64,000 bases of DNA from an uncultured Candidatus Saccharibacteria bacterium (GTDB taxonomy: Bacteria > Patescibacteriota > WWE3 > UBA101185 > UBA10185). The translations under genes were made by a program, and so were the position numbers. This document shows, one piece after another, positions 1-64,000 of this stretch. How positions within the stretch are numbered: the first letter of the stretch is position 1; each line of letters begins with the position of its first letter. The stretch covers positions 66,252 through 130,251 of the forward strand of contig CAYLMU010000001.1 of NCBI GenBank assembly GCA_964385105.1, written 5' to 3'. A model generated the notes under the pieces. That model was not told the DNA's origin, did no database searches, and saw only the letters and a program-made list of their open reading frames with translations.

Positions 1-858
1 ATCATCAGATTCTACACCCTCGCTTAAAGATGCACTAAAATCTCCGGATTTAGCTTGTAAAATAGCCTGTTGCTTAGAGCTTAAATCGGCAATTACTTTT
101 TCGAGTTCTGCTAAGTCCTCTCCAAGCTCACCTTCAGCCTCAGCCAAAACATTCAAATCTCCTTCTACAATACTTTTTTCACTTTCAAGTTGTGTTATTG
201 CAGCAATTAGTTGTGACTGGGCATCTTCAAGTTCTTTTTTTAGGTCTTCAGCTTCTTTTTTATCGCGCTCATAAGCATCAATTTCTGTATTTAATACTCC
301 AATTAAGCGCAAAGCCTCACGGTTAAAAGCTTTTCCGTACATATATGTTAATGTAGCCTGCTGAAATCCGTTTGCTTCATCTGTACCTGTACCGCCAGAC
401 GGAGAAGCGAAGAAAAGCTCAAGATCGCTTATAAAGCTTCTTTTTGAATAGGTTCTTATAACTTTGTTTCTAAAAGATAATTTTTCATCAAGTTCGCCAT
501 TTTTTTCAACTAAAGCATTTTTAATTTCTTCAAGCGCTTTATTCATTGAATCAATCTCAGCCTGTATGCCGTTAAGTTCGGCTTGGGTCACACTTAATGA
601 AGAAAGTAGATTGTTAATTTTTCCGGTTACACTGTTTTTTTGTGACCTAATGTCTGAAAGTTTTTTGCTAGTGGATTCATATTTTTGCTGATTTTTACCA
701 ATCTGCTCTTCGTAACATTTAGCTTTATCGTCAAGGTCCGATATATCTTTGCATGGGTCATCGGCATAAGCACTGTGTGTTTTTGCCAGTAAAAGAATTG
801 CTGTTAGAACAAGTGTAAGTGGTATGAGTGTTGGCAGGTGGGTTTGAGGGTTTTTCAC
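1..858 (-). CDS. Partial CDS (5' part in window; C-terminus lies beyond window start). Secreted coiled-coil protein, PcsB/EnvC-like N-terminal region.
   Basis: Minus-strand frame is open from ~858 (GTG) to position 1 with no stop. The N-terminus VKNPQTHLPTLIPLTLVLTAILLLAKTHSAYA looks like a signal peptide, followed by ~250 aa of heptad-like charged coiled coil. The ORF track omits it because it is not closed within the window. Confidence 0.5.
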   Translation of the reverse strand, partial: MKNPQTHLPTLIPLTLVLTAILLLAKTHSAYADDPCKDISDLDDKAKCYEEQIGKNQQKYESTSKKLSDIRSQKNSVTGKINNLLSSLSVTQAELNGIQAEIDSMNKALEEIKNALVEKNGELDEKLSFRNKVIRTYSKRSFISDLELFFASPSGGTGTDEANGFQQATLTYMYGKAFNREALRLIGVLNTEIDAYERDKKEAEDLKKELEDAQSQLIAAITQLESEKSIVEGDLNVLAEAEGELGEDLAELEKVIADLSSKQQAILQAKSGDFSASLSEGVESDD

Positions 859-881
859 ATAGGTATTATAACAAACTGTAT

Positions 882-990
882 TTCTAAAGTTATGGATGGT
901 AAAGAAGGTTTAACTTCTGCTATAATTGGTGTAGTTTTTGTGTTACTATCTATTTGAATTCTACGTGTAGTAATAGCAAATTTAAGCAAT
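882..990 (+). pseudogene. Remnant 3' fragment of a VirB2-like pilin gene: a diverged duplicate of 1852-1960.
   Basis: The first 50 bp are identical to 1852-1901 at an offset of exactly 970 bp; the remaining ~60 bp are ~63% identical. In the pilin frame it reads SKVMDGKEGLTSAIIGVVFVLLSI then a stop; there is no start codon. Confidence 0.4.
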
Positions 991-994
991 CATT

Positions 995-1963
995 ATGATA
1001 AAGAAAAAAATTACCATATTTTTTATTTCAGCATTTATACTTACACTTGCTCATAAAAATTATGCTTTAGGAGCAGCAGCATTAAATATTAATCCAACAT
1101 CATGTAACAGTGATACCGGTGTAAAGTTTACCTGGCATGCATCAGGGAGCATTTTGAACCAGATTTATTTAGCGTGGGACTTTTGTGTTCCTACTATACA
1201 GGGAGGTACTTTATCAAACGGATGTGATAGCAAAGACGCTAGAAAAATTGGTGACGGAGATTTTTCAGTTGCTGATTCAGATGAGTATGCTGCCCAATGT
1301 GGAAATCAGGTTACACAATGTACAGGGTCAATAGATGGACCTAATTCAGGAATCGATGACGGACAGGATGTTTATTTAACTGTTACATACAATCTCGTTG
1401 ACGGTGGTAAGTATTATACAGACACACTACACTCACATTGTGAATTTACTACTAACACCGCATGCGTTGATGTAGGAGAACCGTGTGGAATGAACGTAAC
1501 ATGTTGCGGTGAATTTTTAGTATGCGATTATCGACAAGATAATACTTGTGAAGTTATTACAAACGTTTTAGCAGGAGAAGCAGGTGACCCCTGCGGGCCA
1601 GACCGTGCACCTTGTGAATCTGGTTCATGTGTTGAAGGTGTATGCCAAGGCACTGACCCCGATAAAGATCGTGATACTGATAAAAAATTTGATCCCACAT
1701 TATGGAGACAAGATTATGACGGTAAGATTGTTGACTTTGAAACCCTCCTTCAAACTATATATGGCTTATTACTTCCTATTGGCATTGGGCTCATTGCCAT
1801 ACCCCTTATTATCATCAACGGATACAAAATTATGACTAGCCAAGGTGATCCTTCTAAAGTTATGGATGGTAAAGAAGGTTTAACTTCTGCTATAATTGGT
1901 TTGCTATTTATTTTATTATCTATTTGGATAATTAGAATAGTAATTGCAAACTTCTTGCAATAG
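995..1963 (+). CDS. Pilin-fusion protein: signal peptide, a ~230-aa Cys-rich (about 19 Cys) extracellular domain, and a C-terminal VirB2/TrbC-like two-helix pilin module.
   Basis: N-terminus MIKKKITIFFISAFILTLAHKNYALG looks like a signal peptide. Cys-rich motifs include CGMNVTCCGEFLVCDY and PCGPDRAPCESGSCVEGVC. The C-terminus has two hydrophobic helices split by the loop SQGDPSKVMDGKEG, as in the downstream pilin paralogs. Confidence 0.6.
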   Translation: MIKKKITIFFISAFILTLAHKNYALGAAALNINPTSCNSDTGVKFTWHASGSILNQIYLAWDFCVPTIQGGTLSNGCDSKDARKIGDGDFSVADSDEYAAQCGNQVTQCTGSIDGPNSGIDDGQDVYLTVTYNLVDGGKYYTDTLHSHCEFTTNTACVDVGEPCGMNVTCCGEFLVCDYRQDNTCEVITNVLAGEAGDPCGPDRAPCESGSCVEGVCQGTDPDKDRDTDKKFDPTLWRQDYDGKIVDFETLLQTIYGLLLPIGIGLIAIPLIIINGYKIMTSQGDPSKVMDGKEGLTSAIIGLLFILLSIWIIRIVIANFLQ

Positions 1964-1985
1964 TTTATTTATTTAGGAGCAAATA

Positions 1986-2366
1986 ATGCTTAAAAGAGTA
2001 CATGCCCAAGTACCAACAGACATTCAAGACCCGTTGGCCGGACGTTACACCTCGCTTGCTCAAATATTTGGACTTATTACAAATATAGTTATTGGTGTAG
2101 GTGTAGCTTTAACAGTAATATTTTTGATTTTAGCAGGTATACAATACATCACCGCCAAAGGTGATACCAAAGCTGCTGATGCTGCAAGGTCGTCATTAAC
2201 AAATGCTATTATAGGTTTTGTTATTGTTATTGGTGCTATAACTATTAAAATTATTGTACAAAACTTATTAAATGCAGATAACGTAAGTATAGATGGCGTA
2301 ACACCAGGTTCGGGAGGAGGAAGTGGTGCACCACCAATACCACCACCACCAATGCCCAAGCCTTAA
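1986..2366 (+). CDS. VirB2/TrbC-like pilin paralog 1, with a Gly/Pro-rich C-terminal tail (GSGGGSGAPPIPPPPMPKP).
   Basis: RBS AGGAG lies upstream. It has two TM helices separated by a charged loop (KGDTKAADAARSS). The core is near-identical to 2416-2772. Confidence 0.6.
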   Translation: MLKRVHAQVPTDIQDPLAGRYTSLAQIFGLITNIVIGVGVALTVIFLILAGIQYITAKGDTKAADAARSSLTNAIIGFVIVIGAITIKIIVQNLLNADNVSIDGVTPGSGGGSGAPPIPPPPMPKP

Positions 2367-2415
2367 TTTAGGTATACAAATTAGTTTATTAAAGTAAAGG
2401 AGGTGTAATCAAAAA

Positions 2416-2772
2416 ATGTTAAAACTTATAAAACAAGCACATGCCCAAACACAAGGACAAGTACAAACATCTGTTACAGACCCATTAGGAACTAGATTTG
2501 GAAGTGGTACCACATTAGCAAACATATTTGGACTTATAATTAACATAGTTATTGGTGTAGGTGTAGCTTTAACAGTAATATTTTTGATTTTGGCAGGTAT
2601 TCAATATATTACAGCACGAGGTGATACCAAAGCTGCTGATGCTGCAAGGTCGTCATTAACAAATGCTGTAATTGGATTTATTATAGTTCTGGGCGCATTG
2701 ACAATCAGGTTTATTGTACAGAACTTATTAAATGCAGATAACGTAAATATTGAGCAGGTAACAGACTTCTAG
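2416..2772 (+). CDS. VirB2/TrbC-like pilin paralog 2.
   Basis: Strong RBS AAAGGAGG at 2394-2401. About 145 bp (2524-2667) are ~88% identical to 2064-2207, with two perfect 47-50 bp blocks. Confidence 0.6.
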   Translation: MLKLIKQAHAQTQGQVQTSVTDPLGTRFGSGTTLANIFGLIINIVIGVGVALTVIFLILAGIQYITARGDTKAADAARSSLTNAVIGFIIVLGALTIRFIVQNLLNADNVNIEQVTDF

Positions 2773-2804
2773 TAAAGTGCTGCAACGAAAAGAGCGTAAT
2801 TATT

Positions 2805-3125
2805 ATGGATTATATTAACAATTTAAGTAGTAGCCAGGATCCCAGTAGTGGAATGACTGCTTCAACAATGGGAGAATTAATGGGAGTTGTTTTAAACATT
2901 CTCATGGGTTCTGCTATTGCTATAAGCGTCATATCCACTGGGATTGCCGGTATAAAATATATAACAAGCAAAAGCGACCCCAAGGCAAGGGACAGCGCAA
3001 AAAATGCTTTAACGTATGCAGTTATTGCTTCTATTCTCGCCATTGGGGCTTTTGCCGTGAAATTAGCAGTATTAAGTGCTTTCGGAGCCAACGGTGTAAT
3101 TACTAATGGAGTTCCCAATTTTTGA
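2805..3125 (+). CDS. VirB2/TrbC-like pilin paralog 3 (diverged).
   Basis: Same architecture: helix, KSDPKARDSAKNALTYAVI loop, helix. Confidence 0.5.
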   Translation: MDYINNLSSSQDPSSGMTASTMGELMGVVLNILMGSAIAISVISTGIAGIKYITSKSDPKARDSAKNALTYAVIASILAIGAFAVKLAVLSAFGANGVITNGVPNF

Positions 3126-3582
3126 TATACTTAAAAAAAGCTTTATTGCAATTTTATTTGCAACCGTGGTAATCAGTATACAAAACCCGGCTTATGCACA
3201 ATCAGCAGATTGTGTTGGGTATGATCCTAATGACGTAGCATCATTAGCACAAATTGTTTGCCCTGCTGCAAGGTTAGTTAACATTTTATTATACTTTGCT
3301 GGAGCTGTATTTGTTGCAATGATATTTGTAGGTTCTATTAAATATGCAATGTCGCTTGGTGATCCAAAAGGTGCAATAGGTGCAAATCAAACATTAACCT
3401 ACGCTGTAATCGGGCTTATAGCAGTATTGGGAGTATTTTCTATCCTTAATATTATCGCACATCTTTTAGGCCTTACAAATATAGAAAGTTTGAATGTTTT
3501 CAAAACTATTCAAACTAGAATATGTGATTTTCTCATTAGTAATGGTGTCGTAGAGGACGGTGCTAAGATTGCCGGTTGTTAA
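3106..3582 (+). CDS. VirB2/TrbC-like pilin paralog 4, with signal peptide and a longer C-terminal extension.
   Basis: Signal-like N-terminus ending AYAQ; the pilin core is LGDPKGAIGANQTLTYAVIGL flanked by hydrophobic helices. It overlaps the previous gene by 20 nt. Confidence 0.5.
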   Translation: MEFPIFDILKKSFIAILFATVVISIQNPAYAQSADCVGYDPNDVASLAQIVCPAARLVNILLYFAGAVFVAMIFVGSIKYAMSLGDPKGAIGANQTLTYAVIGLIAVLGVFSILNIIAHLLGLTNIESLNVFKTIQTRICDFLISNGVVEDGAKIAGC

Positions 3583-3583
3583 A

Positions 3584-4060
3584 TCAATACGGAACAGGCT
3601 CGTTAGAAATATCTGGGGGCGTGTTGAGATACACATAGTTGATTGTTTCGTTTAGATAATTTCCGTTTACACTTCTTAGAGCAGTTATTTTTAATGTATA
3701 TTCCTGATGATCTTCCCATCCCATGCCTCTTGGAACAAACTTCACTATGTTTGGGTTACTTTCATCGTTTACTATGGAAAATTCCATGTTTGGTTCTATT
3801 GTATATCTAATGGAATTGGATATTATCGGTTCAGAAAATTCAAACCACAAAATTTCATAATCACTCAAAGACTGTGAGCTTCGTTCTGGTGGTGTAATCG
3901 CAATCAAACTTAATTCGGACTCTTTCACAGTATAAGGAGTTTCAATGTCATTATACCTATTAAAATCAATAAAATACGCAATAAATACTAATATTAAGAT
4001 TATAAGCACTATTAAATAGCTTTTGTTGCCTTTAATGAATATGATAAGTTTTTTTGTCAT
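3584..4060 (-). CDS. Bitopic membrane protein: N-terminal TM anchor plus a ~120-aa beta-rich ectodomain. A speculative T4SS assembly factor (VirB8-like role).
   Basis: N-terminal hydrophobic segment YLIVLIILILVFIAYFI. The functional call rests on context only. Confidence 0.4.
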   Translation of the reverse strand: MTKKLIIFIKGNKSYLIVLIILILVFIAYFIDFNRYNDIETPYTVKESELSLIAITPPERSSQSLSDYEILWFEFSEPIISNSIRYTIEPNMEFSIVNDESNPNIVKFVPRGMGWEDHQEYTLKITALRSVNGNYLNETINYVYLNTPPDISNEPVPY

Positions 4061-4093
4061 ACGCTTTATTTTAAAGTATACCCCTTTTACATA

Positions 4094-7000
4094 TTATTTA
4101 CATATGTAATCTTCCGGTCTCGCAGGAATAAAATCACCAGGCCCATTAGGTAGAGCCATTTCGAAGTGAACATGTGTGTTATTTCCCCAATCATATAATT
4201 CAGCTGCAGCATCTCCCGGTTTTTTTTCTCCGGTGTAAACAGTTCCTACATGCAATAAAACTAAGATTACTTGTGGATTTCCACGCACGTCAAGTCCCGT
4301 TACAGTAGTAACATTTCCCACATTGCTTGCCCGGGGAGAGGAGACTTGCCAAGTGGTAATACCAGTCATTTCAGGCAAAAAAATCGTGCCACACCCTAGA
4401 GGATGTACATCTTCAGCATACCCATAATATTCGGATTCAGGTGGTGTATTCAAACACTTATTATTTGGTGCCTCGGTGGCAATAGGACTCTTCGGATATG
4501 GCGAAACATATGCAGGTATCGGAAAGCATTGGCCTAAAGAACCGGGTATAGTACTCCAATAAAGATTTGACCCGTGCCTACTAGCTTGTTCCTCATTATT
4601 AATGTAAGATCTTTGCCAAACAGTATAACCTTCTGCAAAGACACACCCGTTAAGACTCTTAACATCTACACTGTGGAATCCACAACGTCTATATTCGCCA
4701 CCACCTTCACTTCTTATGTCACCACCACCAACACCACCACCAATTCCAGCAATAGGATTCCTTTGGGGAATTGCCGTTGTAAAAGCTCCGCCCAACAATA
4801 ATATTAATAAAATAAGACACCCCACAGGTATCCCAACACCGTAAAGCAACGTTTTTGTCATGTAATCATAAGTTTTATCCCATGATTCAATCAGTTGACT
4901 AAAATCACCTTTGAAAAACGCTTTGAACGTTCCTTGTGCGGTATCCATAGTCTTAATCAACACTACATACATTACTTTTCTTACTATTGGTACTAAAAAT
5001 TCAACCAGCGGAGAAGCCACCCCGGCAGTTGCTCCTTCCGCTATTGAAGCTAACAAACGTGCAGTAACCCGGGAAATACCGTCCACAACTCTGTTTGCCA
5101 CAATGCTTTTAATATTAGAAGCAGAACTAACGAGTCGGCCTGCTCGTGTTGTGGTAAACCAATGCTGAAGGTTATTAAGTTTTTCATTAATCTTTTCAAG
5201 GATACCTACGTATCGACGCGAAGGTTTCAATGCACCCCTGTTGTCGACTTTGGTATAAAAAATTCTTTTAATAAAACCCGCCATAATTCCGGGGTCGGCA
5301 ATATCAGCAGCACTAAAACCAAATTTACCGTGATTTTTTGACATCCAATCTTTGAATTTCTGCAAGTTAAAATAAATGGCATCAAATTCGGCTCTCTTAA
5401 ACGGTAAAGTGCCATATCTAGCCGTTAAACTGGCATATAAGGCGTCTAATCCTGCGGTATCACCAATACTCACTCCAGCATGAAGTAATTCTTCGAATGC
5501 TCTAATATCCAACTTTCCGGTGGATAAAGCACTTCCAATGTCTTCAATGATTTTAAAGTGTGAGCCAGCAGTAACATTTCTTAATGCAAAATTTCTTCCT
5601 CCTGCTTCAAAATTTACGTTAAATTTATGCTCAAGCGGTTTAAGTAAAAGAGATCCTAATCCGCCGGCCGTACTTCCCGTGAGTTTAAATCCCCAAAAAA
5701 ATGCGATTCCATTGTCGTCTGCGTAATCTTTGTTTACAACAAAACCTAACCGATGTACTCGGGTCAAAAATTTATTTGACCAATAGGCAGGTGTTAAAAC
5801 TTCAATCCTGTTTTTAAATCTGGGCCACAAATAGGTACTTAATAAGCGCTTTCCTTCAAAAGCTCGTAAAAGCTCCTCTGCAGCAGCATAATCTCTTTCC
5901 TGCTCCAATCTTCTAAAAATAGTTCTTAGTTTTATAATATTATCTGTACCTGTAAAAGCGTCGTTTTCCTCGTTTCGTATATCACGCTCCATATCTCGTA
6001 AAAGTCTTCTATTAACACTCCTGCTAAAAGGATCCCCACCAGCAAGACCTCCTCTGCCAAATATATTTCCTCTACTGCCCACATTTACTATGCTGTTTCT
6101 TGCTTCCGCTATATTTTTAGTTAGTTCGGCTCTAAGAACCAATGACGGTTGCGCTGTTCCCAATCCATCAACCTTTCTTGCAATATCTGCGACATCGCTA
6201 CCGACAGCAACAAATTTATTTAAATCTTCCAAGTAAACTTTGAATGGGTTTATGACTGAGCGTCCTAATCTACGCTGTATAGCTAAACCTTCTGGTGTGT
6301 TATTAAGTTGTTGTAAGAAAGTTTCTGCCTCTCCAATTTTTGCCCTTATAACATTTAAATCAGCTGTGTTTGGGGCATCTTTTATATTTCCCGTGAGTAA
6401 AAATGTATCAAGTTTTTCTTGGAGCGAAGTTTTTTTACCGCCGCTTACTAAGCCTTCATAATCTACAGCCTTTTGTAAAGATGAAATCTTCTCATGAAGC
6501 TCATTTTTTAGTAAAAACATTTGAGCTTCAGGAGTATACGAGGCAGGCGTGACATTTTTTTCTAAATCAGCTTTAAGAGCCTTTGCTGCCGAAGATATAA
6601 CTGCATCATACTTATTTTCCCGTAGAATAACGTTTCGTGAATTTACTTGAAATGATAATATACTATGTTTTAACTTCCTGTATTCACCAATGTCGGGATG
6701 ATCCAAACTTAAGGGGTTGGCAGCAGCATGTACCGCACCGGCAGCTCCAGATCCGTCTAATCTTTGAGCCAACGAGGTTGTTGCCTCATGTTGCAAAGCA
6801 ACATCAATCTCATCAAACTTTTCCTGAAGCCTGCGAATTGGTCTCAGTCTGGACTTATTTCTTGCAGTCCTGTAGATATCAACATCACTCAATACATTTT
6901 CCCACAACTGCTCCCTATTTAAAGTGTCAAAATCGTCCCAGTCGGCTATTGCTTTAAACCAATCCTTTACTGTTTTTTTAAATTGCTCTCCCGGGTCACT

Positions 7001-7330
7001 TAACCAGTCGTTAGGATTTAAGCTAATTGAAATACCAACGGCACCGGGCAAGTCTTCCATAGCCTCGGGTCCGTACAGTTCTAGGGCTTCCGGACTGACT
7101 TCCTTAGTTGGTTTAATTTGAGCCTTTAGTGAACTTTCAAAATCTTTTTTAATTCTTTCAATAAACCATGCCGGAATATCTGTATCTTTTTCGAATGTAT
7201 TAAAAAATTTGCCAAAATCCAATAAATCCAAATCAGGGTTACCTGTAAAACGCCGGCCTCCTGAAGGTCTTTTATATAAAGGTCTGTCTCCTGGGTAATA
7301 CCCGAGATAAAACGGATTTGAACTTGCCAT
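4094..7330 (-). CDS. Large (1078-aa) protein: a ~800-aa N-terminal domain with no signal peptide, a single TM, a Gly-rich linker, and a C-terminal papain-fold cysteine peptidase (CHAP / NlpC-P60 superfamily) cell-wall hydrolase domain.
   Basis: TM segment VGIPVGCLILLILLLGGAFTTAIP. Candidate catalytic Cys lies in GQCFPIP or LGCGTIF, and the His in the VILVLLHVGTVYTG motif. Gram-positive T4SSs carry CHAP/NlpC hydrolases (PrgK/TcpG/TraG-like). Confidence 0.55.
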   Translation of the reverse strand: MASSNPFYLGYYPGDRPLYKRPSGGRRFTGNPDLDLLDFGKFFNTFEKDTDIPAWFIERIKKDFESSLKAQIKPTKEVSPEALELYGPEAMEDLPGAVGISISLNPNDWLSDPGEQFKKTVKDWFKAIADWDDFDTLNREQLWENVLSDVDIYRTARNKSRLRPIRRLQEKFDEIDVALQHEATTSLAQRLDGSGAAGAVHAAANPLSLDHPDIGEYRKLKHSILSFQVNSRNVILRENKYDAVISSAAKALKADLEKNVTPASYTPEAQMFLLKNELHEKISSLQKAVDYEGLVSGGKKTSLQEKLDTFLLTGNIKDAPNTADLNVIRAKIGEAETFLQQLNNTPEGLAIQRRLGRSVINPFKVYLEDLNKFVAVGSDVADIARKVDGLGTAQPSLVLRAELTKNIAEARNSIVNVGSRGNIFGRGGLAGGDPFSRSVNRRLLRDMERDIRNEENDAFTGTDNIIKLRTIFRRLEQERDYAAAEELLRAFEGKRLLSTYLWPRFKNRIEVLTPAYWSNKFLTRVHRLGFVVNKDYADDNGIAFFWGFKLTGSTAGGLGSLLLKPLEHKFNVNFEAGGRNFALRNVTAGSHFKIIEDIGSALSTGKLDIRAFEELLHAGVSIGDTAGLDALYASLTARYGTLPFKRAEFDAIYFNLQKFKDWMSKNHGKFGFSAADIADPGIMAGFIKRIFYTKVDNRGALKPSRRYVGILEKINEKLNNLQHWFTTTRAGRLVSSASNIKSIVANRVVDGISRVTARLLASIAEGATAGVASPLVEFLVPIVRKVMYVVLIKTMDTAQGTFKAFFKGDFSQLIESWDKTYDYMTKTLLYGVGIPVGCLILLILLLGGAFTTAIPQRNPIAGIGGGVGGGDIRSEGGGEYRRCGFHSVDVKSLNGCVFAEGYTVWQRSYINNEEQASRHGSNLYWSTIPGSLGQCFPIPAYVSPYPKSPIATEAPNNKCLNTPPESEYYGYAEDVHPLGCGTIFLPEMTGITTWQVSSPRASNVGNVTTVTGLDVRGNPQVILVLLHVGTVYTGEKKPGDAAAELYDWGNNTHVHFEMALPNGPGDFIPARPEDYICK

Positions 7331-7393
7331 AGAATAATTCTATAATGAAAGGGCTTTTACTGAAAGAGTAGTCGTGATAAAATTCTTTTAAAC

Positions 7394-8818
7394 ATGCTCG
7401 GTAAAACATTTATCAAAGTCGGAATAACATTTACTTTTTCTTTATTATTAATAATATTGGCAACATCTAAAACTTATGCTCAAGATTCAGTATGTACCCC
7501 AAGTGAGGGTTTATACACAAGAATCGTCCAGGCACTTGATAACCTGGACATTAGAAGAACAACGGTTAACTTTTTAGTCTCGGCTGTGACAGATGTTCCA
7601 CTTCAAGCTGCCGCCAACGGAACACAGGATGACATTTTTCACTGTATGGGTTATATAGCAACTATGAACGCTGGAGGTAATCAGGGAGGAAGCACCGGTG
7701 CTGATGTATTGGCAAAATTGGGTTTATCTACTGATGGCTGTACCCCTGATGAGGATTACTGTGAAGCTTTGTTTAATACTTATGAGGATGTAAGGATACA
7801 ATCCGGAGCCAACCCGGCTTCCGTGGCCTTTTATAATAAACGGGCAAATAGTCGTGTGTCAGGCAGCCTTGTGGGACTTGTAAATATGGCTGAAAATGCT
7901 ACTTATCAGCCGGTTCCAGTGAACCTTGCTTTTTATTTTAACAAAGAAGCACAAAAGTTACCTTTTGTGGGCACAGCGTTTGCACAAACTGCAGGAGACT
8001 TTACAGGGCCGTTTTTAAACTTAACATACGATCTCTGGAAAATATTTAGAGATGTAGCATACGGAGTTATGGCAGTAATCATGATTATAGTGGGCATCAT
8101 GATTATGACAAGAAAAAAGTTGAACCCTCAAACAGCGGTAACTATGCAGTACGCTCTTCCCCGAATAATAATAGCTTTAGTTTTAATAACTTTTAGCTAC
8201 GTAATAGGAGCCACCATTGCTAGTACAGCCTGGGTTCTAAAATTTAGCGCAGATAAAATTATTATACAACTCTTTATAGATTCTCAGGCTCAAAGTACAC
8301 AACACGTAAGCTTCATGTATGCAGCCGGCTTTATGGTGACTTTAGTTATTGGGGTTATTATGATGTTTACAAGCGGTGTGGGAGTAGTGTATGCGGCACT
8401 TTTCATTGTTGGATTTATATTAACTTTAATAACTTTCCTTATCGTATTTCTTAAAATGTTGATGCTGTATTTACGCATGTTAATTAATATAATTGCGGCG
8501 CCTCTAACGTTCACCATGGCAGCGCTCCCCGGTAAAGATGATATGATGATGAACTGGTTTAAACAGATGCTTGTATATACTTTATCAATTTTTGGAATGA
8601 CCGCTGTCATATCAATTACAAGAATTGTAAGTGCTGTTATGCTGTTAAATATAGCGGATAATGGTGGTAACACTATATTTGACGGTGGAAGGGGAGCAGG
8701 AGCTTTCTTAGTCTTTGGCCCGATATTACTTTTCATTATTCTAATATACGGATTGAATACTGCCAGAAAATTACCAAACAAAATCGAAGCCGCCATCATG
8801 GGTCCCAAAAAGCGCTAA
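7394..8818 (+). CDS. VirB6/TrbL-like polytopic membrane protein: signal peptide, a ~200-aa extracytoplasmic domain, and 5-6 TM helices.
   Basis: Signal peptide ending TYAQ, then multiple long hydrophobic helices in the C-terminal half. Assignment rests on T4SS context and topology. Confidence 0.45.
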   Translation: MLGKTFIKVGITFTFSLLLIILATSKTYAQDSVCTPSEGLYTRIVQALDNLDIRRTTVNFLVSAVTDVPLQAAANGTQDDIFHCMGYIATMNAGGNQGGSTGADVLAKLGLSTDGCTPDEDYCEALFNTYEDVRIQSGANPASVAFYNKRANSRVSGSLVGLVNMAENATYQPVPVNLAFYFNKEAQKLPFVGTAFAQTAGDFTGPFLNLTYDLWKIFRDVAYGVMAVIMIIVGIMIMTRKKLNPQTAVTMQYALPRIIIALVLITFSYVIGATIASTAWVLKFSADKIIIQLFIDSQAQSTQHVSFMYAAGFMVTLVIGVIMMFTSGVGVVYAALFIVGFILTLITFLIVFLKMLMLYLRMLINIIAAPLTFTMAALPGKDDMMMNWFKQMLVYTLSIFGMTAVISITRIVSAVMLLNIADNGGNTIFDGGRGAGAFLVFGPILLFIILIYGLNTARKLPNKIEAAIMGPKKR

Positions 8819-8887
8819 ACAAGCATCCGCAGTATAAACACATAACATAATTGCCTAATAAGCAAATACCCCGTAAAATAAGACCAA

Positions 8888-10621
8888 ATGCCCATTAACG
8901 ATGTACAAAAAACCAATAAACAACACGCTGTACCTCAAAACATAATGGATGTTGAATTCAAAATAATAGGGGATCTTACTATGCGGCAGTTTTTTTACCT
9001 TTTGGTTTTTTTTGGATTTGCATATTCTATTTTTACTTTGTATAACGGTTTTCTTAAATGGCCATTAATTTTATTTTTAGTATGTGCAGGGTTGGCATTT
9101 GCCTTTTTGCCAATAGAGGAGAGAAGTCTAGATCAATGGGTTGTTAATTCATTTAGGGCCATTTATAAAGACACACAATACGTATGGCGTAAAACCCCTG
9201 AAATACCTCCGGCATTTTCGTTTGAAAATATGAGTGTTGTTAAACAAGAATTAATTACTTTAACACCTACATCAAGTAGAAGAAAGCTTGAAGAATTTTT
9301 AGAAGCTCAAACAGATAAAACCGTTATCGACCCTTTGGACATTCCGGAAGTTTCTTATATAAAAATGGTTAGACAGGGGTTTAAAAATGCCGCGCCGGTA
9401 ATAGAAGTGGAAGGTGAGGTTGAACCAACATTTCCGGCATATGATGAGTCTGCCAAAAATCAGGCACAATCTTCAGAAGAACCAACACAAAACGTTCCTG
9501 TGCAAGAAGTGCCACTACAAACCCCGTCAACATCTACACCTGCACCTATACAACCGGAACCTGCTAAACAATCCATATCCACTGACACACCAAAACAAGA
9601 TCAGCCACAACAAAAACCCACAAAACCTCCTGAAGAGAAAAAGCACCATCACCCATCAATAAAACTTCCAAAACTTCCTCATGTACCACGTCCGCTATTG
9701 CCAAAACATGTAGATGAACCTATTGAGGTATCAAAAGGGCCATTCCTTGCACCGATTACGCCCGATCAGCACTCAGGCCGAAAATTCACAAGTTTATTAC
9801 CAAAACAAGGGGAAATTATCTTGCCAATCAGAGGAGAAACGGTAATACAAACTACGGAAGAGGCGGAAATTGAAGAAGATATTGAAGAAAAAGCAGAACA
9901 ATTAAGAAAACTTTTATCTCATATACGACAAACCGAAAATATTCCTGAAACCACAAGAATTGAAAGCCAAATTGAAGAGAAATCTATAGACATAAAACCA
10001 GATGAAAAAGAAGCAATACAGCCCGAAGTTCAAGACACACTCGAGCAATTAAAAAGAGACAATGAAAGATTAAAAAAAGAAATTGAACAGTTAAAACGCG
10101 AAATAACCAAACCTCAAACATCAACCGAAAGGTCTGAGAAAATTACAACGTTAAAGCGTCTTGAACACGAACAGCATGAAAAAGAAGAGGCATATTCTTT
10201 GATTAAAAATAAACTTTCAAACATCCAGGAAAAAATATTTGTAAAACGTCAACCTGAATCTGAAAATATAAGTAATGAAAATGACGTACAGGAATGGAGT
10301 ACGCCTTCTAATGCAGTTGAACCTACATATGCTAAAATGAAACCCTTAAACGAAACACCGAATTTATTATCGGGTGTAGTTGTTGACCCGGCAGATAAAA
10401 GACTTGAGGGAATAATTTTAATAGTTAAAAATAACAAAGACGAGCCGGTTAGAGCTTTAAAAACAAATCAAACCGGACAATTTAGCATAAGCACACCGTT
10501 AGCTAATGGAGTTTATACTGTTGAAACAGATAAATCGAAACGAACTAACTATACCTTTGATATAATTAAAATCGTTACAAAAGGAGAGGTAATCCCTCCT
10601 ATAGAAATAAAAGGAAAATAA
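8888..10621 (+). CDS. PrgI/VirB3-like two-TM N-terminal domain fused to a Pro/Gln-rich linker, a coiled coil and a C-terminal beta-sandwich (carboxypeptidase-regulatory-like) domain.
   Basis: The N-terminal motif IIGDLTMRQFFYLLVFFGFAYSI, followed by a second TM, resembles the PrgI family. Also present: a low-complexity PTKPPEEKKHHHPSIKLPKLP region, a coiled coil LEQLKRDNERLKKEIEQLKREI, and a C-terminal GVVVDPADKRLEGIILIV beta domain. Confidence 0.45.
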   Translation: MPINDVQKTNKQHAVPQNIMDVEFKIIGDLTMRQFFYLLVFFGFAYSIFTLYNGFLKWPLILFLVCAGLAFAFLPIEERSLDQWVVNSFRAIYKDTQYVWRKTPEIPPAFSFENMSVVKQELITLTPTSSRRKLEEFLEAQTDKTVIDPLDIPEVSYIKMVRQGFKNAAPVIEVEGEVEPTFPAYDESAKNQAQSSEEPTQNVPVQEVPLQTPSTSTPAPIQPEPAKQSISTDTPKQDQPQQKPTKPPEEKKHHHPSIKLPKLPHVPRPLLPKHVDEPIEVSKGPFLAPITPDQHSGRKFTSLLPKQGEIILPIRGETVIQTTEEAEIEEDIEEKAEQLRKLLSHIRQTENIPETTRIESQIEEKSIDIKPDEKEAIQPEVQDTLEQLKRDNERLKKEIEQLKREITKPQTSTERSEKITTLKRLEHEQHEKEEAYSLIKNKLSNIQEKIFVKRQPESENISNENDVQEWSTPSNAVEPTYAKMKPLNETPNLLSGVVVDPADKRLEGIILIVKNNKDEPVRALKTNQTGQFSISTPLANGVYTVETDKSKRTNYTFDIIKIVTKGEVIPPIEIKGK

Positions 10622-10622
10622 C

Positions 10623-11321
10623 ATGCCCATGATTAAAGCTACTACACAACAACATCTCGATATTGAAGACATTAAAGACAACATGGTTATTTTAAAAAAC
10701 GGGGCTGTTAGTGTAGTTCTTGAAACAACAGCCGTTAACTTTGACCTGTTATCCGAAATTGAACAAGACGCTATGATTGCAGCATTTTCTATGTTGTTAA
10801 ACTCAATATCGTTTCCAATTCAGGTTGTTGTGAGATCAAAAAGACTTGATATAACAAAATATCTTGAAAAAGTGCATAGGGTAGAGCAAAAAATAACCGA
10901 CCCGCTTCTTAAAATCCAGGCTCAATATTACCGCAAATTCGTACAGGAAGTTATTGAAAAAAATGATGTATTAGATAAAAAATTTTATGTGGTTATAAGC
11001 TATGGAGGCTCAGGTACGGTACAAACAGGCAAAAACCCGTTTGACTGGGTTTTGGTTTTGTTTGGTCTGCACAACCGTCGCACAAATGTAGACGTGGAAA
11101 GTGTTTTGCAAAAAGCACGTACAGATTTGGGGCCAAAAATTGACCACGTTTCTGCGGAATTTAACAGACTTGGAGTAAAAACCCGACAATTGAGCACACA
11201 AGAGTTGGTTGAATTATACTTTGATATATACAACCCAACAACGCTACACGGCCAAAGAATAAGAACAAGTGTAAGTGATTATAAAACAGCAATAGTAAAT
11301 CCTGCTATAGTTGAGGAATAA
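10623..11321 (+). CDS. VirB4 N-terminal-domain-like protein (232 aa): either a separate ORF or the split 5' part of VirB4.
   Basis: The motif HLDIEDIKDNMVILKNGAVSVVLETTAVNFDLLSEIEQDAMIAAFSMLLNSISFPIQVVVRS resembles the extreme N-terminus of Gram-positive VirB4 proteins. Its stop lies 2 nt before the next ATG, in the -1 frame. Confidence 0.45.
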   Translation: MPMIKATTQQHLDIEDIKDNMVILKNGAVSVVLETTAVNFDLLSEIEQDAMIAAFSMLLNSISFPIQVVVRSKRLDITKYLEKVHRVEQKITDPLLKIQAQYYRKFVQEVIEKNDVLDKKFYVVISYGGSGTVQTGKNPFDWVLVLFGLHNRRTNVDVESVLQKARTDLGPKIDHVSAEFNRLGVKTRQLSTQELVELYFDIYNPTTLHGQRIRTSVSDYKTAIVNPAIVEE

Positions 11322-11323
11322 AT

Positions 11324-13312
11324 ATGAAAATACCTGCAGTAACTTTATTTAAAAAAAAGCATAAAGAACAACCTGATACTCAAGCACAAGCACAAGTCAC
11401 AGAACCTGCAAATCAAAAAAAGCCTGCTGAAGTTTTGGCTGAAGGAATGATTAACGTAAAAGACATTATTGCGCCGCCGGCAATTGAAGTTGATTTTAAT
11501 TTTTTAAGGATAGGCAATACTTATTACAGAACTTTGTTTGTATCAGGTTATCCAAGGTTTGTGGGCGCCAACTGGTTATCGCCTGTGATTAACTTTGACC
11601 ACTCTCTTGATCTTTCAATGTTTTATTATCCTGTTGAATCAAAAGGAATTCTTGATGACTTAAGAAGAAAAATTACCGAAATGGAAGCTACAAGCATGTC
11701 TAATAGAGAAAAGGGTAAAATTAGCGACCCTACAGTAGAAATTGCATTAGGGGATGCTAAAGCTTTGCAGGAACAATTGGTAAAAGGTGTTGAGAAATTC
11801 TTTCAGTTTTCTTTTTATATCACTATACCCGCCGACTCGCTTGATGAACTTGAAAAAGTAACTAAGAAGCTTGAAGCCACACTCGGCTCACTTTTGTTAA
11901 TTTCAAAAACATCTACATTACAAATGGAAGACGCTTTTCAATCAACAATTCCCGCTGCCATGGATAAAATGCTTATCACAAGAAACATGGATACTACCAG
12001 TTTAGCTACAACATTTCCATTCACATCATCCGACCTTACATCAGACGAAGGAATAATGTACGGAATAAACAGGCACAATGGGTCATTAATTGTTTTTGAC
12101 AGGTTTTCGCTTGAAAATGCAAATAGTGTAGTATTTGCTAAATCCGGTGCCGGTAAATCATACATGATAAAACTTGAAGCATTGCGATTGATGGTATTTG
12201 GAGCAGAGATACTAATTATCGACCCCGAAGAGGAATACAGAGCATTGTGTGATGCTGTAGGGGGTAATTATATTAGCTTCGCAGCAAACTCCCCATCAAA
12301 AATAAATCCTTTTGACCTATCGGGAATTGCAACTGAAGGTGAAAACGAATTGGGTCAAAAACTTTTATCTTTACACACACTATTTAAGCTAATGTTGGGC
12401 GATCTTAATCCAACAGAAGAAGCGTTACTTGACCGTGCTTTAATGGAAACTTACAGAATAAAAGGTATAACAACCGATCCTGATACACAACGTTCAAAAG
12501 AGCCTCCAATTATGGAAGATTTATATAAAGTGCTGTTAGGAGCTGAAGAACCCGAAGCAAGAAGTATGGCTGAAAGACTTGAAAAATACATTAAAGGTTC
12601 GTTAACAGGTATATTTGACAATCAGTCCACAGTTAACCTCGGCAGTAGAATGACGGTATTTTCAACACGTAATCTGGAAGATATATTAAAACCCATTGCC
12701 TACTACATAATTCTTGATTTTGTGTGGACAAGAATTAAAAAGGATTTAAAAAAGCGTATATTAATTGTTGAAGAAGCATGGTCTTTGCTTCAAGACGAGG
12801 ACAGTGCAAGATTTTTATATGGTGTAGCAAAAAGAGCTAGAAAATACTATTTAGGTCTTACAACCATTACCCAGGACGTCCAGGACTTTCTAAGTTCTGA
12901 TTTTGGGAAAGCTATTGTTACAAACTCATCCATACAAATTTTATTAAAACAGCATCCGGCCTCAATTGACCAAATAGCCGAAACATTTTACCTATCTGAA
13001 GGAGAAAGAAGACTTTTACTATCTGCAGATAAAGGTGAAGGATTATTTTTTGCAGGTTCAAATCACGTTTCAGTTAAAGTAAAGGCTTCTGACGCTGAAC
13101 ATAAATTAATAACTACAAACCCGCAGGAAATTCTTGAAATGAGAAATGAACAGATTAATAAAGCTTCTGTTGATTTGCAAAAACCTGTTTACAAACCGTT
13201 TGAGCGCTTTGAGAGTAGCAAATATGATGAAATCGAAACACCACAGCAAAACCCGCAAACAAACAATGAACCAAACACTTTTCCTCAAAATCCCGAAGAA
13301 CAGTTAGCTTAG
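11324..13312 (+). CDS. virB4: VirB4/TraE-family T4SS ATPase.
   Basis: Walker A FAKSGAGKSY, a Walker B / DEAW-like motif ILIVEEAWSLL, and an N-terminal VirB4 signature IAPPAIEVDFNFLRIGNTYYRTLFVSGYPRFVGANWLSP. Confidence 0.75.
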   Translation: MKIPAVTLFKKKHKEQPDTQAQAQVTEPANQKKPAEVLAEGMINVKDIIAPPAIEVDFNFLRIGNTYYRTLFVSGYPRFVGANWLSPVINFDHSLDLSMFYYPVESKGILDDLRRKITEMEATSMSNREKGKISDPTVEIALGDAKALQEQLVKGVEKFFQFSFYITIPADSLDELEKVTKKLEATLGSLLLISKTSTLQMEDAFQSTIPAAMDKMLITRNMDTTSLATTFPFTSSDLTSDEGIMYGINRHNGSLIVFDRFSLENANSVVFAKSGAGKSYMIKLEALRLMVFGAEILIIDPEEEYRALCDAVGGNYISFAANSPSKINPFDLSGIATEGENELGQKLLSLHTLFKLMLGDLNPTEEALLDRALMETYRIKGITTDPDTQRSKEPPIMEDLYKVLLGAEEPEARSMAERLEKYIKGSLTGIFDNQSTVNLGSRMTVFSTRNLEDILKPIAYYIILDFVWTRIKKDLKKRILIVEEAWSLLQDEDSARFLYGVAKRARKYYLGLTTITQDVQDFLSSDFGKAIVTNSSIQILLKQHPASIDQIAETFYLSEGERRLLLSADKGEGLFFAGSNHVSVKVKASDAEHKLITTNPQEILEMRNEQINKASVDLQKPVYKPFERFESSKYDEIETPQQNPQTNNEPNTFPQNPEEQLA

Positions 13313-14433
13313 TTATTAATATGCATGGGAGCCATAACATGCAAGAATACAGTGTTTTCAGCCGGTTTTATTAAACATGGAGTAACATTGTCGTTGGCAT
13401 GAAAAATCAGCTTCTCAAATTTATTGTTTGATAGAAAATCAAGCAAAAATCTAGCGTTAAACATAATTTCCAGCTCCTTTTCCATCTCGCCTAAAACTTC
13501 TGCAGAAAATTCGGTGTGATTTTCACCTGTTTCTTGAGCCGAAGATGTTACCCTTATATAACCCTCAGGGCTAATAATTAATTTTAAAGTATTATTTTCA
13601 TCCTTTTTTGAAAAAACGTGAGTGAGTTTAACAGCCTCAAATAAGTCCTGAGACATAAATGCTGCCTGCACACTTGTTTGGGATGGAATTATACGTTTGT
13701 AATCAGGATACATTCCATCAATAACCCTTGTAGCTATAACCGTATCTTCACATTCAAAAATACACAAATTTTCATTCTCATTAAGATATACTTTTATATT
13801 TTCTCCACAACTGCTAAAAATCCGGGCTGTTTCAAGTAGTGTTTTTGCCGGGAGAATCAACGAGAAACTTTCGGCTTGGGATTCAATATTTAAAATTCGT
13901 TCGCTTAGCCTAAATCCGTCGGAAGCGGCAATATATAAATTACCTTCATTGTAATTTAAGTAAATTCCTGTAAATATAGGCCTTGAACTGTCGTTTGAAA
14001 CGGCAAAGCCAACCTGAGACACAGCTTCTGCAAACTCTTTTGGTGAAATTTCAAATAACGGGTTTGACGTTGTTACTTCAGGCAAAGTAGGGTAATCAAC
14101 CGAATTTATGCCGTTTATTTTAGATTTTGTCTTTCCGGCGGTAATATGCACAATATCGTTTTCCATACTGATTACAACCTGATCGCTTGATAAATTTGAT
14201 ATAAATTCGGAAAGAATCCTTGCAGGTACAGTCACAGAACCTTCTTCTTCAATAGAAGCTCCTACAAATGATGTTATGGTGGTATCAAGGTCGGTACCGG
14301 CAATTTGCAGACGTCCGTCTTTTGAAACTATAAGCACGTTAGACAACACAGGCATCGAGTGCTTAATCGGCACAGCTTTAGATACAATACCGAGACTTTT
14401 AACTAAGTTTTCTTTTAGGCAAGTAAATTTCAT
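13309..14433 (-). CDS. dnaN: DNA polymerase III beta sliding clamp.
   Basis: Colinear similarity to E. coli DnaN along its length (MKFT..., the TDL motif, FPDY-like region). Its stop codon overlaps the virB4 stop. Confidence 0.9.
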   Translation of the reverse strand: MKFTCLKENLVKSLGIVSKAVPIKHSMPVLSNVLIVSKDGRLQIAGTDLDTTITSFVGASIEEEGSVTVPARILSEFISNLSSDQVVISMENDIVHITAGKTKSKINGINSVDYPTLPEVTTSNPLFEISPKEFAEAVSQVGFAVSNDSSRPIFTGIYLNYNEGNLYIAASDGFRLSERILNIESQAESFSLILPAKTLLETARIFSSCGENIKVYLNENENLCIFECEDTVIATRVIDGMYPDYKRIIPSQTSVQAAFMSQDLFEAVKLTHVFSKKDENNTLKLIISPEGYIRVTSSAQETGENHTEFSAEVLGEMEKELEIMFNARFLLDFLSNNKFEKLIFHANDNVTPCLIKPAENTVFLHVMAPMHINN

Positions 14434-14442
14434 AAATATATT

Positions 14443-14895
14443 TTAATCAGTTGGCTTTAAAACTATATGTCTGTCAAAACCCTCGCCGATACTAAAGGTT
14501 TCAATATCATCATAGCCGCTTATAAACTCATGAATGTGTTTTCTCTCATATGCAGTCATTGGAGGTAAATGTACTTCTTCTTTAAAAAAACGTGCTCTGT
14601 CAATATAGCTTTTTGCCATTAATTCAAGCTTTTCTTCTTTTGCATCAACATAATTATTTATATCAACGGTAATATTTTTCCACTCACCAAATTTTCTATG
14701 CACAGCTAAACTTAAAAAATGCTGTAGACCACTTAATGAAGTACCGCGATAACCGATTAAAAAACTTAAGTCATCACCTTTAATGTCAATGTTTATAGCA
14801 TCACCATCCGCACTTACCTCAAATGTAGGCTCAATTTTTAAATGCGAAAAAACTTCTTTTAAGGTGTTTTTTATAAATTCGTTAATTTCCTGCAT
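14443..14895 (-). CDS. khpB: Jag/KhpB RNA-binding protein (KH + R3H domains).
   Basis: R3H-like C-terminus and the conserved position downstream of yidC. Confidence 0.75.
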   Translation of the reverse strand: MQEINEFIKNTLKEVFSHLKIEPTFEVSADGDAINIDIKGDDLSFLIGYRGTSLSGLQHFLSLAVHRKFGEWKNITVDINNYVDAKEEKLELMAKSYIDRARFFKEEVHLPPMTAYERKHIHEFISGYDDIETFSIGEGFDRHIVLKPTD

Positions 14896-15643
14896 TTTGC
14901 TTTTTTGTTCTTTTTCCTAAAACTAAATATGTTTGGGCAAGTGAAAAGACTGTTGTAGTTAAGAAATATAATACAGCCCCTGCCGGCAGTGAAATACTTA
15001 TAATTACAGATATTACTGGCATTACATATAACATCTGCTCCTGCATATTATACGCAATATCATCCGTTTTGTCAGGAGTTTGCTCGGCTATTTTTTCGGC
15101 TTTTTTAGTAAACCCTAATGACATTTTAGAAGTAAAAAACTGAAGTATTCCAACTGACAAAGCCAAAATATAAGGAAACCCTTCCGGTTTGGTAAGATCA
15201 AACCATAAAAATTCCGTATTAATTGTACTTGTGGTGAATTTAACAAAATCAAAGTAAAGTTCATGGTTCAATGACATCATGTCTTCTGTTCTGGAAATTA
15301 TAGATATTGCATTGTACAAAGCATAAATCACAATAAACATGGGTATTTGTGTTAAACATCCTGCAGCAGGATTTAGGCCATGTTCTTTAAAAAGTTCCAT
15401 TTGTGCTTCCGCCTGCTTTTTTTTGTTATTTTTGTATTTTTCTTTGATTTTATCTATTTGAGGTTGTAATTCACGCTGCTTTTTCATTTGCCTCATAGAT
15501 GGTACGAGTGTGGGTATTAGAATTACTCTAACTATAATTGTTAATAAAATAATGGCTATACCTAAATTTCCGGTTAATTGGTATAAACCGGCCAAAGTAT
15601 TTAATATTGGTTCAACTAAAATTGTGTGTAAAAATCCGCTCAT
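14882..15643 (-). CDS. yidC: Membrane protein insertase YidC (short Gram-positive/Oxa1-like form).
   Basis: Multi-TM protein with the conserved YidC core, sitting in the canonical rnpA-yidD-yidC-jag operon. Confidence 0.85.
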   Translation of the reverse strand: MSGFLHTILVEPILNTLAGLYQLTGNLGIAIILLTIIVRVILIPTLVPSMRQMKKQRELQPQIDKIKEKYKNNKKKQAEAQMELFKEHGLNPAAGCLTQIPMFIVIYALYNAISIISRTEDMMSLNHELYFDFVKFTTSTINTEFLWFDLTKPEGFPYILALSVGILQFFTSKMSLGFTKKAEKIAEQTPDKTDDIAYNMQEQMLYVMPVISVIISISLPAGAVLYFLTTTVFSLAQTYLVLGKRTKKQNAGN

Positions 15644-15645
15644 AA

Positions 15646-15861
15646 TTATTTAACAGGGTCGTAACCGCCCTTACTAAAGGGGTTGCATCTTATAACTCTC
15701 CAAACACCCATTAAACCACCTTTAAAAATACCATATTTTTCTACAGCTTCATAAGTGTAGCGAGAACAGCTTGGCTCAAAACGGCATAATTTAATTCCGT
15801 ATCTACCTGGAGAAAGGTAAGTTTTGTAAAACCTTAGTAAAGTCAGAATTAAGCTCTTCAT
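15646..15861 (-). CDS. yidD: Membrane protein insertion efficiency factor YidD.
   Basis: YLSPGRYGIKLCRFEPSCSRYTYEAVEKYG matches the YidD signature. Confidence 0.85.
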   Translation of the reverse strand: MKSLILTLLRFYKTYLSPGRYGIKLCRFEPSCSRYTYEAVEKYGIFKGGLMGVWRVIRCNPFSKGGYDPVK

Positions 15862-16162
15862 AACTTTTTCCTAAAACTTTATACTTTGGATACAATACTA
15901 TCCAATAACCATTTTCTATTTTATCAAGATTATTTCTTATTATTTCTCTAAACAATCTTTTTATTCTGTTTCTTTTAGCCGAAGATTTATGTATACGATT
16001 TGAAACTACAATACCAAATTTAGACGGACCCTCATAATTATAGGGCTTTATATAATTTATAAAAAAAAGGTCTCCGGAAGACGAGGTTTTATGTTTTTCA
16101 GATAAATACTTAACTTTTCTGAACTCATAATTTGACCTCAAGCGATTATCACTGGGTAACAT
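15803..16162 (-). CDS. rnpA: RNase P protein component.
   Basis: Basic ~119-aa protein between rpmH and yidD; the operon position is conserved. Confidence 0.8.
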   Translation of the reverse strand: MLPSDNRLRSNYEFRKVKYLSEKHKTSSSGDLFFINYIKPYNYEGPSKFGIVVSNRIHKSSAKRNRIKRLFREIIRNNLDKIENGYWIVLYPKYKVLGKSYEELNSDFTKVLQNLPFSR

Positions 16163-16171
16163 GCTATAAAG

Positions 16172-16324
16172 TTACTTCTTTTTTAGAAGAACAACAAGTT
16201 TTTTTCTACCTTTTGCACGTCGATTTTTAAGAACACGTTTTCCGCCGGGCGAGGCCATGCGTTTTAAAAATCCGTGTTTTTTTACTCTTTTTCTTTTTTT
16301 TGGTTGCCAAGTTCTTTTAGGCAT
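16172..16324 (-). CDS. rpmH: 50S ribosomal protein L34. True start is the internal ATG; the track ORF is 14 codons too long.
   Basis: [45 protein letters not shown] is a canonical L34 sequence. Confidence 0.9.
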
Positions 16325-16402
16325 AACAACAGGCATATTAAAGCAATTAAGGTAATTAGTCAACAAAAGAAAGCGTAGTTCTAACCATAATTGCTTTATT
16401 TA

Positions 16403-16411
16403 TGTGGATAA
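16403..16411. promoter_or_regulatory. Perfect DnaA box (TGTGGATAA) in the rpmH-dnaA intergenic region, overlapping the spurious upstream ATG of the dnaA ORF.
   Basis: Exact 9-mer match to the reverse-complement DnaA box consensus. Confidence 0.6.
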
Positions 16412-16431
16412 CATTTATAGACTTATACACA

Positions 16432-17835
16432 ATGACACAGGTTTTACTAGACGAAAAAAAACTTTGGAAAGCAGTACTGGCAGAAATGGAAGTTAACTTT
16501 TCGGGTACTAACTATAATGTCTGGCTTTCAAACACACGGGCACAAAATTTAACTGAAAACACATTAGACGTGGTTTGTCCTAATTCATTTGCCCGGGAGC
16601 GGGTAGAAAAGCTGTTCAGACCTTTTTTAGAAGAAAGTGTCAGTAAAATTACAAGAAGAAAAATAGATTTGGTGTTTAAGGTAGGTTCCGTAGAAACTGA
16701 CAACTTACAAAATAAATCCAAAACAAAAAATGATGAAACTCCTTTATTTAAAAAAATTGAAAGCAATGAACAAAATATAGTACCCGCCTCAGACTTTGGG
16801 CTTAACATAACATACACTTTTGAAAATTATTTAATGGGAAACACTAATAGACTGGCCTATGCTATAGCATCATCAATAGCAGATAACCCCGGAAAATTAC
16901 ATAATCCGTTTTTTTTGTATGCAGGTGTTGGGCTTGGAAAAACTCACCTTATACAGGCAATAGGCAACAAAGTATTAAAAGACAAACCGGGATTAAAAAT
17001 TCTTTACTGTACTGGCGAGCAATTTACAAATGAATTAATTGAAGCTCTTCAAAAAGGTAAATCAAAAGGTAAATATAGTTCAGACCAATTTAGAAAAAAA
17101 TATCGAAGCGCCGATGTATTAATAATTGATGATATTCAGTTTATTGCAGGCAAAGAAGCGACTCAAGAAGAATTTTTTCACACATTCAACGATTTATACA
17201 TGAATCAAAAGCAAATAGTCTTAGCTTCAGACCGAAACCCCGAAGAATTTAAAAACATAGAAGAACGACTCACATCAAGATTTAAAAGCGGAATAATGGC
17301 CGACATACAATCTCCTGATTACGAATTACGAACAGCCATATTAAGACACAAAAGAGATAAAAATAAAGATAACATACAAAACGAAGTACTTGATTTTATA
17401 GCAGAAAATATAACAACCAACATTAGAGAATTAGAAGGAGCGTATAACCAGGTGTTAACTTATTCAAAAGCAACCGGAGAAATTCTTAATGTGGCAACGG
17501 CAAAAACAGCATTAGGAAATATAGTACAAGATAAAAGATCAAAACCTGTAAATTTAAATACAATATTAAAAGCAGTGTGCAACTATTATTCAATCACACA
17601 GACTGAGATAAAAGGCAAGAGAAGAAATAAAGAAGTGGTTATTCCAAGGCAAATAGCTATGTTTTTAATTTATGATCTTACTGAAACACCGTATTTAAGT
17701 ATAGGAGAATTTTTGGGAGGCCGGGATCATACCACTATAATGCACGGGGTATCTAAAATCGAAACTGAAATGAAAAATGACACAAAAATGAAACAGGATG
17801 TGTTAAATATTAAACAGTTTATATATCAAAACTAA
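16432..17835 (+). CDS. dnaA: Chromosomal replication initiator DnaA (start corrected to the MTQVLLDEKKLW... ATG).
   Basis: N-terminus aligns with DnaA domain I, followed by an AAA+ Walker A GVGLGKTHL and a C-terminal DNA-binding domain. Confidence 0.9.
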   Translation: MTQVLLDEKKLWKAVLAEMEVNFSGTNYNVWLSNTRAQNLTENTLDVVCPNSFARERVEKLFRPFLEESVSKITRRKIDLVFKVGSVETDNLQNKSKTKNDETPLFKKIESNEQNIVPASDFGLNITYTFENYLMGNTNRLAYAIASSIADNPGKLHNPFFLYAGVGLGKTHLIQAIGNKVLKDKPGLKILYCTGEQFTNELIEALQKGKSKGKYSSDQFRKKYRSADVLIIDDIQFIAGKEATQEEFFHTFNDLYMNQKQIVLASDRNPEEFKNIEERLTSRFKSGIMADIQSPDYELRTAILRHKRDKNKDNIQNEVLDFIAENITTNIRELEGAYNQVLTYSKATGEILNVATAKTALGNIVQDKRSKPVNLNTILKAVCNYYSITQTEIKGKRRNKEVVIPRQIAMFLIYDLTETPYLSIGEFLGGRDHTTIMHGVSKIETEMKNDTKMKQDVLNIKQFIYQN

Positions 17836-18257
17836 ATTATCCACAAAAGAACAATAAATATAATGTAAAAGTCTATTATTAATTTTAAATACACCTTTTT
17901 TCAATAAACAATAAAAGTGGATAAAAAGTTGTTAAACATAGGATAAGTACACCAGCAAAAAGAACAACTAGCACGAAGCTGAAAAAAGGTATGGAAAAGT
18001 GCTTAGGTAATCCACCAAGTTATCCACATAAATGAATACTTTATCAACATAAAAATTCATGCTTAAACCAACATCAAAAGCACTTCAATAACTAAGTAAA
18101 ACTGTCAATAAGATATTTGCAACATTTACACACAACACAACACCTAAAAACAAAGCAATAGCAGCAAAATATCACATATACTACTTATACACATGTTCTA
18201 CTATAACTACTTCTTTTTTTATAAATAAATAATACTGATGCTAGAATTGGATAACTT
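17836..18257. promoter_or_regulatory. Putative oriC: AT-rich 420-bp non-coding stretch with clustered DnaA boxes.
   Basis: Perfect TTATCCACA at 17837-17845 and 18020-18028. One-mismatch box aGTGGATAA at 17926-17934. TAATCCACC at 18008-18016. A very AT-rich putative unwinding stretch at 17846-17925. Confidence 0.65.
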
Positions 18258-19412
18258 ATGATTTTTTATTTTTCACTGTATTTTTCTAAATTAACAAATA
18301 TCTTAATTAGATTTTTAAAAAAAGGTGCCGGGCATACATTACCGGGTCATGTTTTTTTAAAGTTTAATCCTGAATTTTTAAGTTCAAAGAGAGTTCATTT
18401 TTCAAAAGGAATCATTTTAATTTCCGGAACTAATGGTAAAACTACAACATCCAAAATTGTTACACATTTACTTAAGTCACAAGGATTGAGAGTTTTGAAT
18501 AATGAGACAGGTGCCAATTTAGTAAACGGTATTACCTCATCTATTTTGTTAAATATGAACTGGAGAGGGAAGTTGCAGGCAAATGTTGCAGTACTTGAGG
18601 TGGATGAGTTTGCCGTGCCTTTGTTTTTAAATAAAATCACCCCCGACGTGGTTTTGTTGTTAAATCTTTCGCGTGACCAACTTGACAGGTTTGGCGAGAC
18701 GGATATTATTTTGGATAAGTGGATAAAAGCGCTCTCAAACCTTAATATTTCAACCAAACTTATATTAGACAGCACCGAAGAAAGTTTTAAAAAGCTTGAA
18801 GATGCTTTTCAAGGTACAACATTTTATTTTAACGATGATGTTGAAAATTTAAATCACACATCATTAAAAGGAATGTTTAATGCAAAAAATGTAAATGCTT
18901 CATTACAGGTATGTGAGGTTTTAGGTTATAAAAAAGACGATTTATTAAGCGATCTTGGAAATTTTGAATCTGCATATGGTAGAGGAGAAGTGGTTACTTA
19001 CAAAGGAAAAGAATTTCACATATTTTTAGCAAAAAATCCGGCGAGTTTTAATCATAATATTGATTTACTGAGTAGTTTTGACCCAAACAATACAGCACTT
19101 TTATTTGTACTTAATGATAATATCCCCGACGGACGTGATGTATCGTGGATTTATGACATAGACACTGCATCTTTAAGTCATTTTGTACCTGATTATTCAC
19201 ACATTTATATTTCAGGCACCAGATATCTTGATATGGCTATTAGATTGAGATATGCAAATGTACCCATTAACGAGTCACGTTGCGCTAAAGAAATTGAAAA
19301 AATCCTTAAACAGGTGGTTGAAAATAAAAAAATTAAGCATGTTTTGTTATTCCCTAATTACTCGGCAATGCTTGAGTCGCGTAAAATATTAACAGGAAAG
19401 GCTATTTTGTAA
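18258..19412 (+). CDS. murT: Lipid II isoglutaminyl synthase subunit MurT (Mur-ligase-like).
   Basis: Strong colinear similarity to S. aureus MurT (ISGTNGKTTTS... NLSRDQLDRFGE). Confidence 0.85.
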   Translation: MIFYFSLYFSKLTNILIRFLKKGAGHTLPGHVFLKFNPEFLSSKRVHFSKGIILISGTNGKTTTSKIVTHLLKSQGLRVLNNETGANLVNGITSSILLNMNWRGKLQANVAVLEVDEFAVPLFLNKITPDVVLLLNLSRDQLDRFGETDIILDKWIKALSNLNISTKLILDSTEESFKKLEDAFQGTTFYFNDDVENLNHTSLKGMFNAKNVNASLQVCEVLGYKKDDLLSDLGNFESAYGRGEVVTYKGKEFHIFLAKNPASFNHNIDLLSSFDPNNTALLFVLNDNIPDGRDVSWIYDIDTASLSHFVPDYSHIYISGTRYLDMAIRLRYANVPINESRCAKEIEKILKQVVENKKIKHVLLFPNYSAMLESRKILTGKAIL

Positions 19413-20179
19413 TGAAACTCACAATCGGTTATTTTTATCCGGATCATCTTAATTTATACGGTGATAATGGAAATGTGGAAATTCTTTTACAACGGGCAAG
19501 ATGGCGTGGAATTGACACAGCTTTATATAAAATTAAGTTGGGAACAGTTTTAAATAATGAAATCATGAGCCATATCAATCTGATTTTTATGGGGGGAGGG
19601 CCTGACTCTCAACAAAAAAGTGTTTACGAAGACCTATTGCATAACAAAGGTGTTTATTTAAGAGAATATATTGAAAATGACGGTGTGGGTTTATTTATAT
19701 GCGGGTCGTATCAATTACTCGGGAAATATTATCAGGCCGCAGACGGCTCAAAACTTGAAGGCTTAGGTATATTTGACCTCTATACTCAGCATTTCGGTAA
19801 CCACAAACCACGTTGCATAGGAAATGTTGTAAGCGAACTAAACACTACGTTTAGGCATGACCCTGTGTTCAACCATTTGAATAAAATAGGTACCGGTTTG
19901 GTAGGTTTTGAAAATCATGGTGGGAGAACTTATTTAGGTGAAAGTGCGATACCTCTTGCAAAAATTATTCGAGGTTATGGCAATAACGGCGAAACTGAAG
20001 ACGAGGGAATTACTTACAAAAACTCAATAGGAACATATTTGCATGGCCCGATATTATCTAAAAACCCGCATTTAGCCGATTATCTTATTGCCACTGCAAT
20101 AAATAAAGACGAATTAGCTGAATTGGATGATAATTTAATTAAAAAAGCTCATTATGCAGCAAAAGAGCTTCCGCAATGA
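19412..20179 (+). CDS. gatD: Lipid II isoglutaminyl synthase glutaminase subunit GatD.
   Basis: Colinear similarity to S. aureus GatD (LNLYGDNGN ... GFENHGGRTY ... GTYLHGPIL). Confidence 0.85.
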   Translation: MKLTIGYFYPDHLNLYGDNGNVEILLQRARWRGIDTALYKIKLGTVLNNEIMSHINLIFMGGGPDSQQKSVYEDLLHNKGVYLREYIENDGVGLFICGSYQLLGKYYQAADGSKLEGLGIFDLYTQHFGNHKPRCIGNVVSELNTTFRHDPVFNHLNKIGTGLVGFENHGGRTYLGESAIPLAKIIRGYGNNGETEDEGITYKNSIGTYLHGPILSKNPHLADYLIATAINKDELAELDDNLIKKAHYAAKELPQ

Positions 20180-21438
20180 TTATAAATTTGGATAAAAAGC
20201 TTTTTTATATTTTAATTTTTTTACTTCCTGCTAATTTAGGCTATCACTTTGTGAGATCATGGTCTTATGTTGACGGTATTTTGATTGATTATTTAATACC
20301 CACCATATTTGTTCAGGATATTCTAGTTTTTTTGATACTTCTCATTTGGTTATTTCGAACCTTAATTAACCCACCACCCATTCACGACACTTCAGGATGG
20401 ATTTTTCGATGGTTATTCTTATTTTTATTTTGTGTCTTTATATCCATATTTATTTCGTATAACGTTTATGCTTCAATTTATGCTTTTTTGAGATTAATAC
20501 TTTATGCTTTGTTTTCAATTTATGTTTTGCATGCATTTGACTTTAATTTGGAATGGGAAAAAATGCTCAAAATTTTAGCTTTTAGCGTATTTTTTGTTTC
20601 AATTCTTGGGTTAATACAGTGGTTCAAACAAGGGGCTGTTTTTAATAATTATATTTTTTTCGGTGAACAACCTTATAATTCTTTAACTAACGGTATATCG
20701 AGGGAACACTTATTTAACAAGGTTTTTATTCCAGTTTACGGTACTTTCAGGCATCCTAATATTTTCGCCGGATTTTTGTGTGTAACCTTACTATGGTTTT
20801 ATATTCAATTTAGGCATTTGCATGCTTATAAAGCATTACTTGCTCTAGGAATTACTGTTTTATTTCTTACTTTTAGTTACATTGCTATATTTACGTTTTT
20901 AACAAGCATAATCTTTTATCATGCAATTAAAAAATACGGGTCAAAAATTTACAAATATTTATTTGTTTTTTTGTTGGTTTTTGCTTTAAGTTCAATCGCT
21001 TTACCCTATATAACAGATCGCTATTTTTCAAATTTTCCTTCTTTTTACAGAAGGGTTTATTTGCTTGAAAATTCACTTCAATATTTGAAACTGGGCTATT
21101 ATTTCGGCACGGGGATTAACACCAGTACAGAGTATGCTTTTGATAATGTGCAGTATTTTGGTGAAATGAAGTATTTGCAACCTGTACATAATGTTTTTGT
21201 ATTAATCTTAGTTGAGTCCGGAGTTTTTGCTTTGATATTTTTTATATTATTTATTATCTTTATATTTTTTGGTTTACATAATAGAAGTGATGATAAGACT
21301 ATATTGTTTCTATTAACCTTCTTTCAAATAATTTTACTTAGTTTGTTTGACCACTATTTGTACACAATACATCAAACATTTTTACTTTTTTGGTTGACTG
21401 TAGGATTTTACTTTGCGTATAATAAATCACTGCTATGA
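20176..21438 (+). CDS. Polytopic membrane protein, tentatively O-antigen ligase/Wzy-like polymerase.
   Basis: About 10-12 TM helices, aromatic-rich. The functional call is weak. Confidence 0.35.
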   Translation: MIINLDKKLFYILIFLLPANLGYHFVRSWSYVDGILIDYLIPTIFVQDILVFLILLIWLFRTLINPPPIHDTSGWIFRWLFLFLFCVFISIFISYNVYASIYAFLRLILYALFSIYVLHAFDFNLEWEKMLKILAFSVFFVSILGLIQWFKQGAVFNNYIFFGEQPYNSLTNGISREHLFNKVFIPVYGTFRHPNIFAGFLCVTLLWFYIQFRHLHAYKALLALGITVLFLTFSYIAIFTFLTSIIFYHAIKKYGSKIYKYLFVFLLVFALSSIALPYITDRYFSNFPSFYRRVYLLENSLQYLKLGYYFGTGINTSTEYAFDNVQYFGEMKYLQPVHNVFVLILVESGVFALIFFILFIIFIFFGLHNRSDDKTILFLLTFFQIILLSLFDHYLYTIHQTFLLFWLTVGFYFAYNKSLL

Positions 21439-22736
21439 ATAGTAAAATTAAAACACTTGCCCTTCTTTTAATAATTCCTTTTGTATTAACAGCTTGTACT
21501 CTTCAGGAAACATTACAAAAATTGCCGATTATAGGTGAGCGGTTTGGCGCAAATGCAGGGCCGGTTACTATGAACGCGTGGGGACTATGGGAAAATGCCG
21601 ATGTAATTAACGAACTGATTTCAAATTATACTCAAGCTAACCCCGATGTAACGATTGTTTACGAAGATAGATCTGTTATGGACCCCCTTGAATACAAAGA
21701 AAGAATTTACACCCGATTTCAGGAAGAAAGTACTGACATAGATTTTGCACTTGTTCATAACAGCTGGGTACCTTCTTTAGTACCGTTTCTTGAGCCGGCA
21801 CCTGCAAGTTTAATAAATGCACAAACTTATGAGCAGAAATATTATCCTTCGGCTATAGCATCAGGTGTGTTTAACGGACAAGTTTATGCAATTCCTGCCT
21901 ATTATGACGGCTTAGTGCTTGTATATAATAAATCCCATTTTGATGAAATCGGTCAATCCACACCTCCTACGGCATGGGAAGAATTTAGAAGACTTGCACT
22001 TGAATTAACTATAAGAACTGATGATGGTGCAGGTTTGCTTAGAGGAGGTGCTGCCATAGGTACCGCCGATAACGTAACCCATTTTTCAGATATTTTGGGT
22101 TTAATGTGGTCACAAGCAGGTGTGGAGATACCATCTGAAATAGCCACAGTACCTGCAGCTGACGCACTAACTTATTACACTAATTTTGTACGTGAAGATG
22201 GAGTATGGAGTTCAAACATGCCTAAAGATACCGAAGCTTTTGTTCAAGGTAGAGCATCCATGGTTTTTGTTCCATCATGGCAATTATTAGACATAATTGA
22301 AAATATACCCAATATTGACGATGTTGGCGTAGCCCCCGTGCCACAAGCACTGCTCGAATCTCCGGCTTCATGGGGAAGTTTTTGGATGTATGTGGTTCCT
22401 AAAAACACAGCTAAGTCTGCAGCAGCATGGCAGTATCTCACTTATTTGTCACAGGAAGAAACGGAGTTGTTCTATTTTAACCAGGCATCCCAGGTAAGAT
22501 TATTCGGTGCGCCGTTTGCCAATAAAAATCTGGCCACTGATATGAATAACCCGTTTTTAAGACCGATACTGTCAACAGCACCTTATTCATTCAGTGCAGA
22601 AATAACAGCACGCTCGGGTAATAGACGACAAGTTGATGCTTTAAGAAATGCGGTTAATGCAGTGCTTTCTAACAGAGGAACTTCTTCAAATTCAGAAAGT
22701 GCTTTAACCACGGCTTTATCTGAAATAGGACAATAA
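21435..22736 (+). CDS. ABC transporter extracellular solute-binding lipoprotein (sugar-type SBP).
   Basis: Lipobox LTAC and a size and composition typical of the SBP_bac_1 family. Confidence 0.5.
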   Translation: MNSKIKTLALLLIIPFVLTACTLQETLQKLPIIGERFGANAGPVTMNAWGLWENADVINELISNYTQANPDVTIVYEDRSVMDPLEYKERIYTRFQEESTDIDFALVHNSWVPSLVPFLEPAPASLINAQTYEQKYYPSAIASGVFNGQVYAIPAYYDGLVLVYNKSHFDEIGQSTPPTAWEEFRRLALELTIRTDDGAGLLRGGAAIGTADNVTHFSDILGLMWSQAGVEIPSEIATVPAADALTYYTNFVREDGVWSSNMPKDTEAFVQGRASMVFVPSWQLLDIIENIPNIDDVGVAPVPQALLESPASWGSFWMYVVPKNTAKSAAAWQYLTYLSQEETELFYFNQASQVRLFGAPFANKNLATDMNNPFLRPILSTAPYSFSAEITARSGNRRQVDALRNAVNAVLSNRGTSSNSESALTTALSEIGQ

Positions 22737-22740
22737 AAAA

Positions 22741-23202
22741 TTATTCAATCTTGAGAATTGTGTAAGTAACTTTTCCAATAGGTGCATCTACATCAATTTT
22801 ATCACCTACTTTTTTACCCAATAATGATGCACCAAGAGGTGACTCGTGTGATATTTTCTTTTCTATAGGATTAGCTTCAAGAGCACCCACTATATGAAAT
22901 TCTTCTTCATCTCCCTCAATGTGTACAACAACTTTTGAACCGACATAAACTTCACCATTACCGTTAGAATCAGAAACAATTTCCGAGTGTTTTATTATAT
23001 CTTCAAGTTCCTTTATCTTACCTTCAATCACAGCCTGCTCATGTTTTGCTGCATCATACTCTGCATTTTCAGAGATATCCCCAAGGTCTCTTGCAAGTTT
23101 GATCCTTTTTGCAATTTCCGGAACTTTAACATCTCTTAGCTCCGACAACTCGGCTTTTAATTTGTTCAACCCATCTTTAGTTATATATAATTTATCTTTC
23201 AT
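22741..23202 (-). CDS. greA: Transcription elongation factor GreA.
   Basis: N-terminal coiled coil plus a C-terminal FKBP-like domain; colinear with GreA. Confidence 0.9.
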   Translation of the reverse strand: MKDKLYITKDGLNKLKAELSELRDVKVPEIAKRIKLARDLGDISENAEYDAAKHEQAVIEGKIKELEDIIKHSEIVSDSNGNGEVYVGSKVVVHIEGDEEEFHIVGALEANPIEKKISHESPLGASLLGKKVGDKIDVDAPIGKVTYTILKIE

Positions 23203-23216
23203 ATTTCTTTCTTTAA

Positions 23217-23264
23217 GCTAAAATAAAAAATAAAAGACCTCCAAAAATATGTGTAAGGTCTTTT
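23217..23264 (-). terminator. Intrinsic-terminator-like hairpin in the greA 5' leader (a possible attenuator, as in the E. coli greA/GraL arrangement).
   Basis: Perfect 9-bp stem AAAAGACCT (23232-23240) / AGGTCTTTT (23256-23264) with a 15-nt loop. On the minus strand it is followed by ATTTTTTATTTTAG, ~15 nt upstream of the greA ATG. Confidence 0.4.
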
Positions 23265-23362
23265 AGCTTTTACAATCCTAGCACTTTGATTGTTTCTTGT
23301 CAAAGTTGCTGTAAACCCCTATACTAATTGATAATTAGCGAAATTTATGATTTTAGCTGCCC

Positions 23363-26300
23363 ATGCCTGATCAAAGTGTTATCAAAAAAACATCCCTTTC
23401 ACCTACTGTGTTAATTGTTGGAGGAGCAGGGTTCATAGGATCTCATTTATCTGAAACTTTACTTGCAAACAATGCACGTGTGGTTGTTATTGACAATTTC
23501 AGTACAGGTAAAGATATTTATGTAAACTCTCTTCTTAATAACCCTAAATTTGCTTTATATAACGCTGATATAAATGTTGCATTACCAAAAGAACTTGAAA
23601 GTGTTGATTATGTTTTTCATTTGGCAGGGCTTGAAACTTATTTATTTGATAAGGAATTTATTAATTTAGATTCTTTGCTCACAAATGCATTGGGTACAAA
23701 AAATATTTTGGATTTTACACACAAGTCAAATGCAAAATTTTTACTCGCTTCATCAGTTGATGTTTATAAAGGTTTAATTTCACCAATTGATTTAGATCAT
23801 TATTTTGGCCCAACAAATGAGGAAGAAAAAAAATATTCACTTACCGAAGCAAAAAGATACGCTGAAGCACTAGTTTGGGAATATTACAAAAAATATTCTC
23901 TTGATGTACGAATTGCTCGATTCCCTGAAGTTTATGGTCCCCGAATGAATTTAGCTGCTTCGGGAAATTTAGGGTCGTTATTACATAATTTAATGGAAAA
24001 TAAGGATTTAGTAGTATACGGGGACGGTGTTGATAAAGAGTATTATTTATATATTTCGGATGCGATTAATGGTTTGGTAAAAGCTTTATTCACCGAACAC
24101 ACCGAAGGGAAAATTTTTACTTTTGCACCAAAAACACCACATACCGTGCTTGAAGTAACGTATGTCATAAAAAGCCTTGCCGATGCTGAGCCCCGAGTAG
24201 TATTTAAGACAAAAACCAAAGGCATTAAACCACTTGGGCCTAAAGAGCATGACACAACAACTCTTAAAGATATTCAGTGGGAAGCAAAGGTTGAGCTTAA
24301 AAGCGGATTAGTTAAAACTTTGGAATGGTTTGGTTATAAACCTAATGAGCATTCGTTTAAACCAAGCAAATTAATTGAACAAAAAAGCAATGAAAAAGTT
24401 CAAAGTTTGCACGAGCCTAATATTGAGACTGTAACCTCAATTATAGCCCAAGAAGAAGAAAAAGCTCCTGTTAGAGTGATTCCAAGCCCGGAACCGGAGG
24501 TAAAAGTAAGAAAAAATAATTTTAAACTTCCAAAAATAAAGCTACCTTCAACATCTTTGCCTAAATTTAAAAAAACAAAAATTTTCATATCTAATACTTC
24601 AATTAATGAAAGTAAACCAAAACAAATGCTTGGAAAATTTACTTTAGCATCAGTGTTTTTGTTTTCACTGGCAGTGTTAATTTTTATTGTGGTACCGTTT
24701 ATTCAAACATATGTACATACGCAAAAAGGTATAAAAAGTTTAAAGAACGTAGAAGCGTCTCTTGTGCGGCTTGAGTCCTCAGAAGCACAAAAACTTTCAA
24801 ATGAAGCATACCGTGAGTTCTACAAGGCTCAAAAATCGTTTAAAAGCTTAGGGTGGTTGTTTAAAGTTGCAGGAAAAGAAACAATGTTTCACGATTTACA
24901 ACGGGTGTTGAGTTCGGCAGGATACTCTTCAAAATCTGTGTATTACTTATCTAAAGGGTCAAAACCTTTTATACTTTTTTGGGATACAGTAAAGCCAAAC
25001 TCACAAGTTCCTTTTGATGAACAGGCTTTTGCTTCTGCCAAAAGTGATTTTTTGAGTGCCAAAGAAAACCTTAAATTTGCCGAGGCAGACTTATCTCAGG
25101 TAAATGTCGCAAATTTACCCAGTGAAGTAAAAGAATATAAAGAAATAGTTACTTATTTGTCATCCCAGATTGATGTATTAACAAGTCTTTCTGAAGGTCT
25201 GCCCGACCTCGTAGGCATGGATCGGGAAAAAACTTACATAGTTTTATTTCAGAATTCAAATGAAATTAGACCCACAGGAGGATTTATAGGGTCGTACGCC
25301 ACATTAAAGTTAAAAGAAGGTCGTATCTCTGATTTAATTATTGATGATATTTATAATCCTGATGGCCAAATTGATTTGCGCGGCATTGAAGTGGAATCTC
25401 CGGCTCCAATAAAAACCTTTTTAGAGGAAGATTTTATGCACATAAGAAATGCCAACTGGAATCCGGATTTTCCCACAAGTGCACGTACTATAGAAGACTT
25501 ATTTTATAGAGTGAACGGACAGCGCGTCGACGGGGTAATAGCTATAGACCTGTACTTTATAGAAAATATTCTAAAAATAACAGGGCCTGTTTATTTAACT
25601 GCATATAATGAAGAAATAACGGCCGAAAACTTGTATGAAAGAGCACAATTTCACAGCGAATTTAATTATGAGGACGGTTCAGATCAAAAAAGGTCATTTT
25701 TAACCGTATTGGGCGGTAAAGTGCTTGAAAAACTGTTTTCACTTGAAAATGAGCAGGTATACAAATTGGCTTTAGAAACACAAAATTCTTTGAATGAAAA
25801 ACATTTACTGGTTTATGTGCCAAATAACGATATAAACGTATTTTTGGACGAAAAGGGTTGGAATGGAAAAATAATGGCTCCGGAAGAGAGTGATTATTTA
25901 TATGTGGTTAATGCCAATTTAGGTGGAACAAAAGCCAATTACTATGTAAAACAAAGTATGGAGTATCAGATTGTTTCGGCAACCAGAGACGGATTGCTAA
26001 GAGCTGAATTGACTTTAAATTACGACCATACTGGTGAAGATAGCACATGGCCAGGAGGTCCTTATACAGATTATGTACGAGTACTAACGCCAAAAGGAAC
26101 AAAAATTACAAGTGCCAAAATAACATTTAGTGACGGTACAGAGGAGGATATTTTTTCTGAAGTATTAGAAGAAGAAGGAAATGTATTTAAATCGTATGCT
26201 ATGGGATTTGTTTTACAGCCCAAGCAACAAGCTGTAGTAAAACTGGGATATGACCTTCCAGAGAGTATGCTTTTAACCAAAGACAAGCAGGATTATAAGT

Positions 26301-26473
26301 TGTATTGGCAAAAGCAACCAGGAACCAACAATGATAATGTTAAATTTAAATTCAACGCACCGTTTGGTATTAGGGTTGTAGATACTGTTCCGCAAATGCA
26401 GCTAGGAGAAAATTCGGCTGAATTAAACACTACATTTAATCGGGATTTACTAATTGACTTAAATATGGAATAA
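23363..26473 (+). CDS. Fusion protein: N-terminal NAD-dependent epimerase/dehydratase (UDP-glucuronate-decarboxylase-like, ~330 aa), a TM segment, and a large C-terminal DUF4012-like extracytoplasmic domain.
   Basis: Rossmann motif VLIVGGAGFIGSHL. Internal TM FTLASVFLFSLAVLIFIVVPFI. The C-terminal region carries the IRPTGGFIGSYA motif. Confidence 0.55.
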   Translation: MPDQSVIKKTSLSPTVLIVGGAGFIGSHLSETLLANNARVVVIDNFSTGKDIYVNSLLNNPKFALYNADINVALPKELESVDYVFHLAGLETYLFDKEFINLDSLLTNALGTKNILDFTHKSNAKFLLASSVDVYKGLISPIDLDHYFGPTNEEEKKYSLTEAKRYAEALVWEYYKKYSLDVRIARFPEVYGPRMNLAASGNLGSLLHNLMENKDLVVYGDGVDKEYYLYISDAINGLVKALFTEHTEGKIFTFAPKTPHTVLEVTYVIKSLADAEPRVVFKTKTKGIKPLGPKEHDTTTLKDIQWEAKVELKSGLVKTLEWFGYKPNEHSFKPSKLIEQKSNEKVQSLHEPNIETVTSIIAQEEEKAPVRVIPSPEPEVKVRKNNFKLPKIKLPSTSLPKFKKTKIFISNTSINESKPKQMLGKFTLASVFLFSLAVLIFIVVPFIQTYVHTQKGIKSLKNVEASLVRLESSEAQKLSNEAYREFYKAQKSFKSLGWLFKVAGKETMFHDLQRVLSSAGYSSKSVYYLSKGSKPFILFWDTVKPNSQVPFDEQAFASAKSDFLSAKENLKFAEADLSQVNVANLPSEVKEYKEIVTYLSSQIDVLTSLSEGLPDLVGMDREKTYIVLFQNSNEIRPTGGFIGSYATLKLKEGRISDLIIDDIYNPDGQIDLRGIEVESPAPIKTFLEEDFMHIRNANWNPDFPTSARTIEDLFYRVNGQRVDGVIAIDLYFIENILKITGPVYLTAYNEEITAENLYERAQFHSEFNYEDGSDQKRSFLTVLGGKVLEKLFSLENEQVYKLALETQNSLNEKHLLVYVPNNDINVFLDEKGWNGKIMAPEESDYLYVVNANLGGTKANYYVKQSMEYQIVSATRDGLLRAELTLNYDHTGEDSTWPGGPYTDYVRVLTPKGTKITSAKITFSDGTEEDIFSEVLEEEGNVFKSYAMGFVLQPKQQAVVKLGYDLPESMLLTKDKQDYKLYWQKQPGTNNDNVKFKFNAPFGIRVVDTVPQMQLGENSAELNTTFNRDLLIDLNME

Positions 26474-26503
26474 ATTTATTTACTTGCATAAGAGAGGCTT
26501 AGA

Positions 26504-26531
26504 TTGTAGAATCTTTGTGCTTAGGTATAAT
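26504..26531 (+). promoter_or_regulatory. Sigma70-like promoter TTGTAG-16-TATAAT whose -10 ends 7 nt before the 26539 ATG, implying a leaderless transcript.
   Basis: Sequence match only. Confidence 0.3.
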
Positions 26532-26538
26532 AAGCTAA

Positions 26539-26883
26539 ATGATATTAAGCACTAATCTTAAAATTCATCTGTCCAAAGCTTTCTGTCCCAAGTGCGGAAG
26601 CAGTTTGGATACTGCAAAGCTTGTGCCGCTAACTGAAATGCCTCTTGGTGTTTTGGCACATGCAGTATGCATAAAATGTAAGTCTGAAAATATGGTAAGA
26701 ATTACGTCTATGGGGGCAGGGGTTATGCCTTTAGTTTCTGATTTACAAGGCACTGAGGTTAAAAAGTTTGTTAATACCGGTAATGTATCATTTGGAGAAA
26801 TTATTGAGCTTCACAAAAAGCTTTCAAAAGAATCAATATGCAACTTATTGCGGAACAAAGAACAACGTTCGGAAAAAATTTAA
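26539..26883 (+). CDS. Hypothetical small protein with a zinc-ribbon-like CxxC...CxxC motif.
   Basis: CPKCGSS ... CIKCKS. Confidence 0.4.
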   Translation: MILSTNLKIHLSKAFCPKCGSSLDTAKLVPLTEMPLGVLAHAVCIKCKSENMVRITSMGAGVMPLVSDLQGTEVKKFVNTGNVSFGEIIELHKKLSKESICNLLRNKEQRSEKI

Positions 26884-27509
26884 ATAAATTAAGAAATGCA
26901 CATAAAATTCCTGGTGTAATATTTGGAAAAAATGTTGACTCTACGCCGGTTTCGGTAGATAGAAATGCTTTTATTAAAACTTTTAGACAATCAGGTGAAA
27001 CAAGTTTGGTTGACTTAAAACTTGGAAGCGATATAAGTAAAGTTTTAATAAAAGAGGTGCAATTTCATCCCGTTACATCAGAGGTGTTGCATGTAAATTT
27101 TCACAAAGTAAACCTTAAAGAAAAAATTGAAGCCAATATACCGGTAGAAATGATTGGTGATGAAACAAATGCGCTGGTAAAAAGCGGAGAAGCTGTGCCT
27201 TTGCTTATATTAAACGAAATTACAATAGAAGCATTGCCAACAGATTTGCTTGATAAATTTACAATCGATATTTCAGGATTAAAAGAAGTTGGTGACAGTA
27301 TTACAATAGCCGATCTCAAATACGATAAAAGCAAAATAGAATTAGTGGATTATGAGGAGACTGATATTATTGCTAAACTAGACTATCCGATGACCGAAGA
27401 AGAAGATGAAGGGGAGATCTCTGAAGAAGATGCTATTGCTGCAATCGAGGCCTCAGAAGAGTCCAAAGAAGATGAAGATGAAGGCACTGAAGACGATACT
27501 CAACAATGA
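26838..27509 (+). CDS. rplY: 50S ribosomal protein L25 / general stress protein Ctc, with an acidic C-terminal tail.
   Basis: Colinear with the L25/Ctc N- and C-domains; acidic C-terminal tail. Confidence 0.8.
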   Translation: MQLIAEQRTTFGKNLNKLRNAHKIPGVIFGKNVDSTPVSVDRNAFIKTFRQSGETSLVDLKLGSDISKVLIKEVQFHPVTSEVLHVNFHKVNLKEKIEANIPVEMIGDETNALVKSGEAVPLLILNEITIEALPTDLLDKFTIDISGLKEVGDSITIADLKYDKSKIELVDYEETDIIAKLDYPMTEEEDEGEISEEDAIAAIEASEESKEDEDEGTEDDTQQ

Positions 27510-27518
27510 CATCGTAAT

Positions 27519-28430
27519 TTGACCTTTCAACAAGATTATTATATATATAAAATACTCATGAGAAAACTCATAATAACTATTCTACCCGTTGTAGTGTTAT
27601 CAATTTTATTTAGTACAAAAGTTACTTTTAAGATTTCTTTTGCTGAGGAAACCTTACAAAATATAAAGTCAAACCAATCAAATGGATTGGACGAAGAACT
27701 TACTCAACAATTAAAGGATAAATATGCTGAAATGGTTAAAGTCTGTGAATCCACGGACGACAATGAAGCGTGTAATGAAGCGCTTAAAGAAACATTGCAA
27801 GGTTTAAAATCTTTGGCATTGGAGCGCATGGAAGGCTCATATAAAAGAACCGAAAATATGGTCGAACGTCTGAAAGCTACACGTGTTTTATCTGAAAAAG
27901 AGCAGATACTTGTCGATGAAACTCTTAATAATCACACCAATTTGGTAAATTACTATACTAATAAAATTGAAAATGCAAAAACACTTGAAGAACTTAATCA
28001 CATTTACCAAGAAAAAATAAATAACAATGATTTAAGAACTGAAATTCGTGAGTTAAATGTACGAAGAACGAATGTAGGATATTTAAACATTGAAATTTTT
28101 ATAAATCGATTAAATGATTTTATAATTCGGGTTGAATCCGAAACAGCGGCAGCAAAAGATTGGGGACATAATACATCAGATGTTGAAAAAAATATAACGT
28201 TAGCTAAAGAAAAGATTTTATTGGCACAAGATATTTTTAATCAGAATTTTAGTGCCTTGGAAGCAGAAATTAATCAAAAGAAATTTACCGATGTTGAAGA
28301 TTCAATAACCCAATTATTGAAAGCAAAAGATTTATTGATAGAGGCAAAAAATGACCTCCAAAAGGCAACTGAGGAATTAAATTCTTTGTATAGAGTATCA
28401 GCTTGGGAAACTCAAGAAAATGCAGAGTAA
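27519..28430 (+). CDS. Hypothetical signal-anchored coiled-coil protein.
   Basis: N-terminal hydrophobic segment, then a long charged coiled coil. Confidence 0.45.
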   Translation: MTFQQDYYIYKILMRKLIITILPVVVLSILFSTKVTFKISFAEETLQNIKSNQSNGLDEELTQQLKDKYAEMVKVCESTDDNEACNEALKETLQGLKSLALERMEGSYKRTENMVERLKATRVLSEKEQILVDETLNNHTNLVNYYTNKIENAKTLEELNHIYQEKINNNDLRTEIRELNVRRTNVGYLNIEIFINRLNDFIIRVESETAAAKDWGHNTSDVEKNITLAKEKILLAQDIFNQNFSALEAEINQKKFTDVEDSITQLLKAKDLLIEAKNDLQKATEELNSLYRVSAWETQENAE

Positions 28431-28692
28431 TCCCGAGCAGGTTGAAATAAATAAAAAAGTAAAAAATACAGGCATATTAATGCTGGTAGCTATGCTTTTT
28501 GTTGTTTTTGCTTGGGTGTTTTTTGTTCTGTCAGCTCCTGAAAAAGCTCAACAAATGATTTCAAAAGATTCTTCTATTTTTACAAACAGTAGGGTAAGCG
28601 AATTAGGAGATGAAATTAATGTCATTGGTGAGGAGTTAATAATATTTGAAGAAGATTTAAATTACGATTTAAATGCAGACTTTAGTTTTTAG
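28420..28692 (+). CDS. Hypothetical small single-TM protein.
   Basis: One TM helix; overlaps the upstream gene. Confidence 0.35.
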   Translation: MQSNPEQVEINKKVKNTGILMLVAMLFVVFAWVFFVLSAPEKAQQMISKDSSIFTNSRVSELGDEINVIGEELIIFEEDLNYDLNADFSF

Positions 28693-28703
28693 TTTATTTA
28701 AAT

Positions 28704-30143
28704 TTAAACCCTTTGAAACAGATTTTCTCCTTTTTTGATATTTTCTTGTGTTAAGCTTGTTTGCAGTTTTAGGCAAACCTCAGGCAGAAAAGGTTCAAGC
28801 AGTAATGAAATTTTGTATAGTTCGTTTAGCTCAAACTCGAGTATATCTTTTAATTTAGCTTCATCTTTTATTGCCCAAGGCTCGTTTTCGTTAATATGTT
28901 TGTCCAGGTCGGTCAGCAGTTTCCAAATATTTTCAAGCACGGTATCGATTTTAAACTCATTTATGGGCTCAAAAATCTCATCATCCCAAATATCGGAATT
29001 GTTTTGATTTATATCAAATGATGAGCCTGATTTTTCAGCGAGTGCCGTTAATCGGGCTGCGGTATTTCCTAGTCCATTGGCCAGGTCTGCATTGTAGCGT
29101 TCGTCAAGCGTGTTCCATGTTATGTCGGTATCATTTTTGTAAGGAAGATTTTTTAATATTAAGTATCGTGCGCCGTCTGAGCTGTACCTTTTTGATAATT
29201 CACCTGGTGTAATAACATTTCCCAATGATTTGCTTATTTTTTGACCGGATATATTTAAATAACTGTGTACAAAAGCATTTTCAAATAAATCATATTCAGC
29301 AGATAGCAAAAATGCAGGCCAAATTACGGTGTGAAACCAATTTATATCTTTACCCAGCAAATGTACTGCCGATGTCCACAAGTGTTGCTTATTATTAATC
29401 TCAAGCGATGATAAATAATTTATTAACGCTTCAACCCATACATAAATAGTTTGGTCAGCATCCCCAGGAAACTCGATTCCCCAGGATACTTTTTCTTTTG
29501 GCCTTGAAATACTGAGGTCATTAATTTCGTTATCAAGACGTGCTAGCATTTCTTGTTTTTTTTGAGCTGGTGTTATTTTAATAGTGTCGCTTTGAATTAA
29601 ATTTTTTATTTGAGGGGCATATTTAGAGAGCCTGAAAAAATAATTTTCTTCTTCTATTTCTATAACCTGGTCGGGTCGGTGTAAGGGGCATAAACCTTCA
29701 TCGTTTAAATCAGATAGTGTTAAGAATTTTTCACAACCGGTACAATATTTTCCTTTGTATGTATGTTTATAGACATCGCCTTTGTTTACCATTTTGCTAA
29801 TGAATTGTTTAGCAAACTCTTTGTGACCCGGATGTGTTGTTCGTACGAAATAGTCATAACTTATATTCGTTTCATCAAAAGCCTGTTTCCATTCAATTGC
29901 CCGTTGGTCAACATACTTTTGCAAATCAGTGATGTTTTCTTTTGCTGCGGATTGTTCAACTGTTGTTCCATGCTCATCAAGCCCTGTTGTTAAAAAAACA
30001 TTTTCATTTCCAAGCTTTTTTCTGTAGTAGCGAGCAAGTGCATCAGCTATTGTGGTTGTTAAAAAATGCCCGACGTGGGGTGAACCGTTTGCATAGTAAA
30101 TTGGTGTGGTTATGTAAAATGTATCTCGGTTTTTGTGTGTCAT
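28704..30143 (-). CDS. metG: Methionyl-tRNA synthetase (short form).
   Basis: HIGH-type motif SPHVGH and KMSKS-type motif KISKS. Confidence 0.9.
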   Translation of the reverse strand: MTHKNRDTFYITTPIYYANGSPHVGHFLTTTIADALARYYRKKLGNENVFLTTGLDEHGTTVEQSAAKENITDLQKYVDQRAIEWKQAFDETNISYDYFVRTTHPGHKEFAKQFISKMVNKGDVYKHTYKGKYCTGCEKFLTLSDLNDEGLCPLHRPDQVIEIEEENYFFRLSKYAPQIKNLIQSDTIKITPAQKKQEMLARLDNEINDLSISRPKEKVSWGIEFPGDADQTIYVWVEALINYLSSLEINNKQHLWTSAVHLLGKDINWFHTVIWPAFLLSAEYDLFENAFVHSYLNISGQKISKSLGNVITPGELSKRYSSDGARYLILKNLPYKNDTDITWNTLDERYNADLANGLGNTAARLTALAEKSGSSFDINQNNSDIWDDEIFEPINEFKIDTVLENIWKLLTDLDKHINENEPWAIKDEAKLKDILEFELNELYKISLLLEPFLPEVCLKLQTSLTQENIKKGENLFQRV

Positions 30144-30149
30144 GATGCC

Positions 30150-30491
30150 TTATTTTAGCACAAACGCTTTAATTATAAGCAAAACGAGGGTTATGCATCC
30201 AAAGATTAGGCTTTTTTTTAGTGAATGTCTGTAAAGTGTTTTGGCCTCTTCGTTTGATGCAGGTTTTTTACGTTTAAATAGAAAAATTGACAATGTTAAT
30301 GAAAAAGCAAGTGAAGCTAATAGTAAACCCGTTAAAATTGTTAAATTCCCGGTCGGCGGGTTATTTGCCATAAACAAAAATAAACTAATCCAACTAACAA
30401 AAGTGAAAAAGTACATTGTGTAGAGAAATTTAGGATTTGTTTTTGAAGGGTGAGTTGTAACAACAGCCATAGATGAAATAAATAGTAGCAT
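30150..30491 (-). CDS. Hypothetical membrane protein. A shorter internal start is chosen to avoid the rmuC overlap; the track ORF runs to 30629.
   Basis: 3-4 TM helices. Confidence 0.35.
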   Translation of the reverse strand: MLLFISSMAVVTTHPSKTNPKFLYTMYFFTFVSWISLFLFMANNPPTGNLTILTGLLLASLAFSLTLSIFLFKRKKPASNEEAKTLYRHSLKKSLIFGCITLVLLIIKAFVLK

Positions 30492-30510
30492 AGATTTTTT
30501 AAAAAATGGG

Positions 30511-31605
30511 GTGTCTGTTAAAATATATAGGCATATGGTTTCTACACAATTTCTCATTGTTTTTGTTTTACTTGTTATTGGCGTGGCAGGGGCTATTGTG
30601 TATGTACTTTCTTCCCAGATAAAAAGCATAAAAGAAGAATTAAATAAAGATAATGATCAGGTTTTGGTTGAGTGGTTAAAAGAAATGAAAGGTTCTGTTG
30701 AAAAAAACTCCGAAACGTTGGAGAGACAGTTAAATGATCAGAGAAGTGCTCTTAATGAACAGCTCAAGGGGCAGCGTGATGCAATGAATCAGCAAACTAA
30801 GCTTATTTGGGAAAGACTGGATAAAGCTTCGGAGGTTATTCAAGGAGTACAGCAACATTTGGGAGGAATCCAGGAATTTGGAAAAGATATGAAAGATTTA
30901 AGTAACGTGCTAAAGTCGCCAAAATTAAGAGGTGGTTTAGGCGAACAACTTTTGTATGAAATATTGGCAAATGCCTTACCTGCACATCTGTTTAAAACTC
31001 AATTTAAATTTAGAGACGGAAGTATGTGTGACGCAATAATTTTTACTGACCGGGGAAGTATTCCTATTGATTCTAAGTTTCCAATGGAAAATTTTAAATT
31101 AATGCTTACACTTGAGAGCCCTGAAGACAGAGACCGTGCTAAAAGAGTTTTTGTGCGGGATGTTAAAAAAAGAATTGATGAAATATCAAAATATATTTTG
31201 CCCGAAGAAGGAACTGCTGATTTTGCCGTAATGTATATTCCTTCTGAGAATGTTTATTATGAGTTATTGGTTAATACATCTGAAATCGAAGATTATGCCA
31301 GACAGAAATGTGTGTTTTTAACGTCACCCAACACATTAAGTTATCAGGTTAGAAGCATTTTAGTGGCTTTTCAGCAGCAGGAACTTCAAAAACACGCAGG
31401 AGAGATTTTAAAAGCTTTGTCGGGAATTAAGGTAGAAGCAGAAAAATTTGACGCCGAACTAAATGTGCTTGATGGTCATATTGATAGAACTGCAAAATCT
31501 TTTGCAAATGTTAGAAATAAGTATTCACGGTTGTTTACTAAAATCGATTCGGTTGAGCAGTTGAGTGAGGGCGATGCTATACAAAAACCACTATTGGATG
31601 AATAA
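30511..31605 (+). CDS. rmuC: DNA recombination protein RmuC.
   Basis: N-terminal TM, coiled coil and a C-terminal RmuC nuclease-like domain (GGLGEQLLYEIL...). Confidence 0.75.
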   Translation: MSVKIYRHMVSTQFLIVFVLLVIGVAGAIVYVLSSQIKSIKEELNKDNDQVLVEWLKEMKGSVEKNSETLERQLNDQRSALNEQLKGQRDAMNQQTKLIWERLDKASEVIQGVQQHLGGIQEFGKDMKDLSNVLKSPKLRGGLGEQLLYEILANALPAHLFKTQFKFRDGSMCDAIIFTDRGSIPIDSKFPMENFKLMLTLESPEDRDRAKRVFVRDVKKRIDEISKYILPEEGTADFAVMYIPSENVYYELLVNTSEIEDYARQKCVFLTSPNTLSYQVRSILVAFQQQELQKHAGEILKALSGIKVEAEKFDAELNVLDGHIDRTAKSFANVRNKYSRLFTKIDSVEQLSEGDAIQKPLLDE

Positions 31606-31633
31606 TAATTTTCTTAAGCTATAATAGCCACAT

Positions 31634-34483
31634 ATGTCTAAAACCAGAATAAAATTAAACGCTGACCAACAGCATGCAGTTGAACATAAATTTGGCCCTT
31701 TGTTGGTTGTGGCTGGTGCAGGTACCGGAAAAACTCGCGTTATTACAGAAAGAATTAAGCACTTAATTAACACTGAAAATTTAAGTCCAAAAGAAATACT
31801 TGCGCTTACTTTTACAGATAAAGCCTCTCACGAAATGGTTGCCAGATTGGATGAATCTATGCCTCTTGGGTATGAAGAACCTTGGATTCTTACTTTTCAC
31901 TCTTTTGCAGATAGAGTTTTACGCTCCGAAGGCCTTGAAATCGGGCTTGACCCTTCATATAAAATAATGTCTTATCCTGAACAATGGTTGTTGATTAGAA
32001 AAAATTTATTTAAATTTGAATTAGATTACTTTTTACCTCTTGGGAATCCGACAAAGTTTATATCATCCATTATAAAGTTTATTTCAAGATTACAGGATGA
32101 GAATATTACCGTAAGTGACCTTGAAATATTTGCACAAAATTTTAAAGGCGATGACGATGAAAAACAGCGGTGGAGTGAACTTGCAGCTTTTTACAAAAAA
32201 TATGAAGCTCTGAAAATTGAAAAATCAAAAATGGATTTTGGAGATTTAATTGTATGGATAATAAAGCTATTTAACGAACGACCCAATATTTTAAAAAAAT
32301 ATCAAACCCAGTTTAAGCATGTACTAGTAGATGAATTTCAGGATACAAACTATGCCCAATACGAGCTAGTAAAAATACTTTGCCCTGAAAATGGTATGGA
32401 AAACAGAAGCTTACTTGTGGTGGGGGATGACTCTCAATCTATTTATAAATTTAGAGGGGCTGCCGTTTCAAATATTTTGGAATTTATGCATGATTTTCCA
32501 AAGGCGCAAATGTTTACTTTGTTGAACAATTACCGAAGTACACAACATATTCTTGATCCGGCATATAAGCTAATACAAAATAATAATCCCGACACTTTAG
32601 AAAGTAAGCTTGGAATCTCAAAAGAGCTAAAGAGCCACGTTAAAGAAGATGGCATGGCTGAAATATACAAAATGGCAAATTTAGAAGATGAGGTTGACTT
32701 TACGTTGGATAAAATCATTGAAATTCTGGGACGGGAGCCTTCTTATAACTACAAGGATATTGCAATTTTAGCCAGGGCAAATAGTCATTTAGAACCTTTT
32801 GTTATGGGATTAAGGAGACGAGGTTTGCCTTATCAATTAGTTGGTAACCGTGGCTTGTATGACAGGGATGAGATTAGGGATGCCTTAGCTTTATTAAAAG
32901 TGGTGGTTAATCCGAATGATTCAATAAGCTTGTACAGGGTACTAAATATTGAGACTTTAAATATTGATACTGAAGTGATTTCTAAAATTCTCTCCACGGC
33001 AAAATACAAAAAGCTTGATTTATGGACTGTAATGAAAGAATTGGGTGATGAGAATACAGACTTTTTATGTGAGAAAATTCATGAATTTCAAGCAAAAATA
33101 ACTGATGAAACGCCAACAAACTTTGTTTATCAAATAATAAATGCAATTAAATATTTAGACCGGTTTTTGAAAGAGGAAACTATTGAAAATAAGCTTGCAC
33201 TTAACAATTTAAATTTATTTTTAGATCGAATTAAGAGGTTTGAGGTTGAATATCGCGCTGACAACAACGAAACACCTACATTGGTAGATTTGCTTGAGTA
33301 CTTGGAACTAATGATTGAAGCCGGTGAAAATCCTGCTCAGGCAGAAATAGAGGATGTGGAGACCATTAAGCTGTTGACGGTACATTCGAGCAAAGGTTTG
33401 GAGTTTGGAGCTGTTTTTATGGTTAATTTGGTATCGGGTAGGTTTCCTACAAACAATAGAACAGATGCAATAGAAATTCCCGACGACCTGGTTAAAGAAA
33501 TACTTCCGTCGGGTGATGCACATATTCAGGAAGAAAGAAGGCTTTTTTATGTAGGTATGACCAGAGCAAAAAAATATCTTTATTTAATGAGCAGCAAAAA
33601 TTATGGCGGAAAGCGAGACAAAAGTATAAGCGGATATGTATCTGAAACAGGGTTGAAAATAAATGAAATTGCAGAACTTGACAAAGCTCAAAAACAGGAA
33701 AGCTTATTTGGTGTAAATTCAACATATCGAAGTCCTAAAATACAAAAGGTGCAAAACTTTTTACCCACCTCAATGAGTTTTTCACGTTTATCCGTGTACC
33801 AAACATGTCCGCTAAAGTATAAATACATGTATATACTAAACATACCGACGCCTCCGAATCATGCATTAAGCTTTGGAATAACAATTCATGACACTTTGCG
33901 AGAATTTCACACAAAGCTTTTATTTGGTGATATGACTTTAGAGGAACTTTATGAAATTTATAAAAAAAACTGGCAGCCACTTGGATACCTAGACAACGAG
34001 CATCAACATGCACGCTTTGAAAGCGGCAAGGCTCTATTACAAAAATATTATGAAAAAAATAAGGGTATAACCGTAAGGCCTCTTGAGCTTGAAAAAAGCT
34101 TCACACTACAACTTGGCGGAGTAAAATTTTTTGGTCGAATAGACAGAATAGACCCCTGTGAAGATGGTGGAGTTGAAATTATTGACTACAAAACAGGCGG
34201 AGTGAAAACTCAAAAACAGGTCGATTCTGATGAACAGGTTGCACTCTATGCAATAGCGGCAAAAGAAGCGCTTGGATTAAATCCCACAAAGCTTACATAC
34301 AATTTTATTGAAGGTGATGAAATAGTTACAACATTAAGAACCGAAGAACAGCTTGAAGCAACCAAACAGCAAGTTAAAGAAACTGTTGAGCAGATTAGAA
34401 AAGGTAATTTTGAACATAAACCGGGAATGCATTGTACGTGGTGTGATTATAAGGATATTTGTCCTTATGCGTGGACGGGGTAA
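31634..34483 (+). CDS. UvrD/PcrA-family SF1 helicase fused to a C-terminal PD-(D/E)XK nuclease with a Cas4 / AddB-like 4-Cys Fe-S motif.
   Basis: Walker A AGAGTGKTRV plus UvrD helicase motifs. The C-terminal first Cys lies in YQTCPLKY, followed by DRIDPCEDGGVEIIDYKTG and a terminal CTWCDYKDICP. Confidence 0.75.
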   Translation: MSKTRIKLNADQQHAVEHKFGPLLVVAGAGTGKTRVITERIKHLINTENLSPKEILALTFTDKASHEMVARLDESMPLGYEEPWILTFHSFADRVLRSEGLEIGLDPSYKIMSYPEQWLLIRKNLFKFELDYFLPLGNPTKFISSIIKFISRLQDENITVSDLEIFAQNFKGDDDEKQRWSELAAFYKKYEALKIEKSKMDFGDLIVWIIKLFNERPNILKKYQTQFKHVLVDEFQDTNYAQYELVKILCPENGMENRSLLVVGDDSQSIYKFRGAAVSNILEFMHDFPKAQMFTLLNNYRSTQHILDPAYKLIQNNNPDTLESKLGISKELKSHVKEDGMAEIYKMANLEDEVDFTLDKIIEILGREPSYNYKDIAILARANSHLEPFVMGLRRRGLPYQLVGNRGLYDRDEIRDALALLKVVVNPNDSISLYRVLNIETLNIDTEVISKILSTAKYKKLDLWTVMKELGDENTDFLCEKIHEFQAKITDETPTNFVYQIINAIKYLDRFLKEETIENKLALNNLNLFLDRIKRFEVEYRADNNETPTLVDLLEYLELMIEAGENPAQAEIEDVETIKLLTVHSSKGLEFGAVFMVNLVSGRFPTNNRTDAIEIPDDLVKEILPSGDAHIQEERRLFYVGMTRAKKYLYLMSSKNYGGKRDKSISGYVSETGLKINEIAELDKAQKQESLFGVNSTYRSPKIQKVQNFLPTSMSFSRLSVYQTCPLKYKYMYILNIPTPPNHALSFGITIHDTLREFHTKLLFGDMTLEELYEIYKKNWQPLGYLDNEHQHARFESGKALLQKYYEKNKGITVRPLELEKSFTLQLGGVKFFGRIDRIDPCEDGGVEIIDYKTGGVKTQKQVDSDEQVALYAIAAKEALGLNPTKLTYNFIEGDEIVTTLRTEEQLEATKQQVKETVEQIRKGNFEHKPGMHCTWCDYKDICPYAWTG

Positions 34484-34497
34484 TTGTTATAACAATC

Positions 34498-35415
34498 TTA
34501 AAACCCTAAAGGAAAAAACTTATTCATCACACTCAAAACCGGATTAAACACTTTTATACAAGACTCAGGAAATTCTAGTGTATTCCCGCCGAATTTTGAT
34601 TTAAACTCAGTAAATCCTTGCCACTTTTTTGTAAAAGGAACCCTTTTGTCATAAATACCTTCGAGGTCAAGTAATAAAAATCCTTGTTGTTTAAAATACA
34701 AAATTGCTTCCCAAAATAATAAATATCCGCTTTTAGAACCGCCTGCAGCATTTGAAAATCTTGTTGTTCCTCCGTGCAAATACCATACACTCTTTTTGTG
34801 GCAAACATAAAATCCTCCGCTTAAATTTTCTAAATTTTTGTTTTGAGCCAGCAAAATGTAACAATCGTCACCGAAAATACGTGCTTTTGACAAAAGATCT
34901 TCATAGCTATAGGGGGTAAAATTTTTTTGTTGCGCTGAGTTTTTGTATAAGTTATAAAATTTTTCAACAATTTTTGCTGATGGGTTTTGATGAGCATAAA
35001 CCGCGACACCTTCACGTTTGGCTCGGTTGACTCCATATTTTCCGCTTGTAGATAACGCGTTCCACTGCAATTTTTCGTCTTGTTCAAGCTCGATAATCAA
35101 AGTTTTCGTAGGAGATAAAGGGTTTTTGCTTTTTTGGTAACCGCTGTTTTGTAAAAGACTTGCACTTTGCTGGTCTTGTGGTTCTATTGTTATAACCAGA
35201 CACTTATTATCTTTACAAATTTTTTCAAATTCTAAAATGTCACTTTGACGTAAAGTTTGCGGACGTTGTACTTTTGCTACGCTAAACCCAAATTTTTTGT
35301 AAATGTTTAATGTTATCCCATTTTGGGTAGTATAAGATTTCCATCCGTTTGTATTTAAGTACTTTGCCCATTTTTCGGATTGTCTAAAGTCTTCTTGTAC
35401 CAGCGTTTCCTGCAT
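34498..35415 (-). CDS. FemAB-family peptidoglycan interpeptide-bridge aminoacyltransferase.
   Basis: FemAB/FemX-like C-terminal motifs (GGTTRFSNAAGGSKSGYLLFWEAILYFKQQG). Confidence 0.6.
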   Translation of the reverse strand: MQETLVQEDFRQSEKWAKYLNTNGWKSYTTQNGITLNIYKKFGFSVAKVQRPQTLRQSDILEFEKICKDNKCLVITIEPQDQQSASLLQNSGYQKSKNPLSPTKTLIIELEQDEKLQWNALSTSGKYGVNRAKREGVAVYAHQNPSAKIVEKFYNLYKNSAQQKNFTPYSYEDLLSKARIFGDDCYILLAQNKNLENLSGGFYVCHKKSVWYLHGGTTRFSNAAGGSKSGYLLFWEAILYFKQQGFLLLDLEGIYDKRVPFTKKWQGFTEFKSKFGGNTLEFPESCIKVFNPVLSVMNKFFPLGF

Positions 35416-36356
35416 TATCTTATAGCTTTCAAAAAGCGCATAACTTTAGGGTATGTTGTATTAAATAAGTTATAAACTGTAGGGTTTAATATGTAGTCAT
35501 AAGAATCCATGTATTCAATGTGTGTGCCTCCAAACCTTAATTTAAAATTGGTGAATCCCCATTCGGGGTCTGTTTGGTCTGTAGGGTCGGCACATGCACC
35601 CCACATATCAAATTTTGTGCATCCGTATGCTTTACCTAATTTTATTGCTTCCCATCCGATTAAATTACTCGCAAAAAGGTTTCTGTTTTCGTTACTCGAG
35701 CCGCCGTAAGGATAATAAAGCGTGTTTTGATGAGTAAATAGCATCCACGAGGCCAAAGGCTTGTTCTGATACTCAGCAATTAGAAGATGAGCAATTTGTT
35801 TTGGGTAAAACATTTCCCAAATCTTTTTATAGTATTCTTTAGGATGGTTTAAAAACTTCTGTCTTTTTCCGGTTTCTTCTAAAAGTTCATAAAATATTTC
35901 AAAATCTTTATGTATTTGGCCTTTGCGTACTTTAACACCTTCTTTTTCGGATTTTCTTGCATTATACCTGTGCTTTGTATGCATGCCCATTAACAATGCT
36001 TCTTCAGGTTTTGATATATCTAAAATAATATTGTATTTAGTGAAAGTATTTTTTGGCGATGGCTTTACATTTTCTTGGGAACGAAATATTTTGACTGCTT
36101 CTTCTGCTTGTGGAGAATCTTTTTGTACATAAGGCACATCAAAATTTATTGTAAAACAGTTGTTTAGTTTTAAAGAGTTGGTCAATTCTCCCCATTGAAT
36201 TTCAAAAGGGTTTACCTTAGGGCAATAAGCGTAATAAAAGTTCGTAAACGGTAATTTGTGTTTTGTGTATTGTACGTTACCAACCCTAATAGCAGGTGTA
36301 CCGAATTCTGACTTAAAATCGCCCCATTCCGGCGATTGTACAAGGTGCTGAGTCAT
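35415..36356 (-). CDS. FemAB-family aminoacyltransferase, a tandem paralog.
   Basis: NLIGWEAIKLGKAYGCTKFDMWG ... FKLRFGG resembles the FemA region WEMINYALNHGIDRYNFYG ... KFKKG. Confidence 0.6.
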   Translation of the reverse strand: MTQHLVQSPEWGDFKSEFGTPAIRVGNVQYTKHKLPFTNFYYAYCPKVNPFEIQWGELTNSLKLNNCFTINFDVPYVQKDSPQAEEAVKIFRSQENVKPSPKNTFTKYNIILDISKPEEALLMGMHTKHRYNARKSEKEGVKVRKGQIHKDFEIFYELLEETGKRQKFLNHPKEYYKKIWEMFYPKQIAHLLIAEYQNKPLASWMLFTHQNTLYYPYGGSSNENRNLFASNLIGWEAIKLGKAYGCTKFDMWGACADPTDQTDPEWGFTNFKLRFGGTHIEYMDSYDYILNPTVYNLFNTTYPKVMRFLKAIR

Positions 36357-36467
36357 GTGCTTAGTATATCACTTTAGTGTATAATACTTTACATACCCAT
36401 GACGGGGGTATAAATAGGAGATTGTCCGGAATTAACGCGCCGGGCAGTAGGGCCTGGACAAATATTA

Positions 36468-37274
36468 ATGCTTGGACAGGCCTTATCTAACTGTAAACCT
36501 GACATGAACGATGAATCACCAAACAAACAGGATAAAATAATTACTACTTTTTTTGCAGCAGTTGCACTTGGTTTGGTTGTAGCTTTTGCATTGTATATAA
36601 AAAATGTTAACTCAGATGTTGAAGATGATTTATTGTTTACACAAGAAACTGACAGCTTTTTAACCGGAAAGGGTAGCGGTGATGTTAAACTTGAAGATAG
36701 TATAGTAGATGATTCGGCGCAGCCGCAAGTTCCACCAAAGGAGGAAACAATGACGAAAAAAACTTATTCCAGTACACCCGAGATGAACATAAATCAGAAT
36801 ATGGATTACAAAGCGATATTAGCCACAAATAAAGGGGAAATTACCTTAGACTTATTTGAAGAAGAATCCCCTGTAACTGTTAATAATTTCGTATTTTTGG
36901 CCAATGAAGGATTTTATGATGGAATAATATTTCACAGGGTTATTAAAGACTTTATGATTCAAGGTGGTGATCCCCAAGGCACAGGAAGAGGAGGCCCCGG
37001 GTATAGTTTTGCCGATGAAATTAACGATAAAAAAATTGTTCAAGGTTCGCTGGCTATGGCAAATGCCGGTCCAAATACAAACGGATCGCAGTTTTTTATA
37101 GTAACTGCAGATGCAACCCCTTGGCTTGATGGTAAACATACAAACTTTGGTCAAGTTACTGAAGGGCTTGATGTAGTAATGGCAATACAAAGCGTACAAA
37201 CAGGCCCAATGGATAAACCTATTGAAGTTGTTGTTATTGAATCAGTGAGAATTATTGAAGAACCAAAGTCTTAA
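36468..37274 (+). CDS. Membrane-anchored cyclophilin-type peptidyl-prolyl cis-trans isomerase (true start probably at 36504).
   Basis: Cyclophilin core FHRVIKDFMIQGGDP ... NTNGSQFFIV. Confidence 0.85.
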   Translation: MLGQALSNCKPDMNDESPNKQDKIITTFFAAVALGLVVAFALYIKNVNSDVEDDLLFTQETDSFLTGKGSGDVKLEDSIVDDSAQPQVPPKEETMTKKTYSSTPEMNINQNMDYKAILATNKGEITLDLFEEESPVTVNNFVFLANEGFYDGIIFHRVIKDFMIQGGDPQGTGRGGPGYSFADEINDKKIVQGSLAMANAGPNTNGSQFFIVTADATPWLDGKHTNFGQVTEGLDVVMAIQSVQTGPMDKPIEVVVIESVRIIEEPKS

Positions 37275-38028
37275 ACATTTTTTGCCATTCGTGAAGCGAG
37301 ACTTCTTGAGGGCGCATTGAAGGATTAATACCTGCTTTTTGCAAGTCTTCATTTTTAAATTGTTTATTGAGCATTTTTCTTGGTGATGCAAAGCCTTTTC
37401 TTAAAAATCCCGAGTACTTTTTTCTTTGTTCCGGTTTATGCAAAAATTCAGGCAAATTATTACGAAGAGTCATTTTTACTATTCCTCCATTTACTGGGGG
37501 TTCAGGTTCAAAGCTTGAACTTTTTACGATTCTCACAAACTCAATATTATAAAAAGTTTGTAAAAAAACTGACATAAAGTTTGAATCAGGTGCTTGTGCT
37601 GTTATTTTTTCAGCAACTTCTTTTTGCAGCAACAAAGAACAGTTATCTGCTAACGGTTCAAGTTTTAGTATTTCAAGTAATAAAGGCTTTGTTATATAAA
37701 ATGGCAGTGAAGCTATAATTTTGTAGCTGTTTTTTGTTTTAAACTTTGGTAACCAATCTAACACGTTATAATAAATAATCTCTAAATTCCCGTGATGGGA
37801 AAAGTGCTCATTTAAATACTCAACCATTCTAGGATCGGTTTCAACTGCGTAAACTTTACCTGAGTTATGTAATTTCTCCAGAATGATTTGTGTTACAGCA
37901 CCTAATCCTGGTCCAATTTCAATAACTGTATCGCCCGGATGAATACCTGATGAAGCAACTAAATCAGCAATTGCCTCACTATCTATTAAAAAATTCTGCC
38001 CGAGCTCTTTTTTTGGTTCTATAGCCAT
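37252..38028 (-). CDS. rsmA: 16S rRNA (adenine1518/1519-N6)-dimethyltransferase.
   Basis: KELGQNFLID ... IEIGPGLGAVT SAM-binding motif. Confidence 0.9.
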   Translation of the reverse strand: MAIEPKKELGQNFLIDSEAIADLVASSGIHPGDTVIEIGPGLGAVTQIILEKLHNSGKVYAVETDPRMVEYLNEHFSHHGNLEIIYYNVLDWLPKFKTKNSYKIIASLPFYITKPLLLEILKLEPLADNCSLLLQKEVAEKITAQAPDSNFMSVFLQTFYNIEFVRIVKSSSFEPEPPVNGGIVKMTLRNNLPEFLHKPEQRKKYSGFLRKGFASPRKMLNKQFKNEDLQKAGINPSMRPQEVSLHEWQKMFKTLVLQ

Positions 38029-38049
38029 AGTTAGTAGTATACTGCATAA

Positions 38050-38535
38050 GTGAAAAATATATACATTGCACTTGAAGACCTAAGAAGTTTATATAACATT
38101 GGAGCTATATTTAGAACATGCAGTTTTTTTGGATTTTACAATGTTATTTTAGTTGGCTATAGCGGAAAAACTGCTAATGAGCATGGTGAGCCAATATTGC
38201 ATCCAAATATACTTAAAACGTCTTTAGGAGCAGAAAAAGACCTTAATATTCAATTTATACCTGATTCAACAGGTCTATTAAGCTATGCACAAAAAAATAA
38301 TCTGCAAATTGTTGCGGTTGAGCAGACTGAAAGGAGTGAACCGTTGCATGAATGGAAGCCTGAAGATAATGCAATTATAGTTTTTGGAAACGAGGTAACC
38401 GGCGTGTCAGAAGAACTGCTTGATAAATCAAATAAAATTGTTGAGGTTTACCGCGCGGGAAAACATAATTCTCTTAATGTGACAACGGTGTGTGGTGTTG
38501 TTTTGTATCAGATTATAAATAAAAAGCTGCAATAA
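38050..38535 (+). CDS. SpoU/TrmH-class RNA 2'-O-methyltransferase.
   Basis: SPOUT motifs (NIGAIFRT, IVFGNEVTGVS, NVTTVCGVVLY). Confidence 0.8.
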   Translation: MKNIYIALEDLRSLYNIGAIFRTCSFFGFYNVILVGYSGKTANEHGEPILHPNILKTSLGAEKDLNIQFIPDSTGLLSYAQKNNLQIVAVEQTERSEPLHEWKPEDNAIIVFGNEVTGVSEELLDKSNKIVEVYRAGKHNSLNVTTVCGVVLYQIINKKLQ

Positions 38536-38623
38536 ACCACAATCTTGGAAAAGATGCAAAATGACATGGTTTCATTATATAGGAAAAAATTACTATAAAA
38601 GTATATTATAATAAGCATATCTT

Positions 38624-38697
38624 GCCGGGGTAGTTTAATTTTAAAACCACTCAATTGTTTTGAGAAAATGTAGGTGAAAGCCCTACCCCCGGCTCCA
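38624..38697 (+). ncRNA. tRNA-like cloverleaf (tRNA(UGU)-like) with genome-encoded CCA but non-canonical D and T loops.
   Basis: - Perfect 7-bp acceptor stem GCCGGGG / CCCCGGC, then T + CCA
- U8 and A14 present
- 4-bp D stem GTTT / AAAC
- 4-bp anticodon stem with a 7-nt loop ATTGTTT (U33-UGU)
- 5-bp T stem GTAGG / CCTAC
- D loop lacks GG, and the T loop is TGAAAGC instead of TTCRANY
- TATAAT at 38607-38612 lies just upstream
GC-rich stems stand out against the AT-rich surroundings. Confidence 0.3.
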
Positions 38698-38707
38698 AAT
38701 TTTAAAT

Positions 38708-39751
38708 ATGCAAAAAGAGGTAAACGATTATTTACACACACTTTTAAAAGAATTTAAGCCATATCTGCTTACTGAAGAAGACCAGAAAAAAACCGCGCGT
38801 GACAAAGCAGAATTTTTAACCGAAAAGCTCGCTTTGAGCAAATACCGCAAGAGAAAATTAGCTTCAACAACCCGCCAAGCCATATACAACAAAGTAAACA
38901 TGAGTATAGAACAAAACAGGCCATTACATTTTGTTATTCCTTTTGGAGGTTACAAACATTTTTGGAACCCTTCACACCCCGAGCCTGACTGGGCAGAACT
39001 GTTTAATTTTAGATATTTAACCGAATATGTCTCACCGGTGTTAGCAATACACGAACCCGGCGTAATCATTGAGTATGTATCAGAAGATATGATTATGACA
39101 AGAATGGATAATTACCCTCGTGATGTACTAGAAACATATGCGCGTGTTTTTAAAGAGCTTATAAACTGGTATAACAAGCAAACTCCAAACAATTTGGATT
39201 TTAGATATTTTAGGGTTGGCGATAGATGTGACAAAGAAAAAATAATACAAATTGTAGAGGGACTGCTTCCCGAAAGGCGGGCAATGTTTGATAAACTCTC
39301 ACAAAATGAAAAAGATAGGGAGCTTCATAGAAGCAAAAGGTCATTTTATTGGGACGGTGAGTTTGATTTTACACATTTAGATGATGAAGAAAAGTACAAT
39401 AAAATAGTGGAGTCACGTTTGATTGAACTTGCTTATTACGAAACCGAAGGGCTGCCGGAATTTCTGGGTGACTATCTAAGTAACGATGAACATATTTGTA
39501 TACTTTTTTCATTCGGCACCACTCCCGACAATGATGAATTTCAAGGTTTAACACTTGGATCAACGTACGGATCGCTCGTAGATCATTGGATTGGGAGAGG
39601 GGTTTTAGAAAAAAGAGAAAGTCAGTTCTTTCCGCGTATTGTTTCGAAACAGCAGTATGAGGATGCTAAAGAAAATATTATTGAGGTGATTATAGAAGAG
39701 CTACTTCCCTTTAAGAATTATAAGTTTATTGATGTAGTGGATAAGAGATGA
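38708..39751 (+). CDS. Hypothetical cytoplasmic protein (347 aa).
   Basis: Long ORF with coding-like composition; no recognisable domain. Confidence 0.5.
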   Translation: MQKEVNDYLHTLLKEFKPYLLTEEDQKKTARDKAEFLTEKLALSKYRKRKLASTTRQAIYNKVNMSIEQNRPLHFVIPFGGYKHFWNPSHPEPDWAELFNFRYLTEYVSPVLAIHEPGVIIEYVSEDMIMTRMDNYPRDVLETYARVFKELINWYNKQTPNNLDFRYFRVGDRCDKEKIIQIVEGLLPERRAMFDKLSQNEKDRELHRSKRSFYWDGEFDFTHLDDEEKYNKIVESRLIELAYYETEGLPEFLGDYLSNDEHICILFSFGTTPDNDEFQGLTLGSTYGSLVDHWIGRGVLEKRESQFFPRIVSKQQYEDAKENIIEVIIEELLPFKNYKFIDVVDKR

Positions 39752-39786
39752 GGGTCCGGCTAAATTAAAAACGAAGCCGGACCCTC
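39750..39786. terminator. Putative bidirectional terminator hairpin between convergent genes.
   Basis: Perfect 11-bp GC-rich stem GAGGGTCCGGC / GCCGGACCCTC with a 15-nt loop. Confidence 0.4.
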
Positions 39787-39807
39787 TGATTGGCAGGATT
39801 ATTCGGG

Positions 39808-40296
39808 TTACGCTGGGAACGCTGAATTTAGCCAAACCATAGCATAGGCTCGGGCATGAGAAAGACCCATACCTTTGATTTTGTCCAGTGACCTTAATAC
39901 AGCATCAATTTGGTTAGTTGAAGGTATCCCTTCGAACCAGCCCGAGGCGGACGCGCCGTAGATGCGGATCCAAGTGTTTGGATTCTTTATATTCGGGAAG
40001 TAGTGGCAAAGGATAGATACCACACAACCGGCTAAGAGATCCAGTGTTTTCTTCGATGGCGCCTCTTCTACTGCAATTATTTCTATCGCAACAGTAGAAC
40101 TATCTGCAGGCACCATACGTTCATTTATTTCGATGAACTGAAATACCTCATACTCAACCCGTAGCATTTGGAATTGCACGTCCATCGAACCCACTAATAG
40201 ACGTGTTACCTGTGCTATATCCTGCAGCATTGTTCGCATTTTTTCGCGATCAGTTTTCCGAACATCCCTGGAAATATAAACTGTCACACTCGCCAT
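39808..40296 (-). CDS. Hypothetical protein with GC content (~45%) above its neighbours (~33%).
   Basis: Long ORF with a compositional anomaly; no recognised domain. Confidence 0.45.
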   Translation of the reverse strand: MASVTVYISRDVRKTDREKMRTMLQDIAQVTRLLVGSMDVQFQMLRVEYEVFQFIEINERMVPADSSTVAIEIIAVEEAPSKKTLDLLAGCVVSILCHYFPNIKNPNTWIRIYGASASGWFEGIPSTNQIDAVLRSLDKIKGMGLSHARAYAMVWLNSAFPA

Positions 40297-40383
40297 CGTA
40301 AAAATCTCCTTTTTGTGGCGTGGATAAGCAAAATCAATTGTCGAGATTATACTATAGGCTCAAATACTTGTAAAGTTTTGTTG

Positions 40384-41088
40384 TTACAGGTTCCAAACTT
40401 GACTCACCTTATTAACAACATTGTCACTTGATAATCCATCAATGTAAATTAAGGGTGCAGAGTGCTTTTTTGTCTCGTCAATAAACCAACTGTTGTACAG
40501 CTCAGTCCAAATCGCTTCTTTTTCTTTATAAATGTCAGGATAGGGATTTTCGTTGTCCCACAAACCGTTTTCGTAAATTCTTTTAGTTAAAATAGTGTTA
40601 TTTTTTGCAGCTAAAAATACGCTCTTTGTTTGGAATTTCTTTCCTATCTCATTTGCAAACTCTGGTGTCACCCCTATACCTTCGACAATAAGATTTTCCC
40701 AGTCATAAAATTTTTCAGCTATAGCCCAAATACCTCTTTCAGCAATTTTATTCTGCTGTTTTTCTAGTTCAAACACTCGCGAAGGGTCGGTATATTTTGC
40801 ATAAAACTCTTCAATTTCCATACCCTCGTCATAATATAGATCTTGAGAAATCCCTGCGGGTCGAAGTTCTTTTAAAAGACCCCTAACATCATCCATGGAT
40901 ATAAATATATGATTTTGTTGTATTGCTAATGTTTTAGCGATTGACGATTTTCCTGCTCTCGGAGGACCACCGATTAAATAAAGGTTTTTAATCATACGAA
41001 AATTGTAGCATTTGTTAAAATAAACATGTGCAAAACCCCGAACCAGCAGCTTTAACCCATATAGCGCTAGGAATAGTCGCCAACGCAA
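40384..41088 (-). CDS. P-loop NTPase/kinase-family protein (true start likely the MIKNLYLIGG ATG at ~40995).
   Basis: Walker A GGPPRAGKSS near the N-terminus, then a DD motif (ISMDDVRG). Confidence 0.55.
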   Translation of the reverse strand: MRWRLFLALYGLKLLVRGFAHVYFNKCYNFRMIKNLYLIGGPPRAGKSSIAKTLAIQQNHIFISMDDVRGLLKELRPAGISQDLYYDEGMEIEEFYAKYTDPSRVFELEKQQNKIAERGIWAIAEKFYDWENLIVEGIGVTPEFANEIGKKFQTKSVFLAAKNNTILTKRIYENGLWDNENPYPDIYKEKEAIWTELYNSWFIDETKKHSAPLIYIDGLSSDNVVNKVSQVWNL

Positions 41089-41180
41089 ACAGCGAAGTGT
41101 TAATTATTCGGCGCAAAAAGACTGAAAAAGGTTCTGACAACGTAATTCTTAGCTGGGCATTTCCTATTCTTACCAACTAA
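41028..41180 (+). pseudogene. Possible NUDIX-hydrolase gene remnant, cut off just before the Nudix box.
   Basis: A 50-codon frame reads HIALGIVANANSEVLIIRRKKTEKGSDNVILSWAFP, resembling the NUDIX N-terminal strands (vavgii.n..gevLL.rR ... WeFPGG). It ends at a stop overlapping the pcrA 3' end. Confidence 0.25.
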
Positions 41181-43125
41181 AATTCCTTCTACGTTGATCC
41201 ATCTCATCCAAAAAATTGTTTATAGTTTCACTATCTGAGAAAAAGTTATTTTTTGTATGACCTTCTTGAGTCACTAAATCCTGGGGAATTTCTTTTATAA
41301 ATCTGCTTGGCATGTTGCTTTCTGTCCTACCAAAATAAAGTCTTTTACTTGCAAGTGTTATTACAAGTCTTTCCATAGCGCGCGTAACCGCTACATAGCA
41401 TAACCTACGTTCTTCTTCCAGTTCGGGAAGTTCCATTAAAGACCTTGAATGAGGAAACAAACCTTCTTCCATACCGATTAAAAATACAACCGGAAATTCA
41501 AGCCCTTTGCTTGCATGAATTGTCATTAAAGTTACAGCGTTTAGGTCTGTATTATTGGGTTTGTCGGTACTTTCAATTAACGCAACATTTTCTAAAAATT
41601 CTTCAAGGTCAATAAAAGTCGACGCCACCGACCGCAGCTCTTTAATGTTTTCTATTCTTTCAAGATTTTCTTCCGAACCGTCGTTTAGCCATTGCAAATA
41701 ACCTGTGTCACGCAAAACTTCGTCCATTAATTCAACTGTTGATAATGTTTCTTTTTGCTCCATCCACTTTAAAACCGGCAATTTTGCCTTAAATTCAATT
41801 TCAGCTACATTCCAACCGCCGTTTTTTATATCTTCTTTGGATTTTTGGCCAATTCCTCTGGGAGGAACATTTATAATTCGATCCCATGACACTGAATCTT
41901 TAGGGTTATGTATCACTCTCAAATACGCAATTATGTCTTTAACTTCTTTTCGTGAATAAAACCTAAAACCCCCAATAATTTTGTATGGAATGTTGTTTTT
42001 AATTAAATGTTCCTCAATGTTTCTTGACTGAGCGTTAGTTCTGTACAAAACAGCTATATCACTAAATGTTCTGCCTTGGGAAATTTCGCCAAAAATTTTT
42101 CCAACAATGTATTCTGCCTCTTCATGTTCGTTGTTTCCTGTATATACCTTTATTTTTTCGTTACTTTCTTTTTCAGTCCAAAGGTCAAGTTTAATGTGCG
42201 TTGAATTGTTTTTTATTATATTTTTTGCCGCGTCTAAAATTACTTGGGTTGAGCGGTAATTTCTTTCTAGGTTATAAAGTTCGGCTTCAGGGTAATCACG
42301 CTGAAAATTTAAAATATTTCGGTAATCTGCACCTCTAAAGCTATAAATCGCTTGTGACATGTCACCTACCACAAATAAGTTTTTGTATTTTTGAGCAAGC
42401 ACTTTTGTAAGCACATATTGAGCTTTGTTGGTGTCCTGGTATTCATCCACCATAATATATTTAAAAATGTCCTGGTATTTTTCTAAAACTTCCGGGTTTG
42501 TGTCAAAAAGCCTCACAGTTTCAACTAAAATATCATCAAAGTCTAAGGCGTCGTTAGCACGAAGTCTTTTTTGATATTCAGGATATATTTTTGCAACTGT
42601 TCTTTGAAAATATCCGTGTGCATAACTGCTATATTCGTCAGGATCAATAAGTTCTGATTTAGCATTTGATATTGTAGCTAAAACAGCATTCGGAGTGGTT
42701 TGTTTTGTATTAATTCCAAAGTCTTTTTCAATTGCCTTAATTAGTGAAAGCTGATCGTCTGAGTCATAAATTACAAATGTTGCAGGTATTCCAATTAAAT
42801 AGCCATCTTTTCGCAAAACTCTTGAACAAATTGAATGAAATGTACCACTCCAGGGAAGTTTTTTAATATTTAAATCTGTTGTGCTTAATATTCTTTCGAC
42901 TCTTTCTTTAATTTCTTGTGAAGCTTTGTTTGTGAAGGTTACGCATAAAATATTTGTCTCCGGCACTTGGTGCTCGAGTATTAAATGTGCCACACGGTGT
43001 GTGAGAACACGTGTTTTTCCGCTTCCCGGACCTGCTACTACAAGCGCAGGGCCGTCTTTATGTTGCACAGCCGGTATTTGTTGATCGTTGAGACCTAAAA
43101 GTGTTTGTGGTTTTTCTTCGGGCAC
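41170..43125 (-). CDS. pcrA: ATP-dependent DNA helicase of the UvrD/PcrA/Rep family.
   Basis: Walker A AGPGSGKTRVL and the full SF1 motif set. Confidence 0.85.
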   Translation of the reverse strand: MPEEKPQTLLGLNDQQIPAVQHKDGPALVVAGPGSGKTRVLTHRVAHLILEHQVPETNILCVTFTNKASQEIKERVERILSTTDLNIKKLPWSGTFHSICSRVLRKDGYLIGIPATFVIYDSDDQLSLIKAIEKDFGINTKQTTPNAVLATISNAKSELIDPDEYSSYAHGYFQRTVAKIYPEYQKRLRANDALDFDDILVETVRLFDTNPEVLEKYQDIFKYIMVDEYQDTNKAQYVLTKVLAQKYKNLFVVGDMSQAIYSFRGADYRNILNFQRDYPEAELYNLERNYRSTQVILDAAKNIIKNNSTHIKLDLWTEKESNEKIKVYTGNNEHEEAEYIVGKIFGEISQGRTFSDIAVLYRTNAQSRNIEEHLIKNNIPYKIIGGFRFYSRKEVKDIIAYLRVIHNPKDSVSWDRIINVPPRGIGQKSKEDIKNGGWNVAEIEFKAKLPVLKWMEQKETLSTVELMDEVLRDTGYLQWLNDGSEENLERIENIKELRSVASTFIDLEEFLENVALIESTDKPNNTDLNAVTLMTIHASKGLEFPVVFLIGMEEGLFPHSRSLMELPELEEERRLCYVAVTRAMERLVITLASKRLYFGRTESNMPSRFIKEIPQDLVTQEGHTKNNFFSDSETINNFLDEMDQRRRNFSW

Positions 43126-43157
43126 GGTGTAATGATAGCATACTGTATTATTAAGAT

Positions 43158-44792
43158 ATGATAAATTCTTTAACCACTGAACCTCTATCAGCTGATACAG
43201 AGGGGCCTACTCTCGAAAATACTCCAACAAAAGAAACTACAAGTGAACCTGTCCTGGAAATAGGTACAGACCTAAGTTTGGATAAAATTAATTTAACTGA
43301 GGGATCGTCTTTAGAGTTACCATTTTTAATTGAACTATATGAAAAAGATGTTCTAGAGATTACCTCCTTGCAAACTACAATGTTACAAATGGTAGCAGAT
43401 GGGAAAGATTTTGATGCGATTCTTGATAAATTAACAGAGATGGCCGTTGAATTGAATATTACAAATGAATTGTATTTTTTGCTCAACAAACAAACAGAAG
43501 AATTTGTTGAACGCAGAGAAAGAATTAAAGATGTCACACAAAACGGAAATTTACCACCATCTGAAGTTTTTGAGAGGGTTTTTGGAATACCTGCTACCGG
43601 AGAAGTTCAAATGAGGATTAGCCCTTTTACACTTTATTTTAACTGCTTGTATGAAAGCGATTTTGCTAAACTTTATTCTGGTATGTATTTGGACAAAAGT
43701 AGAGCGGAAGGCGCACAATTAAAAGATGTGGTACATATTGCAGGCTGTTTGCTTGGGGATGTAAGAGATCCTCAGCTCACGTGGGCAGTAAGTTTACAAA
43801 ACGGAACTAGAACCATGAAGGAGATTTCTGAGGATACTTTTTTGCATGAACAGGAACATGCAATAAATAAAATTATAATGGAACCTAATTTACGAAATAA
43901 TATTTATTTTATTCTCTTGAGAAATGCAAATGAGGAAGGAGATGAGTTAAAAATTGTAAGATTACTAAACCAATATCTCAGGTATGAGAGAAGTAAATAT
44001 GAAGCATTGGCGGCGGATGAGATTTTGGCACGATTTAAAGAAGGTAGATCGAGAATTTCTACTTATAACACTTTAACGCGATTGAGAGAGAACGGTGGGT
44101 TTTATGATTTTTTTTCCAATCAAGAAGAAAGCTTTAGAGAACAAGGCAAACTTGATACCAAGCATGTTTTAATTAGTGAAATTGGTGCATCCAGAAGCGA
44201 TCTTATAGATGATTCTATTAAAAGAGTAATGGTTGAAGATTATAGAAAGCTTTTACTACAGGGTTGTAATTCCTATGTAAGGTTGTTGGGTAGGGGTTTT
44301 ACTAAAGATGAAGTACAGACGATACTAAGAATGGTTCCATTAAGGCAATGGGAAAAAGTTTCCAACAGATTAGCAGAATATACTGCGCCAAGTTATGAAA
44401 ATTTTTATTTATTGGCAGGGTCACAAGTTCTTACATATACACAAGAGGGCAATTTAGTTACCGGTGATCTTGAAGGTCTCGATGAGTTAACAGGAGAACC
44501 AAATATTCGCATTATTAATCAGCAAAAGGAAGAAGAAATTTTACATGGAACATTTGAGGATTTACGCTTATTGAATTTTCCTTATAAAACAGCTAAAGAA
44601 TGGTACTCAGTATGGGTATTATCGGGTGGAAGAAAGCTTAAAGATTTTGAAAGTTTTATTTCATCAGACGATGAAGTTATACCTGCGGTTTTAGCTTGGA
44701 ATTTGCTTAAAAGAGCAAATGGAGGATTGCCAGATAAAAACGTATCAAGAGTTTTCAGAGCGTATAGAATGTTAGCAAGAAAGACATATTAA
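43158..44792 (+). CDS. Hypothetical 544-aa soluble protein with a single HExxH motif.
   Basis: No TM or signal peptide. FLHEQEHAINKI occurs ~25 aa before NEEGDE. Confidence 0.45.
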   Translation: MINSLTTEPLSADTEGPTLENTPTKETTSEPVLEIGTDLSLDKINLTEGSSLELPFLIELYEKDVLEITSLQTTMLQMVADGKDFDAILDKLTEMAVELNITNELYFLLNKQTEEFVERRERIKDVTQNGNLPPSEVFERVFGIPATGEVQMRISPFTLYFNCLYESDFAKLYSGMYLDKSRAEGAQLKDVVHIAGCLLGDVRDPQLTWAVSLQNGTRTMKEISEDTFLHEQEHAINKIIMEPNLRNNIYFILLRNANEEGDELKIVRLLNQYLRYERSKYEALAADEILARFKEGRSRISTYNTLTRLRENGGFYDFFSNQEESFREQGKLDTKHVLISEIGASRSDLIDDSIKRVMVEDYRKLLLQGCNSYVRLLGRGFTKDEVQTILRMVPLRQWEKVSNRLAEYTAPSYENFYLLAGSQVLTYTQEGNLVTGDLEGLDELTGEPNIRIINQQKEEEILHGTFEDLRLLNFPYKTAKEWYSVWVLSGGRKLKDFESFISSDDEVIPAVLAWNLLKRANGGLPDKNVSRVFRAYRMLARKTY

Positions 44793-44794
44793 TT

Positions 44795-45304
44795 ATGCTC
44801 ATACCCTACTCACACATGAAGAAAATAAACAGAAAACTTATTGTTGTATTAGTAATAGTTAGTATTATAGGTATAGCTATGGGCTTAAATTTACACCTTG
44901 ACAAATCCCCGAATCCAAAATCTACAGCTTCGGTGACTATAAATAACGCCAGAGTTTTTGTTGAGGTAGCACAAACACCCGCTGAAAAACAAAAAGGCTT
45001 AATGTTTAGAGAATATATGGCTGAAGACGAGGGAATGTTATTTATACTTGATTCAACGGGCATATATTCATTCTGGATGAAAAATACTTTAATTCCACTT
45101 GATTTGATTTGGTTTGACGAAAATTGGCGTATTGTTGATATAAAGCAAAATGTCCCCCCATGTACTGTTCCAACAGACCAAAGATGCCCAAGTTATACAC
45201 CAAAGTTACCAGTAAGATATACTTTAGAAGTAAATGGAGGGTGGGTTGAAAAGAATAATGTGTCTATAGGAGATTATGCTCAATATCAACCCCAAGTGTA
45301 CTAA
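44795..45304 (+). CDS. DUF192 (COG1430)-family protein, signal-anchored.
   Basis: GLMFRE...MLFI...IPLDLIWFDENWRIVDI pattern. Confidence 0.65.
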   Translation: MLIPYSHMKKINRKLIVVLVIVSIIGIAMGLNLHLDKSPNPKSTASVTINNARVFVEVAQTPAEKQKGLMFREYMAEDEGMLFILDSTGIYSFWMKNTLIPLDLIWFDENWRIVDIKQNVPPCTVPTDQRCPSYTPKLPVRYTLEVNGGWVEKNNVSIGDYAQYQPQVY

Positions 45305-46262
45305 ATCCATGATCCAGCATTAAAATCATATCGCTTCTTCTATCATTACTTCCTAAAACAACTCCTACAAGCTCTACCCCGTCATTTTCAGCATAAGATA
45401 CCAGGCAAAGACCTGCTGCTCCGGTATAACCGGTTTTCAAACCTAAAACCCCTGGATAAGTGTTTAATAAGTTAGTTTGATTATACAGTTGTTTTGTTGC
45501 ATGTTTACCCGGTTCTTCTAAAGTTTTTTCTAAAGTTTTGGCAATTTCTCTAAAATCAGGGTCTTTTAGTGCGTAGCGCGTTAGTTTTACAAGTTCATAT
45601 GCTGTGCTGTAAGTGTCGTTATCTAATCCGCTTGGGTCTGCAAAGTATGTATTTTCAAGACCCAGCTCTTTTGCTTTTAAATTCATCCAATATACAAATG
45701 TTTCTGTGTCTCCGGCTACTGCTTCAGAAATTGCATAAGCCGCGTCATTGCCCGAATTTAAAATTAGCCCGTACAACAACTCTTCAAGTGTATACTCTTC
45801 ACCTTCCAAAAGTCCCATAGAGTTTTCACCTATACTTGCAGCGTTTTTACTAATTACCACTTTTTGGTCTAGGTCAGCATGTTCCAAGGCTATGATTGCT
45901 GTCATTACTTTTGTGATACTGGCAATTTTTCTTTTTTCGTGTGCATTTTTTTCAAACACAACTTTTCCCGAATCAAGTTCAACTACAATGCCGGACTTGC
46001 CATTAACAATCGGTTGATTTGATGTATTTATTGTGTCTGTAGTTTGCCAGGAAATTTCAGGATCGTAAGATTTTTTTAATGTAGCAAAGTAATTTTGTCT
46101 GTCAGGAAGTTCTTTTTCGCTAACAAAACCGCTAATAACAAGGGTTTCAGAAGAGTGTGCGGAGCTAACTACCAGTGTTGCACTGATAATGACTATACTC
46201 GCCAAAATTATTAGGTAGCTTTTTTTGAGTACATTTCTCATGGGCAAGTGATATGTTATCAT
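45264..46262 (-). CDS. Serine-type D-Ala-D-Ala carboxypeptidase (PBP5/DacA-like, S11).
   Basis: SxxK (ASITKVMT), SGN (LNSGNDAA) and KTG (LKTGYTG) motifs. Confidence 0.85.
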   Translation of the reverse strand: MITYHLPMRNVLKKSYLIILASIVIISATLVVSSAHSSETLVISGFVSEKELPDRQNYFATLKKSYDPEISWQTTDTINTSNQPIVNGKSGIVVELDSGKVVFEKNAHEKRKIASITKVMTAIIALEHADLDQKVVISKNAASIGENSMGLLEGEEYTLEELLYGLILNSGNDAAYAISEAVAGDTETFVYWMNLKAKELGLENTYFADPSGLDNDTYSTAYELVKLTRYALKDPDFREIAKTLEKTLEEPGKHATKQLYNQTNLLNTYPGVLGLKTGYTGAAGLCLVSYAENDGVELVGVVLGSNDRRSDMILMLDHGFSTLGVDIEHNLL

Positions 46263-46302
46263 ATTTTTAGTAGAAATGCTTTTTTAGAATCAGGAGGTAT
46301 TT

Positions 46303-46569
46303 ATGATTACACTTATAGATTTTCACGCTGACTGGTGTGGTCCTTGTAAAATGATGGAGCCTATTTTTGCTGAGATTAAAGATGATTATGAAGGAAAAGT
46401 GGAATTCAAAAAGGTCGATGTTGAACAGGAAGGCGAATTAGCAGCAAGATTTAATGTATTGGCTATTCCAACCTTTATTATTTTGGATGAGCAGGGAGCC
46501 GAGAAATCCCGAAAGCGGGGTGCAGTGTCAAAAGAAGTTCTTAAAGAATGGATTAATAAAAATTTATGA
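46303..46569 (+). CDS. trxA: Thioredoxin.
   Basis: WCGPC active site. Confidence 0.9.
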   Translation: MITLIDFHADWCGPCKMMEPIFAEIKDDYEGKVEFKKVDVEQEGELAARFNVLAIPTFIILDEQGAEKSRKRGAVSKEVLKEWINKNL

Positions 46570-47657
46570 CAACACACAAAACCCGATTAGCAATAAATGG
46601 TTTCGGAAGAATCGGAAGATCTTCATTTAAGATAGCTTTTGAAAGAGATGATTGTGAAATTACAGCTATAAATGACCTTGCAAATCCGAGAGTTCTGGCG
46701 CATTTATTAAAATATGATACGGTTTATGGTACATACCCCCACGACGTGGCTGTTATTGAAGATGGCAAGAAAATAGAAATAAGTGCCTTTAGGGGAGAAA
46801 AGGATTTTTTTACAAAAACAGGCAAAGAAAACTATATTTTAATTGATAATACTTACAAAATCCGCGTACTTTCCGAAAAAGAGCCACAAAAGTTACCATG
46901 GAAAGAAAATGACATTGATGTTGTTCTTGAATGTACCGGAAGATTTGTAGAAAACGATGCAGCTGTAGCACACGTGGATGCGGGTGCAAAAAAAGTTGTA
47001 GTTTCGGCGCCGACTAAAGGTGGAGAAACAAAAACATACTTGCTTGGCGTAAATCACGACAAATATGCAGACGAAAAAGTTATATCTAATGCTTCATGTA
47101 CAACAAATTGTATATCTCCTGTAGTTTCAGTTATTCATAATAGATTTAAAATAATAAAATCAGCGCTAACCACAATTCATGCTGTAACGGCAGGTCAAAA
47201 TTTAGTTGACGGTGCGCCAAATCCGCAAAAACCAGATCTTAGACGAGCCCGAGCAGGTGCATGGAATATGGTTCCAACTACAACGGGAGCTACTAAAGCT
47301 ACAACACAAGCAATTCCTGAGCTTGAAGGAAAATTTGACGGTTTGGCAATACGCGTTCCAATAATGACCGGGTCGGTATCTGACCTCACATTTTTAGTCG
47401 AAAAAAAGACGACCAAAGAAGAAGTAAATGCAGCATTTGAAGACGCAGCAGCTAACCCTTTTTATAAAGATGTTTTGGCAGCAACTTATGAGCCAATTGT
47501 TTCGTCGGATATTATAGGAAGCCCCTATTCATGTATTGTTGATTTAAATATGACAAGTGTTATTGACGGAGATTTTGTTAAGGTGTTAGCATGGTATGAT
47601 AATGAATGGGGTTATAGTAATAGACTGGTAGAAATGGCACTTTTGGCCTCACAATAA
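46566..47657 (+). CDS. gap: Glyceraldehyde-3-phosphate dehydrogenase.
   Basis: NGFGRIGR NAD motif and the SNASCTTNC active site. Confidence 0.9.
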   Translation: MTTHKTRLAINGFGRIGRSSFKIAFERDDCEITAINDLANPRVLAHLLKYDTVYGTYPHDVAVIEDGKKIEISAFRGEKDFFTKTGKENYILIDNTYKIRVLSEKEPQKLPWKENDIDVVLECTGRFVENDAAVAHVDAGAKKVVVSAPTKGGETKTYLLGVNHDKYADEKVISNASCTTNCISPVVSVIHNRFKIIKSALTTIHAVTAGQNLVDGAPNPQKPDLRRARAGAWNMVPTTTGATKATTQAIPELEGKFDGLAIRVPIMTGSVSDLTFLVEKKTTKEEVNAAFEDAAANPFYKDVLAATYEPIVSSDIIGSPYSCIVDLNMTSVIDGDFVKVLAWYDNEWGYSNRLVEMALLASQ

Positions 47658-47703
47658 GTTTCAAACTAAATTTTAAAAGTAGTAAATTGTTTAGGAGAAT
47701 TTC

Positions 47704-48075
47704 ATGTTAGATGAAACAATAAAGAAGCGATTAAAAATAATTCAGGACTTGCAGGATGAGCTGGCTGCATTACAGGAACAGTACCAGGATGCACTTGAAA
47801 GTGATATGGCATATGTAAAAAACCAGGAAAGACTTGAAGAACTTAAAGAAGAAGCTAAAGAAAAAAGAGAAGCAATACAACAAAAAGTTACACAAAATTC
47901 AAGTTATAGTGCACTAAAAGAAGAAATAAACGAAAAAAAGCAGGATATTAAAGAAAATAAAGAAGTATTGTCTCAGGAATTAGTAGCTTACTACAAAGAA
48001 ACGGGAATTTCTGAAGTAGAAGATTCAGACGGTAATTTGAAAAAAATGAAATTTTCAGTGAAATTGGTGAGTTAA
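47704..48075 (+). CDS. Hypothetical coiled-coil protein.
   Basis: Charged heptad-rich ORF. Confidence 0.4.
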   Translation: MLDETIKKRLKIIQDLQDELAALQEQYQDALESDMAYVKNQERLEELKEEAKEKREAIQQKVTQNSSYSALKEEINEKKQDIKENKEVLSQELVAYYKETGISEVEDSDGNLKKMKFSVKLVS

Positions 48076-49493
48076 CGCCTCATATATATTTCATAATCGC
48101 CAAAGTCTTCTTGTGCTTCTATTTTAACAAACTCTTCCGTCATAACATTTGGGTCTGCCGAAACATAAAAGGCGTTTTGTGGACTATTCGGTAATACAGG
48201 CTCATCAATTAATGGCCACCAAACAAAAGTTTCCATAGGATTTTGAGGATCTTGGAGTTTTACATTTTTGTTATGAATTCCAAAATAATGCTTAGCTACA
48301 ACATAATCTAAAGGTGATACAAACACTATTTCAGAAGGTTCGCTTCCAAACTCTTTTGCTAGTGATTTCATTCCGGTGTAATAAGGATGGGGTACCAGAT
48401 TTAATATTAAAACCACATACAGACCTATAATTATAGCCGATATTTCAAAACTAAAGAGTTTTTTTAATAGCATCCCAGCTGTTAACATGAAAAATATTGC
48501 CGCCGGAAATAAATACCGTTCTACATACAAACTTTCGCCCTTGAATAACCCATAAAATATTAGCAACCCTTGAGGCACTAAAAATGAAATGACAAGATAT
48601 ACCAGTTTTATAAAGGTTTCACGGTCGGACTTATATGTATTGTATGCAGTGTAAATTAAACCAATGCCAAAGGCTACAACTAGAATACCGCCCCACACAT
48701 ACTCATTAAAAATAAAATCTATATCATTAAGTGCATCTGCTCCGGGAAGCCTGACTTTAATTCCGAAAAGATAGGCAATTAAGCTTCTGGGAATATTTAT
48801 AATACTACTTGGACGCATCCAGCCGCTATTAAGGCCTACTTCAGATTGTTGTACCATTTCTTTTAACTGGTAAACAATTAAAACAATGAGTGGAATAAAC
48901 CATACAAAATCCCTTTTTACTTTCTTTAAGTTATTTTTATTAATAAGTGTATAAACAAGTAAAAAAGCCCCGATAAAGCCAATTGACATATAATGTGTAA
49001 AAAGCATTACAACCATTCCCAGCACAAACGCGATTGTTTTATGTTTAATCAAAAAATAAAAGGTAAGAATGGTAACAAATCCAAATAGACTGTAGGCTCT
49101 GGCTTCAATGGAATATCCGGTAAAAAACGGGCTTATAGCTATTAAAATAGCAGAAAGTAGCCCACTTTCTTTGTTAAACAAGGTTTTGCCCACCAAGTAA
49201 GCTACATAAATAGTGCCTATGCCGGTAAGAGTGGGAAGTAATCTTAAGGCAAAGTCGTCACTTCCAAAGAGCATTGTCCAGACTCGTGAAAGATAATAAT
49301 ATAACGGCGGAGTTGCATCTTTAGCTACAACCTCAACAAATTCATTAAAAGGCAATTTCATTAGTACTCCGGTAAAAGCCTCGTCAAACCACAAATCGTC
49401 TCTAGCAATATCTTTTAATCTAAATCCGACTCCCACTGCAAGAATAATCAAAATATCAGCCTCTTTTTTTATAAGCGTTATAAGCTTTTGCAT
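48072..49493 (-). CDS. GT-C glycosyltransferase, family 39 / ArnT / PMT-like (polyprenyl-phosphate-sugar dependent).
   Basis: N-terminal DE motif region (LWFDEAF) and a ~12-TM topology typical of ArnT/PMT_2. Confidence 0.6.
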   Translation of the reverse strand: MQKLITLIKKEADILIILAVGVGFRLKDIARDDLWFDEAFTGVLMKLPFNEFVEVVAKDATPPLYYYLSRVWTMLFGSDDFALRLLPTLTGIGTIYVAYLVGKTLFNKESGLLSAILIAISPFFTGYSIEARAYSLFGFVTILTFYFLIKHKTIAFVLGMVVMLFTHYMSIGFIGAFLLVYTLINKNNLKKVKRDFVWFIPLIVLIVYQLKEMVQQSEVGLNSGWMRPSSIINIPRSLIAYLFGIKVRLPGADALNDIDFIFNEYVWGGILVVAFGIGLIYTAYNTYKSDRETFIKLVYLVISFLVPQGLLIFYGLFKGESLYVERYLFPAAIFFMLTAGMLLKKLFSFEISAIIIGLYVVLILNLVPHPYYTGMKSLAKEFGSEPSEIVFVSPLDYVVAKHYFGIHNKNVKLQDPQNPMETFVWWPLIDEPVLPNSPQNAFYVSADPNVMTEEFVKIEAQEDFGDYEIYMRR

Positions 49494-49625
49494 AATAATA
49501 GTTTATCAGATATACTGTGCCCTGTTATGCCAAAAACAATGCAGAAGCGTTTTGCTACAAAGCGCAGGACAAAAAGGGGAAACCTTAAGAAAAGAAAAAG
49601 AGTAACTACATAATGTGTGGTGCTT

Positions 49626-50336
49626 TTAGTTACCTCCAAACCTTCTATTTCTATTTTTATACTCTTCAATAGCTTGTTCAAGTTCATTAGGCCCGAAGTC
49701 GGGAAAATAAATTTCAGGGAAATAATATTCTGCGTATGTGCTTTGCCAAGGCATAAATCCGCTTAATCTTTGCTCACCCGATGTTCTAATTATAAAGTCC
49801 GGGTCGGGGATACCCGCTGTGTCTAAATTGTTTGTTATATTTTCTTCAGTGATTTCAAGGTTTTGTTCTTTGAGCTTTTGCATCATTCTTATAAGTTCAT
49901 TTTGACCGCCATAGTCCAGACCGATTATTGTTGTGAATTCAGTGAAATCTTTAGTATCTTCTTCCATAGTTCTTAAAATTTCAAGAATATCTTCGGGAAG
50001 TCGGTCTTTACGCCCGATGTGCAAAAACCTATAACCTTTCTTTAATGCATAATCATGTTGTTTTTTAAAAAAATCTTTTAGTAAACCAAACAAAAAATTG
50101 TTTTCTTCAGCCGGTCTACTTAACCAGTTTTCTGTAGAAAGTGCCCAACCTGTGAGGTATTTAATACCCATCTCGTGAGCCTTTTCAATTAAAGACTCAG
50201 TGTTTTCCACACCACGCTTATGCCCCATTGAAGCGGGTAAGTTTTTTGATTTTGCCCATCTCCTATTGCCGTCAGGAATTATGCAAATATGAGTGGGAAC
50301 AGTTGTTGTATTATTTTCGATGGGTTTAGAAGGCAT
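49626..50336 (-). CDS. uppS: Undecaprenyl-diphosphate synthase (cis-prenyltransferase).
   Basis: HICIIPDGNRRWA ... conserved UPPS motifs. Confidence 0.9.
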   Translation of the reverse strand: MPSKPIENNTTTVPTHICIIPDGNRRWAKSKNLPASMGHKRGVENTESLIEKAHEMGIKYLTGWALSTENWLSRPAEENNFLFGLLKDFFKKQHDYALKKGYRFLHIGRKDRLPEDILEILRTMEEDTKDFTEFTTIIGLDYGGQNELIRMMQKLKEQNLEITEENITNNLDTAGIPDPDFIIRTSGEQRLSGFMPWQSTYAEYYFPEIYFPDFGPNELEQAIEEYKNRNRRFGGN

Positions 50337-50384
50337 ACTTTAGCTTGACCATTATACCAAATTTAACTTTAATAATGCTATTAT

Positions 50385-51503
50385 ATGCTTTATATGTCAT
50401 TGTTGTCATCCGTAAGTGCAAAAAAAGCTAAAACTACTCTTAAAGAGTTTCAAGTCAAATTACAACCTGTAATAGATAGATACTTTGATGAGCATATAAG
50501 TAGTTTTACTTCAAATTATGGCAGTCATTCCGTAGACGCGGTCCATATTTTAAAAGAATTTATGACGCGTGGCGCCAAAAGGTTGAGGGGTTCATTTGTT
50601 TATCACACATACAAAATGTGTGACGGAGAAGACGAAGCATCTGTATTGCAAGTTGCATTGGCAGTAGAGCTTATTCATGCTTATTTGCTGATTGAAGATG
50701 ATTTTATGGACTTGTCACAATTACGCAGAGGAGACTTAACCGCTCACGAAATTTTCACTAAACAATACATAGACCAAAAATTTAACCGCCAGGATGCTAA
50801 GCACTTTGGAGATTCTATTGCAGTAACAACCGGCCTGGTGGGTTCGCATATGGCAATGCAGATTATTCTTGAATTAAATGTTTCTGATTCATTAAAAGTG
50901 AAATTACTAAATAATTTAAACAAAAAAATTGAGATAACAGGTTATGGCCAAATTGCCGATGTTTATAATTCCGTAAAAGCTGGGGTAAGCGAAGAAGAAG
51001 TACTTAACATGCTTAATTGGAAGACAGGAGTTTATACATACGAAAATCCTTTGCATTTGGGAGCAATTTTGGCAGGCGCTTCAGATGCTGAGCTTGAACA
51101 CTTAACCAGGTTTGCGATTCCTGCAGGTATAGCCTTTCAAATACAAGATGATATTTTAGGAATCTTTGGTGATGTTAACGAAATGGGTAAATCTAACATG
51201 GACGACATTAAAGAAGGTAAATATACTTTATTAATTCATAAAGCATTAGAAAGGGGCAATAGTGAAGAAAAAGAATTTATTTTAAATGTTCTTGGAAAAA
51301 GAGATTTGACAATTGAAGAACACGCTAAAGTACAGCAAATTATAGTTAATACAGGCTCACTCGAGTATACAAGAAATCTGGCCAAAAAATATGTTTATGA
51401 GGCGAAAGAGGCGCTGTTAAGAAACAAAAATGAAAAATGGATTGATGAGAATTTTAATTATCTTATTGGGATAGCCGATTACATGATAGAGCGTTCGGTT
51501 TAA
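50385..51503 (+). CDS. trans-Polyprenyl diphosphate synthase (IspA / GGPPS family).
   Basis: First DDxxD motif (LLIEDDFMD) and second motif (FQIQDDILG). Confidence 0.8.
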   Translation: MLYMSLLSSVSAKKAKTTLKEFQVKLQPVIDRYFDEHISSFTSNYGSHSVDAVHILKEFMTRGAKRLRGSFVYHTYKMCDGEDEASVLQVALAVELIHAYLLIEDDFMDLSQLRRGDLTAHEIFTKQYIDQKFNRQDAKHFGDSIAVTTGLVGSHMAMQIILELNVSDSLKVKLLNNLNKKIEITGYGQIADVYNSVKAGVSEEEVLNMLNWKTGVYTYENPLHLGAILAGASDAELEHLTRFAIPAGIAFQIQDDILGIFGDVNEMGKSNMDDIKEGKYTLLIHKALERGNSEEKEFILNVLGKRDLTIEEHAKVQQIIVNTGSLEYTRNLAKKYVYEAKEALLRNKNEKWIDENFNYLIGIADYMIERSV

Positions 51504-51506
51504 AAC

Positions 51507-52136
51507 ATGGATTACCAAGAATTTATTGAAATTATTAAAAAATATAAGCAAAATATAGTTCTTGCCGGTTTATTGGGCGGGTTGCTTGGAGGTATTAGTT
51601 TTTTTGTACTTCCACCTAGATACAATGCAGTAGGTTCTTTATTTGTAACCCGATCAGTTGAAAGCATTGGAAGTGCAGATGACGGAAATGTATTTTTATA
51701 TGAAGGTTTTTATGCATCACAAAATTCACAAGCTTATACAACGAGCCTAATTGGAATTCTTCAAAGCCGGGATTTGCATAGCTTGGTACTAAAGGATCTT
51801 AATTTAGAAATCACAAACAAAAACCTGAGTACAATAAAAAGGTCAATAAGAGTTTCAAAACAGGCACCACAAGTAATAAGACTGCAAACTAAGGGTAATA
51901 CGCCGGTTTCAGCTGAAGGCCTATGGAATTCTTTAACCGGACATCTTGAGGACTTTAACGAAAAAGTAGGACGGGAAGGAGATCCCAATTTAAGCATTAT
52001 TCGGGTGGCCGAAAACCCGATTATTTCAGAAAGTTACAGAAATATTTATTTAAATTTTGCAATTGGTGCCGGTATAGGAGTACTATTTTTAACGTTTTGG
52101 TATGTTCTTAAGCATATACTCAGTATTAAAAAATAA
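51507..52136 (+). CDS. Wzz/PCP-like chain-length-determinant-type protein (TM-domain-TM).
   Basis: N-terminal TM plus LPPRYNA, a Wzz-like motif; C-terminal TM. Confidence 0.4.
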   Translation: MDYQEFIEIIKKYKQNIVLAGLLGGLLGGISFFVLPPRYNAVGSLFVTRSVESIGSADDGNVFLYEGFYASQNSQAYTTSLIGILQSRDLHSLVLKDLNLEITNKNLSTIKRSIRVSKQAPQVIRLQTKGNTPVSAEGLWNSLTGHLEDFNEKVGREGDPNLSIIRVAENPIISESYRNIYLNFAIGAGIGVLFLTFWYVLKHILSIKK

Positions 52137-53559
52137 ACTTAGTTTATATTTGTTCTTGTTAGGTGTTTTTGTGTTGTTTGCACCACCTGTAGATCACGAT
52201 TTTGGATGGCACTTTAAATACGGAGAATACTTTTTAACGCAAGGCCACTTATTACGGGAAAACATATTTTCATATACACTGCCTGATTATGAGTGGGCCA
52301 ATTCTTATTGGCTTTCACAAATAATTATGGCTTTTCCTGTAGTGCTGTTTGGAGATGAATGGGGAACTGCTATTTTGAGTTTGGTATTCAGCATTACAGC
52401 ATCCTTATTTTATGTTTACTTAATAGACAAAACTGTTTCTAACAAGCCGGGTAAAGTAATAGGTCTGATTCTGACTTTTATATCCATTAGAATGTTCATT
52501 CTCACTGTTAGGCCATTATTTTTTAGTACTCTTTTGTTTTCATTGCTCATTTATATATTAACTTTTCAAAAAAAACATATTATGTATATTCCCGTTATAT
52601 TTATACTCTGGGTAAATCTACATGCTGACTGGATGCTTGGACTTTTTGTTCTGGCAGCTTATGCTTTTTATAATTTACTTGAAACTAAGCGTTTAGACTT
52701 TAAGATTATTTTAATCGGAATTTTTAGTGGCTTAGCTACGTTTATAAATGCATACGGCTGGAATTTGCACAAAACCTTACAAAACGAAAGAAGTGCATTG
52801 TCTTTTACCACGATTGCCGAATTTTTACCCGCCGATTTTGATACGTGGAACTTTAGTTTATATGTATGTATGATTGCTATAACTTTTATTTCAGCTCACA
52901 GGCTAATAAAAAGATTAGGCATTTGGTATTTTTTTGTCACGGTGTTTTTTATTGCCTTGTCTATACGATTTACTTATTTTTATCGTCATATGATGCTGAT
53001 GGGAGTTTTTCCAATATCATTATATTTTGGTGAATTTGCGGAGGATTTGTGGAAATTATTTAGACCACCTGAACAACTTAAAATTCTAAAAACACTCAAG
53101 CTGGTAGGTGGAGCTTTATTATTATTTTCGTTTATATTTTTTGCAAAAGAGCTTTATCTAACATTAGACAGTCGAAGATGGGCAGTAAAACACAAGTTCC
53201 CACACGACGCGGTTATGTATGTAAAACAAAATCCGCTCGAGGGAAAAATGTTTAATGATTACAATATAGGAGGATATTTAATATGGAAGCTACCGGAGTA
53301 CAAAACTTACATTGATGGAAGGATGCCGGCCTGGAGCCACAATGGCACGTTTCCCTATGGGGAATATAGTAATTTGTTTAAAGGTATAAAATCTGAAGTA
53401 ATAGAAGTTGATATGCTTTTGGGTTTTTTTGATGAGAAAGGTATAGCATGGGCTCTTATGTCACAAGAACGTACAGCTGTCACTGAAATGATGGTTAAAT
53501 CAGGTAAATGGGAAATAGTATACAAAGATGAAATTTCTGTAATTATCAAAAAACTTTAA
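52102..53559 (+). CDS. Polytopic membrane protein, a putative glycan polymerase / GT-C-like.
   Basis: About 12 TM helices plus a C-terminal soluble domain; the functional call is tentative. Confidence 0.4.
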   Translation: MFLSIYSVLKNKLSLYLFLLGVFVLFAPPVDHDFGWHFKYGEYFLTQGHLLRENIFSYTLPDYEWANSYWLSQIIMAFPVVLFGDEWGTAILSLVFSITASLFYVYLIDKTVSNKPGKVIGLILTFISIRMFILTVRPLFFSTLLFSLLIYILTFQKKHIMYIPVIFILWVNLHADWMLGLFVLAAYAFYNLLETKRLDFKIILIGIFSGLATFINAYGWNLHKTLQNERSALSFTTIAEFLPADFDTWNFSLYVCMIAITFISAHRLIKRLGIWYFFVTVFFIALSIRFTYFYRHMMLMGVFPISLYFGEFAEDLWKLFRPPEQLKILKTLKLVGGALLLFSFIFFAKELYLTLDSRRWAVKHKFPHDAVMYVKQNPLEGKMFNDYNIGGYLIWKLPEYKTYIDGRMPAWSHNGTFPYGEYSNLFKGIKSEVIEVDMLLGFFDEKGIAWALMSQERTAVTEMMVKSGKWEIVYKDEISVIIKKL

Positions 53560-53648
53560 AAAAGTTTTGAATTAGGCTAAATTCGCTTAAATAGTTTTGC
53601 ATACCCGAAGTTTTTATACTCACTTTTATCGATCTTTCGTGTGGACAT

Positions 53649-54959
53649 GTGCAGGAGATTGTGGTTTCACCATTTTTAGGGCATGGAAGTATTTTATCAA
53701 CTGCTGTTATAATTGGTTCAATGGACTTACATTTTAAGGATACTGCTCAAGTTCCAGACAAAGATTTTAAAATCTATAGTGGCATTTTAGCTGATTATGC
53801 TAAGCATTTAAAAAAAACATCAGAATTTTCTGAATATGTTTTTGACGAAAGTTCAATTAATTTACCTTTTGATGAAGACATCCTTAAGCTTGTTTTAAAT
53901 ACTAAACGTAAATATACAAACAAAAAACTCAAATATATTATTGATATAGGTATAGGGGGCTCAAATTTAGGTACCAAAGCAGTTTACGATGCTGTTTTTG
54001 GTTATTACGACATAGTAACACCCGGCAGACACCCGAAAATGCTTTTTGTTGATACAAATGATTCCAGGTACATAAAACAAATAAGCCGGTTTTTGACCAG
54101 CATTAAGTCAAAAGATGAGGTTTTGTTGAATATCGTAAGTAAATCAGGAACGACGCTTGAAACAATTGTAAACATGCAAGAAATTTTACGCAAAGCGCCC
54201 GCCCTAAAAGAAAGAACAATTATAACAACAGCATATGAATCTGATTTATGGCTCAATGCCAGAAAAGAAAATATAACTTGTCTTCCCATACCGCAAAAAG
54301 TAGGGGGGAGGTATTCGGTATTTTCACCTGTAGGTTTGTTTCCTTTAGCTTGTGCCGGGGTTAATATTATTGAGTTGTTAAAAGGTGCCATGAGCGTTGT
54401 TGGTGAAAATGTGTCGGTTTCAACAACAAAAAACATTGCCATGCAGTCTGCAGTGGTACAATACACAAACTATAAAAAAGGTCGCAGCACGCATGTTAAT
54501 TTCTTTTTTCATCCTGAGCTTGAGTCACTTGGTAAATGGTATAGTCAACTTCTTGCCGAAAGCATCGGAAAAGAAGGTGTGGGAATAACCCCGCTTGTAG
54601 CTTTGGGTTCAACAGATTTGCATTCTCTTGGACAATTGTTTATTGGAGGTCCGCGTGATAAATTTTTTACCTTTGTGTATTCAAAAGACAAAAGTGAAAA
54701 TATTGGTGTATTGCATGATTTTCCTTCGCCTGAACAAGCCTTAAGTGCAATACTTCAAGGAGTGAAGCAAGTATACAAAAAAGAAGAACTTCCGTTTATG
54801 GAAATAACTTTAGATGCGGTAAACGAACATGCGCTTGGAGCTTTTATGCAATATAAAATGATTGAAGTTATGTTTTTAGGTAAACTTTTTGGCGTAAATG
54901 CTTTTAATCAGCCTGACGTTGAGTTATACAAAAAAGAAACTAAAAAGATATTAATGTAA
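53649..54959 (+). CDS. pgi: Glucose-6-phosphate isomerase.
   Basis: DIGIGGSNLG and GGRYSVFSPVGLFPLA motifs. Confidence 0.85.
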   Translation: MQEIVVSPFLGHGSILSTAVIIGSMDLHFKDTAQVPDKDFKIYSGILADYAKHLKKTSEFSEYVFDESSINLPFDEDILKLVLNTKRKYTNKKLKYIIDIGIGGSNLGTKAVYDAVFGYYDIVTPGRHPKMLFVDTNDSRYIKQISRFLTSIKSKDEVLLNIVSKSGTTLETIVNMQEILRKAPALKERTIITTAYESDLWLNARKENITCLPIPQKVGGRYSVFSPVGLFPLACAGVNIIELLKGAMSVVGENVSVSTTKNIAMQSAVVQYTNYKKGRSTHVNFFFHPELESLGKWYSQLLAESIGKEGVGITPLVALGSTDLHSLGQLFIGGPRDKFFTFVYSKDKSENIGVLHDFPSPEQALSAILQGVKQVYKKEELPFMEITLDAVNEHALGAFMQYKMIEVMFLGKLFGVNAFNQPDVELYKKETKKILM

Positions 54960-54968
54960 AATCTAAAT

Positions 54969-56567
54969 GTGTACTTACTTATTACTACTTTATTAAAAAA
55001 GCACAAAATTCTTTTGTACTCACTAAGTTTAACCACTTTTTTAGGACTAATCTTGCGGTTATATCACATAAATTTTGGGCTCCCTCATAGCTTTCATGCC
55101 GATGAACCGGAATTTGCCGAATTGGCAATAAAATATACTTATAACCTTAAAAGCATAATGCGTACCAAAAGTTACTACGAGTTAATTCCTGTTTCTTATG
55201 TTTATGGAACTGTACCTACTTATATACTTACGGTTGTTACTATGGTTTTCAGCAAATCAGCAAATCTGTTAGGGATAGGATTTGATAAAACTATTTTATA
55301 TGTAGCTATGCGGGTTTTTCAAGCAATATTTACCATGCTTATACCAATTGCCACCACGGGAATTTATTTTTTGTTATTTTCTCATGAGAGAAGTTCAACT
55401 TCTCAAAAGAAGCTAGGGCTGCTATTCGCATTCTTTTTTGCTGCTCTAAACTGGAAGCTAATTGTTCTTGCTCATTATATAAATGCAGATATCTTTCTCA
55501 CCGTATTTTTGAGTTTGTCATACTTGTTTTTAATTTATTACTATTTTCAAGGGCCAAATAAAAAAATCACTATAGTATTGGGAGTATTATTAGGAATGGC
55601 TTTTGGCACTAAGGTCACAGCAATTTTGAGCCTACCCCTTTATTTACTCTTATATATCTCAAAAAAAGACTTTTACGGATTAGCAGTGCTTCTTTTTATA
55701 ATATTTGGAACTTTTGTTATAACAAATCCCTTTTCCTGGGCCTTCGCAAACGACTTTGCATTTAGAACAATTACCTTGTCTGTCAAAGAAAATGGTCTTG
55801 TTTTTGATTCTGTAGATTTTGGGTATTTTAAATATATTTACTCACTAAATTATCTTGTTACTCCTGCATTGTTTGTAGGGTTATTGTTGGGAGTTGTACT
55901 CATTTTTAAAAAAGGGTCTGATACAACATTGCATTTTGCAACTGTAGGAATAGTAGCTGCTTATTTATTATTTTATTCACTAAGTACACGACGTGTTGAT
56001 CGATGGTTATTGCCCATTCTTCCTCTTGTGTTTGTTTATGCGTCCTACGGAATTATTAGTTTGCAAAAATATTTGAATAAATATGTTTATTATGTAGCTT
56101 TGGTTGCAGTTGTGGTAATTTATTTATATTTTCCATACTTACTAATATGGCAGTTTAACCGGCATACACCAAAATCTGAAGCATATGTATGGGCACAAAA
56201 TAATTTACCTAAATTAAGCACAAAACTTGTGTTATCAAAAGAGGGGCTTGACCCAATGAATAAGTTAGACAGCGTTAAAGTAATGAATTTTGAGTCCTAT
56301 GAGTCTGAAGGAGCCCAATACTCTTTACCAGAAAACCCGCTTGTATATGATTACGTAATTATTTCTTCACGGCCTTTGAAATATGCCAAAAATGAAGAAA
56401 TTGCAAAAAAATACCCATTTTATCACCAGGCTTGGGTAAATTTTGAGAACACAATTAACAACCCCTCACAATTCATACTAATAAAGGAATTTTCGCTACC
56501 CAAGCCTGATTTAATAGAACTATCTGATGTTTTAATTTATGAGCGTATTACTCAAGATAGTCTCTGA
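54969..56567 (+). CDS. Second GT-C family-39 / ArnT-like glycosyltransferase.
   Basis: HADEPEF ... multi-TM ArnT-like architecture. Confidence 0.55.
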
Positions 56568-57786
56568 GTCTTTTGCTTCTTGACGGGTGTCTTAATTTTC
56601 GCAAAGCTTTAGCCTCAATTTGCCTAATTCTCTCTCGGGTTACGCCAAACTCTTTGCCTACTTCTTCGAGTGTTCTGGTTCTGCCGTCTCTAAGACCAAA
56701 GCGCAATTCCAACACTTTTTGTTCGCGGGGATTCAATGTACCAAGTACATCACCAATGTGTCCCTTTAACAACTCTGCACTGGCAGATTCAAATGGAGAT
56801 TGAATATTTGTGTCTTCAATAAATTCTTTAAGAGTACTGTCATCTTCACGTCCGACGGTTTTTTCAAGAGATGTGGTGTTTTGCATAATTTTTTTAATTT
56901 CTTTTGCTTTTTCAATATCTATATCCATTCTCTTTGCAACCTCACGTGCTTTTGCCGGACGTTCTTTTTCCTGCTCAATCTCTCTTGCAACTTTTCGGTA
57001 CTTGTTTATTGTTTCAATCATGTGTACCGGAATTCTAATTGTTCTTGCCTGGTCAGCTATAGCCCTTGTTATTGCTTGTCTAATCCACCATGTAGCATAT
57101 GTAGAAAATTTAAAACCTCGTCTCCAGTCAAATTTATCTACAGCTTTCATTAGACCCATGTTACCTTCTTGAATAAGGTCTAAAAACGACAAACCTCTGC
57201 CCATATACCTTTTGGCAATAGAAACAACAAGCCTTAAATTAGATTTGGTTAATCTTTCTTCTGCTGCTTGCATTTCTTTTATTGTGAATTTCTTTGAGTT
57301 TGCCTTTATTTCATCAATATATTTTGTTTCAACACCCATTTCTTCGGCGATTTCTTCAGGCTTTGGTTCTCTTCCCAAATCTTCTTTTAGCGATTTTTTT
57401 ACTCGAGTGTATCTTAAAGCTTCAGCTTTTTGTGCCAAGTCTATTTCTTCGGCTGCAGTTAATAAATCCGACTTGCCGATTTCTTTTAAATACATTCTTA
57501 CAGGGTCTATTGAGCGTGTTTTATCAAGTTGAATTTTTGATAAATCAACCTTTTCTTCAGCAAGTCTTTGTGCTTCTTTTTCAAGCTCCACGTCATACAC
57601 ATCCACACCTGCTTCCAAAAGTTTTTCATACAAAGTATCCAACTCATCAATATTTTCTTCAGCATCAGGAAAAAACTCCATTACTTCGGCTTGAGTTAAA
57701 TACCCTCTTTTTTTACCTTGAGTAATCAGTTTTTGCAGATTTTTCTCTCTAGATGTTTCTTTTTTTGAATTATCTTTTTTTGCCAT
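56548..57786 (-). CDS. rpoD: RNA polymerase sigma-70 factor RpoD.
   Basis: Regions 2-4 conserved ([18 protein letters not shown] ... TLEEVG). Confidence 0.9.
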
Positions 57787-57801
57787 AGTTCCTTTTAAAA
57801 T

Positions 57802-59586
57802 TTATAACTCGTACTGTTTTTTTAATTTAGATAACCGTAGAACTTCTTCGGTTAATTTTTGAATCTCGTCGGAATTATTTATAAGTTCCGCTTTTTTTAA
57901 TCTTTCTTTAATTTCTATAAGTTCTCGACCTACCGTTTCAGATTTCAAGCGTTTGAATGTTTGGTTAACTTCTTTGTCAATAAGCTTAGAATCCTCGTGT
58001 AAATCGCCCAGGTCAGTCATATAAATTTCCCGGGATTTTTCTTGTAAACTTTCATTTAGCTTACTAATAAAGTATTCTATATCAATTTGGCGTTTTCTAC
58101 CAATTACATACTCTTTGAACTCTGAGAATATACCTAAATTTTGTTCATTAGTAAAGTCATTTCTTCCTAGTTTATACAATATGTTTTGAGCTAATTCAAG
58201 TTCACTGTTGAATAATAATGCCAACATGTAATCTTCTGTAGATATTTTTATAGAATTGGCATTTATTTGTACGGTTGCTTTGAATGCTTTCTCTATTTCT
58301 TTGTTTGCCAATTTAGTATGAGATTCCTTAATAATTGTTAAAATCGTCTCTTCAGATATTTCTATTACTTCAGACAATTTTTTAACATAGTGGTCAAGGA
58401 TTACTTTACTTTGGATTTTTGCATATTTTGGTGCCAGCTCTTCAATAAAGCGCTTTTTTCCTATAGCTGTTTTTATATCATGTTTTTGCATTGCCAGTGA
58501 AAAATAAAAATCGTAAATAGGAACTGCATCTTTAACCACTTTTTTTGCTCTAGAAAGATCTGATTTAATCAGCTCATCAAGGTCTTTGAACTTTTCCGGA
58601 AGCATAACAACTTTCATATTAAAATCTTCTTTTTCGGCCAAATCAATCGACCTGTCTATGGCTGCCTGACCTGCCGAATCGGAGTCAAAACAAAATGATA
58701 TGTCTGATGTGAACCTTTTTAAAATTTTAAGTTGATTTTGCGTTAATGCAGTTCCGGATGTAGCAATAGCGTTTTTTATACCTGCCTGATGCGCGCTTAT
58801 TACATCCATTTGACCTTCAACAAATAGTGCTCCTTTTGATTTAATTTCGACTTTAGATTGCTCTAAGCCGTAAATATATGAATTTTTGTGAAATACAAAT
58901 GTTTCTTGCGTGTTTAAATATTTAGGCTCTTGCCCGTAAACCGACCTTCCGGTGAATCCAACCACTTTTTCGTGAGTTGATACGAACGGAAACATTATCC
59001 GCCCTCTAAATTTATCTAAATATCCATCACCTGACCTTTTTTTTATTACAACGCCGGCCATTTCAAGATCCTGTGGTTTATAGCCTTTTTTTGTTAAATA
59101 TTGGTATAGCAAATCCCATTCTTGAGGGGCAAATCCCAACCTAAACTCACCTATTGTTTTTTTTGACAATCCACGTTTTTTTTCCAAATACTCAAGACCC
59201 GGTTTTCCGCTTGAGTGATTTAATAGTAAGTGAGAATAAAATTTTGTAGCAACTTCATTGATTTCAAAAATAAGTGCTTTTTTCTCTGAATTTGGGTCAA
59301 AGGCAGCTTTTTCAAGTTTTATTCCTGCTTTGTCGGCAAGTTGTTCAAGTGCTTTTACAAATTCGATTCCCTCTATTTCTTGAATAAAACTGAATATATC
59401 CCCTGATTTGCCGCAACCGAAACATTTATACATTTGCAACTCGGGCGAAACCATAAATGAAGGCGTGTCTTCAGAATGAAACGGGCAATTAGCCTTGTAA
59501 TTTTTCCCTGCTTTTTTAAGCTCGACATAACTGCCGATTATATCGGTTATATTTAAAGTTTGCTTAATTTGATTAATTTGATCCAT
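57802..59586 (-). CDS. dnaG: DNA primase.
   Basis: Zinc-binding CPFHSEDTPSF...CFGCG and a TOPRIM domain. Confidence 0.9.
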   Translation of the reverse strand: MDQINQIKQTLNITDIIGSYVELKKAGKNYKANCPFHSEDTPSFMVSPELQMYKCFGCGKSGDIFSFIQEIEGIEFVKALEQLADKAGIKLEKAAFDPNSEKKALIFEINEVATKFYSHLLLNHSSGKPGLEYLEKKRGLSKKTIGEFRLGFAPQEWDLLYQYLTKKGYKPQDLEMAGVVIKKRSGDGYLDKFRGRIMFPFVSTHEKVVGFTGRSVYGQEPKYLNTQETFVFHKNSYIYGLEQSKVEIKSKGALFVEGQMDVISAHQAGIKNAIATSGTALTQNQLKILKRFTSDISFCFDSDSAGQAAIDRSIDLAEKEDFNMKVVMLPEKFKDLDELIKSDLSRAKKVVKDAVPIYDFYFSLAMQKHDIKTAIGKKRFIEELAPKYAKIQSKVILDHYVKKLSEVIEISEETILTIIKESHTKLANKEIEKAFKATVQINANSIKISTEDYMLALLFNSELELAQNILYKLGRNDFTNEQNLGIFSEFKEYVIGRKRQIDIEYFISKLNESLQEKSREIYMTDLGDLHEDSKLIDKEVNQTFKRLKSETVGRELIEIKERLKKAELINNSDEIQKLTEEVLRLSKLKKQYEL

Positions 59587-59708
59587 TTAAATCATTATGG
59601 GGTAATTGTGGGTTATTATACAAGATTGTGACAATTTTGCACAAATATAAAACCTATAGTATAATTCCCTGAGAGACATTGACATACAGATATGTATAAA
59701 GGAGAGGT

Positions 59709-60209
59709 GTGGTGAAAGATAGAGCTTTTGTTTTTTATTTTGTTTTCTATTGCGGGTGTTTGTTTGCAATTGCAATCGTGACCTATAGCCATCTGACTAG
59801 ACATGAAGTCATAACAGGTAAAAATCTGAGGTTTGAAACAAGTAGCGAAGAACACTTTACAATTGATGCAGAATCTGTAGTTATAGAAGGTGGTTCACCA
59901 ATGCCTTTTATACTCAAAAACGTTGAAACACTCCAAGTGATTTCTAGTACACCCGGAGTACGGCAGATTGGTAACCCTGCAAAAGACGTACATGTTTTAT
60001 CACCCGTAGAAGTTTCTGGAGGTATGTGGGTTTTTGAGTCGGGCGGTAATTATGTTGAATTACGGGTAGTTGATTCAAGCAGCACGACCATCACCATAGA
60101 AAGCACGAGGATAACAAAAGGTTTGGCTTATATAGCTACAATTATAAGTGTTTTCTTTGTTGGCGGCGTATTATTCATTATAATGGGAACGTTTCTGGTT
60201 GAGTATTAG
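59709..60209 (+). CDS. Hypothetical protein with N- and C-terminal TM helices.
   Basis: ORF with a plausible membrane topology. Confidence 0.35.
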   Translation: MVKDRAFVFYFVFYCGCLFAIAIVTYSHLTRHEVITGKNLRFETSSEEHFTIDAESVVIEGGSPMPFILKNVETLQVISSTPGVRQIGNPAKDVHVLSPVEVSGGMWVFESGGNYVELRVVDSSSTTITIESTRITKGLAYIATIISVFFVGGVLFIIMGTFLVEY

Positions 60210-60646
60210 GGATGTTTTTGTTCCTCAATCATTATTGTCGGTGGTTGAGGAACTCTTTTTATTTAATTATTCTAGTCTTAATCCTAAGCTTTTGATTTAC
60301 TTCGAGCTACACTTTCAGGAAGTGTTTCTTTCATTACTACTAAATTGGCATAACTGGTTTCAATTTTGTTCAATTTTTTCTGTGAACATGCTTATAGGTC
60401 GTACCCAGATTTTGCTCATGTCGTTATTTCTATAAGCAAGTAAACCTTCATTGCTGTGTTTTAGTAAAGTTTGTTGTATTTGTTTTTGGTTGTAACATTA
60501 TACAGTTCTTGTGGCGATGTCTTTAAAGTCGATTCCATTGAATGTTCCTGATTTAGTGCCGTTTGAAAATTTATTATGCAGAGTAATCAATAAACCTAAA
60601 AAAACAGAAATGGTAATAATTATATATAGTTAAATTTCGGTTCACT

Positions 60647-61621
60647 TTAAAACTGTGGTGTGAGTGCACCTCTATGAAGGTAAAATTCTACAAACAAAAA
60701 TAACAAGTATACTAATAGTAAAATAAATCCTTCGAGGCGTGATATTGAATTTTTGGTTCGTGCAAAGTAATAAAACATTATCAAGCCGCCAACTAAAAAC
60801 AACAAGCTTACTAAATAACTATTAGTTAAATATACAGGTTCACCGTAAACTAAAGTTAATGCACCAAGAAAAAAAGTATTGAAAGAAGCTGAACCCACAT
60901 AGTCCCCAAACGCTACTTGATTACTTTTCATAAATGCCGATCTTAAAACAAATGAAAGCTCGGGAATGTTTGTACCTATACTAATAACAAGTAAACTGAT
61001 TAAAAATGGTGAAACTTCCAATAATTCCGAAAAATAAAGTGTTTGTTCAACCACAAATTTGCTGGCAATAAAAATAACTGCTAACCCAAATAATATTCTT
61101 AACAATTCCATTCCTACTTTTGTACCTGAATTGGCATTCATTGATTTGATTTTTTCGTACAAACCGCGACGTGTTTGAATTGATATAAGTAAAAAAGCAA
61201 AAAGTACAAGTGTAATAATGGCATCAGTACGGCCAATTTTCCCATCCATTGCTAATATAACTGGAAGCGCTATAACAACAAGTGATGCCGGCAGATTATA
61301 ACCTTGTAGCTCGGGAGATATTTTGATTTTATTTCCGGTTATGGCTAATAGTGGAATAATAAGCATAAAAATAACAATAGATGCGCCGATGAGGTTTCCC
61401 ACATAAATTTCGGGATCATTTTCTATTATGGAGTTAACACCAACCGAAAACTCGCTAATTGAAGTAAAAAGCCCAAGAACAATAAAAGAAATTGCAAATG
61501 AAGACACTTTCAATAGTTTTGAAAGTCTTTCAATTGAGCCAATAGCCAAACCTGAGCCAATCCAGATTCCGCTAAATGATAGTGTGTATATTAAAAGGTG
61601 GGGCAGAATGTTATTAGGCAT
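60647..61621 (-). CDS. Ca2+:cation antiporter (CaCA / YrbG-like).
   Basis: Two alpha-repeat motifs (GNLIGASIV and GTNIPELS). Confidence 0.75.
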   Translation of the reverse strand: MPNNILPHLLIYTLSFSGIWIGSGLAIGSIERLSKLLKVSSFAISFIVLGLFTSISEFSVGVNSIIENDPEIYVGNLIGASIVIFMLIIPLLAITGNKIKISPELQGYNLPASLVVIALPVILAMDGKIGRTDAIITLVLFAFLLISIQTRRGLYEKIKSMNANSGTKVGMELLRILFGLAVIFIASKFVVEQTLYFSELLEVSPFLISLLVISIGTNIPELSFVLRSAFMKSNQVAFGDYVGSASFNTFFLGALTLVYGEPVYLTNSYLVSLLFLVGGLIMFYYFARTKNSISRLEGFILLLVYLLFLFVEFYLHRGALTPQF

Positions 61622-61670
61622 GGTTTATATAGTATCAATTTATTGTGAGGAAGTCATTTGCAGGTTTTTA

Positions 61671-61760
61671 ATGGCGGAAGGAGGGGGATTCGAACCCCCG
61701 AGGCGCTTGCGCGCCGCGTCGCTTTCCAGGCGAGCCGATTAGTCCACTCTCGCATCCTTC
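61671..61760 (-). tRNA. tRNA-Ser (anticodon GGA), class II with long variable arm, CCA encoded.
   Basis: The reverse complement folds as GGAAGGA ... CTGGAAA anticodon loop ... GGGGGTTCGAATCCCCC TCCTTCC G CCA, with a perfect acceptor stem and a canonical T arm. Confidence 0.85.
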
Positions 61761-61812
61761 CAAGGTTATGGCAGCTTACATTTTAACATTTGCATGATTA
61801 GATTAAATAGAA

Positions 61813-61843
61813 ACCCTGCATGTAATTTTTGTTAGCATGCAGG
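61813..61843 (-). terminator. Hairpin terminator downstream of the 61865-62407 gene.
   Basis: 9-bp stem CCCTGCATG / CATGCAGGG with a 13-nt loop. Confidence 0.4.
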
Positions 61844-61864
61844 GCTTATAACTTACTTGCTTTA

Positions 61865-62407
61865 TCACATTTTCATGAACCTTCTAAATAAACGAGGTAG
61901 TTCAGGTTGAACAAGTTCTATGGGCTCTTTGCCTTGCAGTACCCGTTGAGCTTGTATTTCTTCCTGAAACCGTAGAGCAATGTCTATGTTTGTAGTCCAG
62001 AGATTTGGTTGCACATACCAAACAGGAATGCTTTGAATTCCCTTTTTGGCTTTTACCGGGAATTTAAGAGCAATCCCGTATCCGGGTATATCAAACGATC
62101 GAATCCTTTCGACGGTTGGTTTTAAGGGGTGGTCTGACATCTCTATATAGTTAGGTATAACATATATTCTGTACCACTCCCCATATGACGTAAAATCTAA
62201 GGCCTCACCAACATTTGGAGTCAAAAACAAAAATACAGGGACGCTCCTTTCTATAACGCCTCCCAAATACAGATGTTTGGCTCTTTCAAAAACTTGACGT
62301 TTAGCATGCCATAATAACTGCGAAATTACTCTTATGCACGTTTTTCGCTCTTCATTACGTGCTCCACGTATACTAATTACCTCGTATCTTAATTCACCGC
62401 TAAGCAT
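61865..62407 (-). CDS. Hypothetical protein (180 aa).
   Basis: ORF only. Confidence 0.45.
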   Translation of the reverse strand: MLSGELRYEVISIRGARNEERKTCIRVISQLLWHAKRQVFERAKHLYLGGVIERSVPVFLFLTPNVGEALDFTSYGEWYRIYVIPNYIEMSDHPLKPTVERIRSFDIPGYGIALKFPVKAKKGIQSIPVWYVQPNLWTTNIDIALRFQEEIQAQRVLQGKEPIELVQPELPRLFRRFMKM

Positions 62408-62463
62408 CTCTAACTCCTTTTATCAGTAAATGTGAAAATTAAAAGCTATTAAGGGTTTAGAAT

Positions 62464-62769
62464 TTATTCCTTCTTTTTGTCGAGAAGTTTGTCGAGTTTT
62501 AAACCCTTAAACACGTAGTACACAACAATTGCTATAACCACAAAATCCAACAAACTACTTAAAAAGTTGCCATATAGCACTTCGCTTCCTGCAATTGTGA
62601 ATTTTAGCTCTTTAAGATTTTCAGGCTTGCCCAAAAAGATTCCCACCACGGGGTTTACAATATCGCTTACTAATGAACGTGCTACAGTAGATGCCGCACC
62701 TCCAAGCATAAAACCTATTGCAAGACCCATAACGCCTTGTTCGCGAATGAAATCTATGAAGCCTTTCAT
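62464..62769 (-). CDS. mscL: Large-conductance mechanosensitive channel.
   Basis: ~100 aa with two TM helices and an MscL-like N-terminus (FIDFIREQGVMGLAIGFMLGGAA). Confidence 0.75.
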   Translation of the reverse strand: MKGFIDFIREQGVMGLAIGFMLGGAASTVARSLVSDIVNPVVGIFLGKPENLKELKFTIAGSEVLYGNFLSSLLDFVVIAIVVYYVFKGLKLDKLLDKKKE

Positions 62770-62917
62770 GTTGTTATTAAATACTATTTGTTGCTGGTTG
62801 GCAAATGTTTGATTAAGAGTGTGGAGTGAAATTATTCATCCATGTATCAAATGAGTATTTTATAAAAAGAATCCCCCTCAGAAATTTAATATCTTCGGGG
62901 GTTGTTAGGATAACAAC

Positions 62918-63409
62918 TTAAGGGTGTGGTGGAACAACAACAAACGGTTTTGATCCAACTTTCACACCTGAGTATGTTAATGCCAGCGAATGTCTGCATG
63001 TATATGCTTTATATGCATACAATGGCTGTTCAGTAGTATCATCACAGGTGATTGTACCCAATTGTTCTCCTGGTTTTAATTTGGAGAGTTCACCTGACCA
63101 TACCCAGCCGTCATCCACTCGAACCAAGGTGTTGCTTGACCAGGAAATATTTAGTGCGCCGCTCTCACAGTAGGGAAGTTCTTCCCATACACCTTCGAGA
63201 GACGGTGTAAACTCCCATACCTTGAATCCACTTCCGGCTGCATCAAAGCCCCAGCAGGTAACTTCCGCTTCGGGTTCGACTTCAGGGAATTCAATAATTA
63301 TAACCTGTCGTTCCGGGGTTGGCTGTACCTCGGAGGTCGGTTGAATACCACATGCCGATAAAATGGCACAAGTAAAAGCAATCAATACTAAAAATCTAAG
63401 CTGTTTCAT
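62918..63409 (-). CDS. Hypothetical lipoprotein.
   Basis: Lipobox LSACG. Confidence 0.5.
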   Translation of the reverse strand: MKQLRFLVLIAFTCAILSACGIQPTSEVQPTPERQVIIIEFPEVEPEAEVTCWGFDAAGSGFKVWEFTPSLEGVWEELPYCESGALNISWSSNTLVRVDDGWVWSGELSKLKPGEQLGTITCDDTTEQPLYAYKAYTCRHSLALTYSGVKVGSKPFVVVPPHP

Positions 63410-63606
63410 CTAAATAGTCTCCTTGTGTTGTGGGTAATTTCTGGCGTTATTATACTATAGGGTATATATTAAGTCAATTCTTACACGCTTCTTTTTCATT
63501 TGTATTGAGCTTATTTGTGTGATCTCACTTACTGGTGGGCGACTGTGTACGAAGTTAGACATTATTTTATCACCTAGATTAGGTTAATATATGTTGCTTT
63601 AACAGT

Positions 63607-63635
63607 TTGACATTAAACCTATAGTAGGTTATAGT
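63607..63635 (+). promoter_or_regulatory. Near-consensus sigma70 promoter TTGACA-17-TATAGT upstream of the GC-rich gene.
   Basis: Perfect -35 hexamer, 17-nt spacer, 5/6 -10 hexamer; RBS AGGAG lies 8 nt before the ATG at 63678. Confidence 0.5.
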
Positions 63636-63677
63636 TGGGAAAGCTTTAATCAACCATCCCAAATTAGGAGAAAAAAT

Positions 63678-63947
63678 ATGTTTACTCTCGGAATTACCCT
63701 GCTCGTGGTTGGTGCCGTTATCGGCGTGGGCGCTTTCATCTTCGCTGCTGTAAATATGGGGCGTGCCTTCAAAGACCCGTTCAGCATGCTCGATATGGAT
63801 GAAACCTCCGGCAAGAAGAAAAGCGGATTCGCCGGCTTTTTCGGGGGTCATGTCGGCGCGATGATCGCCATGTCTATGGGCGGTCTGGTGTCCTTCGTTG
63901 GCATTGTCCTCATTATCGTTTGGGTGGCGCAGAAGTTCATCGGCTAA
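63678..63947 (+). CDS. Small two-TM membrane protein encoded by a GC-rich (~55%) segment.
   Basis: Good RBS, two hydrophobic helices. GC content is markedly above the rest of the window and stays high to the window end. Confidence 0.5.
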   Translation: MFTLGITLLVVGAVIGVGAFIFAAVNMGRAFKDPFSMLDMDETSGKKKSGFAGFFGGHVGAMIAMSMGGLVSFVGIVLIIVWVAQKFIG

Positions 63948-64000
63948 CACACTCCCGCCCCGTACGACCAAAGGCCTTAGTGATAAGTGTTCAAACACTC

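Follow-up and report, generated by a model that had tools for sequence, protein, structure and literature searches.

A vertically inherited type IV secretion system of the Patescibacteria type beside the chromosomal origin of a WWE3-lineage bacterium

Introduction

What use has a bacterium for an apparatus related to conjugation machinery when the genes for a coupling protein and a relaxase are not seen beside it? This question is raised by the locus at positions 995-13312 of the window, the whole 64-kb stretch of DNA analysed here. The original prediction had described a type IV secretion system (T4SS) module with a pilin array next to dnaN and the origin, and had preferred a pilus, adhesion or DNA-uptake machine to classical conjugation. 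We find that the module is real and of the monoderm type, and that the locus is a chromosomal, vertically inherited Patescibacteria-type T4SS of a bacterium of the WWE3 (Katanobacteria) lineage, related to the monoderm conjugation machinery MPF_FATA (pCF10, CTn and Mycoplasma-ICE types). The nearest relatives of its VirB4 are WWE3 MAGs (70-82% identity), and the nearest relatives are WWE3/Patescibacteria MAGs; the small genome of episymbiont type that had been suspected is supported. To our knowledge, WWE3 has no cultured member. The system type, the missing conjugation genes and the origin-side site have all been published already, between 2023 and 2025 (PMC10633639, PMC12102498, PMC12857230), and a review places T4SSs of this kind in the T4SS superfamily (PMC12857230).

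Results

Gene content and the pilin array

The pilin array of the locus comprises five VirB2-like proteins; then come a bitopic protein, a membrane protein of 1078 aa and a core operon that codes for a polytopic VirB6-like protein, a PrgI/VirB3-like protein and VirB4 in split form. Instead of the twelve consecutive genes first counted, 11 intact ORFs were found at the coordinates listed below, together with a 102-nt remnant of a pilin 3' end. HMM searches recovered pilins 1-4, PrgI and VirB4 above cut-off, and gave no CHAP, NlpC or VirB6 match for the proteins of the locus. The pilins were scored with Pfam PF18895 T4SS_pilin (gathering score, GA, 26.6 bits) and NCBIfam NF045849 (cut-off 40).

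882..983, plus strand: pilin remnant, a decayed copy of the 3' end of pilin gene 1, which would encode MDGKEGLTSAIIGVVFVLLSI and then a stop
995..1963, plus strand: pilin 1, 322 aa; PF18895 31.7 bits against GA 26.6, residues 249-313
1986..2366, plus strand: pilin 2, 126 aa; PF18895 33.9 bits, VirB2-like two-helix pilin with a Pro-rich tail
2416..2772, plus strand: pilin 3, 118 aa; PF18895 35.7 bits
2805..3125, plus strand: pilin 4, 106 aa; PF18895 25.8 bits, slightly below GA
3106..3582, plus strand: pilin 5, 158 aa; PF18895 17.4 and NF045849 17.9 bits, both below cut-off

The remnant is a 102-nt direct repeat of 1852-1953 (84% identical, with the first 49 nt identical). Pilin 1 has a signal peptide, a Cys-rich N-terminal globular region of ~220 aa and a C-terminal T4SS-pilin two-helix module with transmembrane (TM) helices at 250-281 and 294-322; a sequence search of its N-domain against the PDB gave no match. 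Long first pilins occur in relatives too, and pilin 1 may be considered a candidate tip or adhesin subunit. Pilins 2 and 3 share 73% aa identity, as against a maximum of 54% within arrays in a survey of the phylum (PMC12102498), where arrays comprise 2-11 genes, and their genes carry a 264-nt repeat (2040-2303 and 2500-2763, 82% identity); we read pilin 3 as a recent tandem duplicate of pilin 2. Pilin 4 passes NF045849 ('Mbov_0395 family pilin-like conjugal transfer protein') with 41.0 bits. Pilin 5 has the two-helix topology of the other pilins, with an N-terminal signal-like helix, a pilin core and a C-terminal extension, and over 70-81 aa its identity to pilins 2-4 is 34-37%. WWE3 relatives also keep a final pilin of ~150-165 aa. 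The prediction of five VirB2/TrbC-like pilins thus holds at the family level for pilins 1-3 (PF18895) and 4 (NF045849), while pilin 5, below both cut-offs, is the weakest assignment of the five.

Membrane proteins of the locus

3584..4060, minus strand: bitopic protein, 158 aa; TM helix at 4-37 and a ~120-aa beta-rich ectodomain
4094..7330, minus strand: bitopic protein, 1078 aa; TM helix and LytM/M23-fold ectodomain
7394..8818, plus strand: polytopic protein, 474 aa; VirB6-like channel candidate from fold match and gene position
8888..10621, plus strand: PrgI/VirB3-like protein, 577 aa; PF12666 40 bits against GA 27, residues 15-91

The 158-aa protein, bitopic as predicted, has no match in Pfam, NCBIfam or the PDB, and its homologues occupy the same position in related loci L001, L003, L005 and L014. 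No VirB8-like component was identified among the proteins of the locus.

The 1078-aa protein consists of a ~820-aa helical N-terminal region without signal peptide, which would be cytoplasmic, a TM helix (residues 824-857, nt 4760-4861), a Gly-rich linker and the ectodomain (residues ~880-1078, nt 4097-4693). It had been taken for a CHAP/NlpC-family wall hydrolase, but it matches no Pfam or NCBIfam family, CHAP and NlpC included, and its C-terminal domain has the LytM/M23 fold. In the AF2 model (pLDDT 77.8 overall, 88-95 in the C-domain) this domain matches lysostaphin, LysTt72 and EnpA with a Foldseek probability of 1.0, and the support for the fold includes the LytM domain of PrgK. Peptidase_M23 is matched by 4 of 15 orthologues and CHAP by 2 of 15. 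The C-domain alignment of the family has invariant H42, D97, H150, H176, H178 and E180 plus four Cys, and the canonical HxxxD motif of M23 is absent from the C-domain. The protein is likely to be the component that opens the cell wall.

The 474-aa protein has a signal/TM helix, a poorly predicted ectodomain of ~190 aa and ~6 TM helices, with pLDDT 70-90 in the TM core of the AF2 model. In a Foldseek search with this model, all six top PDB matches came from R388 T4SS stalk/inner-membrane entries, led by chain 7o3v_F (E=9.5e-3, prob 1.0, TMt 0.51); the best chains, about 260-270 residues long, are presumably TrwI/VirB6. Its gene lies directly upstream of the PrgI gene, as prgH does in pCF10. The VirB6-like channel of the original prediction therefore keeps a weak fold match (E~1e-2, TM ~0.5) and its gene position, which tentatively suggest a VirB6-like protein, and lacks a sequence match in Pfam (including VirB6), NCBIfam or the PDB, as well as any profile similarity to PrgH.

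The PrgI/VirB3-like assignment is borne out by PF12666. In the protein an N-terminal PrgI TM hairpin is followed by a long spacer, rich in Pro and Gln and with coiled coil, and then by a CarboxypepD_reg-like beta-sandwich at the C terminus (PF13620, 27 bits, below GA, residues 494-557); the length of the protein in relatives ranges from 280 to 890 aa.

A VirB4 in two pieces

10623..11321, plus strand: TrsD-like protein, 232 aa; aligns with ~120 N-terminal positions of VirB4 models, all below cut-off
11324..13312, plus strand: VirB4 ATPase, 662 aa, CD1110/MPF_FATA type; NF045971 377 bits against a cut-off of 325

VirB4 was correctly recognised: it matches P-loop_TraG (E=7e-32), has a Walker A motif (AKSGAGKS) at residue 272, and covers positions 183-735 of the 752 of NF045971, without the first ~180 profile positions. 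The 232-aa protein aligns to positions 9-122 of the CD1110 VirB4 model, to 103-233 of VirB4_plasma NF045975 (E=5e-11) and to TrsD NF041427 (E=1e-6), each below cut-off, and an identical product has the precomputed Pfam assignment PF26593 TraC-like. In two related loci (L055 and L057) TrsD and VirB4 form one fused ORF, and the split form is the conserved state in dozens of species. The supposed extra VirB4-N ORF is identified as the split-off N-terminal part of VirB4 itself.

Site beside dnaN and the origin

13309..14433, minus strand: dnaN (Pfam), convergent with VirB4, with a 4-nt overlap that includes the VirB4 stop codon
17836..18257, no strand: probable oriC, with DnaA boxes clustered in the AT-rich gap that follows dnaA

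Downstream of dnaN, on the minus strand, lie jag/khpB, yidC, yidD, rnpA and rpmH (Pfam), and dnaA occupies 16402-17835 on the plus strand. Perfect TTATCCACA boxes lie at 17837 and 18020 (also at 16403) and boxes with one mismatch at 17916, 18041 and 18185; the cluster is ~4.5 kb from VirB4. These boxes and the minimum of the cumulative GC skew, at 15-17 kb, place the origin on the side towards which the plus-strand T4SS genes are transcribed. The contact with dnaN and this orientation were rightly noted, but the site is not unusual: of the 29 related loci with a visible dnaA, 28 have virB4 oriented towards that gene, and a place beside dnaN and the origin is common in the phylum (PMC12102498).

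Conservation and selection

Loci L001, L003, L008, L014, L025 and L033 share one gene order: pilins, bitopic protein, 1078-aa protein, VirB6-like protein, PrgI, TrsD, VirB4, dnaN-jag-yidC-rnpA / dnaA-murT-gatD. The arrangement as a whole is syntenic among WWE3 genomes, and synteny is kept across WWE3 and Microgenomatia. In VirB4 and TrsD, pN is 0.14-0.19 with saturated synonymous sites (pS), which points to strong purifying selection. The WWE3-wide synteny and this selection therefore argue for a vertically inherited chromosomal machine and not an ICE. Could the locus be instead the decaying, non-functional remnant of an integrated conjugative element stripped of its DNA-processing genes, as the absent T4CP and relaxase, the two-piece VirB4 and the pilin pseudogene fragment at 882-983 might suggest? 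We strongly disfavour this reading and consider it scarcely credible, with 11 of 11 ORFs intact, pN of ~0.15 against saturated pS, the split TrsD/VirB4 and the synteny both conserved, and the homologous locus of Southlakia epibionticum essential (PMC10633639).

Absence of conjugation genes

As predicted for VirD4, VirB11 and relaxase, neither these nor an integrase gave a family match in any scanned ORF of the window (every ORF from 300 aa upwards and the majority of those of 150-300 aa), and no flanking att-like repeats or adjacent tRNA were found at the locus. The rest of the window encodes housekeeping genes, and no competence genes adjoin the locus among the scanned ORFs. Near virB4 in WWE3 relatives, no relaxase or T4CP was found (46 large non-shared ORFs, best 25 of 45 families, at most 10 kb away). 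A genuine conjugation or mobilisation apparatus could still be served in trans by a coupling protein and a relaxase encoded elsewhere in the genome: VirB4 belongs to the conjugative family CD1110, the window covers 64 kb of a ~469-kb contig, and 2,918 Patescibacteria genomes carry VirD4-like T4CP homologues, for the most part at a distance from virB4 (PMC12102498). However, the phylum has few relaxases (109 of them in 103 genomes, with only 15 close to virB4), S. epibionticum can dispense with its T4CP homologue but not with its T4SS (PMC12102498), neither gene was found among the best 25 of 45 families near virB4 in WWE3 relatives, and the locus is fixed beside oriC across the whole class without integrase or att sites. 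We regard classical conjugation as very unlikely, in line with the original prediction and with the conclusion of the literature (PMC10633639, PMC12102498).

Discussion

The closest described counterpart is the locus SEML1_0006-0019 of S. epibionticum ML1 (Saccharimonadia; Wang et al. 2023, PMC10633639), from whose published description the likenesses are taken. Both loci have a PF18895 pilin array, PrgI, VirB4, a VirB6-like polytopic protein, a TrsD-like protein of ~230-290 aa ahead of VirB4 and a protein of ~1100 aa whose C-terminal domain is of the peptidoglycan-peptidase kind; in neither cluster is a T4CP or relaxase recognisable, and both adjoin replication genes at the chromosome start. 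SEML1_0007 (1113 aa) is essential and its top structural matches are M15B/M23 proteins (PMC10633639). The two loci differ in gene order and strands: in S. epibionticum the peptidase gene comes after virB4, whereas at the WWE3 locus this gene and the VirB6-like gene are divergent. The S. epibionticum array counts six pilins, and two VirB6-type proteins of ~1000 aa, an NTF2-like (VirB8-like) protein and a separate lysozyme/CHAP protein of that system were not found at the WWE3 locus. There the VirB6-like protein, with 474 aa, is a short one, and the fold of the peptidase domain is LytM/M23.

The Patescibacteria survey (Quinonero-Coronel et al. 2025, PMC12102498), whose main text does not name WWE3, likewise reports MPF_FATA-related VirB4 without relaxase, TrsD, PrgI/VirB3, VirB6 and VirB2 arrays near virB4, and virB4 near dnaA, dnaN, rnpA, rpmH and ksgA, all present in the window. 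It finds VirB6 homologues scarce in Microgenomatia; the 474-aa family is common to the WWE3 locus and Microgenomatia-type loci, and is a candidate for the missing, highly diverged VirB6 of Microgenomatia.

In Enterococcus faecalis pCF10, the MPF_FATA prototype, the order prgH(VirB6)-prgI-prgJ(VirB4) equals that of the 474-aa, PrgI and (TrsD+)VirB4 genes, and PrgJ belongs to the same NCBIfam family (CD1110) as the WWE3 VirB4 (25% identity over PrgJ residues 225-773, E=5e-42). The 1078-aa protein resembles PrgK in architecture; profile comparison of the two families gave no similarity outside the TM segment. PrgK also carries SLT and CHAP domains. Unlike the WWE3 locus, pCF10 has the T4CP PcfC, the relaxase PcfG, the VirB8-like PrgL and LPXTG adhesins, and no pilins. 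Similarity extends to the Mycoplasma ICE (Mbov_0395 pilin-like, Mbov_0397 VirB4): beside pilin 4, the other pilins match NF045849 weakly, and VirB4_plasma is matched by VirB4 (E=7e-75; 252 against a cut-off of 590) as well as by TrsD. Among wall-less or monoderm T4SSs, small two-helix VirB2-like proteins are therefore not confined to Patescibacteria. Those ICEs, in contrast to the WWE3 locus, are mobile, have DNA-processing genes and reside in wall-less hosts.

DNA uptake by VirB4-only systems with VirB2-like subunits does exist: ComB of Helicobacter pylori is driven by VirB4, has a VirB2-like subunit and no relaxase. With this precedent, the locus might be a DNA-uptake or DNA-release machine of the ComB or gonococcal GGI kind, which needs no relaxase-coupled conjugation, and VirB4 weakly matches the archaeal DNA-import ATPases CedB and CedD (NCBIfam, E 4e-9 and 9e-6), far below cut-off. 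In class ABY1, T4SS genes co-localise with comF, recG and radA (PMC12102498). However, ComB belongs to diderms, is built on a VirB7/9/10 core and shows homology to the WWE3 locus in VirB4 alone, competence genes do not adjoin the locus among the scanned ORFs, and in Saccharibacteria genetics separates competence from the T4SS (PMC12857230): S. epibionticum needs type IV pili and ComEC for competence, and comEC deletion abolishes competence and preserves viability, whereas the T4SS is essential. Its essential role is therefore not ComEC-linked DNA uptake, and the uptake machine that had been offered as an alternative is unlikely.

What is then the role of this T4SS? From the gene set, the family and fold assignments, the conserved synteny, the purifying selection and the absence of a coupling protein and relaxase within 64 kb, all observed directly, we infer its function, and give a probability of about 75% to a vertically inherited T4SS that acts as a host-contact or transfer machine without conjugative DNA transfer. 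In the homologous T4SS of S. epibionticum, which is essential for epibiotic growth, the pilin array is essential too (PMC10633639). We propose that the VirB6-like protein, the PrgI/VirB3-like hairpin protein and the two-piece VirB4 (TrsD-like N-piece and CD1110-type ATPase) would form a membrane translocon, to whose ATPase complex the large cytoplasmic helical domain of the 1078-aa protein probably docks, while its LytM/M23-fold ectodomain would act on the cell wall where the machine is assembled, to open or organise it. The five pilins would be extracted from the membrane by VirB4 and polymerised into a surface filament or conduit, of which the Cys-rich head of pilin 1 may be the tip or adhesin. 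The machine would thus serve contact between the bacterium and its host, or the transfer of protein or other material, not of conjugative DNA, to or from that host.

The T4SS locus and its relatives

Our results show that the window carries a WWE3-lineage member of the chromosomal type IV secretion system (T4SS) typical of Patescibacteria. The original prediction of such a locus at 995-13312 was correct as to its existence, although not as to the twelve genes it counted, the intact ORFs being 11. The locus and its flanks are laid out as follows.

T4SS locus and flanking genes (window positions)
1-861, minus strand: gene of a secreted coiled-coil protein, truncated at the start of the window and pointing away from the pilin genes
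995-3582, plus strand: five tandem pilin genes
3584-4060 and 4094-7330, minus strand: two-gene block (158-aa bitopic protein; 1078-aa bitopic protein)
7394-13312, plus strand: four-gene operon, from the VirB6-like candidate (474 aa) through the PrgI-like protein (577 aa) and a 232-aa ORF to VirB4 (662 aa)
13309-14433, minus strand: dnaN, overlapping the VirB4 stop codon
beyond dnaN, minus strand: jag/khpB, yidC, yidD, rnpA and rpmH, in that order
16402-17835, plus strand: dnaA, followed by murT and gatD

Since both neighbours of the locus lie on the opposite strand, nothing beyond the window can share the T4SS operons. Homologues of the coiled-coil protein gene at 1-861 occupy the corresponding site in L014 and L033 (L001-L080 being related loci obtained from VirB4 genome matches). 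An Rfam scan of the whole window returned nothing, and a scan for promoters and terminators gave fewer promoter-like sites than shuffled sequences did.

The closest VirB4 genes (70-82% identity) belong to WWE3/Katanobacteria MAGs, many of them automatically labelled 'Saccharibacteria'. Among the titles of L001-L080, many WWE3- or Microgenomatia-like loci are named 'uncultured Candidatus Saccharibacteria', 'Gammaproteobacteria' or 'Pseudomonadales', and such automatic taxon labels on WWE3- or Microgenomatia-like MAGs are probably wrong. The entire order, from the pilins through dnaA-murT-gatD, is kept in L001, L003, L008, L014, L025 and L033, so that its synteny extends over WWE3 species and its distribution is not patchy. 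In other WWE3 sublineages PrgI-TrsD-VirB4-dnaN is kept and the upstream genes differ. The gene before prgI encodes a protein of about 1010-1046 aa or of 415 aa in L006, L010, L019, L030 and L066 (at about 4300-7500 of each locus) and in L012, L017, L018 and L022 (about 5600-7900). These proteins have no detectable similarity to the 474-aa protein, and neither pilins nor a homologue of the 1078-aa protein were found within 10 kb in the same nine loci, which argues that the locus is modular within the class. Synonymous sites are saturated, whereas pN amounts to 0.14-0.19 in VirB4 and TrsD and to 0.33-0.51 in the envelope components; the genes are thus under purifying selection, in a pattern that would be expected if the machine is functional and its surface components evolve fast.

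PrgI-like protein and split VirB4

The 577-aa protein, encoded near virB4, bears a PrgI domain (Pfam PF12666) above the gathering cut-off, followed by a long spacer of low-complexity and coiled-coil sequence and by a CarboxypepD_reg-like end. VirB4 matches the CD1110 family model NF045971 of NCBIfam with 377 bits against a cut-off of 325, and spans only positions 183-735 of that profile. The 232-aa ORF directly upstream corresponds to positions 9-122 of the same CD1110 VirB4 model; its matches to TrsD and VirB4 N-terminal models are weak and below cut-off, and precomputed Pfam data assign it to PF26593, TraC-like. In L055 (9350-11719, 789 aa) and L057 (1659-3977, 772 aa) a TrsD-like part and VirB4 form one ORF, collinear with both window genes, these being MAG sequences in which a sequencing error is possible. 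The complementary profile coverage together with the fused ORFs identifies the 232-aa ORF as the split-off N-terminus of VirB4, and not as the extra VirB4-N gene that it had been taken for. This TrsD arrangement is known from pGO1-type systems and from Patescibacteria (PMC12102498).

Identity among the best 80 VirB4 genome matches is 44-82%, and most of them are titled Patescibacteria/CPR (WWE3, Curtiss-, Levy-, Shapiro- and Uhrbacteria, Parcubacteria and others). The remaining titles are the automatic 'Gammaproteobacteria' and 'Pseudomonadales', probably wrong for these VirB4 relatives as well. VirB4 is therefore placed, by its sequence, in the MPF_FATA affinity, with patescibacterial nearest relatives.

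The pilin array and the bitopic protein

The VirB2-like array consists of five tandem genes. Pilins 1-3 score above the Pfam gathering cut-off of PF18895; pilin 4 is 0.8 bit short of it, yet lies above the cut-off of NCBIfam NF045849, the model for the 'Mbov_0395 pilin-like conjugal transfer protein' of Mycoplasma ICEs. The scores of pilin 5 are weak with both databases, and it shares with the other pilins the two-helix topology and 34-37% identity. Pilin 1 carries a Cys-rich head of about 220 aa ahead of the pilin module, a domain that has no PDB sequence match, and the pilin profile hit PDB entries by chance only (designed helical proteins and sensory-rhodopsin transducers).

Arrays of 4-6 pilin genes that begin with a long pilin are seen repeatedly in the relatives, those of WWE3 having four, and the additional pilin of the window is due to a recent tandem duplication of pilins 2 and 3 (2040-2303 versus 2500-2763; 82% nucleotide and 73% amino acid identity). 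The latter value exceeds the within-array maximum of 54% in the phylum survey (PMC12102498). Just upstream of the first pilin gene, 882-983 is a decayed 102-nt copy of the 3' end of that gene (1852-1953), 84% identical, with the first 49 nt unchanged and a TGG turned into TGA. It has the look of a relic, left by the loss of a pilin copy further upstream or by a recombination event inside the array. The 158-aa bitopic protein (3584-4060) has no PDB sequence match, and a VirB8-like role for it would be a guess.

The VirB6-like candidate

The 474-aa protein combines a signal or TM helix and an ectodomain that is poorly predicted with about six TM helices. Its family matched nothing in Pfam (19 members) or in a PDB profile search, and hhalign found nothing against pCF10 PrgH. 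In its AF2 model, built on a 14-sequence alignment, the TM core has a pLDDT of 70-90, and the six best of 350,000 PDB chains are all R388 T4SS stalk or inner-membrane entries, although the matches are weak (E about 9e-3, prob 1.0, target TM about 0.5). The best R388 chains are about 260-270 residues long and presumably represent TrwI/VirB6. The gene lies directly before prgI, as in the prgH-prgI-prgJ order of pCF10. The VirB6-like channel protein proposed earlier thus has gene position and a weak fold match in its favour and the lack of a sequence-family match against it, and we consider this assignment likely but not proven.

A large bitopic protein with a LytM/M23-like ectodomain

The 1078-aa protein lacks a signal peptide and has a single strong TM helix at residues 824-857. 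Its AF2 model (44 sequences; pLDDT 77.8) shows a long helical N-region, then a Gly-rich linker, and at the C-terminus a beta-rich domain with a pLDDT of about 90. Foldseek matched the latter, with prob 1.0, to lysostaphin, EnpA and LysTt72, and the C-domain profile retrieved from the PDB nothing but M23 proteins (E=0.03-0.11); the domain is predicted to adopt a LytM/M23 beta-fold. Nine orthologous C-domains share invariant H42, D97, H150, H176-x-H178, E180 and four Cys. The HxH motif is present and invariant (H176-V-H178-F-E), and there is no contiguous HxxxD. The whole protein has no Pfam match at E<=1, and thus no CHAP, NlpC_P60 or PF01551 match, so that the CHAP/NlpC label originally given to it has to be replaced. 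Among 15 orthologue C-ends, four carry a canonical Peptidase_M23 (PF01551) and two a CHAP domain; in the wider, distant family set CHAP stands in place of the LytM/M23-like domain in 3 of 44. The occurrence of M23 or CHAP at the same end suggests that the enzyme module is exchangeable, the version in the window being a putative M23-like peptidase with a non-canonical first motif.

For the N-terminal part of about 820 aa, a Pfam scan of 44 members gave no match, and an exhaustive representative search at E<=0.001 gathered 288 representatives of the family. PrgK also has a hydrophobic segment (residues ~250-273) preceding the enzyme domains, which makes the plan of the 1078-aa protein (cytoplasmic part, TM helix, LytM domain) PrgK-like. 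In contrast to PrgK, the 1078-aa protein is much longer inside and is devoid of SLT or CHAP domains, and in hhalign comparisons of the family and of its C-domain with PrgK the TM segment alone was aligned, with nothing significant.

Position and orientation at the origin

Perfect DnaA boxes occur at 16403, 17837 and 18020, three further boxes with one mismatch lie at 17916-18193, and the cumulative GC skew has its minimum at 15-17 kb; the gap behind dnaA (17836-18257) is the probable oriC. In the interval 13309-17835, dnaN is separate from dnaA and closes the minus-strand string rpmH-rnpA-yidD-yidC-jag-dnaN, while dnaA is the sole plus-strand gene, with the DnaA-box cluster behind it; this arrangement is kept in the WWE3 relatives. 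The T4SS locus is chromosomal, 3.1 kb from dnaA and about 4.5 kb from the box cluster. From the DnaA boxes and the skew minimum it follows that transcription of the pilin genes and of the operon from VirB6 to VirB4 runs towards the origin, and the head-on encounter with the leftward fork that had been proposed is borne out. Contrary to what had been thought, the location itself is not unusual, since virB4 lies near dnaA, dnaN, rnpA, rpmH and ksgA across the phylum, which has been read as a possible gene-dosage effect (PMC12102498). Among related loci that are not phylogenetically independent, dnaA is visible in 29, and virB4 is directed towards it in 28 of them, across three dnaA/dnaN/rnpA arrangements; dnaN lies downstream of virB4 in 44/44, convergently in 39. 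The head-on orientation of virB4 seems as conserved as its proximity to the origin, and we have not found it stated in the papers considered here.

Conjugation and integrative elements

The family scan covered all window ORFs of 300 aa or more and most of those of 150-300 aa. As the original prediction had it, no VirD4/TcpA coupling protein, VirB11 or relaxase family was found among them, and no integrase family either; an oriT is impossible to recognise without a relaxase family. The scanned ORFs encode housekeeping functions (UvrD-type helicases, MetRS, DnaG, RpoD, GAPDH, FemAB, KsgA and GreA, among others), and DNA-processing genes are lacking near the locus. Four ORFs have no Pfam match (43158-44792, 544 aa; 52102-53559, 485 aa; 38708-39751, 347 aa; 27519-28430, 303 aa), and those of 544, 485 and 347 aa have no NCBIfam match either.

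The MPF_FATA core is present (VirB4, a VirB3-like protein and a putative wall hydrolase), its VirB6-like candidate being a weak fold match, and the coupling protein and relaxase of the conjugative MPF_FATA type (pCF10/CTn/ICEBs1) were not found in the scanned ORFs. Conjugation by this core with partners acting in trans is quite improbable. No direct repeats flank the locus, and 25 kb separate it from the closest tRNA. An integrative conjugative element is rejected on the synteny, the lack of integrase or att sites and the purifying selection; the idea that the locus is the dead remnant of one hardly deserves credence.

DISCUSSION

A relative already described is the T4SS of Southlakia epibionticum, a Saccharimonadia epibiont (SEML1_0006-0019; Wang et al. 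2023, PMC10633639). This system is essential, as is its pilin array, and has no recognisable coupling protein or relaxase; the requirement for epibiotic growth was demonstrated by Tn-seq in S. epibionticum only. According to PMC10633639, its components include PF18895 pilins, PrgI, VirB4, an NTF2-like protein and proteins of the TrbL/VirB6 type. A further component, essential and 1113 aa long, ends in a peptidase domain (PMC10633639), and its plan is the same as that of the 1078-aa protein. The phylum survey of Quinonero-Coronel et al. 2025 (PMC12102498) reported MPF_FATA-related VirB4, abundant TrsD, PrgI/VirB3 and VirB6, VirB2 arrays of 2-11 genes and very few relaxases. With these two studies and a 2025 review (PMC12857230), every main point of our finding is already published.

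We propose that the VirB6-like protein, PrgI and TrsD/VirB4 would form a membrane translocon, that the LytM-type 1078-aa protein may open or organise the wall at the assembly site, and that the pilins, polymerised by VirB4, would build a filament or conduit towards the host, serving host contact or the transfer of non-DNA cargo. DNA uptake, the other role envisaged for such a multi-pilin apparatus, is unlikely: in S. epibionticum, deletion of comEC abolishes competence and leaves viability intact, whereas the T4SS is essential (PMC12857230). The core of the original interpretation stands, and what has to be given up is the hydrolase family, the extra ORF, the odd location and this alternative. 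It is also conceivable, as a speculation to which we give little weight, that the machine performs neither conjugation nor effector export and is a T4CP-independent conduit by which the epibiont would take host nucleotides, lipids or macromolecules, the multi-pilin filament being the tube and the cytoplasmic domain of about 820 aa providing coupling-protein-like substrate handling or gating.

Patescibacteria make up a very large, mostly uncultured share of bacterial diversity, and only for a handful of machines, the T4SS among them, has it been demonstrated that life on a host depends on them. Apart from a clean example of the WWE3 lineage, the window contributes little and leaves the published picture unchanged. 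Three details are sharpened, namely that virB4 almost always points to the origin, that the large T4SS-associated protein is bitopic and PrgK-like, with a predicted LytM/M23-fold ectodomain whose enzyme domain is swapped for canonical M23 or CHAP in relatives, and that the 474-aa family offers, on structural grounds, a candidate for the VirB6 that has escaped sequence searches in the WWE3/Microgenomatia branch.

What the first reader, a model, noticed from the sequence alone, without database searches (positions are those of the whole stretch)
995..1963. VirB2-like pilin fused to a ~230-aa secreted cysteine-rich domain (candidate tip adhesin)
The C-terminal ~80 aa of this gene have the same helix-loop-helix pilin module as the four downstream paralogs. 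The N-terminal part is a signal-peptide-led domain with ~19 cysteines in EGF/knottin-like spacing (CGMNVTCCGEFLVCDY; PCGPDRAPCESGSCVEGVC). A disulfide-rich ectodomain covalently attached to a conjugative-type pilin subunit is not a described architecture. It could mark a pilus tip or host-binding subunit.
Basis: seen in the sequence. Interest (0 to 1): 0.7.

Follow-up and report, generated by a model that had tools for sequence, protein, structure and literature searches.

The report
Secretion-system pilin carrying a variable cysteine-rich head
An ultrasmall parasitic-type bacterium (Patescibacteria) encodes, as the first gene of its type IV secretion pilin operon, a pilin with a fast-evolving, cysteine-rich outer domain of about 205 residues grafted in front of it, which is a plausible but untested host-recognition part of a machine known to be essential in one cultivated relative.

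Summary
ORF 995-1963 (+) encodes 322 aa: a Sec-type signal peptide, an ectodomain with 16 Cys (not ~19; 7.3% Cys against 0.49% background), then a helix-loop-helix that passes Pfam PF18895 (T4SS_pilin) above its curated cut-off. Four short PF18895 paralogs follow, then VirB6-like, PrgI/VirB3, TrsD/TraC-like and VirB4 genes, then dnaN and dnaA. This is the chromosomal Patescibacteria T4SS already described in the literature.

The fusion is not an artefact or a one-off. In about 25 of 31 related loci the pilin array starts with one long pilin (196-626 aa, 4-36 Cys), followed by 1-5 short pilins with 0-2 Cys.

The closest relative found has a 130-aa leading pilin that aligns at 72% identity with aa 237-322 and lacks the ectodomain. 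So the domain is an insertion between the signal peptide and the mature pilin. It is an orphan: every other gene of the locus finds orthologs, and it finds none.

Best reading: a modular VirB2-type minor pilin that displays a hypervariable disulfide-rich head for host contact. Function is inferred, not shown. The N-domain structure could not be predicted. I found no paper describing this architecture.

Verdict: new variant of a known kind.

The parts
995..1963 (+). Long 'leading' pilin gene, 322 aa: signal peptide, Cys-rich ectodomain, linker, PF18895 pilin module
   Evidence: ORF. PF18895 31.7 bits against cut-off 26.6. The exact protein is in NCBI on a 468,751-bp contig.
995..1069 (+). Predicted Sec signal peptide (aa 1-25, MIKKKITIFFISAFILTLAHKNYAL)
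   Evidence: Read from the sequence: KKK n-region, a hydrophobic core of about 14 residues, and small residues near NYA/LGA. No signal-peptide predictor was available, so this is an inference.
1070..1690 (+). Orphan Cys-rich ectodomain (aa 26-232), 16 Cys; an insertion relative to the closest relative's 130-aa leading pilin
   Evidence: Cys positions and enrichment. No homolog in 5.8 billion proteins or 1.84 billion representatives. No similarity to the N-extensions of 37 pilin-module homologs. Insertion boundaries. AlphaFold2 pLDDT 30-60, not interpretable.
1463..1549 (+). Six-Cys module aa 157-185, C-x6-C-x5-CC-x5-C-x7-C (knottin-like framework by spacing only)
   Evidence: The same C-C-CC-C-C framework occurs in 14 of 62 long-pilin N-extensions (about 11 distinct after discounting duplicate entries), against a shuffled mean of 2.8 and maximum of 8 in 200 shuffles.
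1592..1645 (+). Four-Cys module aa 200-217 (C-x6-C-x4-C-x4-C; ...SGSCVEGVC)
   Evidence: Short matches to SGSCVKGFC in P0026 and SGICIDGYC in P0013.
1646..1702 (+). Charged linker aa 218-236 (QGTDPDKDRDTDKKFDPTL)
   Evidence: Sequence. pLDDT below 50 for aa 223-241.
1703..1960 (+). Pilin module aa 237-322: two hydrophobic helices joined by the loop KIMTSQGDPSKVMDGKEG
   Evidence: 72% identical over 89 columns to the mature part of P0045. 58-66% identical to P0002-P0004. AlphaFold2 pLDDT 87.5. Hydrophobic segments 250-281 and 292-322.
882..983 (+). Relic of the 3' end of a second leading-pilin gene: 84% identical to 1852-1953, including 49 identical bases, with TGG changed to a TGA stop
   Evidence: Compare locus L005, which has two intact long pilins in tandem.
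1986..2366 (+). Short pilin type A, copy 1 (126 aa), preceded by a consensus Shine-Dalgarno AGGAG; candidate major pilin
   Evidence: PF18895 33.9 bits. Shine-Dalgarno. Orthologs at the same array position in L003, L007, L009 and L032.
2416..2772 (+). Short pilin type A, copy 2 (118 aa), a recent duplicate with an AGGAGG Shine-Dalgarno
   Evidence: 82% DNA identity between 2040-2303 and 2500-2763. PF18895 35.7 bits. Shine-Dalgarno.
2805..3125 (+). Short pilin type B (106 aa)
   Evidence: PF18895 25.8 bits, just below the cut-off. Positional orthologs.
3106..3582 (+). Short pilin type C (158 aa), with a Sec signal peptide and a conserved Cys pair (C...QIVCP) before helix 1
   Evidence: PF18895 17.4 bits. 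Orthologs and the conserved Cys pair.
3584..4060 (-). Conserved 158-aa locus gene of unknown function
   Evidence: Syntenic orthologs at 25-45% identity in L003, L007, L009 and L032. No Pfam hit.
4094..7330 (-). Conserved 1078-aa locus protein. The same position in L005 holds a protein with CHAP/C39-like domains, so it may be a cell-wall hydrolase or scaffold.
   Evidence: No Pfam or NCBIfam hit. Orthologs. L005 annotation.
7394..8818 (+). 474-aa polytopic membrane protein, VirB6-like by position only
   Evidence: Sequence. No family hit. Orthologs at 31-59% identity.
8888..10621 (+). PrgI (VirB3-like) protein with a C-terminal extension
   Evidence: PF12666 at 40 bits.
10623..11321 (+). TrsD/TraC-like protein, resembling the N-terminal part of VirB4
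   Evidence: NCBIfam TrsD and VirB4_plasma below their thresholds. PF26593 on the orthologs. 90% identical to the L032 ortholog.
11324..13312 (+). VirB4-type ATPase
   Evidence: PF19044 TraG P-loop at 111 bits.
1..858 (-). N-terminal part (signal peptide plus coiled coil) of the SpoIID-domain protein that flanks the array in relatives; runs off the left edge of the window
   Evidence: Translation. 66% identical to the N-terminus of the 608-aa SpoIID protein of L032.

Best explanation
The gene encodes a modular VirB2-family (Pfam PF18895) pilin. It is the conserved first subunit of the pilin operon of a chromosomal, origin-proximal type IV secretion system in a Patescibacterium.

Shown:
- A Cys-rich module of about 205 aa sits between a Sec-type signal peptide and the N-terminus of an otherwise ordinary leading pilin of about 90 aa.
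- The module is lineage-specific. It is absent from the nearest relative found, and it cannot be aligned with the equivalent modules of other relatives even though every other gene of the locus is conserved.

Inferred mechanism:
- The signal peptide exports the module. Its 16 cysteines form up to 8 disulfides outside the cell.
- The two hydrophobic helices insert with the basic SQGDP loop on the cytoplasmic side, as in VirB2 and TraA.
- When the T4SS extracts pilins from the membrane to build its filament or conduit, this subunit enters in low copy number. It probably enters first, so it ends up at the distal end.
- The N-terminus of VirB2-type pilins lies on the outer face, opposite the lumen-facing loop, so the module would point outward and contact the host cell surface.
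- It would thus act as the adhesin or host-specificity determinant that VirB5 or PrgB supplies in other T4SSs.
- The short type-A pilins that follow have consensus ribosome-binding sites and would form the bulk of the filament.
For: Identity:
- PF18895 above the curated cut-off.
- Confident helix-loop-helix.
- Two hydrophobic segments with a K-rich loop between them.
- Location in a locus with VirB4, PrgI/VirB3 and TrsD-like genes next to dnaN and dnaA, as described for Patescibacteria (PMC12102498).

Real and recurrent:
- 38 homologs of 194-500 aa, all with a C-terminal PF18895 and a Cys-rich N-extension.
- In my census of 31 loci, the array starts with one long pilin in about 25. L005 has two in tandem. 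Then 1-5 short pilins follow.

Insertion:
- The closest locus, L032, has proteins 45-90% identical to the window's. Its leading pilin is 130 aa, aligns with aa 237-322 at 72% identity, and has no ectodomain.

Hypervariable:
- In syntenic loci L003, L007, L009 and L005, almost every other gene finds its ortholog at 22-78% identity, while the ectodomain finds nothing.
- It also finds nothing in 5.8 billion or 1.84 billion proteins.

Low stoichiometry:
- There is no Shine-Dalgarno within 25 nt upstream in the window, L001, L003 and L031, while the next gene carries AGGAG(G).

Extracellular disulfides are plausible:
- Cys is enriched 15-fold and only outside the membrane helices.
- Conserved Cys pairs also occur in the exported N-segments of the short pilins.

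Topology:
- In solved conjugative pili the inter-helix loop faces the lumen, and in the cyclic H-pilin the two termini are joined to each other (PMC12037004).

Relevance:
- The pilin array is essential in S. epibionticum, and no PrgB-type adhesin was found in Patescibacteria (PMC10633639; PMC12102498).
Against: - No experiment shows that PF18895 proteins of Patescibacteria polymerise. The literature treats the pilus as a possibility only.
- The pilin assignment rests on a sequence profile and on gene context. The profile of the modules finds no solved VirB2 or TraA structure by sequence, and fold searches return only generic helical hairpins.
- The ectodomain fold is unknown (pLDDT 30-60), so no binding site or lectin-like fold can be pointed to.
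- No disulfide-forming enzyme is encoded in the 64-kb window.
- The Shine-Dalgarno argument is indirect, and it fails in another clade where no pilin gene has one (L004, L006).
- The locus census was fished with the long-type pilin module, so the frequencies are biased.
- The nearest relative does without the ectodomain, so the domain is not needed for the core function.
Confidence: 0.55

Rival explanations
1. The pilin-like hairpin is only a membrane anchor or docking element. The protein stays in the cytoplasmic membrane as a surface-displayed Cys-rich receptor or adhesin associated with the T4SS base, and it is never polymerised.
For: No pilus has been demonstrated for these systems. Gram-positive-type T4SSs normally lack pili. 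A 205-aa head on every subunit is sterically awkward for a VirB2-type lattice (my inference). The hairpin fold is generic.
Against: The module belongs to an orthologous pilin type that in the nearest relative is a plain 130-aa pilin. It is co-oriented with four other pilins, separated from them by short gaps or overlaps. The module is 47-78% conserved across syntenic loci, far more than a simple two-helix anchor would need, which suggests specific subunit contacts.
Confidence: 0.2
2. The N-domain is a large pro-region or a separate secreted product. After export, a protease cuts near the charged linker (aa 218-236) and releases a soluble Cys-rich protein (effector, toxin or signalling molecule) together with an ordinary short pilin.
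For: VirB2, TrbC and TraA propilins are processed at both ends (established knowledge; the H-pilin example is). A charged, low-confidence linker precedes the pilin core. The mature core matches a stand-alone short pilin. Knottin-like frameworks are typical of secreted toxins and inhibitors (my knowledge).
Against: No conserved cleavage motif is visible at the junction across the family. In the other large clade the last Cys of the ectodomain lies only about 20 residues before helix 1, within a conserved C..x..TA(L/I)G.I...P..F motif and without a linker, which suggests a rigid attachment. The window encodes no dedicated protease next to the array.
Confidence: 0.12
3. It is the major structural subunit. 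Every subunit of the filament carries the head, giving a thick, fully decorated fibre.
For: It is the first gene of the operon. Its pilin module is the most conserved in the array (47-78% across syntenic loci against 22-62% for the short pilins).
Against: It has no Shine-Dalgarno, whereas the next pilin has a consensus one. There are only one or two long pilins per array. The nearest relative has no head at all. A solved conjugative pilus is about 90 A across, and by my own estimate the outer surface available per subunit is too small for a 22-kDa domain unless the domain is held well away from the shaft.
Confidence: 0.05
4. Artefact: two unrelated genes were joined by mis-assembly or by a sequencing frameshift, helped by the nearby 49-nt repeat.
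For: A diverged copy of the gene's 3' end lies 970 nt upstream, and repeats can confuse assemblers.
Against: The repeat lies at the gene's 3' end, not at the junction between domain and pilin module at about nt 1700. The same order (signal peptide, Cys-rich domain, pilin) is found in dozens of independent assemblies from four sources. A 969-nt open frame in 35% GC DNA is not expected by chance.
Confidence: 0.02

Closest known systems
VirB2-like pilin arrays of Patescibacteria T4SS (Wang et al. 2023, PMC10633639; Quinonero-Coronel et al. 2025, PMC12102498; review PMC12857230)
   Same: Same Pfam family (PF18895). Same locus type: PrgI/VirB3, TrsD, VirB4 and a VirB6-like gene, no relaxase seen, next to dnaA. 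Same tandem array of 2-11 divergent pilins. The array is essential in S. epibionticum.
   Different: Those papers treat the pilins as small proteins and do not mention long, Cys-rich, array-leading forms. Their supplementary table lists one ML1 pilin (SEML1_0015) with PF18895 at residues 115-180, which implies an N-extension of about 110 aa, and the text passages retrieved by my term searches do not comment on it. Here the leading pilin is 322 aa with 16 Cys. I also find that the array positions are orthologous types rather than interchangeable paralogs.
Canonical conjugative pilins VirB2, TrbC, TraA and TrhA (Pfam PF04956 and relatives; solved pili such as 5LEG and 8EXH)
   Same: A hydrophobic helix-loop-helix of about 70-90 aa with a polar or basic loop, made as a precursor with an N-terminal signal sequence, and encoded with VirB3, VirB4 and VirB6.
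   Different: The long pilin does not hit PF04956, and its paralogs hit it only below threshold. The module profile has no sequence match to any solved pilin. Known pilins are about 7 kDa when mature and carry no extra domain. The host here is a monoderm with no outer-membrane channel to pass through.
VirB5, TraC and CagL pilus-tip adhesins of Gram-negative T4SSs, and PrgB-type adhesins of Gram-positive T4SSs
   Same: The proposed job is the same: a low-copy, target-cell-binding component at the distal end or surface of the T4SS.
   Different: There is no sequence or family similarity. VirB5 is a separate soluble protein that caps the pilus, and PrgB is anchored to the cell wall. Here the binding module would be covalently part of a pilin. 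No PrgB homolog was found in Patescibacteria.
Modular type IV pilins of type 4 pili, for example Streptococcus sanguinis PilB (PMC8179133)
   Same: The design principle is the same: a pilin module fused to a functional (adhesive) module, incorporated as a minor subunit in a monoderm.
   Different: The filament superfamily is unrelated. Type 4 pilins have a class III signal peptide and an N-terminal alpha-1 helix, with the extra module grafted at the C-terminus. Here a VirB2-type hairpin carries the module at its N-terminus.
Knottin / inhibitor-cystine-knot mini-proteins
   Same: One module (aa 157-185) has the six-Cys C-C-CC-C-C framework with loop lengths in the usual knottin range. The framework recurs in other long pilins more often than in shuffled sequences.
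   Different: This is spacing only. No profile hit was found, there is no reliable structure, and the disulfide connectivity is unknown.
Mycoplasma ICE 'Mbov_0395 family pilin-like conjugal transfer protein' (NCBIfam NF045849)
   Same: A small two-helix pilin-like protein of a monoderm MPF-FATA-type T4SS. The window's pilins give weak matches (17.7-21.3 bits).
   Different: The scores are far below the family cut-off of 40 bits, and that family is about 80 aa with no ectodomain.

Membership tests
Pfam PF18895 T4SS_pilin (VirB2-like pilins of Patescibacteria and others) | Match to the family profile at or above the curated gathering score | tested here: met
   31.7 bits against 26.6, aa 249-313, profile positions 6-67 of 71. 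The precomputed PF18895 annotation appears on the identical database protein P0001.
Pfam PF18895 T4SS_pilin (VirB2-like pilins of Patescibacteria and others) | Two long hydrophobic helices joined by a short polar loop | tested here: met
   AlphaFold2 gives H5-37 and H43-78 of the module with pLDDT 87.5. Hydrophobic segments 250-281 and 292-322.
Pfam PF18895 T4SS_pilin (VirB2-like pilins of Patescibacteria and others) | Encoded within a T4SS gene cluster (VirB4 plus VirB3/PrgI) | tested here: met
   PrgI, a TrsD-like gene and VirB4 lie 7-10 kb downstream in conserved synteny.
Pfam PF18895 T4SS_pilin (VirB2-like pilins of Patescibacteria and others) | Small single-domain protein of about 100-150 aa | tested here: not met
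   The protein is 322 aa with a 205-aa extra domain. This is the feature that makes it a variant.
Conjugative pilins proper (VirB2, TrbC, TraA) | Match to PF04956 (TrbC/VirB2), or sequence similarity to a pilin of solved structure | tested here: not met
   The long pilin has no PF04956 hit. Paralogs reach E 0.006-0.04, with 14.5-17.2 bits against a cut-off of 27.9. The module profile against PDB sequences finds nothing relevant.
Conjugative pilins proper (VirB2, TrbC, TraA) | Fold specifically similar to solved pilins | tested here: inconclusive
Conjugative pilins proper (VirB2, TrbC, TraA) | Polymerises into an extracellular, lipid-containing tube assembled by the T4SS | not testable with these tools
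   This needs filament purification, cryo-EM or cryo-ET. The literature calls it a possibility only.
VirB5-type tip adhesin | Homology to the VirB5/TraC family | tested here: not met
   No Pfam or NCBIfam hit other than the pilin families. The resemblance is only in the proposed function.
Knottin / cystine-knot | Six Cys in a C-C-CC-C-C framework | tested here: met
   aa 157-185, CVDVGEPCGMNVTCCGEFLVCDYRQDNTC.
Knottin / cystine-knot | Knotted I-IV, II-V, III-VI disulfide connectivity and fold | not testable with these tools
   AlphaFold2 pLDDT 31-39 for aa 151-190, and no profile hit.
Modular type IV (type 4 pilus) pilins | Class III signal peptide, N-methylation motif and a hydrophobic alpha-1 N-terminus | tested here: not met
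   No PF07963 hit. The N-terminus is an ordinary Sec-type signal and the hydrophobic helices are C-terminal.

The most novel reading that the evidence does not exclude
Patescibacterial T4SSs may build a heteromeric filament from positionally conserved pilin types. In that filament the leading VirB2-type pilin would be a swappable platform, onto which lineages graft hypervariable disulfide-rich heads that set which host cells the epibiont can plug into. This would be the first class of modular T4SS pilins. It would also replace VirB5 and PrgB adhesins in function, and would be made possible by the lack of an outer-membrane channel.
Probability: 0.35. Interest if true: 0.8.

Novelty: new variant of a known kind. 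Interest (0 to 1): 0.6.

Why it matters
Patescibacteria are a very large, mostly uncultured bacterial group that appears to live attached to other microbes. In the one species tested genetically, the T4SS and its pilin array are essential, yet their function is described as completely unknown. No adhesin has been found for this T4SS.

A pilin subunit that carries a rapidly changing exported head, present in many lineages and always first in the array, is a concrete candidate for the host-contact and host-range determinant. That gives experimenters a specific protein to label, delete or swap.

It also challenges the textbook view that VirB2-type pilins are always tiny single-domain proteins. 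It suggests that loss of the outer membrane relaxes the size limit on what a T4SS pilin can carry.

Tried and rejected
1. Structure of the N-domain. AlphaFold2 on the full protein with a 13-sequence alignment gave pLDDT 30-60 over aa 22-241, which cannot be used. The Foldseek search of that model against the PDB gave only noise.

3. Profile of 24 pilin modules against PDB sequences. The only hit was a designed repeat protein at E 0.05.

4. Homologs of the N-domain. The word-indexed search returned only the query itself. The exhaustive HMMER search returned the query plus P0039, a tandem-repeat artefact matching 22 residues. Local BLAST against 37 N-extensions gave nothing below E 0.1.

5. Length distribution of the family from a profile search. 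All 120 listed hits were 153 aa or shorter, and the long proteins already known to match were missing. The listing is evidently biased towards query-length proteins and fragments, so I did not use it for frequencies. It did reveal P0045.

The 10-sequence alignment worked.

7. Exact-protein look-up of the window's own protein returned no contig.

8. Rfam found nothing in the window.

9. The promoter and terminator scan around the array found fewer promoter-like sites than in shuffles and no plus-strand terminator between the pilin genes. It was not informative beyond being consistent with co-transcription.

10. Disulfide machinery. Pfam scans of about 50 window ORFs found no DsbA, VKOR or thioredoxin-fold gene. 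The rest of the genome was not available.

11. Cysteine parity. 22 of 34 N-extensions have an even Cys count, too weak to use as evidence.

12. The new CPR 'Pam' pilus (bioRxiv 10.64898/2026.03.03.709456) is a different system based on Ig-like domains and donor-strand exchange, so it is not relevant here.
Full report
**1. What is in the sequence**

ORF 995..1963 on the + strand starts with ATG and encodes 322 aa. The translation has four parts.
- An N-terminal Sec-type signal: MIKKKITIFFISAFILTLAHKNYALGAA.
- A hydrophilic region holding 16 cysteines, all between aa 37 and 217.
- A charged linker, QGTDPDKDRDTDKK.
- Two long hydrophobic stretches, aa 250-281 and 292-322, joined by the loop KIMTSQGDPSKVMDGKEG.

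The ectodomain has 7.3% Cys, against 0.49% in the other 50 proteins of the window (binomial P about 4e-14).

One six-Cys block, aa 157-185, has C-x6-C-x5-CC-x5-C-x7-C spacing, which is the knottin-type framework. A four-Cys block follows at aa 200-217. No Pfam family matches the N-domain at E<=1.

**2. Is the C-terminal part a pilin?**

Pfam PF18895 (T4SS_pilin) matches aa 249-313 at 31.7 bits, above its curated cut-off of 26.6. The four downstream ORFs also match it, at 33.9, 35.7, 25.8 and 17.4 bits. Three of them also hit TrbC/VirB2 (PF04956) weakly. NCBIfam gives only sub-threshold matches to the mycoplasma ICE pilin-like family NF045849.

AlphaFold2 predicts a confident helix-loop-helix, with pLDDT 80-88 in the full-length run and 87.5 for the module alone.

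Structure comparison cannot go further.
- Foldseek finds nothing at E<=0.001.
- A profile of 24 modules finds no solved pilin by sequence.

The pilin assignment therefore rests on the curated profile, the topology and the gene context. It does not rest on fold identity.

**3. Context**

Downstream of the five pilin genes lie:
- two conserved minus-strand genes of 158 and 1078 aa;
- a 474-aa polytopic membrane protein;
- a PrgI/VirB3-family protein;
- a TrsD/TraC-like protein;
- a VirB4 ATPase;
- then dnaN, a KH/R3H protein, yidC, rnpA and dnaA.

The rest of the window is housekeeping. GC content is 35.4%.

This is the origin-proximal, relaxase-less, MPF-FATA-like T4SS with VirB2-like pilin arrays described for Patescibacteria (PMC12102498). 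It is essential in Southlakia epibionticum (PMC10633639; review PMC12857230).

The nearest named relatives of the pilin module are MAGs labelled Saccharibacteria, WWE3, Levybacteria, Microgenomates and Shapirobacteria.

**4. The fusion is real and recurrent**

A search with the whole protein returned 38 proteins of 194-500 aa. All have PF18895 at the C-terminus and a variable, Cys-rich N-extension with a signal peptide. Over the 34 of these (the query among them) whose module I could locate, the median extension is 234 aa and the median Cys count is 16.5.

I then gathered gene neighbourhoods in two ways and ran my own ORF plus HMM census.
- Six homologs by exact look-up: L001, L003-L006 and L031.
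- 24 species-representative genomes: L007-L030.

The results were as follows.
- In about 25 of 31 loci the array begins with one long pilin of 196-626 aa with 4-36 Cys in the extension. It is followed by 1-5 short pilins of 96-198 aa, almost all with 0-2 Cys.
- L005 has two long pilins in tandem.
- Four to five loci have a leading pilin of about 141 aa with 2 Cys.

One caveat applies. The loci were retrieved with the long-type module, so they all contain that module by construction. Its position and copy number in the array were not imposed by the search.

An assembly join is thereby excluded.

**5. The head is an insertion and is the fastest-evolving part of the locus**

The profile search turned up P0045, whose module is the closest to the window's. 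Its locus, L032, is the closest relative found. Locus proteins are 45-90% identical, and the TraC-like protein is 90% identical.

The leading pilin there is only 130 aa: a signal peptide, about 25 residues, and the pilin module. It aligns with aa 237-322 of the window protein at 72% identity and has no Cys-rich domain. So aa 26 to about 232 of the window protein are an insertion between the signal peptide and the mature pilin N-terminus.

In the syntenic loci L003, L007, L009 and L005, almost every locus gene finds its ortholog at 22-78% identity. That includes each short pilin and the long pilin's own module. The ectodomain finds nothing.

The ectodomain also has no homolog in 5.8 billion clustered proteins or in an exhaustive HMMER scan of 1.84 billion representatives. 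The single extra hit there is a repeat artefact. It shows no similarity to the N-extensions of 37 pilin-module homologs.

What recurs is the style rather than the sequence. The C-C-CC-C-C framework occurs in 14 of 62 long extensions (about 11 distinct after discounting duplicate entries), against a mean of 2.8 and a maximum of 8 in shuffles.

**6. Hints about stoichiometry and array organisation**

The short pilins are positional orthologs rather than interchangeable paralogs.
- Type A is about 115 aa with a very short conserved leader ending in (H/Y/L)AQ.
- Type B is about 105 aa.
- Type C is about 160 aa with a Sec signal and a conserved C...QIVCP pair.

The window has type A duplicated, at 82% DNA identity.

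In the window, L001, L003 and L031, the long pilin has no Shine-Dalgarno within 25 nt of its start, whereas the type-A gene that follows has AGGAG(G). L005's type-A genes carry AGGAGG too, and its two long pilins have only a distant GAGGTG at -21. This fits a scarce leading subunit and an abundant type-A subunit. The argument is indirect, and it does not hold in a second clade that lacks Shine-Dalgarno motifs altogether.

No plus-strand terminator separates the pilin genes.

**7. A relic upstream**

Bases 882-983 lie between the divergently transcribed SpoIID-family gene (1-858, minus strand) and the long pilin. They are an 84% copy of the gene's last 102 nt, including 49 identical bases, with TGG changed to TGA.

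Together with the tandem pair in L005, this points to duplication and decay of leading-pilin genes at this position.

**8. Mechanism (inferred)**

- The signal peptide exports the head, and its cysteines oxidise outside the cell.
- The hairpin inserts with the K-rich SQGDP loop on the cytoplasmic side.
- In solved conjugative pili this loop lines the lumen. In the cyclic H-pilin the two termini are bonded to each other, so both lie at the same end of the hairpin (PMC12037004). From the helix-loop-helix geometry and my own knowledge of F-pilus structures, that end is the outer face.
- An N-terminal head would therefore be external.
- T4SS pili grow from the base. A subunit that enters first and in low copy ends up at the distal end with its N-terminal side pointing away from the cell.
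- A monoderm has no outer-membrane channel, which removes the size limit that would bar such a head in Gram-negative systems.
- No VirB5 or PrgB homolog is present, so this subunit is the obvious candidate for target-cell contact.

Every step after 'exported, membrane-anchored by a pilin hairpin' is inference. No one has yet seen a T4SS pilus in Patescibacteria.

**9. Rivals**

- Non-polymerising membrane-anchored surface protein (0.2).
- Cleaved pro-domain or secreted product (0.12).
- Fully decorated major subunit (0.05).
- Assembly artefact (0.02).

The evidence for and against each is given in the structured fields.

**10. Comparison with what is known, and novelty**

The pilin arrays and the T4SS are known. 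I found no mention of long, Cys-rich or modular T4SS pilins in any of the following.
- The three papers that describe the arrays.
- The perspective PMC11665869.
- Full-text searches.

The supplementary table of Wang et al. lists SEML1_0015 with PF18895 at residues 115-180. That implies an N-extension of about 110 aa in the essential array of the model organism, and none of the passages my term searches of that paper retrieved mentions it.

The nearest concept is the 'modular pilin' of type 4 pili (PMC8179133), which belongs to an unrelated filament family and carries its module at the other end.

I therefore rate this a new variant of a known kind. It is a VirB2-family pilin that fails the 'small single-domain' feature because a hypervariable exported module has been grafted onto it. 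As a class it is widespread in Patescibacteria.

**11. Verdict**

The architecture is real, and it is undescribed as far as the searchable literature goes. The tip-adhesin role is plausible and now better motivated, but untested.
- Interest 0.6. A T4SS or CPR specialist would find a 30-kDa VirB2-type pilin with a swappable head surprising, and it makes the host-recognition question testable. Everything functional is still inference, and the head's fold is unknown.

Noticed in passing
window 882-983: A decayed copy of the last 102 nt of the long-pilin gene sits in the intergenic region just upstream of it. It is 84% identical, includes 49 identical bases, and has an in-frame TGG changed to TGA. 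It looks like the remnant of a second leading pilin; locus L005 has two intact ones in tandem.
   Followed up: partly
L032 7409-7801 (protein P0045), compared with window 995-1963: The closest relative locus has a 130-aa leading pilin with no Cys-rich domain, while the rest of the locus is 45-90% identical. The head is therefore gained or lost between near relatives.
   Followed up: yes
window 1986-2366 and 2416-2772; type-A pilins in L001, L003, L005, L007, L008, L009 and L022: Type-A short pilins start with a very short conserved leader (M..K.. then (H/Y/L/F)A(Q) at residues 8-15), too short to be a normal Sec signal. This may be an unusual processing or insertion signal. In a Microgenomates-type clade the equivalent pilin starts with MK.LAL(S/T)(I/L)PG.
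   Followed up: no
window 1986-3582 and the arrays in L003, L007, L009 and L032: The pilins in the array are positional orthologs (types A, B and C conserved in order across genomes), not just divergent paralogs. This argues for a heteromeric assembly with distinct roles rather than antigenic variation. Type A is duplicated in the window (82% DNA identity).
   Followed up: partly
window 970-994, 1961-1985 and 2391-2415; the same positions in L001, L003, L005 and L031: The long pilin has no Shine-Dalgarno motif, while the next (type-A) pilin has a consensus AGGAG(G). This suggests very different translation rates within one operon. A second clade (L004, L006) has almost no such motifs before its pilin genes (only a GAGG at -6 before L004's long pilin).
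   Followed up: partly
window 3106-3582 and type-C or type-D pilins in many loci: The exported N-segments of short pilins carry conserved Cys pairs (for example C...QIVCP, CP...LC, ATL.C.P). Disulfide loops therefore seem to be a general feature of these T4SS pilins, yet no Dsb, VKOR or thioredoxin-fold gene lies in the 64-kb window.
   Followed up: partly
window 4094-7330 (-) and 3584-4060 (-): A 1078-aa protein and a 158-aa protein are conserved in every syntenic T4SS locus but match no Pfam or NCBIfam family. The 1078-aa protein has 7 Cys, all in its last 240 residues. The protein at the same position in L005 carries CHAP/C39-like domains, which suggests a cell-wall hydrolase role.
   Followed up: no
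window 8888-10621: The PrgI/VirB3-like protein is 577 aa, with a long coiled-coil-like middle and a CarboxypepD_reg-like C-terminal domain. That is far larger than a canonical VirB3. The extension is conserved in relatives, where the protein is 373-749 aa.
   Followed up: no
window 13309-17835: The T4SS ends directly against dnaN, with yidC, rnpA and dnaA following. It therefore sits at the replication origin, as Quinonero-Coronel et al. 2025 noted for part of the phylum.
   Followed up: partly
Supplementary table of PMC10633639 (S. epibionticum ML1, SEML1_0015): In the essential pilin array of the genetically tractable model, one pilin has its PF18895 match at residues 115-180, which implies an N-extension of about 110 aa. 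This is a possible experimental handle for testing what such extensions do.
   Followed up: no

Follow-up and report, generated by a model that had tools for sequence, protein, structure and literature searches.

The stretch of DNA analysed here (the window; 64,000 nucleotides from an uncultured Candidatus Saccharibacteria bacterium, an ultrasmall organism of the Patescibacteria type) contains a giant gene that is located between five T4SS pilin genes and an operon encoding PrgI, a TraC-like protein and VirB4, beside dnaN-dnaA. The pilins, PrgI, the TraC-like gene and VirB4 all lie within 6 kb. The genes of this region are as follows.

995..3582, plus strand: five VirB2-like T4SS pilin genes (PF18895)
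3584..4060, minus strand: small downstream gene of 158 aa, co-oriented with the giant gene, with an N-terminal TM anchor and an extracellular domain of ~120 aa predicted (ORF and TM profile)
4094..7330, minus strand: giant gene, whole ORF, encoding a putative T4SS-associated hydrolase of 1078 aa (ORF list and translation)
7394..8818, plus strand: divergent partner of 474 aa, with a signal peptide, an extracellular domain of ~200 aa and at least five TM helices predicted (TM profile)
8888..13312, plus strand: T4SS core operon encoding a PrgI/VirB3-like protein (577 aa), a TraC-like protein (232 aa) and the VirB4 ATPase (662 aa) (PF12666, PF19044, PF12846, PF01935)

Three of the pilins score above the curated PF18895 cutoff of 26.6 bits (31.7, 33.9 and 35.7 bits) and two fall below it (25.8 and 17.4). 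The TraC-like label is positional: the 232-aa ORF of the window itself has no Pfam match, and PF26593 was found for a gene of 232-233 aa at the matching place in three other loci (L001, L002 and L004). The same arrangement surrounds homologues of the giant protein that share 20-51% identity with it, with synteny kept in L001, L002 and L004, and in these three loci and in L007 the position of the 158-aa gene is filled by a gene of 161-170 aa. This context (five PF18895 pilins, PrgI, TraC-like, VirB4) agrees with the initial annotation of the gene as a T4SS-associated hydrolase. The 474-aa partner has no Pfam or PDB sequence match. It is directly upstream of homologues of the giant gene in seven loci at 30-61% identity, and is kept at 31-32% identity where the homologue has a CHAP tail (L003) or a canonical M23 tail (L010). 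Judged from topology only, it is a candidate VirB6-like channel subunit. An extended VirB6/TrbL identity was also considered for the giant protein and rejected, as that trait comprises at least five TM helices, the topology of the neighbour, whereas the giant protein has one strong TM helix and one weak hairpin.

The giant gene is an ORF of 1078 codons from ATG to stop, and its start codon is supported because the N terminus, MASSNPFY.GYYPGD, is conserved among homologues. A protein in public data (P0001) is 100% identical to it. No Pfam, NCBIfam or significant PHROG match was obtained over the whole length, in accordance with the ~800 unrecognised residues noted initially, and the Pfam search returned zero matches even at E≤10, including to CHAP, NlpC_P60 and PF01551 (M23). 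Since the N terminus is non-hydrophobic, the protein is predicted to have no signal peptide, as the initial annotation had stated. From N to C terminus it comprises ~760 unannotated residues, a strong TM helix, a Gly-rich linker and a C-terminal domain of ~200 aa. The AF2 model of the full-length protein has a pLDDT of 79.6 and a pTM of 0.70. The features of the ORF, all on the minus strand, are as follows.

7268..7330, minus strand: extreme N-terminal motif MASSNPFYLGYYPGDRPLYKR, residues 1-21, inside a disordered segment, residues 1-36 (homologue alignment and pLDDT)
5060..7222, minus strand: large N-domain, residues 37-757, with no Cys and no known family (AF2 full-length model)
4943..5059, minus strand: moderately hydrophobic helical hairpin, residues 758-796 (Kyte-Doolittle, family profile, AF2)
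4766..4852, minus strand: predicted TM anchor, residues 827-855 (hydrophobicity profile, AF2 helix)
4691..4765, minus strand: juxtamembrane motif AIPQRNP and Gly-rich flexible linker, residues 856-880 (sequence, pLDDT)
4430..4690, minus strand: N-terminal extension of the putative peptidase domain, residues 881-967 (38-sequence alignment, AF2 C-domain model)
4097..4429, minus strand: predicted M23/LytM-fold core, residues 968-1078 (Foldseek, profile versus PDB, hhalign)

G10, Y12, P13 and G14 of the N-terminal motif are near-invariant among 50 homologues, and most of 152 family sequences show NPFYPGYYPGD at the N terminus, some of them in two copies. Residues 11-36 have pLDDT values below 50 in the full-length model. 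The N-domain that follows is predicted to be well folded and multi-helical (pLDDT mostly 80-97), being mostly alpha-helical with a small beta insert (residues 541-587), and there is not a single Cys in the N-terminal 757 aa. Structure prediction of this domain, proposed initially as a check, gave a helical fold but no known family: there was no Pfam or NCBIfam match and no significant structural match in the PDB or BFVD, and a profile of the domain searched against the PDB gave generic coiled-coil matches only. The N-domain with its NPFYPGYYPGD motif is a large conserved domain of unknown function that is named by no database.

Across 132 family members no hydrophobic peak is stronger than that of the TM helix, which in the giant protein has a Kyte-Doolittle 19-residue mean of up to 2.67 and is part of one unbroken modelled helix (residues 811-853). 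The initial annotation recognised this helix and the Gly-rich linker behind it; missing from it was the weaker stretch at residues 758-796 (peak mean of 1.78), a region covered by AF2 helices 729-767 and 772-807. Family-wide this is the second hydrophobic peak, ~65 residues ahead of the TM helix and K/R-rich on both flanks, and it is TM-like in hydrophobicity (≥1.9) in 23% of members. The hairpin is probably interfacial or re-entrant at the cytoplasmic face, although given this second segment a hairpin topology may be an alternative. Directly after the TM helix, the form A-I-[ST]-P-x-[DN]-P of the juxtamembrane motif is present in members with differing tail types, and pLDDT is below 50 for residues 850-878. 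In the 132 members, K+R density is 3.85 per 25 aa ahead of the hairpin, and the loop preceding the TM helix has 3.1 per 20 aa, compared with 0.94 per 20 aa following the helix. Cys residues occur at 0.04 per 100 aa in the N-part versus 2.98 per 100 aa in the tail of 128 family proteins; the N-part is Cys-free in 98 of these and the Cys count of the tail is even in 97. In P0130 and P0142 the same M23-like domain follows a classical signal peptide, which counts toward a C-terminal domain outside the cell. The charge and Cys statistics and the one strong TM helix support an N-in/C-out topology by prediction, in line with the initial proposal of a large cytoplasmic-side N-region, one anchor and an extracytoplasmic enzyme domain.

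The AF2 model of the C-domain has a pLDDT of 88.9 and a pTM of 0.86. Searched against the PDB with Foldseek, it gave top 24 matches that were all M23-fold structures, with probabilities of 0.66-1.00 (≥0.89 in 22) and TM-scores on the target of up to 0.51, and these include lysostaphin, LytM, EnpA, phi29 gp13, Csd3, PrgK-LytM, DipM, LasA and beta-lytic protease. The matches of a family profile to PDB sequences, in which xxHL and HxHxE are aligned, include DipM (the best sequence-profile match), ShyA, StM23, EnpA, zoocin A and LytM. HVHFE and LLH of the giant protein align to HLHFE and YxHL of DipM, ShyA, StM23, LytM and lysostaphin, and hhalign to lysostaphin aligned the second half of the domain. 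The M23-like domain is the only folded extracellular domain in the full-length model, and on the basis of the models the C-domain is of the M23/LytM fold.

In an alignment of 38 C-domains, the members of which share only 22-46% identity with the query, H919, D974, H1027, H1053, H1055 and E1057 are invariant. Of the five residues that make up the canonical M23 active site, four are among these, together with an extra His and a Glu. The extension carries an invariant GHGSNxYW (H919) and near-invariant C896, C935 and C959, while the core contains YYGYAxD (D974), LLH (H1027), HVHFE (H1053, H1055, E1057), PE (residues 1072-1073) and the near-invariant C1077; we read the four cysteines as disulfide cysteines. 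The domain thus resembles the M23 family (lysostaphin, LytM, EnpA and ShyA, and LasA and beta-lytic protease of M23A) in its beta-rich fold, its HxH and HxHxE, its xxHL His upstream and the Asp of the first motif, and resembles LasA in being a predicted extracellular, disulfide-containing domain; LasA contains disulfides. It differs in that PF01551 is unmatched and that an invariant Gly (G970) occupies the position of the canonical HxxxD His, the Asp of which (D974) is invariant, with an invariant His (H919) 55 residues upstream in the ~90-residue extension. M23A enzymes are known to space their His and Asp ligands otherwise than in HxxxD, and our guess is that H919 serves as a zinc ligand in place of the HxxxD His.

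The family comprises at least 349 clusters at 50% identity. Its members have in common the extreme N-terminal NPFYPGYYPGD, the helical N-domain and the TM helix, and the C-terminal module varies. Among 152 family sequences the tail is M23-like in 70 and CHAP-like with conserved Cys and His in 61 (~40%), and one tail is a Pfam-significant M23 domain (P0104; PF01551 at 1.2e-13) and another, judged by eye, has an SLT-like IESGG motif. A distant or paralogous member, P0004, has a real CHAP domain at the equivalent position. Because wall-hydrolase modules interchange on a constant N-domain, we argue that selection acts on wall cleavage.

In Patescibacteria, virB4 seldom has a canonical VirB1 homologue nearby, and it has been suggested that other hydrolases fill the role (PMC12102498). 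The giant protein has no Pfam or NCBIfam match to SLT, lysozyme or glucosaminidase, and since it has only an M23-like fold and no glycosidase domain it would be a functional analogue, and not a homologue, of VirB1. Its closest parallel is PrgK of Enterococcus faecalis pCF10, a DELTA-class VirB1-like protein in which a TM helix (residues 254-274) separates an intracellular N-domain from LytM, muramidase and CHAP domains outside the cell (PMC11323569). Both belong to a monoderm-type, MPF-FATA-related T4SS cluster and combine an intracellular N-domain with a single TM helix, an extracellular hydrolase and a LytM-fold domain (PDB 8s0u is among the fold matches); TraG of pIP501 (ALPHA class) and Orf14 of Tn916 (BETA class) are looser parallels. 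The topology that the initial annotation called inverted is accordingly the standard one for monoderm VirB1-like hydrolases such as PrgK (PMC11323569). Its claim of an unusually large N-domain holds: ~826 strongly conserved residues precede the TM helix, about three times the 253 poorly predicted residues of PrgK (PMC11323569). Furthermore, the giant protein has one hydrolase module, with no muramidase/SLT or CHAP domain, where PrgK has several; its LytM-fold domain keeps the HxH, the catalytic His and the Asp where that of PrgK is degenerate and metal-free; and it has no detected sequence similarity to plasmid-borne proteins.

Within the Saccharibacteria, SEML1_0007 of Southlakia epibionticum ML1 is a 1113-aa protein with no Pfam match whose gene adjoins virB4 near the replication origin, and is essential in Tn-seq (PMC10633639, supplement and supplementary tables), which is indirect evidence that the giant protein, similar in architecture, may be needed for T4SS function. 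Its C-terminal ~155 aa were assigned by structure to ECOD Hedgehog/DD-peptidase, and over its full length its neighbours in AFDB carry M15B or M23 peptidase-domain names (PMC10633639 supplement). Compared by architecture, the two proteins are alike in length, virB4 neighbour and C-terminal wall-peptidase; SEML1_0007 differs in its peptidase class and in being encoded downstream of virB4 and followed by a lysozyme gene. Phage tape-measure and ejection proteins with a C-terminal M23 domain (9k2v_A, the cyanophage A4 pre-ejectosome; phi29 gp13) are likewise long, helical and Cys-poor, share an M23 wall-cutting module that helps a tube through the wall, and gave weak full-length matches. A tape-measure or ejection identity was nevertheless rejected: the giant gene lies in a chromosomal T4SS context next to dnaA and not among phage genes, PDB and BFVD matches beyond the M23 domain are insignificant, with TM-scores ≤0.1, and tblastn found no match in phages (50,697 records) or plasmids.

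On balance, we propose that the giant protein is probably the dedicated wall hydrolase, a functional VirB1 analogue, of a Patescibacteria-type T4SS or pilus. The protein would be bitopic, with residues 1-826 in the cytoplasm, helix 827-855 as the anchor, and a Gly-rich linker of ~25 residues tethering the disulfide-stabilised M23/LytM-fold domain of ~200 residues on the outer face. This domain is most likely a zinc endopeptidase, with D974, H1055 and probably H919 (standing in for the HxxxD His) as predicted ligands and H1027 and H1053 as predicted catalytic histidines, that would cut peptide cross-links of the producer's own peptidoglycan and so make room locally for the passage of the T4SS channel and the VirB2-like pilus. 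The giant helical N-domain and NPFYPGYYPGD may dock the enzyme onto the secretion machine, at its cytoplasmic or its membrane portion, for which VirB4, PrgI, the TraC-like protein and the conserved divergent polytopic partner are candidates, and such docking would confine wall cutting to the site of assembly. The analysis shows the gene and its neighbourhood, the fold, the conserved residues and a family with modular tails; topology, catalysis, the choice of wall and docking are inferred, the docking role purely so, since the searches turned up no relative of the N-domain with a known function.

The initial annotation assigned the C-terminal domain instead to the papain fold, as a CHAP or NlpC/P60 cysteine peptidase with its catalytic Cys in GQCFPIP (Cys935) or LGCGTIF (Cys980) and its His in LLHVGTVYTG (His1027). 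All three strings are present, Cys935 and His1027 are conserved, and distant members such as P0004 do have CHAP at this position, yet we regard this assignment as very improbable. Profile searches for CHAP (PF05257) and NlpC_P60 (PF00877) gave no match, the confident C-domain model matches only M23-fold structures with no papain-like structure among the Foldseek matches with E≤1, and a Cys/His dyad in a papain fold is lacking, which by the annotation's own criterion refutes this part of it. Cys980 is not conserved in the family, Cys935 is one of the four cysteines that fit disulfides, and the His, correctly singled out as it is invariant, lines up with the xxHL histidine that is catalytic in M23. 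Because ~40% of the sampled members have a CHAP-like module with Cys and His at the same position, the CHAP guess fits paralogous members and not this gene. A second alternative accepts the LytM fold but not catalysis: the domain would bind peptidoglycan or activate another hydrolase, as do EnvC, NlpD, DipM and the LytM domain of PrgK, and the main job of the protein would be to act as a scaffold across the membrane. The absence of the canonical HxxxD His, replaced by an invariant Gly, and of a Pfam M23 match counts both against our proposal and for this reading, as does the presence of the degenerate, non-catalytic regulators DipM, as best sequence-profile match, and PrgK-LytM, among the fold matches; a structural role is also suggested by the great size and conservation of the N-domain and by the conservation of the divergently transcribed membrane partner. 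Degenerate LytM domains, however, lack most active-site residues, whereas here four of the five, with the extra His and the Glu, are invariant across 38 divergent sequences. The LytM domain of PrgK, by contrast, lacks both HxxxD and HxH (PMC11323569). Tails of other members that are CHAP-like and keep Cys and His, or are Pfam-significant M23, also argue for catalysis, and overall we consider a non-catalytic role unlikely.

The wall that is cut could alternatively be that of the host. The T4SS would export the protein or its processed C-part, or display it where epibiont and host touch, and the cut would give the pilus or channel access to the host membrane. Patescibacteria T4SS lack a relaxase and are essential for epibiotic growth (PMC12102498, PMC10633639). 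Swapping among M23-like, CHAP-like and canonical M23 modules would then be an adaptation to differing host wall chemistries, processing could take place at the conserved juxtamembrane motif, and the strictly conserved extreme N-terminal motif would be an export signal. The helical N-part, with a Cys content ~ten-fold below the window background of 0.46%, as is common in proteins that pass narrow channels, would be an export-competent region comparable to phage ejection and tape-measure proteins with M23, and the best, albeit weak, full-length structural match is 9k2v_A (E 8e-3), the M23-bearing pre-ejectosome protein of a phage. Known T4SS export signals, however, are usually C-terminal, the N-domain is modelled as a folded multi-helix domain and not as an extended tape-measure-like coil, and the positive-inside pattern suits a stable bitopic membrane protein. 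Moreover, the linker of ~25 residues allows a short reach only, and the phage matches do not extend significantly beyond the M23 domain nor to sequence matches in phages or plasmids. A host-directed role of this kind thus appears improbable.

Our preferred reading remains a wall hydrolase dedicated to the producer's own T4SS. A bolder possibility, which we advance only tentatively, is that the giant protein is an undescribed, Patescibacteria-specific core T4SS subunit in which the ~800-residue Cys-free domain and NPFYPGYYPGD would couple the ATPase machinery to a swappable wall-cutting head. The M23-like head would represent a new M23 subtype that takes its first zinc ligand from an N-terminal extension instead of HxxxD, and the boldest version has the protein, or its freed head, travel inside or along the VirB2-like pilus and breach the wall of the host. 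If that version were true, the essential epibiotic T4SS would have this protein as its 'drill', and the module swaps would track host wall chemistry.

The giant gene is an uninterrupted open reading frame on the minus strand (4094..7330) encoding 1078 amino acids, and its start codon is credible because homologues conserve the first residues (MASSNPFY-GYYPGD). The features on which the initial annotation was built, namely the reading frame, the non-hydrophobic N-terminus, the transmembrane (TM) helix, the glycine-rich linker and the quoted C-domain strings, are all present, together with a weaker second hydrophobic stretch at residues 758-796 that had been overlooked. Searches of the protein against Pfam, NCBIfam, PHROGs and PADLOC returned nothing significant, and for ∼760 of its residues neither Pfam nor NCBIfam gave a match, nor PHROGs a significant one. 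A full-length AlphaFold2 (AF2) model was built from a 50-sequence alignment (pLDDT 79.6, pTM 0.70), and sequence and model together give the following features.

Residues 1-21 (window 7268-7330, minus strand): extreme N-terminal Pro/Tyr/Gly motif, M-A-x-x-NP-[FL]-Y-PGYYPGD
Residues 1-36: disordered (AF2 model)
Residues 37-757: folded domain, largely alpha-helical, carrying a small beta insert (AF2 model)
Residues 729-767 and 772-807: helical hairpin (AF2 model)
Residues 811-853: long TM helix, then a disordered linker and an M23-like domain (AF2 model)
Residues 827-855: strongly hydrophobic helix, Kyte-Doolittle 19-residue mean 2.67
Residues ∼853-860 (window 4745-4768): juxtamembrane motif AIPQRNP, directly after the TM helix
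Residues 856-880: Gly-rich stretch
N-domain, 757 residues (window 5060-7330): no cysteine
C-domain, 223 residues (window 4097-4765): six cysteines

A word-indexed homologue search, even when given a 50-sequence profile, recovered no more than 4-5 proteins, and an exhaustive HMMER search over 1.84 billion cluster representatives was needed to reveal the family. At E≤1e-3 it yielded 349 proteins, 139 of them with E≤1e-30, giving a family of at least 349 clusters at 50% identity; almost all are 1000-1500 residues long. The best 150 members share the N-terminal motif, a long N-domain, a single dominant TM helix followed by a juxtamembrane A-I-[ST]-P-x-[DN]-P, and a Gly-rich linker. The N-terminal motif is kept at the very start of most members (P0002-P0152, database relatives of the giant protein) and is tandemly duplicated in some, for example MANNPLYPGYSPKK..NPIYPGY; it falls within the segment predicted to be disordered and resembles a short linear peptide used in docking or recognition. 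The juxtamembrane motif (A-I-[ST]-P-x-[DN]-P-[TA]-[RK] family-wide) is present whichever type of hydrolase tail follows, and may serve as a site of processing or as a structural cap.

The tails themselves are exchanged. An M23-like tail, as in the giant protein, occurs in 70 of 152 family sequences, and 61 form a CHAP-like cluster in which a Cys and a His are conserved in 92% and of which one member, P0004, matches Pfam CHAP at 3e-7. One further sequence of the 152 has a Pfam-significant M23 tail, another an SLT-like IESGG motif recognized by eye, and a few tails are without assignment. The exchange of wall-hydrolase heads on a constant body argues for wall cleavage as the function for which the tail has been selected. 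The M23-like domain (GHGSNxYW ... YGYAxD ... HxHxE) is also found at the C-terminus of the otherwise unrelated proteins P0130, P0142 and P0133, behind a classical signal peptide in the first two, and is therefore an independent mobile extracellular module. Two members, P0010 (917 aa) and P0031 (928 aa), stop right after the TM helix without a hydrolase tail; these may be truncated at contig ends or may be natural tail-less variants with a separately encoded hydrolase.

An alignment of 38 family C-domains served as input for a separate AF2 run, which gave a confident model (pLDDT 88.9, pTM 0.86). The first 24 Foldseek matches of this model in the PDB are all M23/LytM-fold proteins, including lysostaphin, LytM, EnpA, phi29 gp13, Csd3, the LytM domain of PrgK, DipM, LasA, beta-lytic protease and LECT2. 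Independently, the C-domain sequence profile matched DipM (5e-4) and ShyA (9e-4) among PDB sequences, followed by StM23, EnpA, zoocin A and LytM. Invariant across the 38 domains are H919, G920, Y924, P939, G970, A972, D974, P986, W994, G1005, H1027, H1053, H1055, E1057, P1072 and E1073, and four cysteines (C896, C935, C959 and C1077) are nearly so. The family motifs LLH and HVHxE align with the M23 motifs 'YxHL' and 'HLHFE', so that H1027 corresponds to the M23 catalytic histidine, and YGYAxD aligns with the Asp of HxxxD. At the position of the HxxxD histidine, a defining M23 feature, every aligned domain has glycine (G970). A histidine that never varies, H919 of GHGSNxYW, is found in an N-terminal extension of ∼90 residues, and we hypothesize that it is a candidate zinc ligand replacing the HxxxD histidine.

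The membrane topology was assessed from charge and cysteine statistics. Lys plus Arg density across the family is 3.85 per 25 residues before the first hydrophobic segment, 3.1 per 20 in the loop preceding the TM helix and 0.94 per 20 after it. By the positive-inside rule this pattern indicates an N-in/C-out anchor and a first hydrophobic segment that is predicted not to span the membrane. A two-TM hairpin placing both domains on the same side is less likely, because both flanks of that segment are K/R-rich. Cysteine averages 0.04 per 100 residues in the family N-parts, 98 of 128 having none, and 2.98 per 100 in the tails, of which 97 of 128 have an even count; the window background is 0.46%. 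The tail is therefore very likely extracytoplasmic, and the N-part is most simply placed in the cytoplasm. Foldseek of the N-domain against the PDB and BFVD gave nothing significant, and its profile found only coiled-coil or low-complexity matches among PDB sequences. The full-length model weakly matched tape-measure proteins and a cyanophage pre-ejectosome protein in Foldseek (TM-scores ∼0.1), which reflects the M23 domain and overall helical content, and homology to phage tape-measure proteins was rejected for want of phage context and significant similarity. Identity with an extended VirB6 was also rejected, the protein having too few TM helices.

The giant gene lies between pilin genes and a type IV secretion system (T4SS) operon, next to the following genes.

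995..3582, plus strand: five PF18895 T4SS_pilin genes, three above the curated cutoff and two below
3584-4060, minus strand: 158-aa protein, co-oriented and downstream, with an N-terminal TM anchor and a domain of ∼120 aa
4094..7330, minus strand: the giant gene
7394-8818, plus strand: 474-aa partner with a signal peptide, an extracellular domain of ∼200 aa and at least five TM helices

The first pilin-array gene (995-1963, plus strand) differs from the four short pilins after it, encoding a 322-aa protein with a signal peptide, a Cys-rich N-terminal region of ∼240 aa and a C-terminal T4SS_pilin domain (residues 249-313). Divergent from the giant gene runs a four-gene operon for the polytopic 474-aa protein, a PrgI/VirB3-like protein, a 232-aa protein and a VirB4 ATPase. 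The 232-aa protein has no Pfam match of its own and occupies the position of a PF26593 TraC-like gene in syntenic loci. The PrgI/VirB3-like protein (8888-10621, plus strand; 577 aa) has a long low-complexity middle rich in Pro, Gln, Glu and Lys and ends in a beta domain resembling CarboxypepD_reg (E 5.6e-6, short of the Pfam cutoff). Directly beyond lie dnaN, khpB/jag, yidC, rnpA and dnaA (13309-17835), which places the T4SS cluster at the replication origin, a location known for some Patescibacteria (PMC12102498). The locus is of the origin-proximal, pilin-rich, relaxase-less T4SS type of Patescibacteria (PMC12102498, PMC10633639). The low GC content of the window (∼35%) fits a Patescibacteria origin, as do the loci labelled as WWE3 and Saccharibacteria MAGs; a pattern scan of genome contigs found only four such loci, a taxonomic hint rather than a survey. 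The giant protein had no tblastn match in plasmid and phage collections.

This neighbourhood is kept around giant-gene homologues of 20-51% identity. In seven loci a polytopic membrane protein of 455-475 aa, 30-61% identical to the window copy, lies divergently upstream (31-32% beside members with CHAP-type and canonical M23-type tails), so that the partner pairs with the giant gene across very distant family members. Downstream come the pilin genes, and contigs that extend far enough continue with PrgI, TraC-like, VirB4 and origin genes. The 474-aa partner had no match in Pfam or among PDB sequences by which it could be assigned to VirB6/TrbL; its topology suggests a candidate divergent VirB6-like protein. 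The 158-aa gene is conserved in position in four of the compared loci (L001, L002, L004 and L007), has no family assignment, and may encode a partner or regulator of the hydrolase. In two more distant loci, very large unannotated genes (L003 4777-8541, 1254 aa; L010 480-4754, 1424 aa) adjoin the gene for the 455-470-aa membrane partner, where the window has its PrgI/TraC-like/VirB4 operon.

The hydrolases of monoderm T4SSs are membrane-anchored (PMC11323569, PMC12857230), and in PrgK an intracellular N-domain precedes a TM helix (254-274), with the LytM, muramidase and CHAP domains lying outside the cell (PMC11323569). The arrangement of the giant protein is thus standard and not, as first described, inverted. 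It differs from PrgK in having ∼826 strongly conserved residues before the TM helix rather than 253, and a single head that is exchangeable between family members. The LytM domain of PrgK is metal-free (PMC11323569), whereas the LytM-fold head of the giant protein is apparently catalytic, with a rebuilt first motif. A probable counterpart is SEML1_0007 of Southlakia epibionticum, an essential 1113-aa protein encoded next to virB4 that has a DD-peptidase-like C-terminal domain and no Pfam match (PMC10633639).

The best-supported mechanism, which we propose with moderate confidence, is that the giant protein is a bitopic, T4SS-dedicated wall endopeptidase docked to the machine by its cytoplasmic domain and N-terminal peptide. 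The M23-like head would cleave the wall, and docking would confine the opening of peptidoglycan to the site where channel and pilus are assembled. The idea of a wall hydrolase, already put forward in the initial annotation, is borne out by the M23 fold of the tail, the T4SS context and the swapping of hydrolase tails across the family. The enzyme class then assigned, a papain fold of the CHAP/NlpC-P60 type, is that of other family members; for this C-domain it is the wrong fold, and we regard it as highly improbable. Neither CHAP nor NlpC_P60 matched in a Pfam scan even at E≤10, no papain-like fold is among the PDB matches of the model, and Cys980 is unconserved across the aligned domains. The histidine of the suggested Cys/His dyad survives as H1027; the cysteine does not, since Cys935, the other candidate, is read as a putative disulfide cysteine.

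A non-catalytic LytM scaffold or regulator would agree with the loss of the HxxxD histidine and with the metal-free domain of PrgK, and we consider it unlikely: among sequences 22-46% identical to the query, four of the five canonical active-site positions never vary, nor do an additional His and a Glu, so activity is more likely than degeneracy. A host-directed or translocated component that breaches a wall is similarly doubtful. The cysteine depletion of the N-part would suit an exported, unfolded state too, and the charge pattern points to an N-in/C-out anchor.

Elsewhere in the window, a Mur ligase with a MurT_C domain and a CobQ-type amidotransferase form a MurT/GatD pair (18258-20179, plus strand), which implies amidated, Gram-positive-type peptidoglycan stem peptides; such amidation bears on the bonds that the hydrolase could cleave. 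A 1036-aa fusion of an NAD-dependent epimerase/dehydratase with DUF4012 (23363-26473, plus strand) contains no cysteine. ARAGORN identified two tRNA genes (38624-38697 and 61672-61761; Thr-TGT and Ser-GGA), and an Rfam scan of the whole window at gathering thresholds returned no family, tRNA included.

Patescibacteria cannot grow epibiotically without their T4SS, a pilus-producing system that has no relaxase (PMC10633639, PMC12102498). Canonical VirB1 hydrolases are mostly missing near virB4 in surveys of these bacteria, and other hydrolases have been suggested to take their role (PMC12102498). The giant gene belongs to a large and unnamed family of Patescibacteria-type T4SS proteins that plausibly fills this gap. 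In the M23-like head, Gly takes the place of the HxxxD His and all other catalytic residues stay invariant, which makes it well suited to testing how an M23 active site can be rebuilt. The conserved ∼800-residue N-domain and the invariant N-terminal peptide offer concrete handles on the docking partner of the hydrolase, and the heads exchanged among members (M23-like, CHAP-like and canonical M23) make it possible to test how the machine relates to wall chemistry, be it that of the cell itself or of its host.
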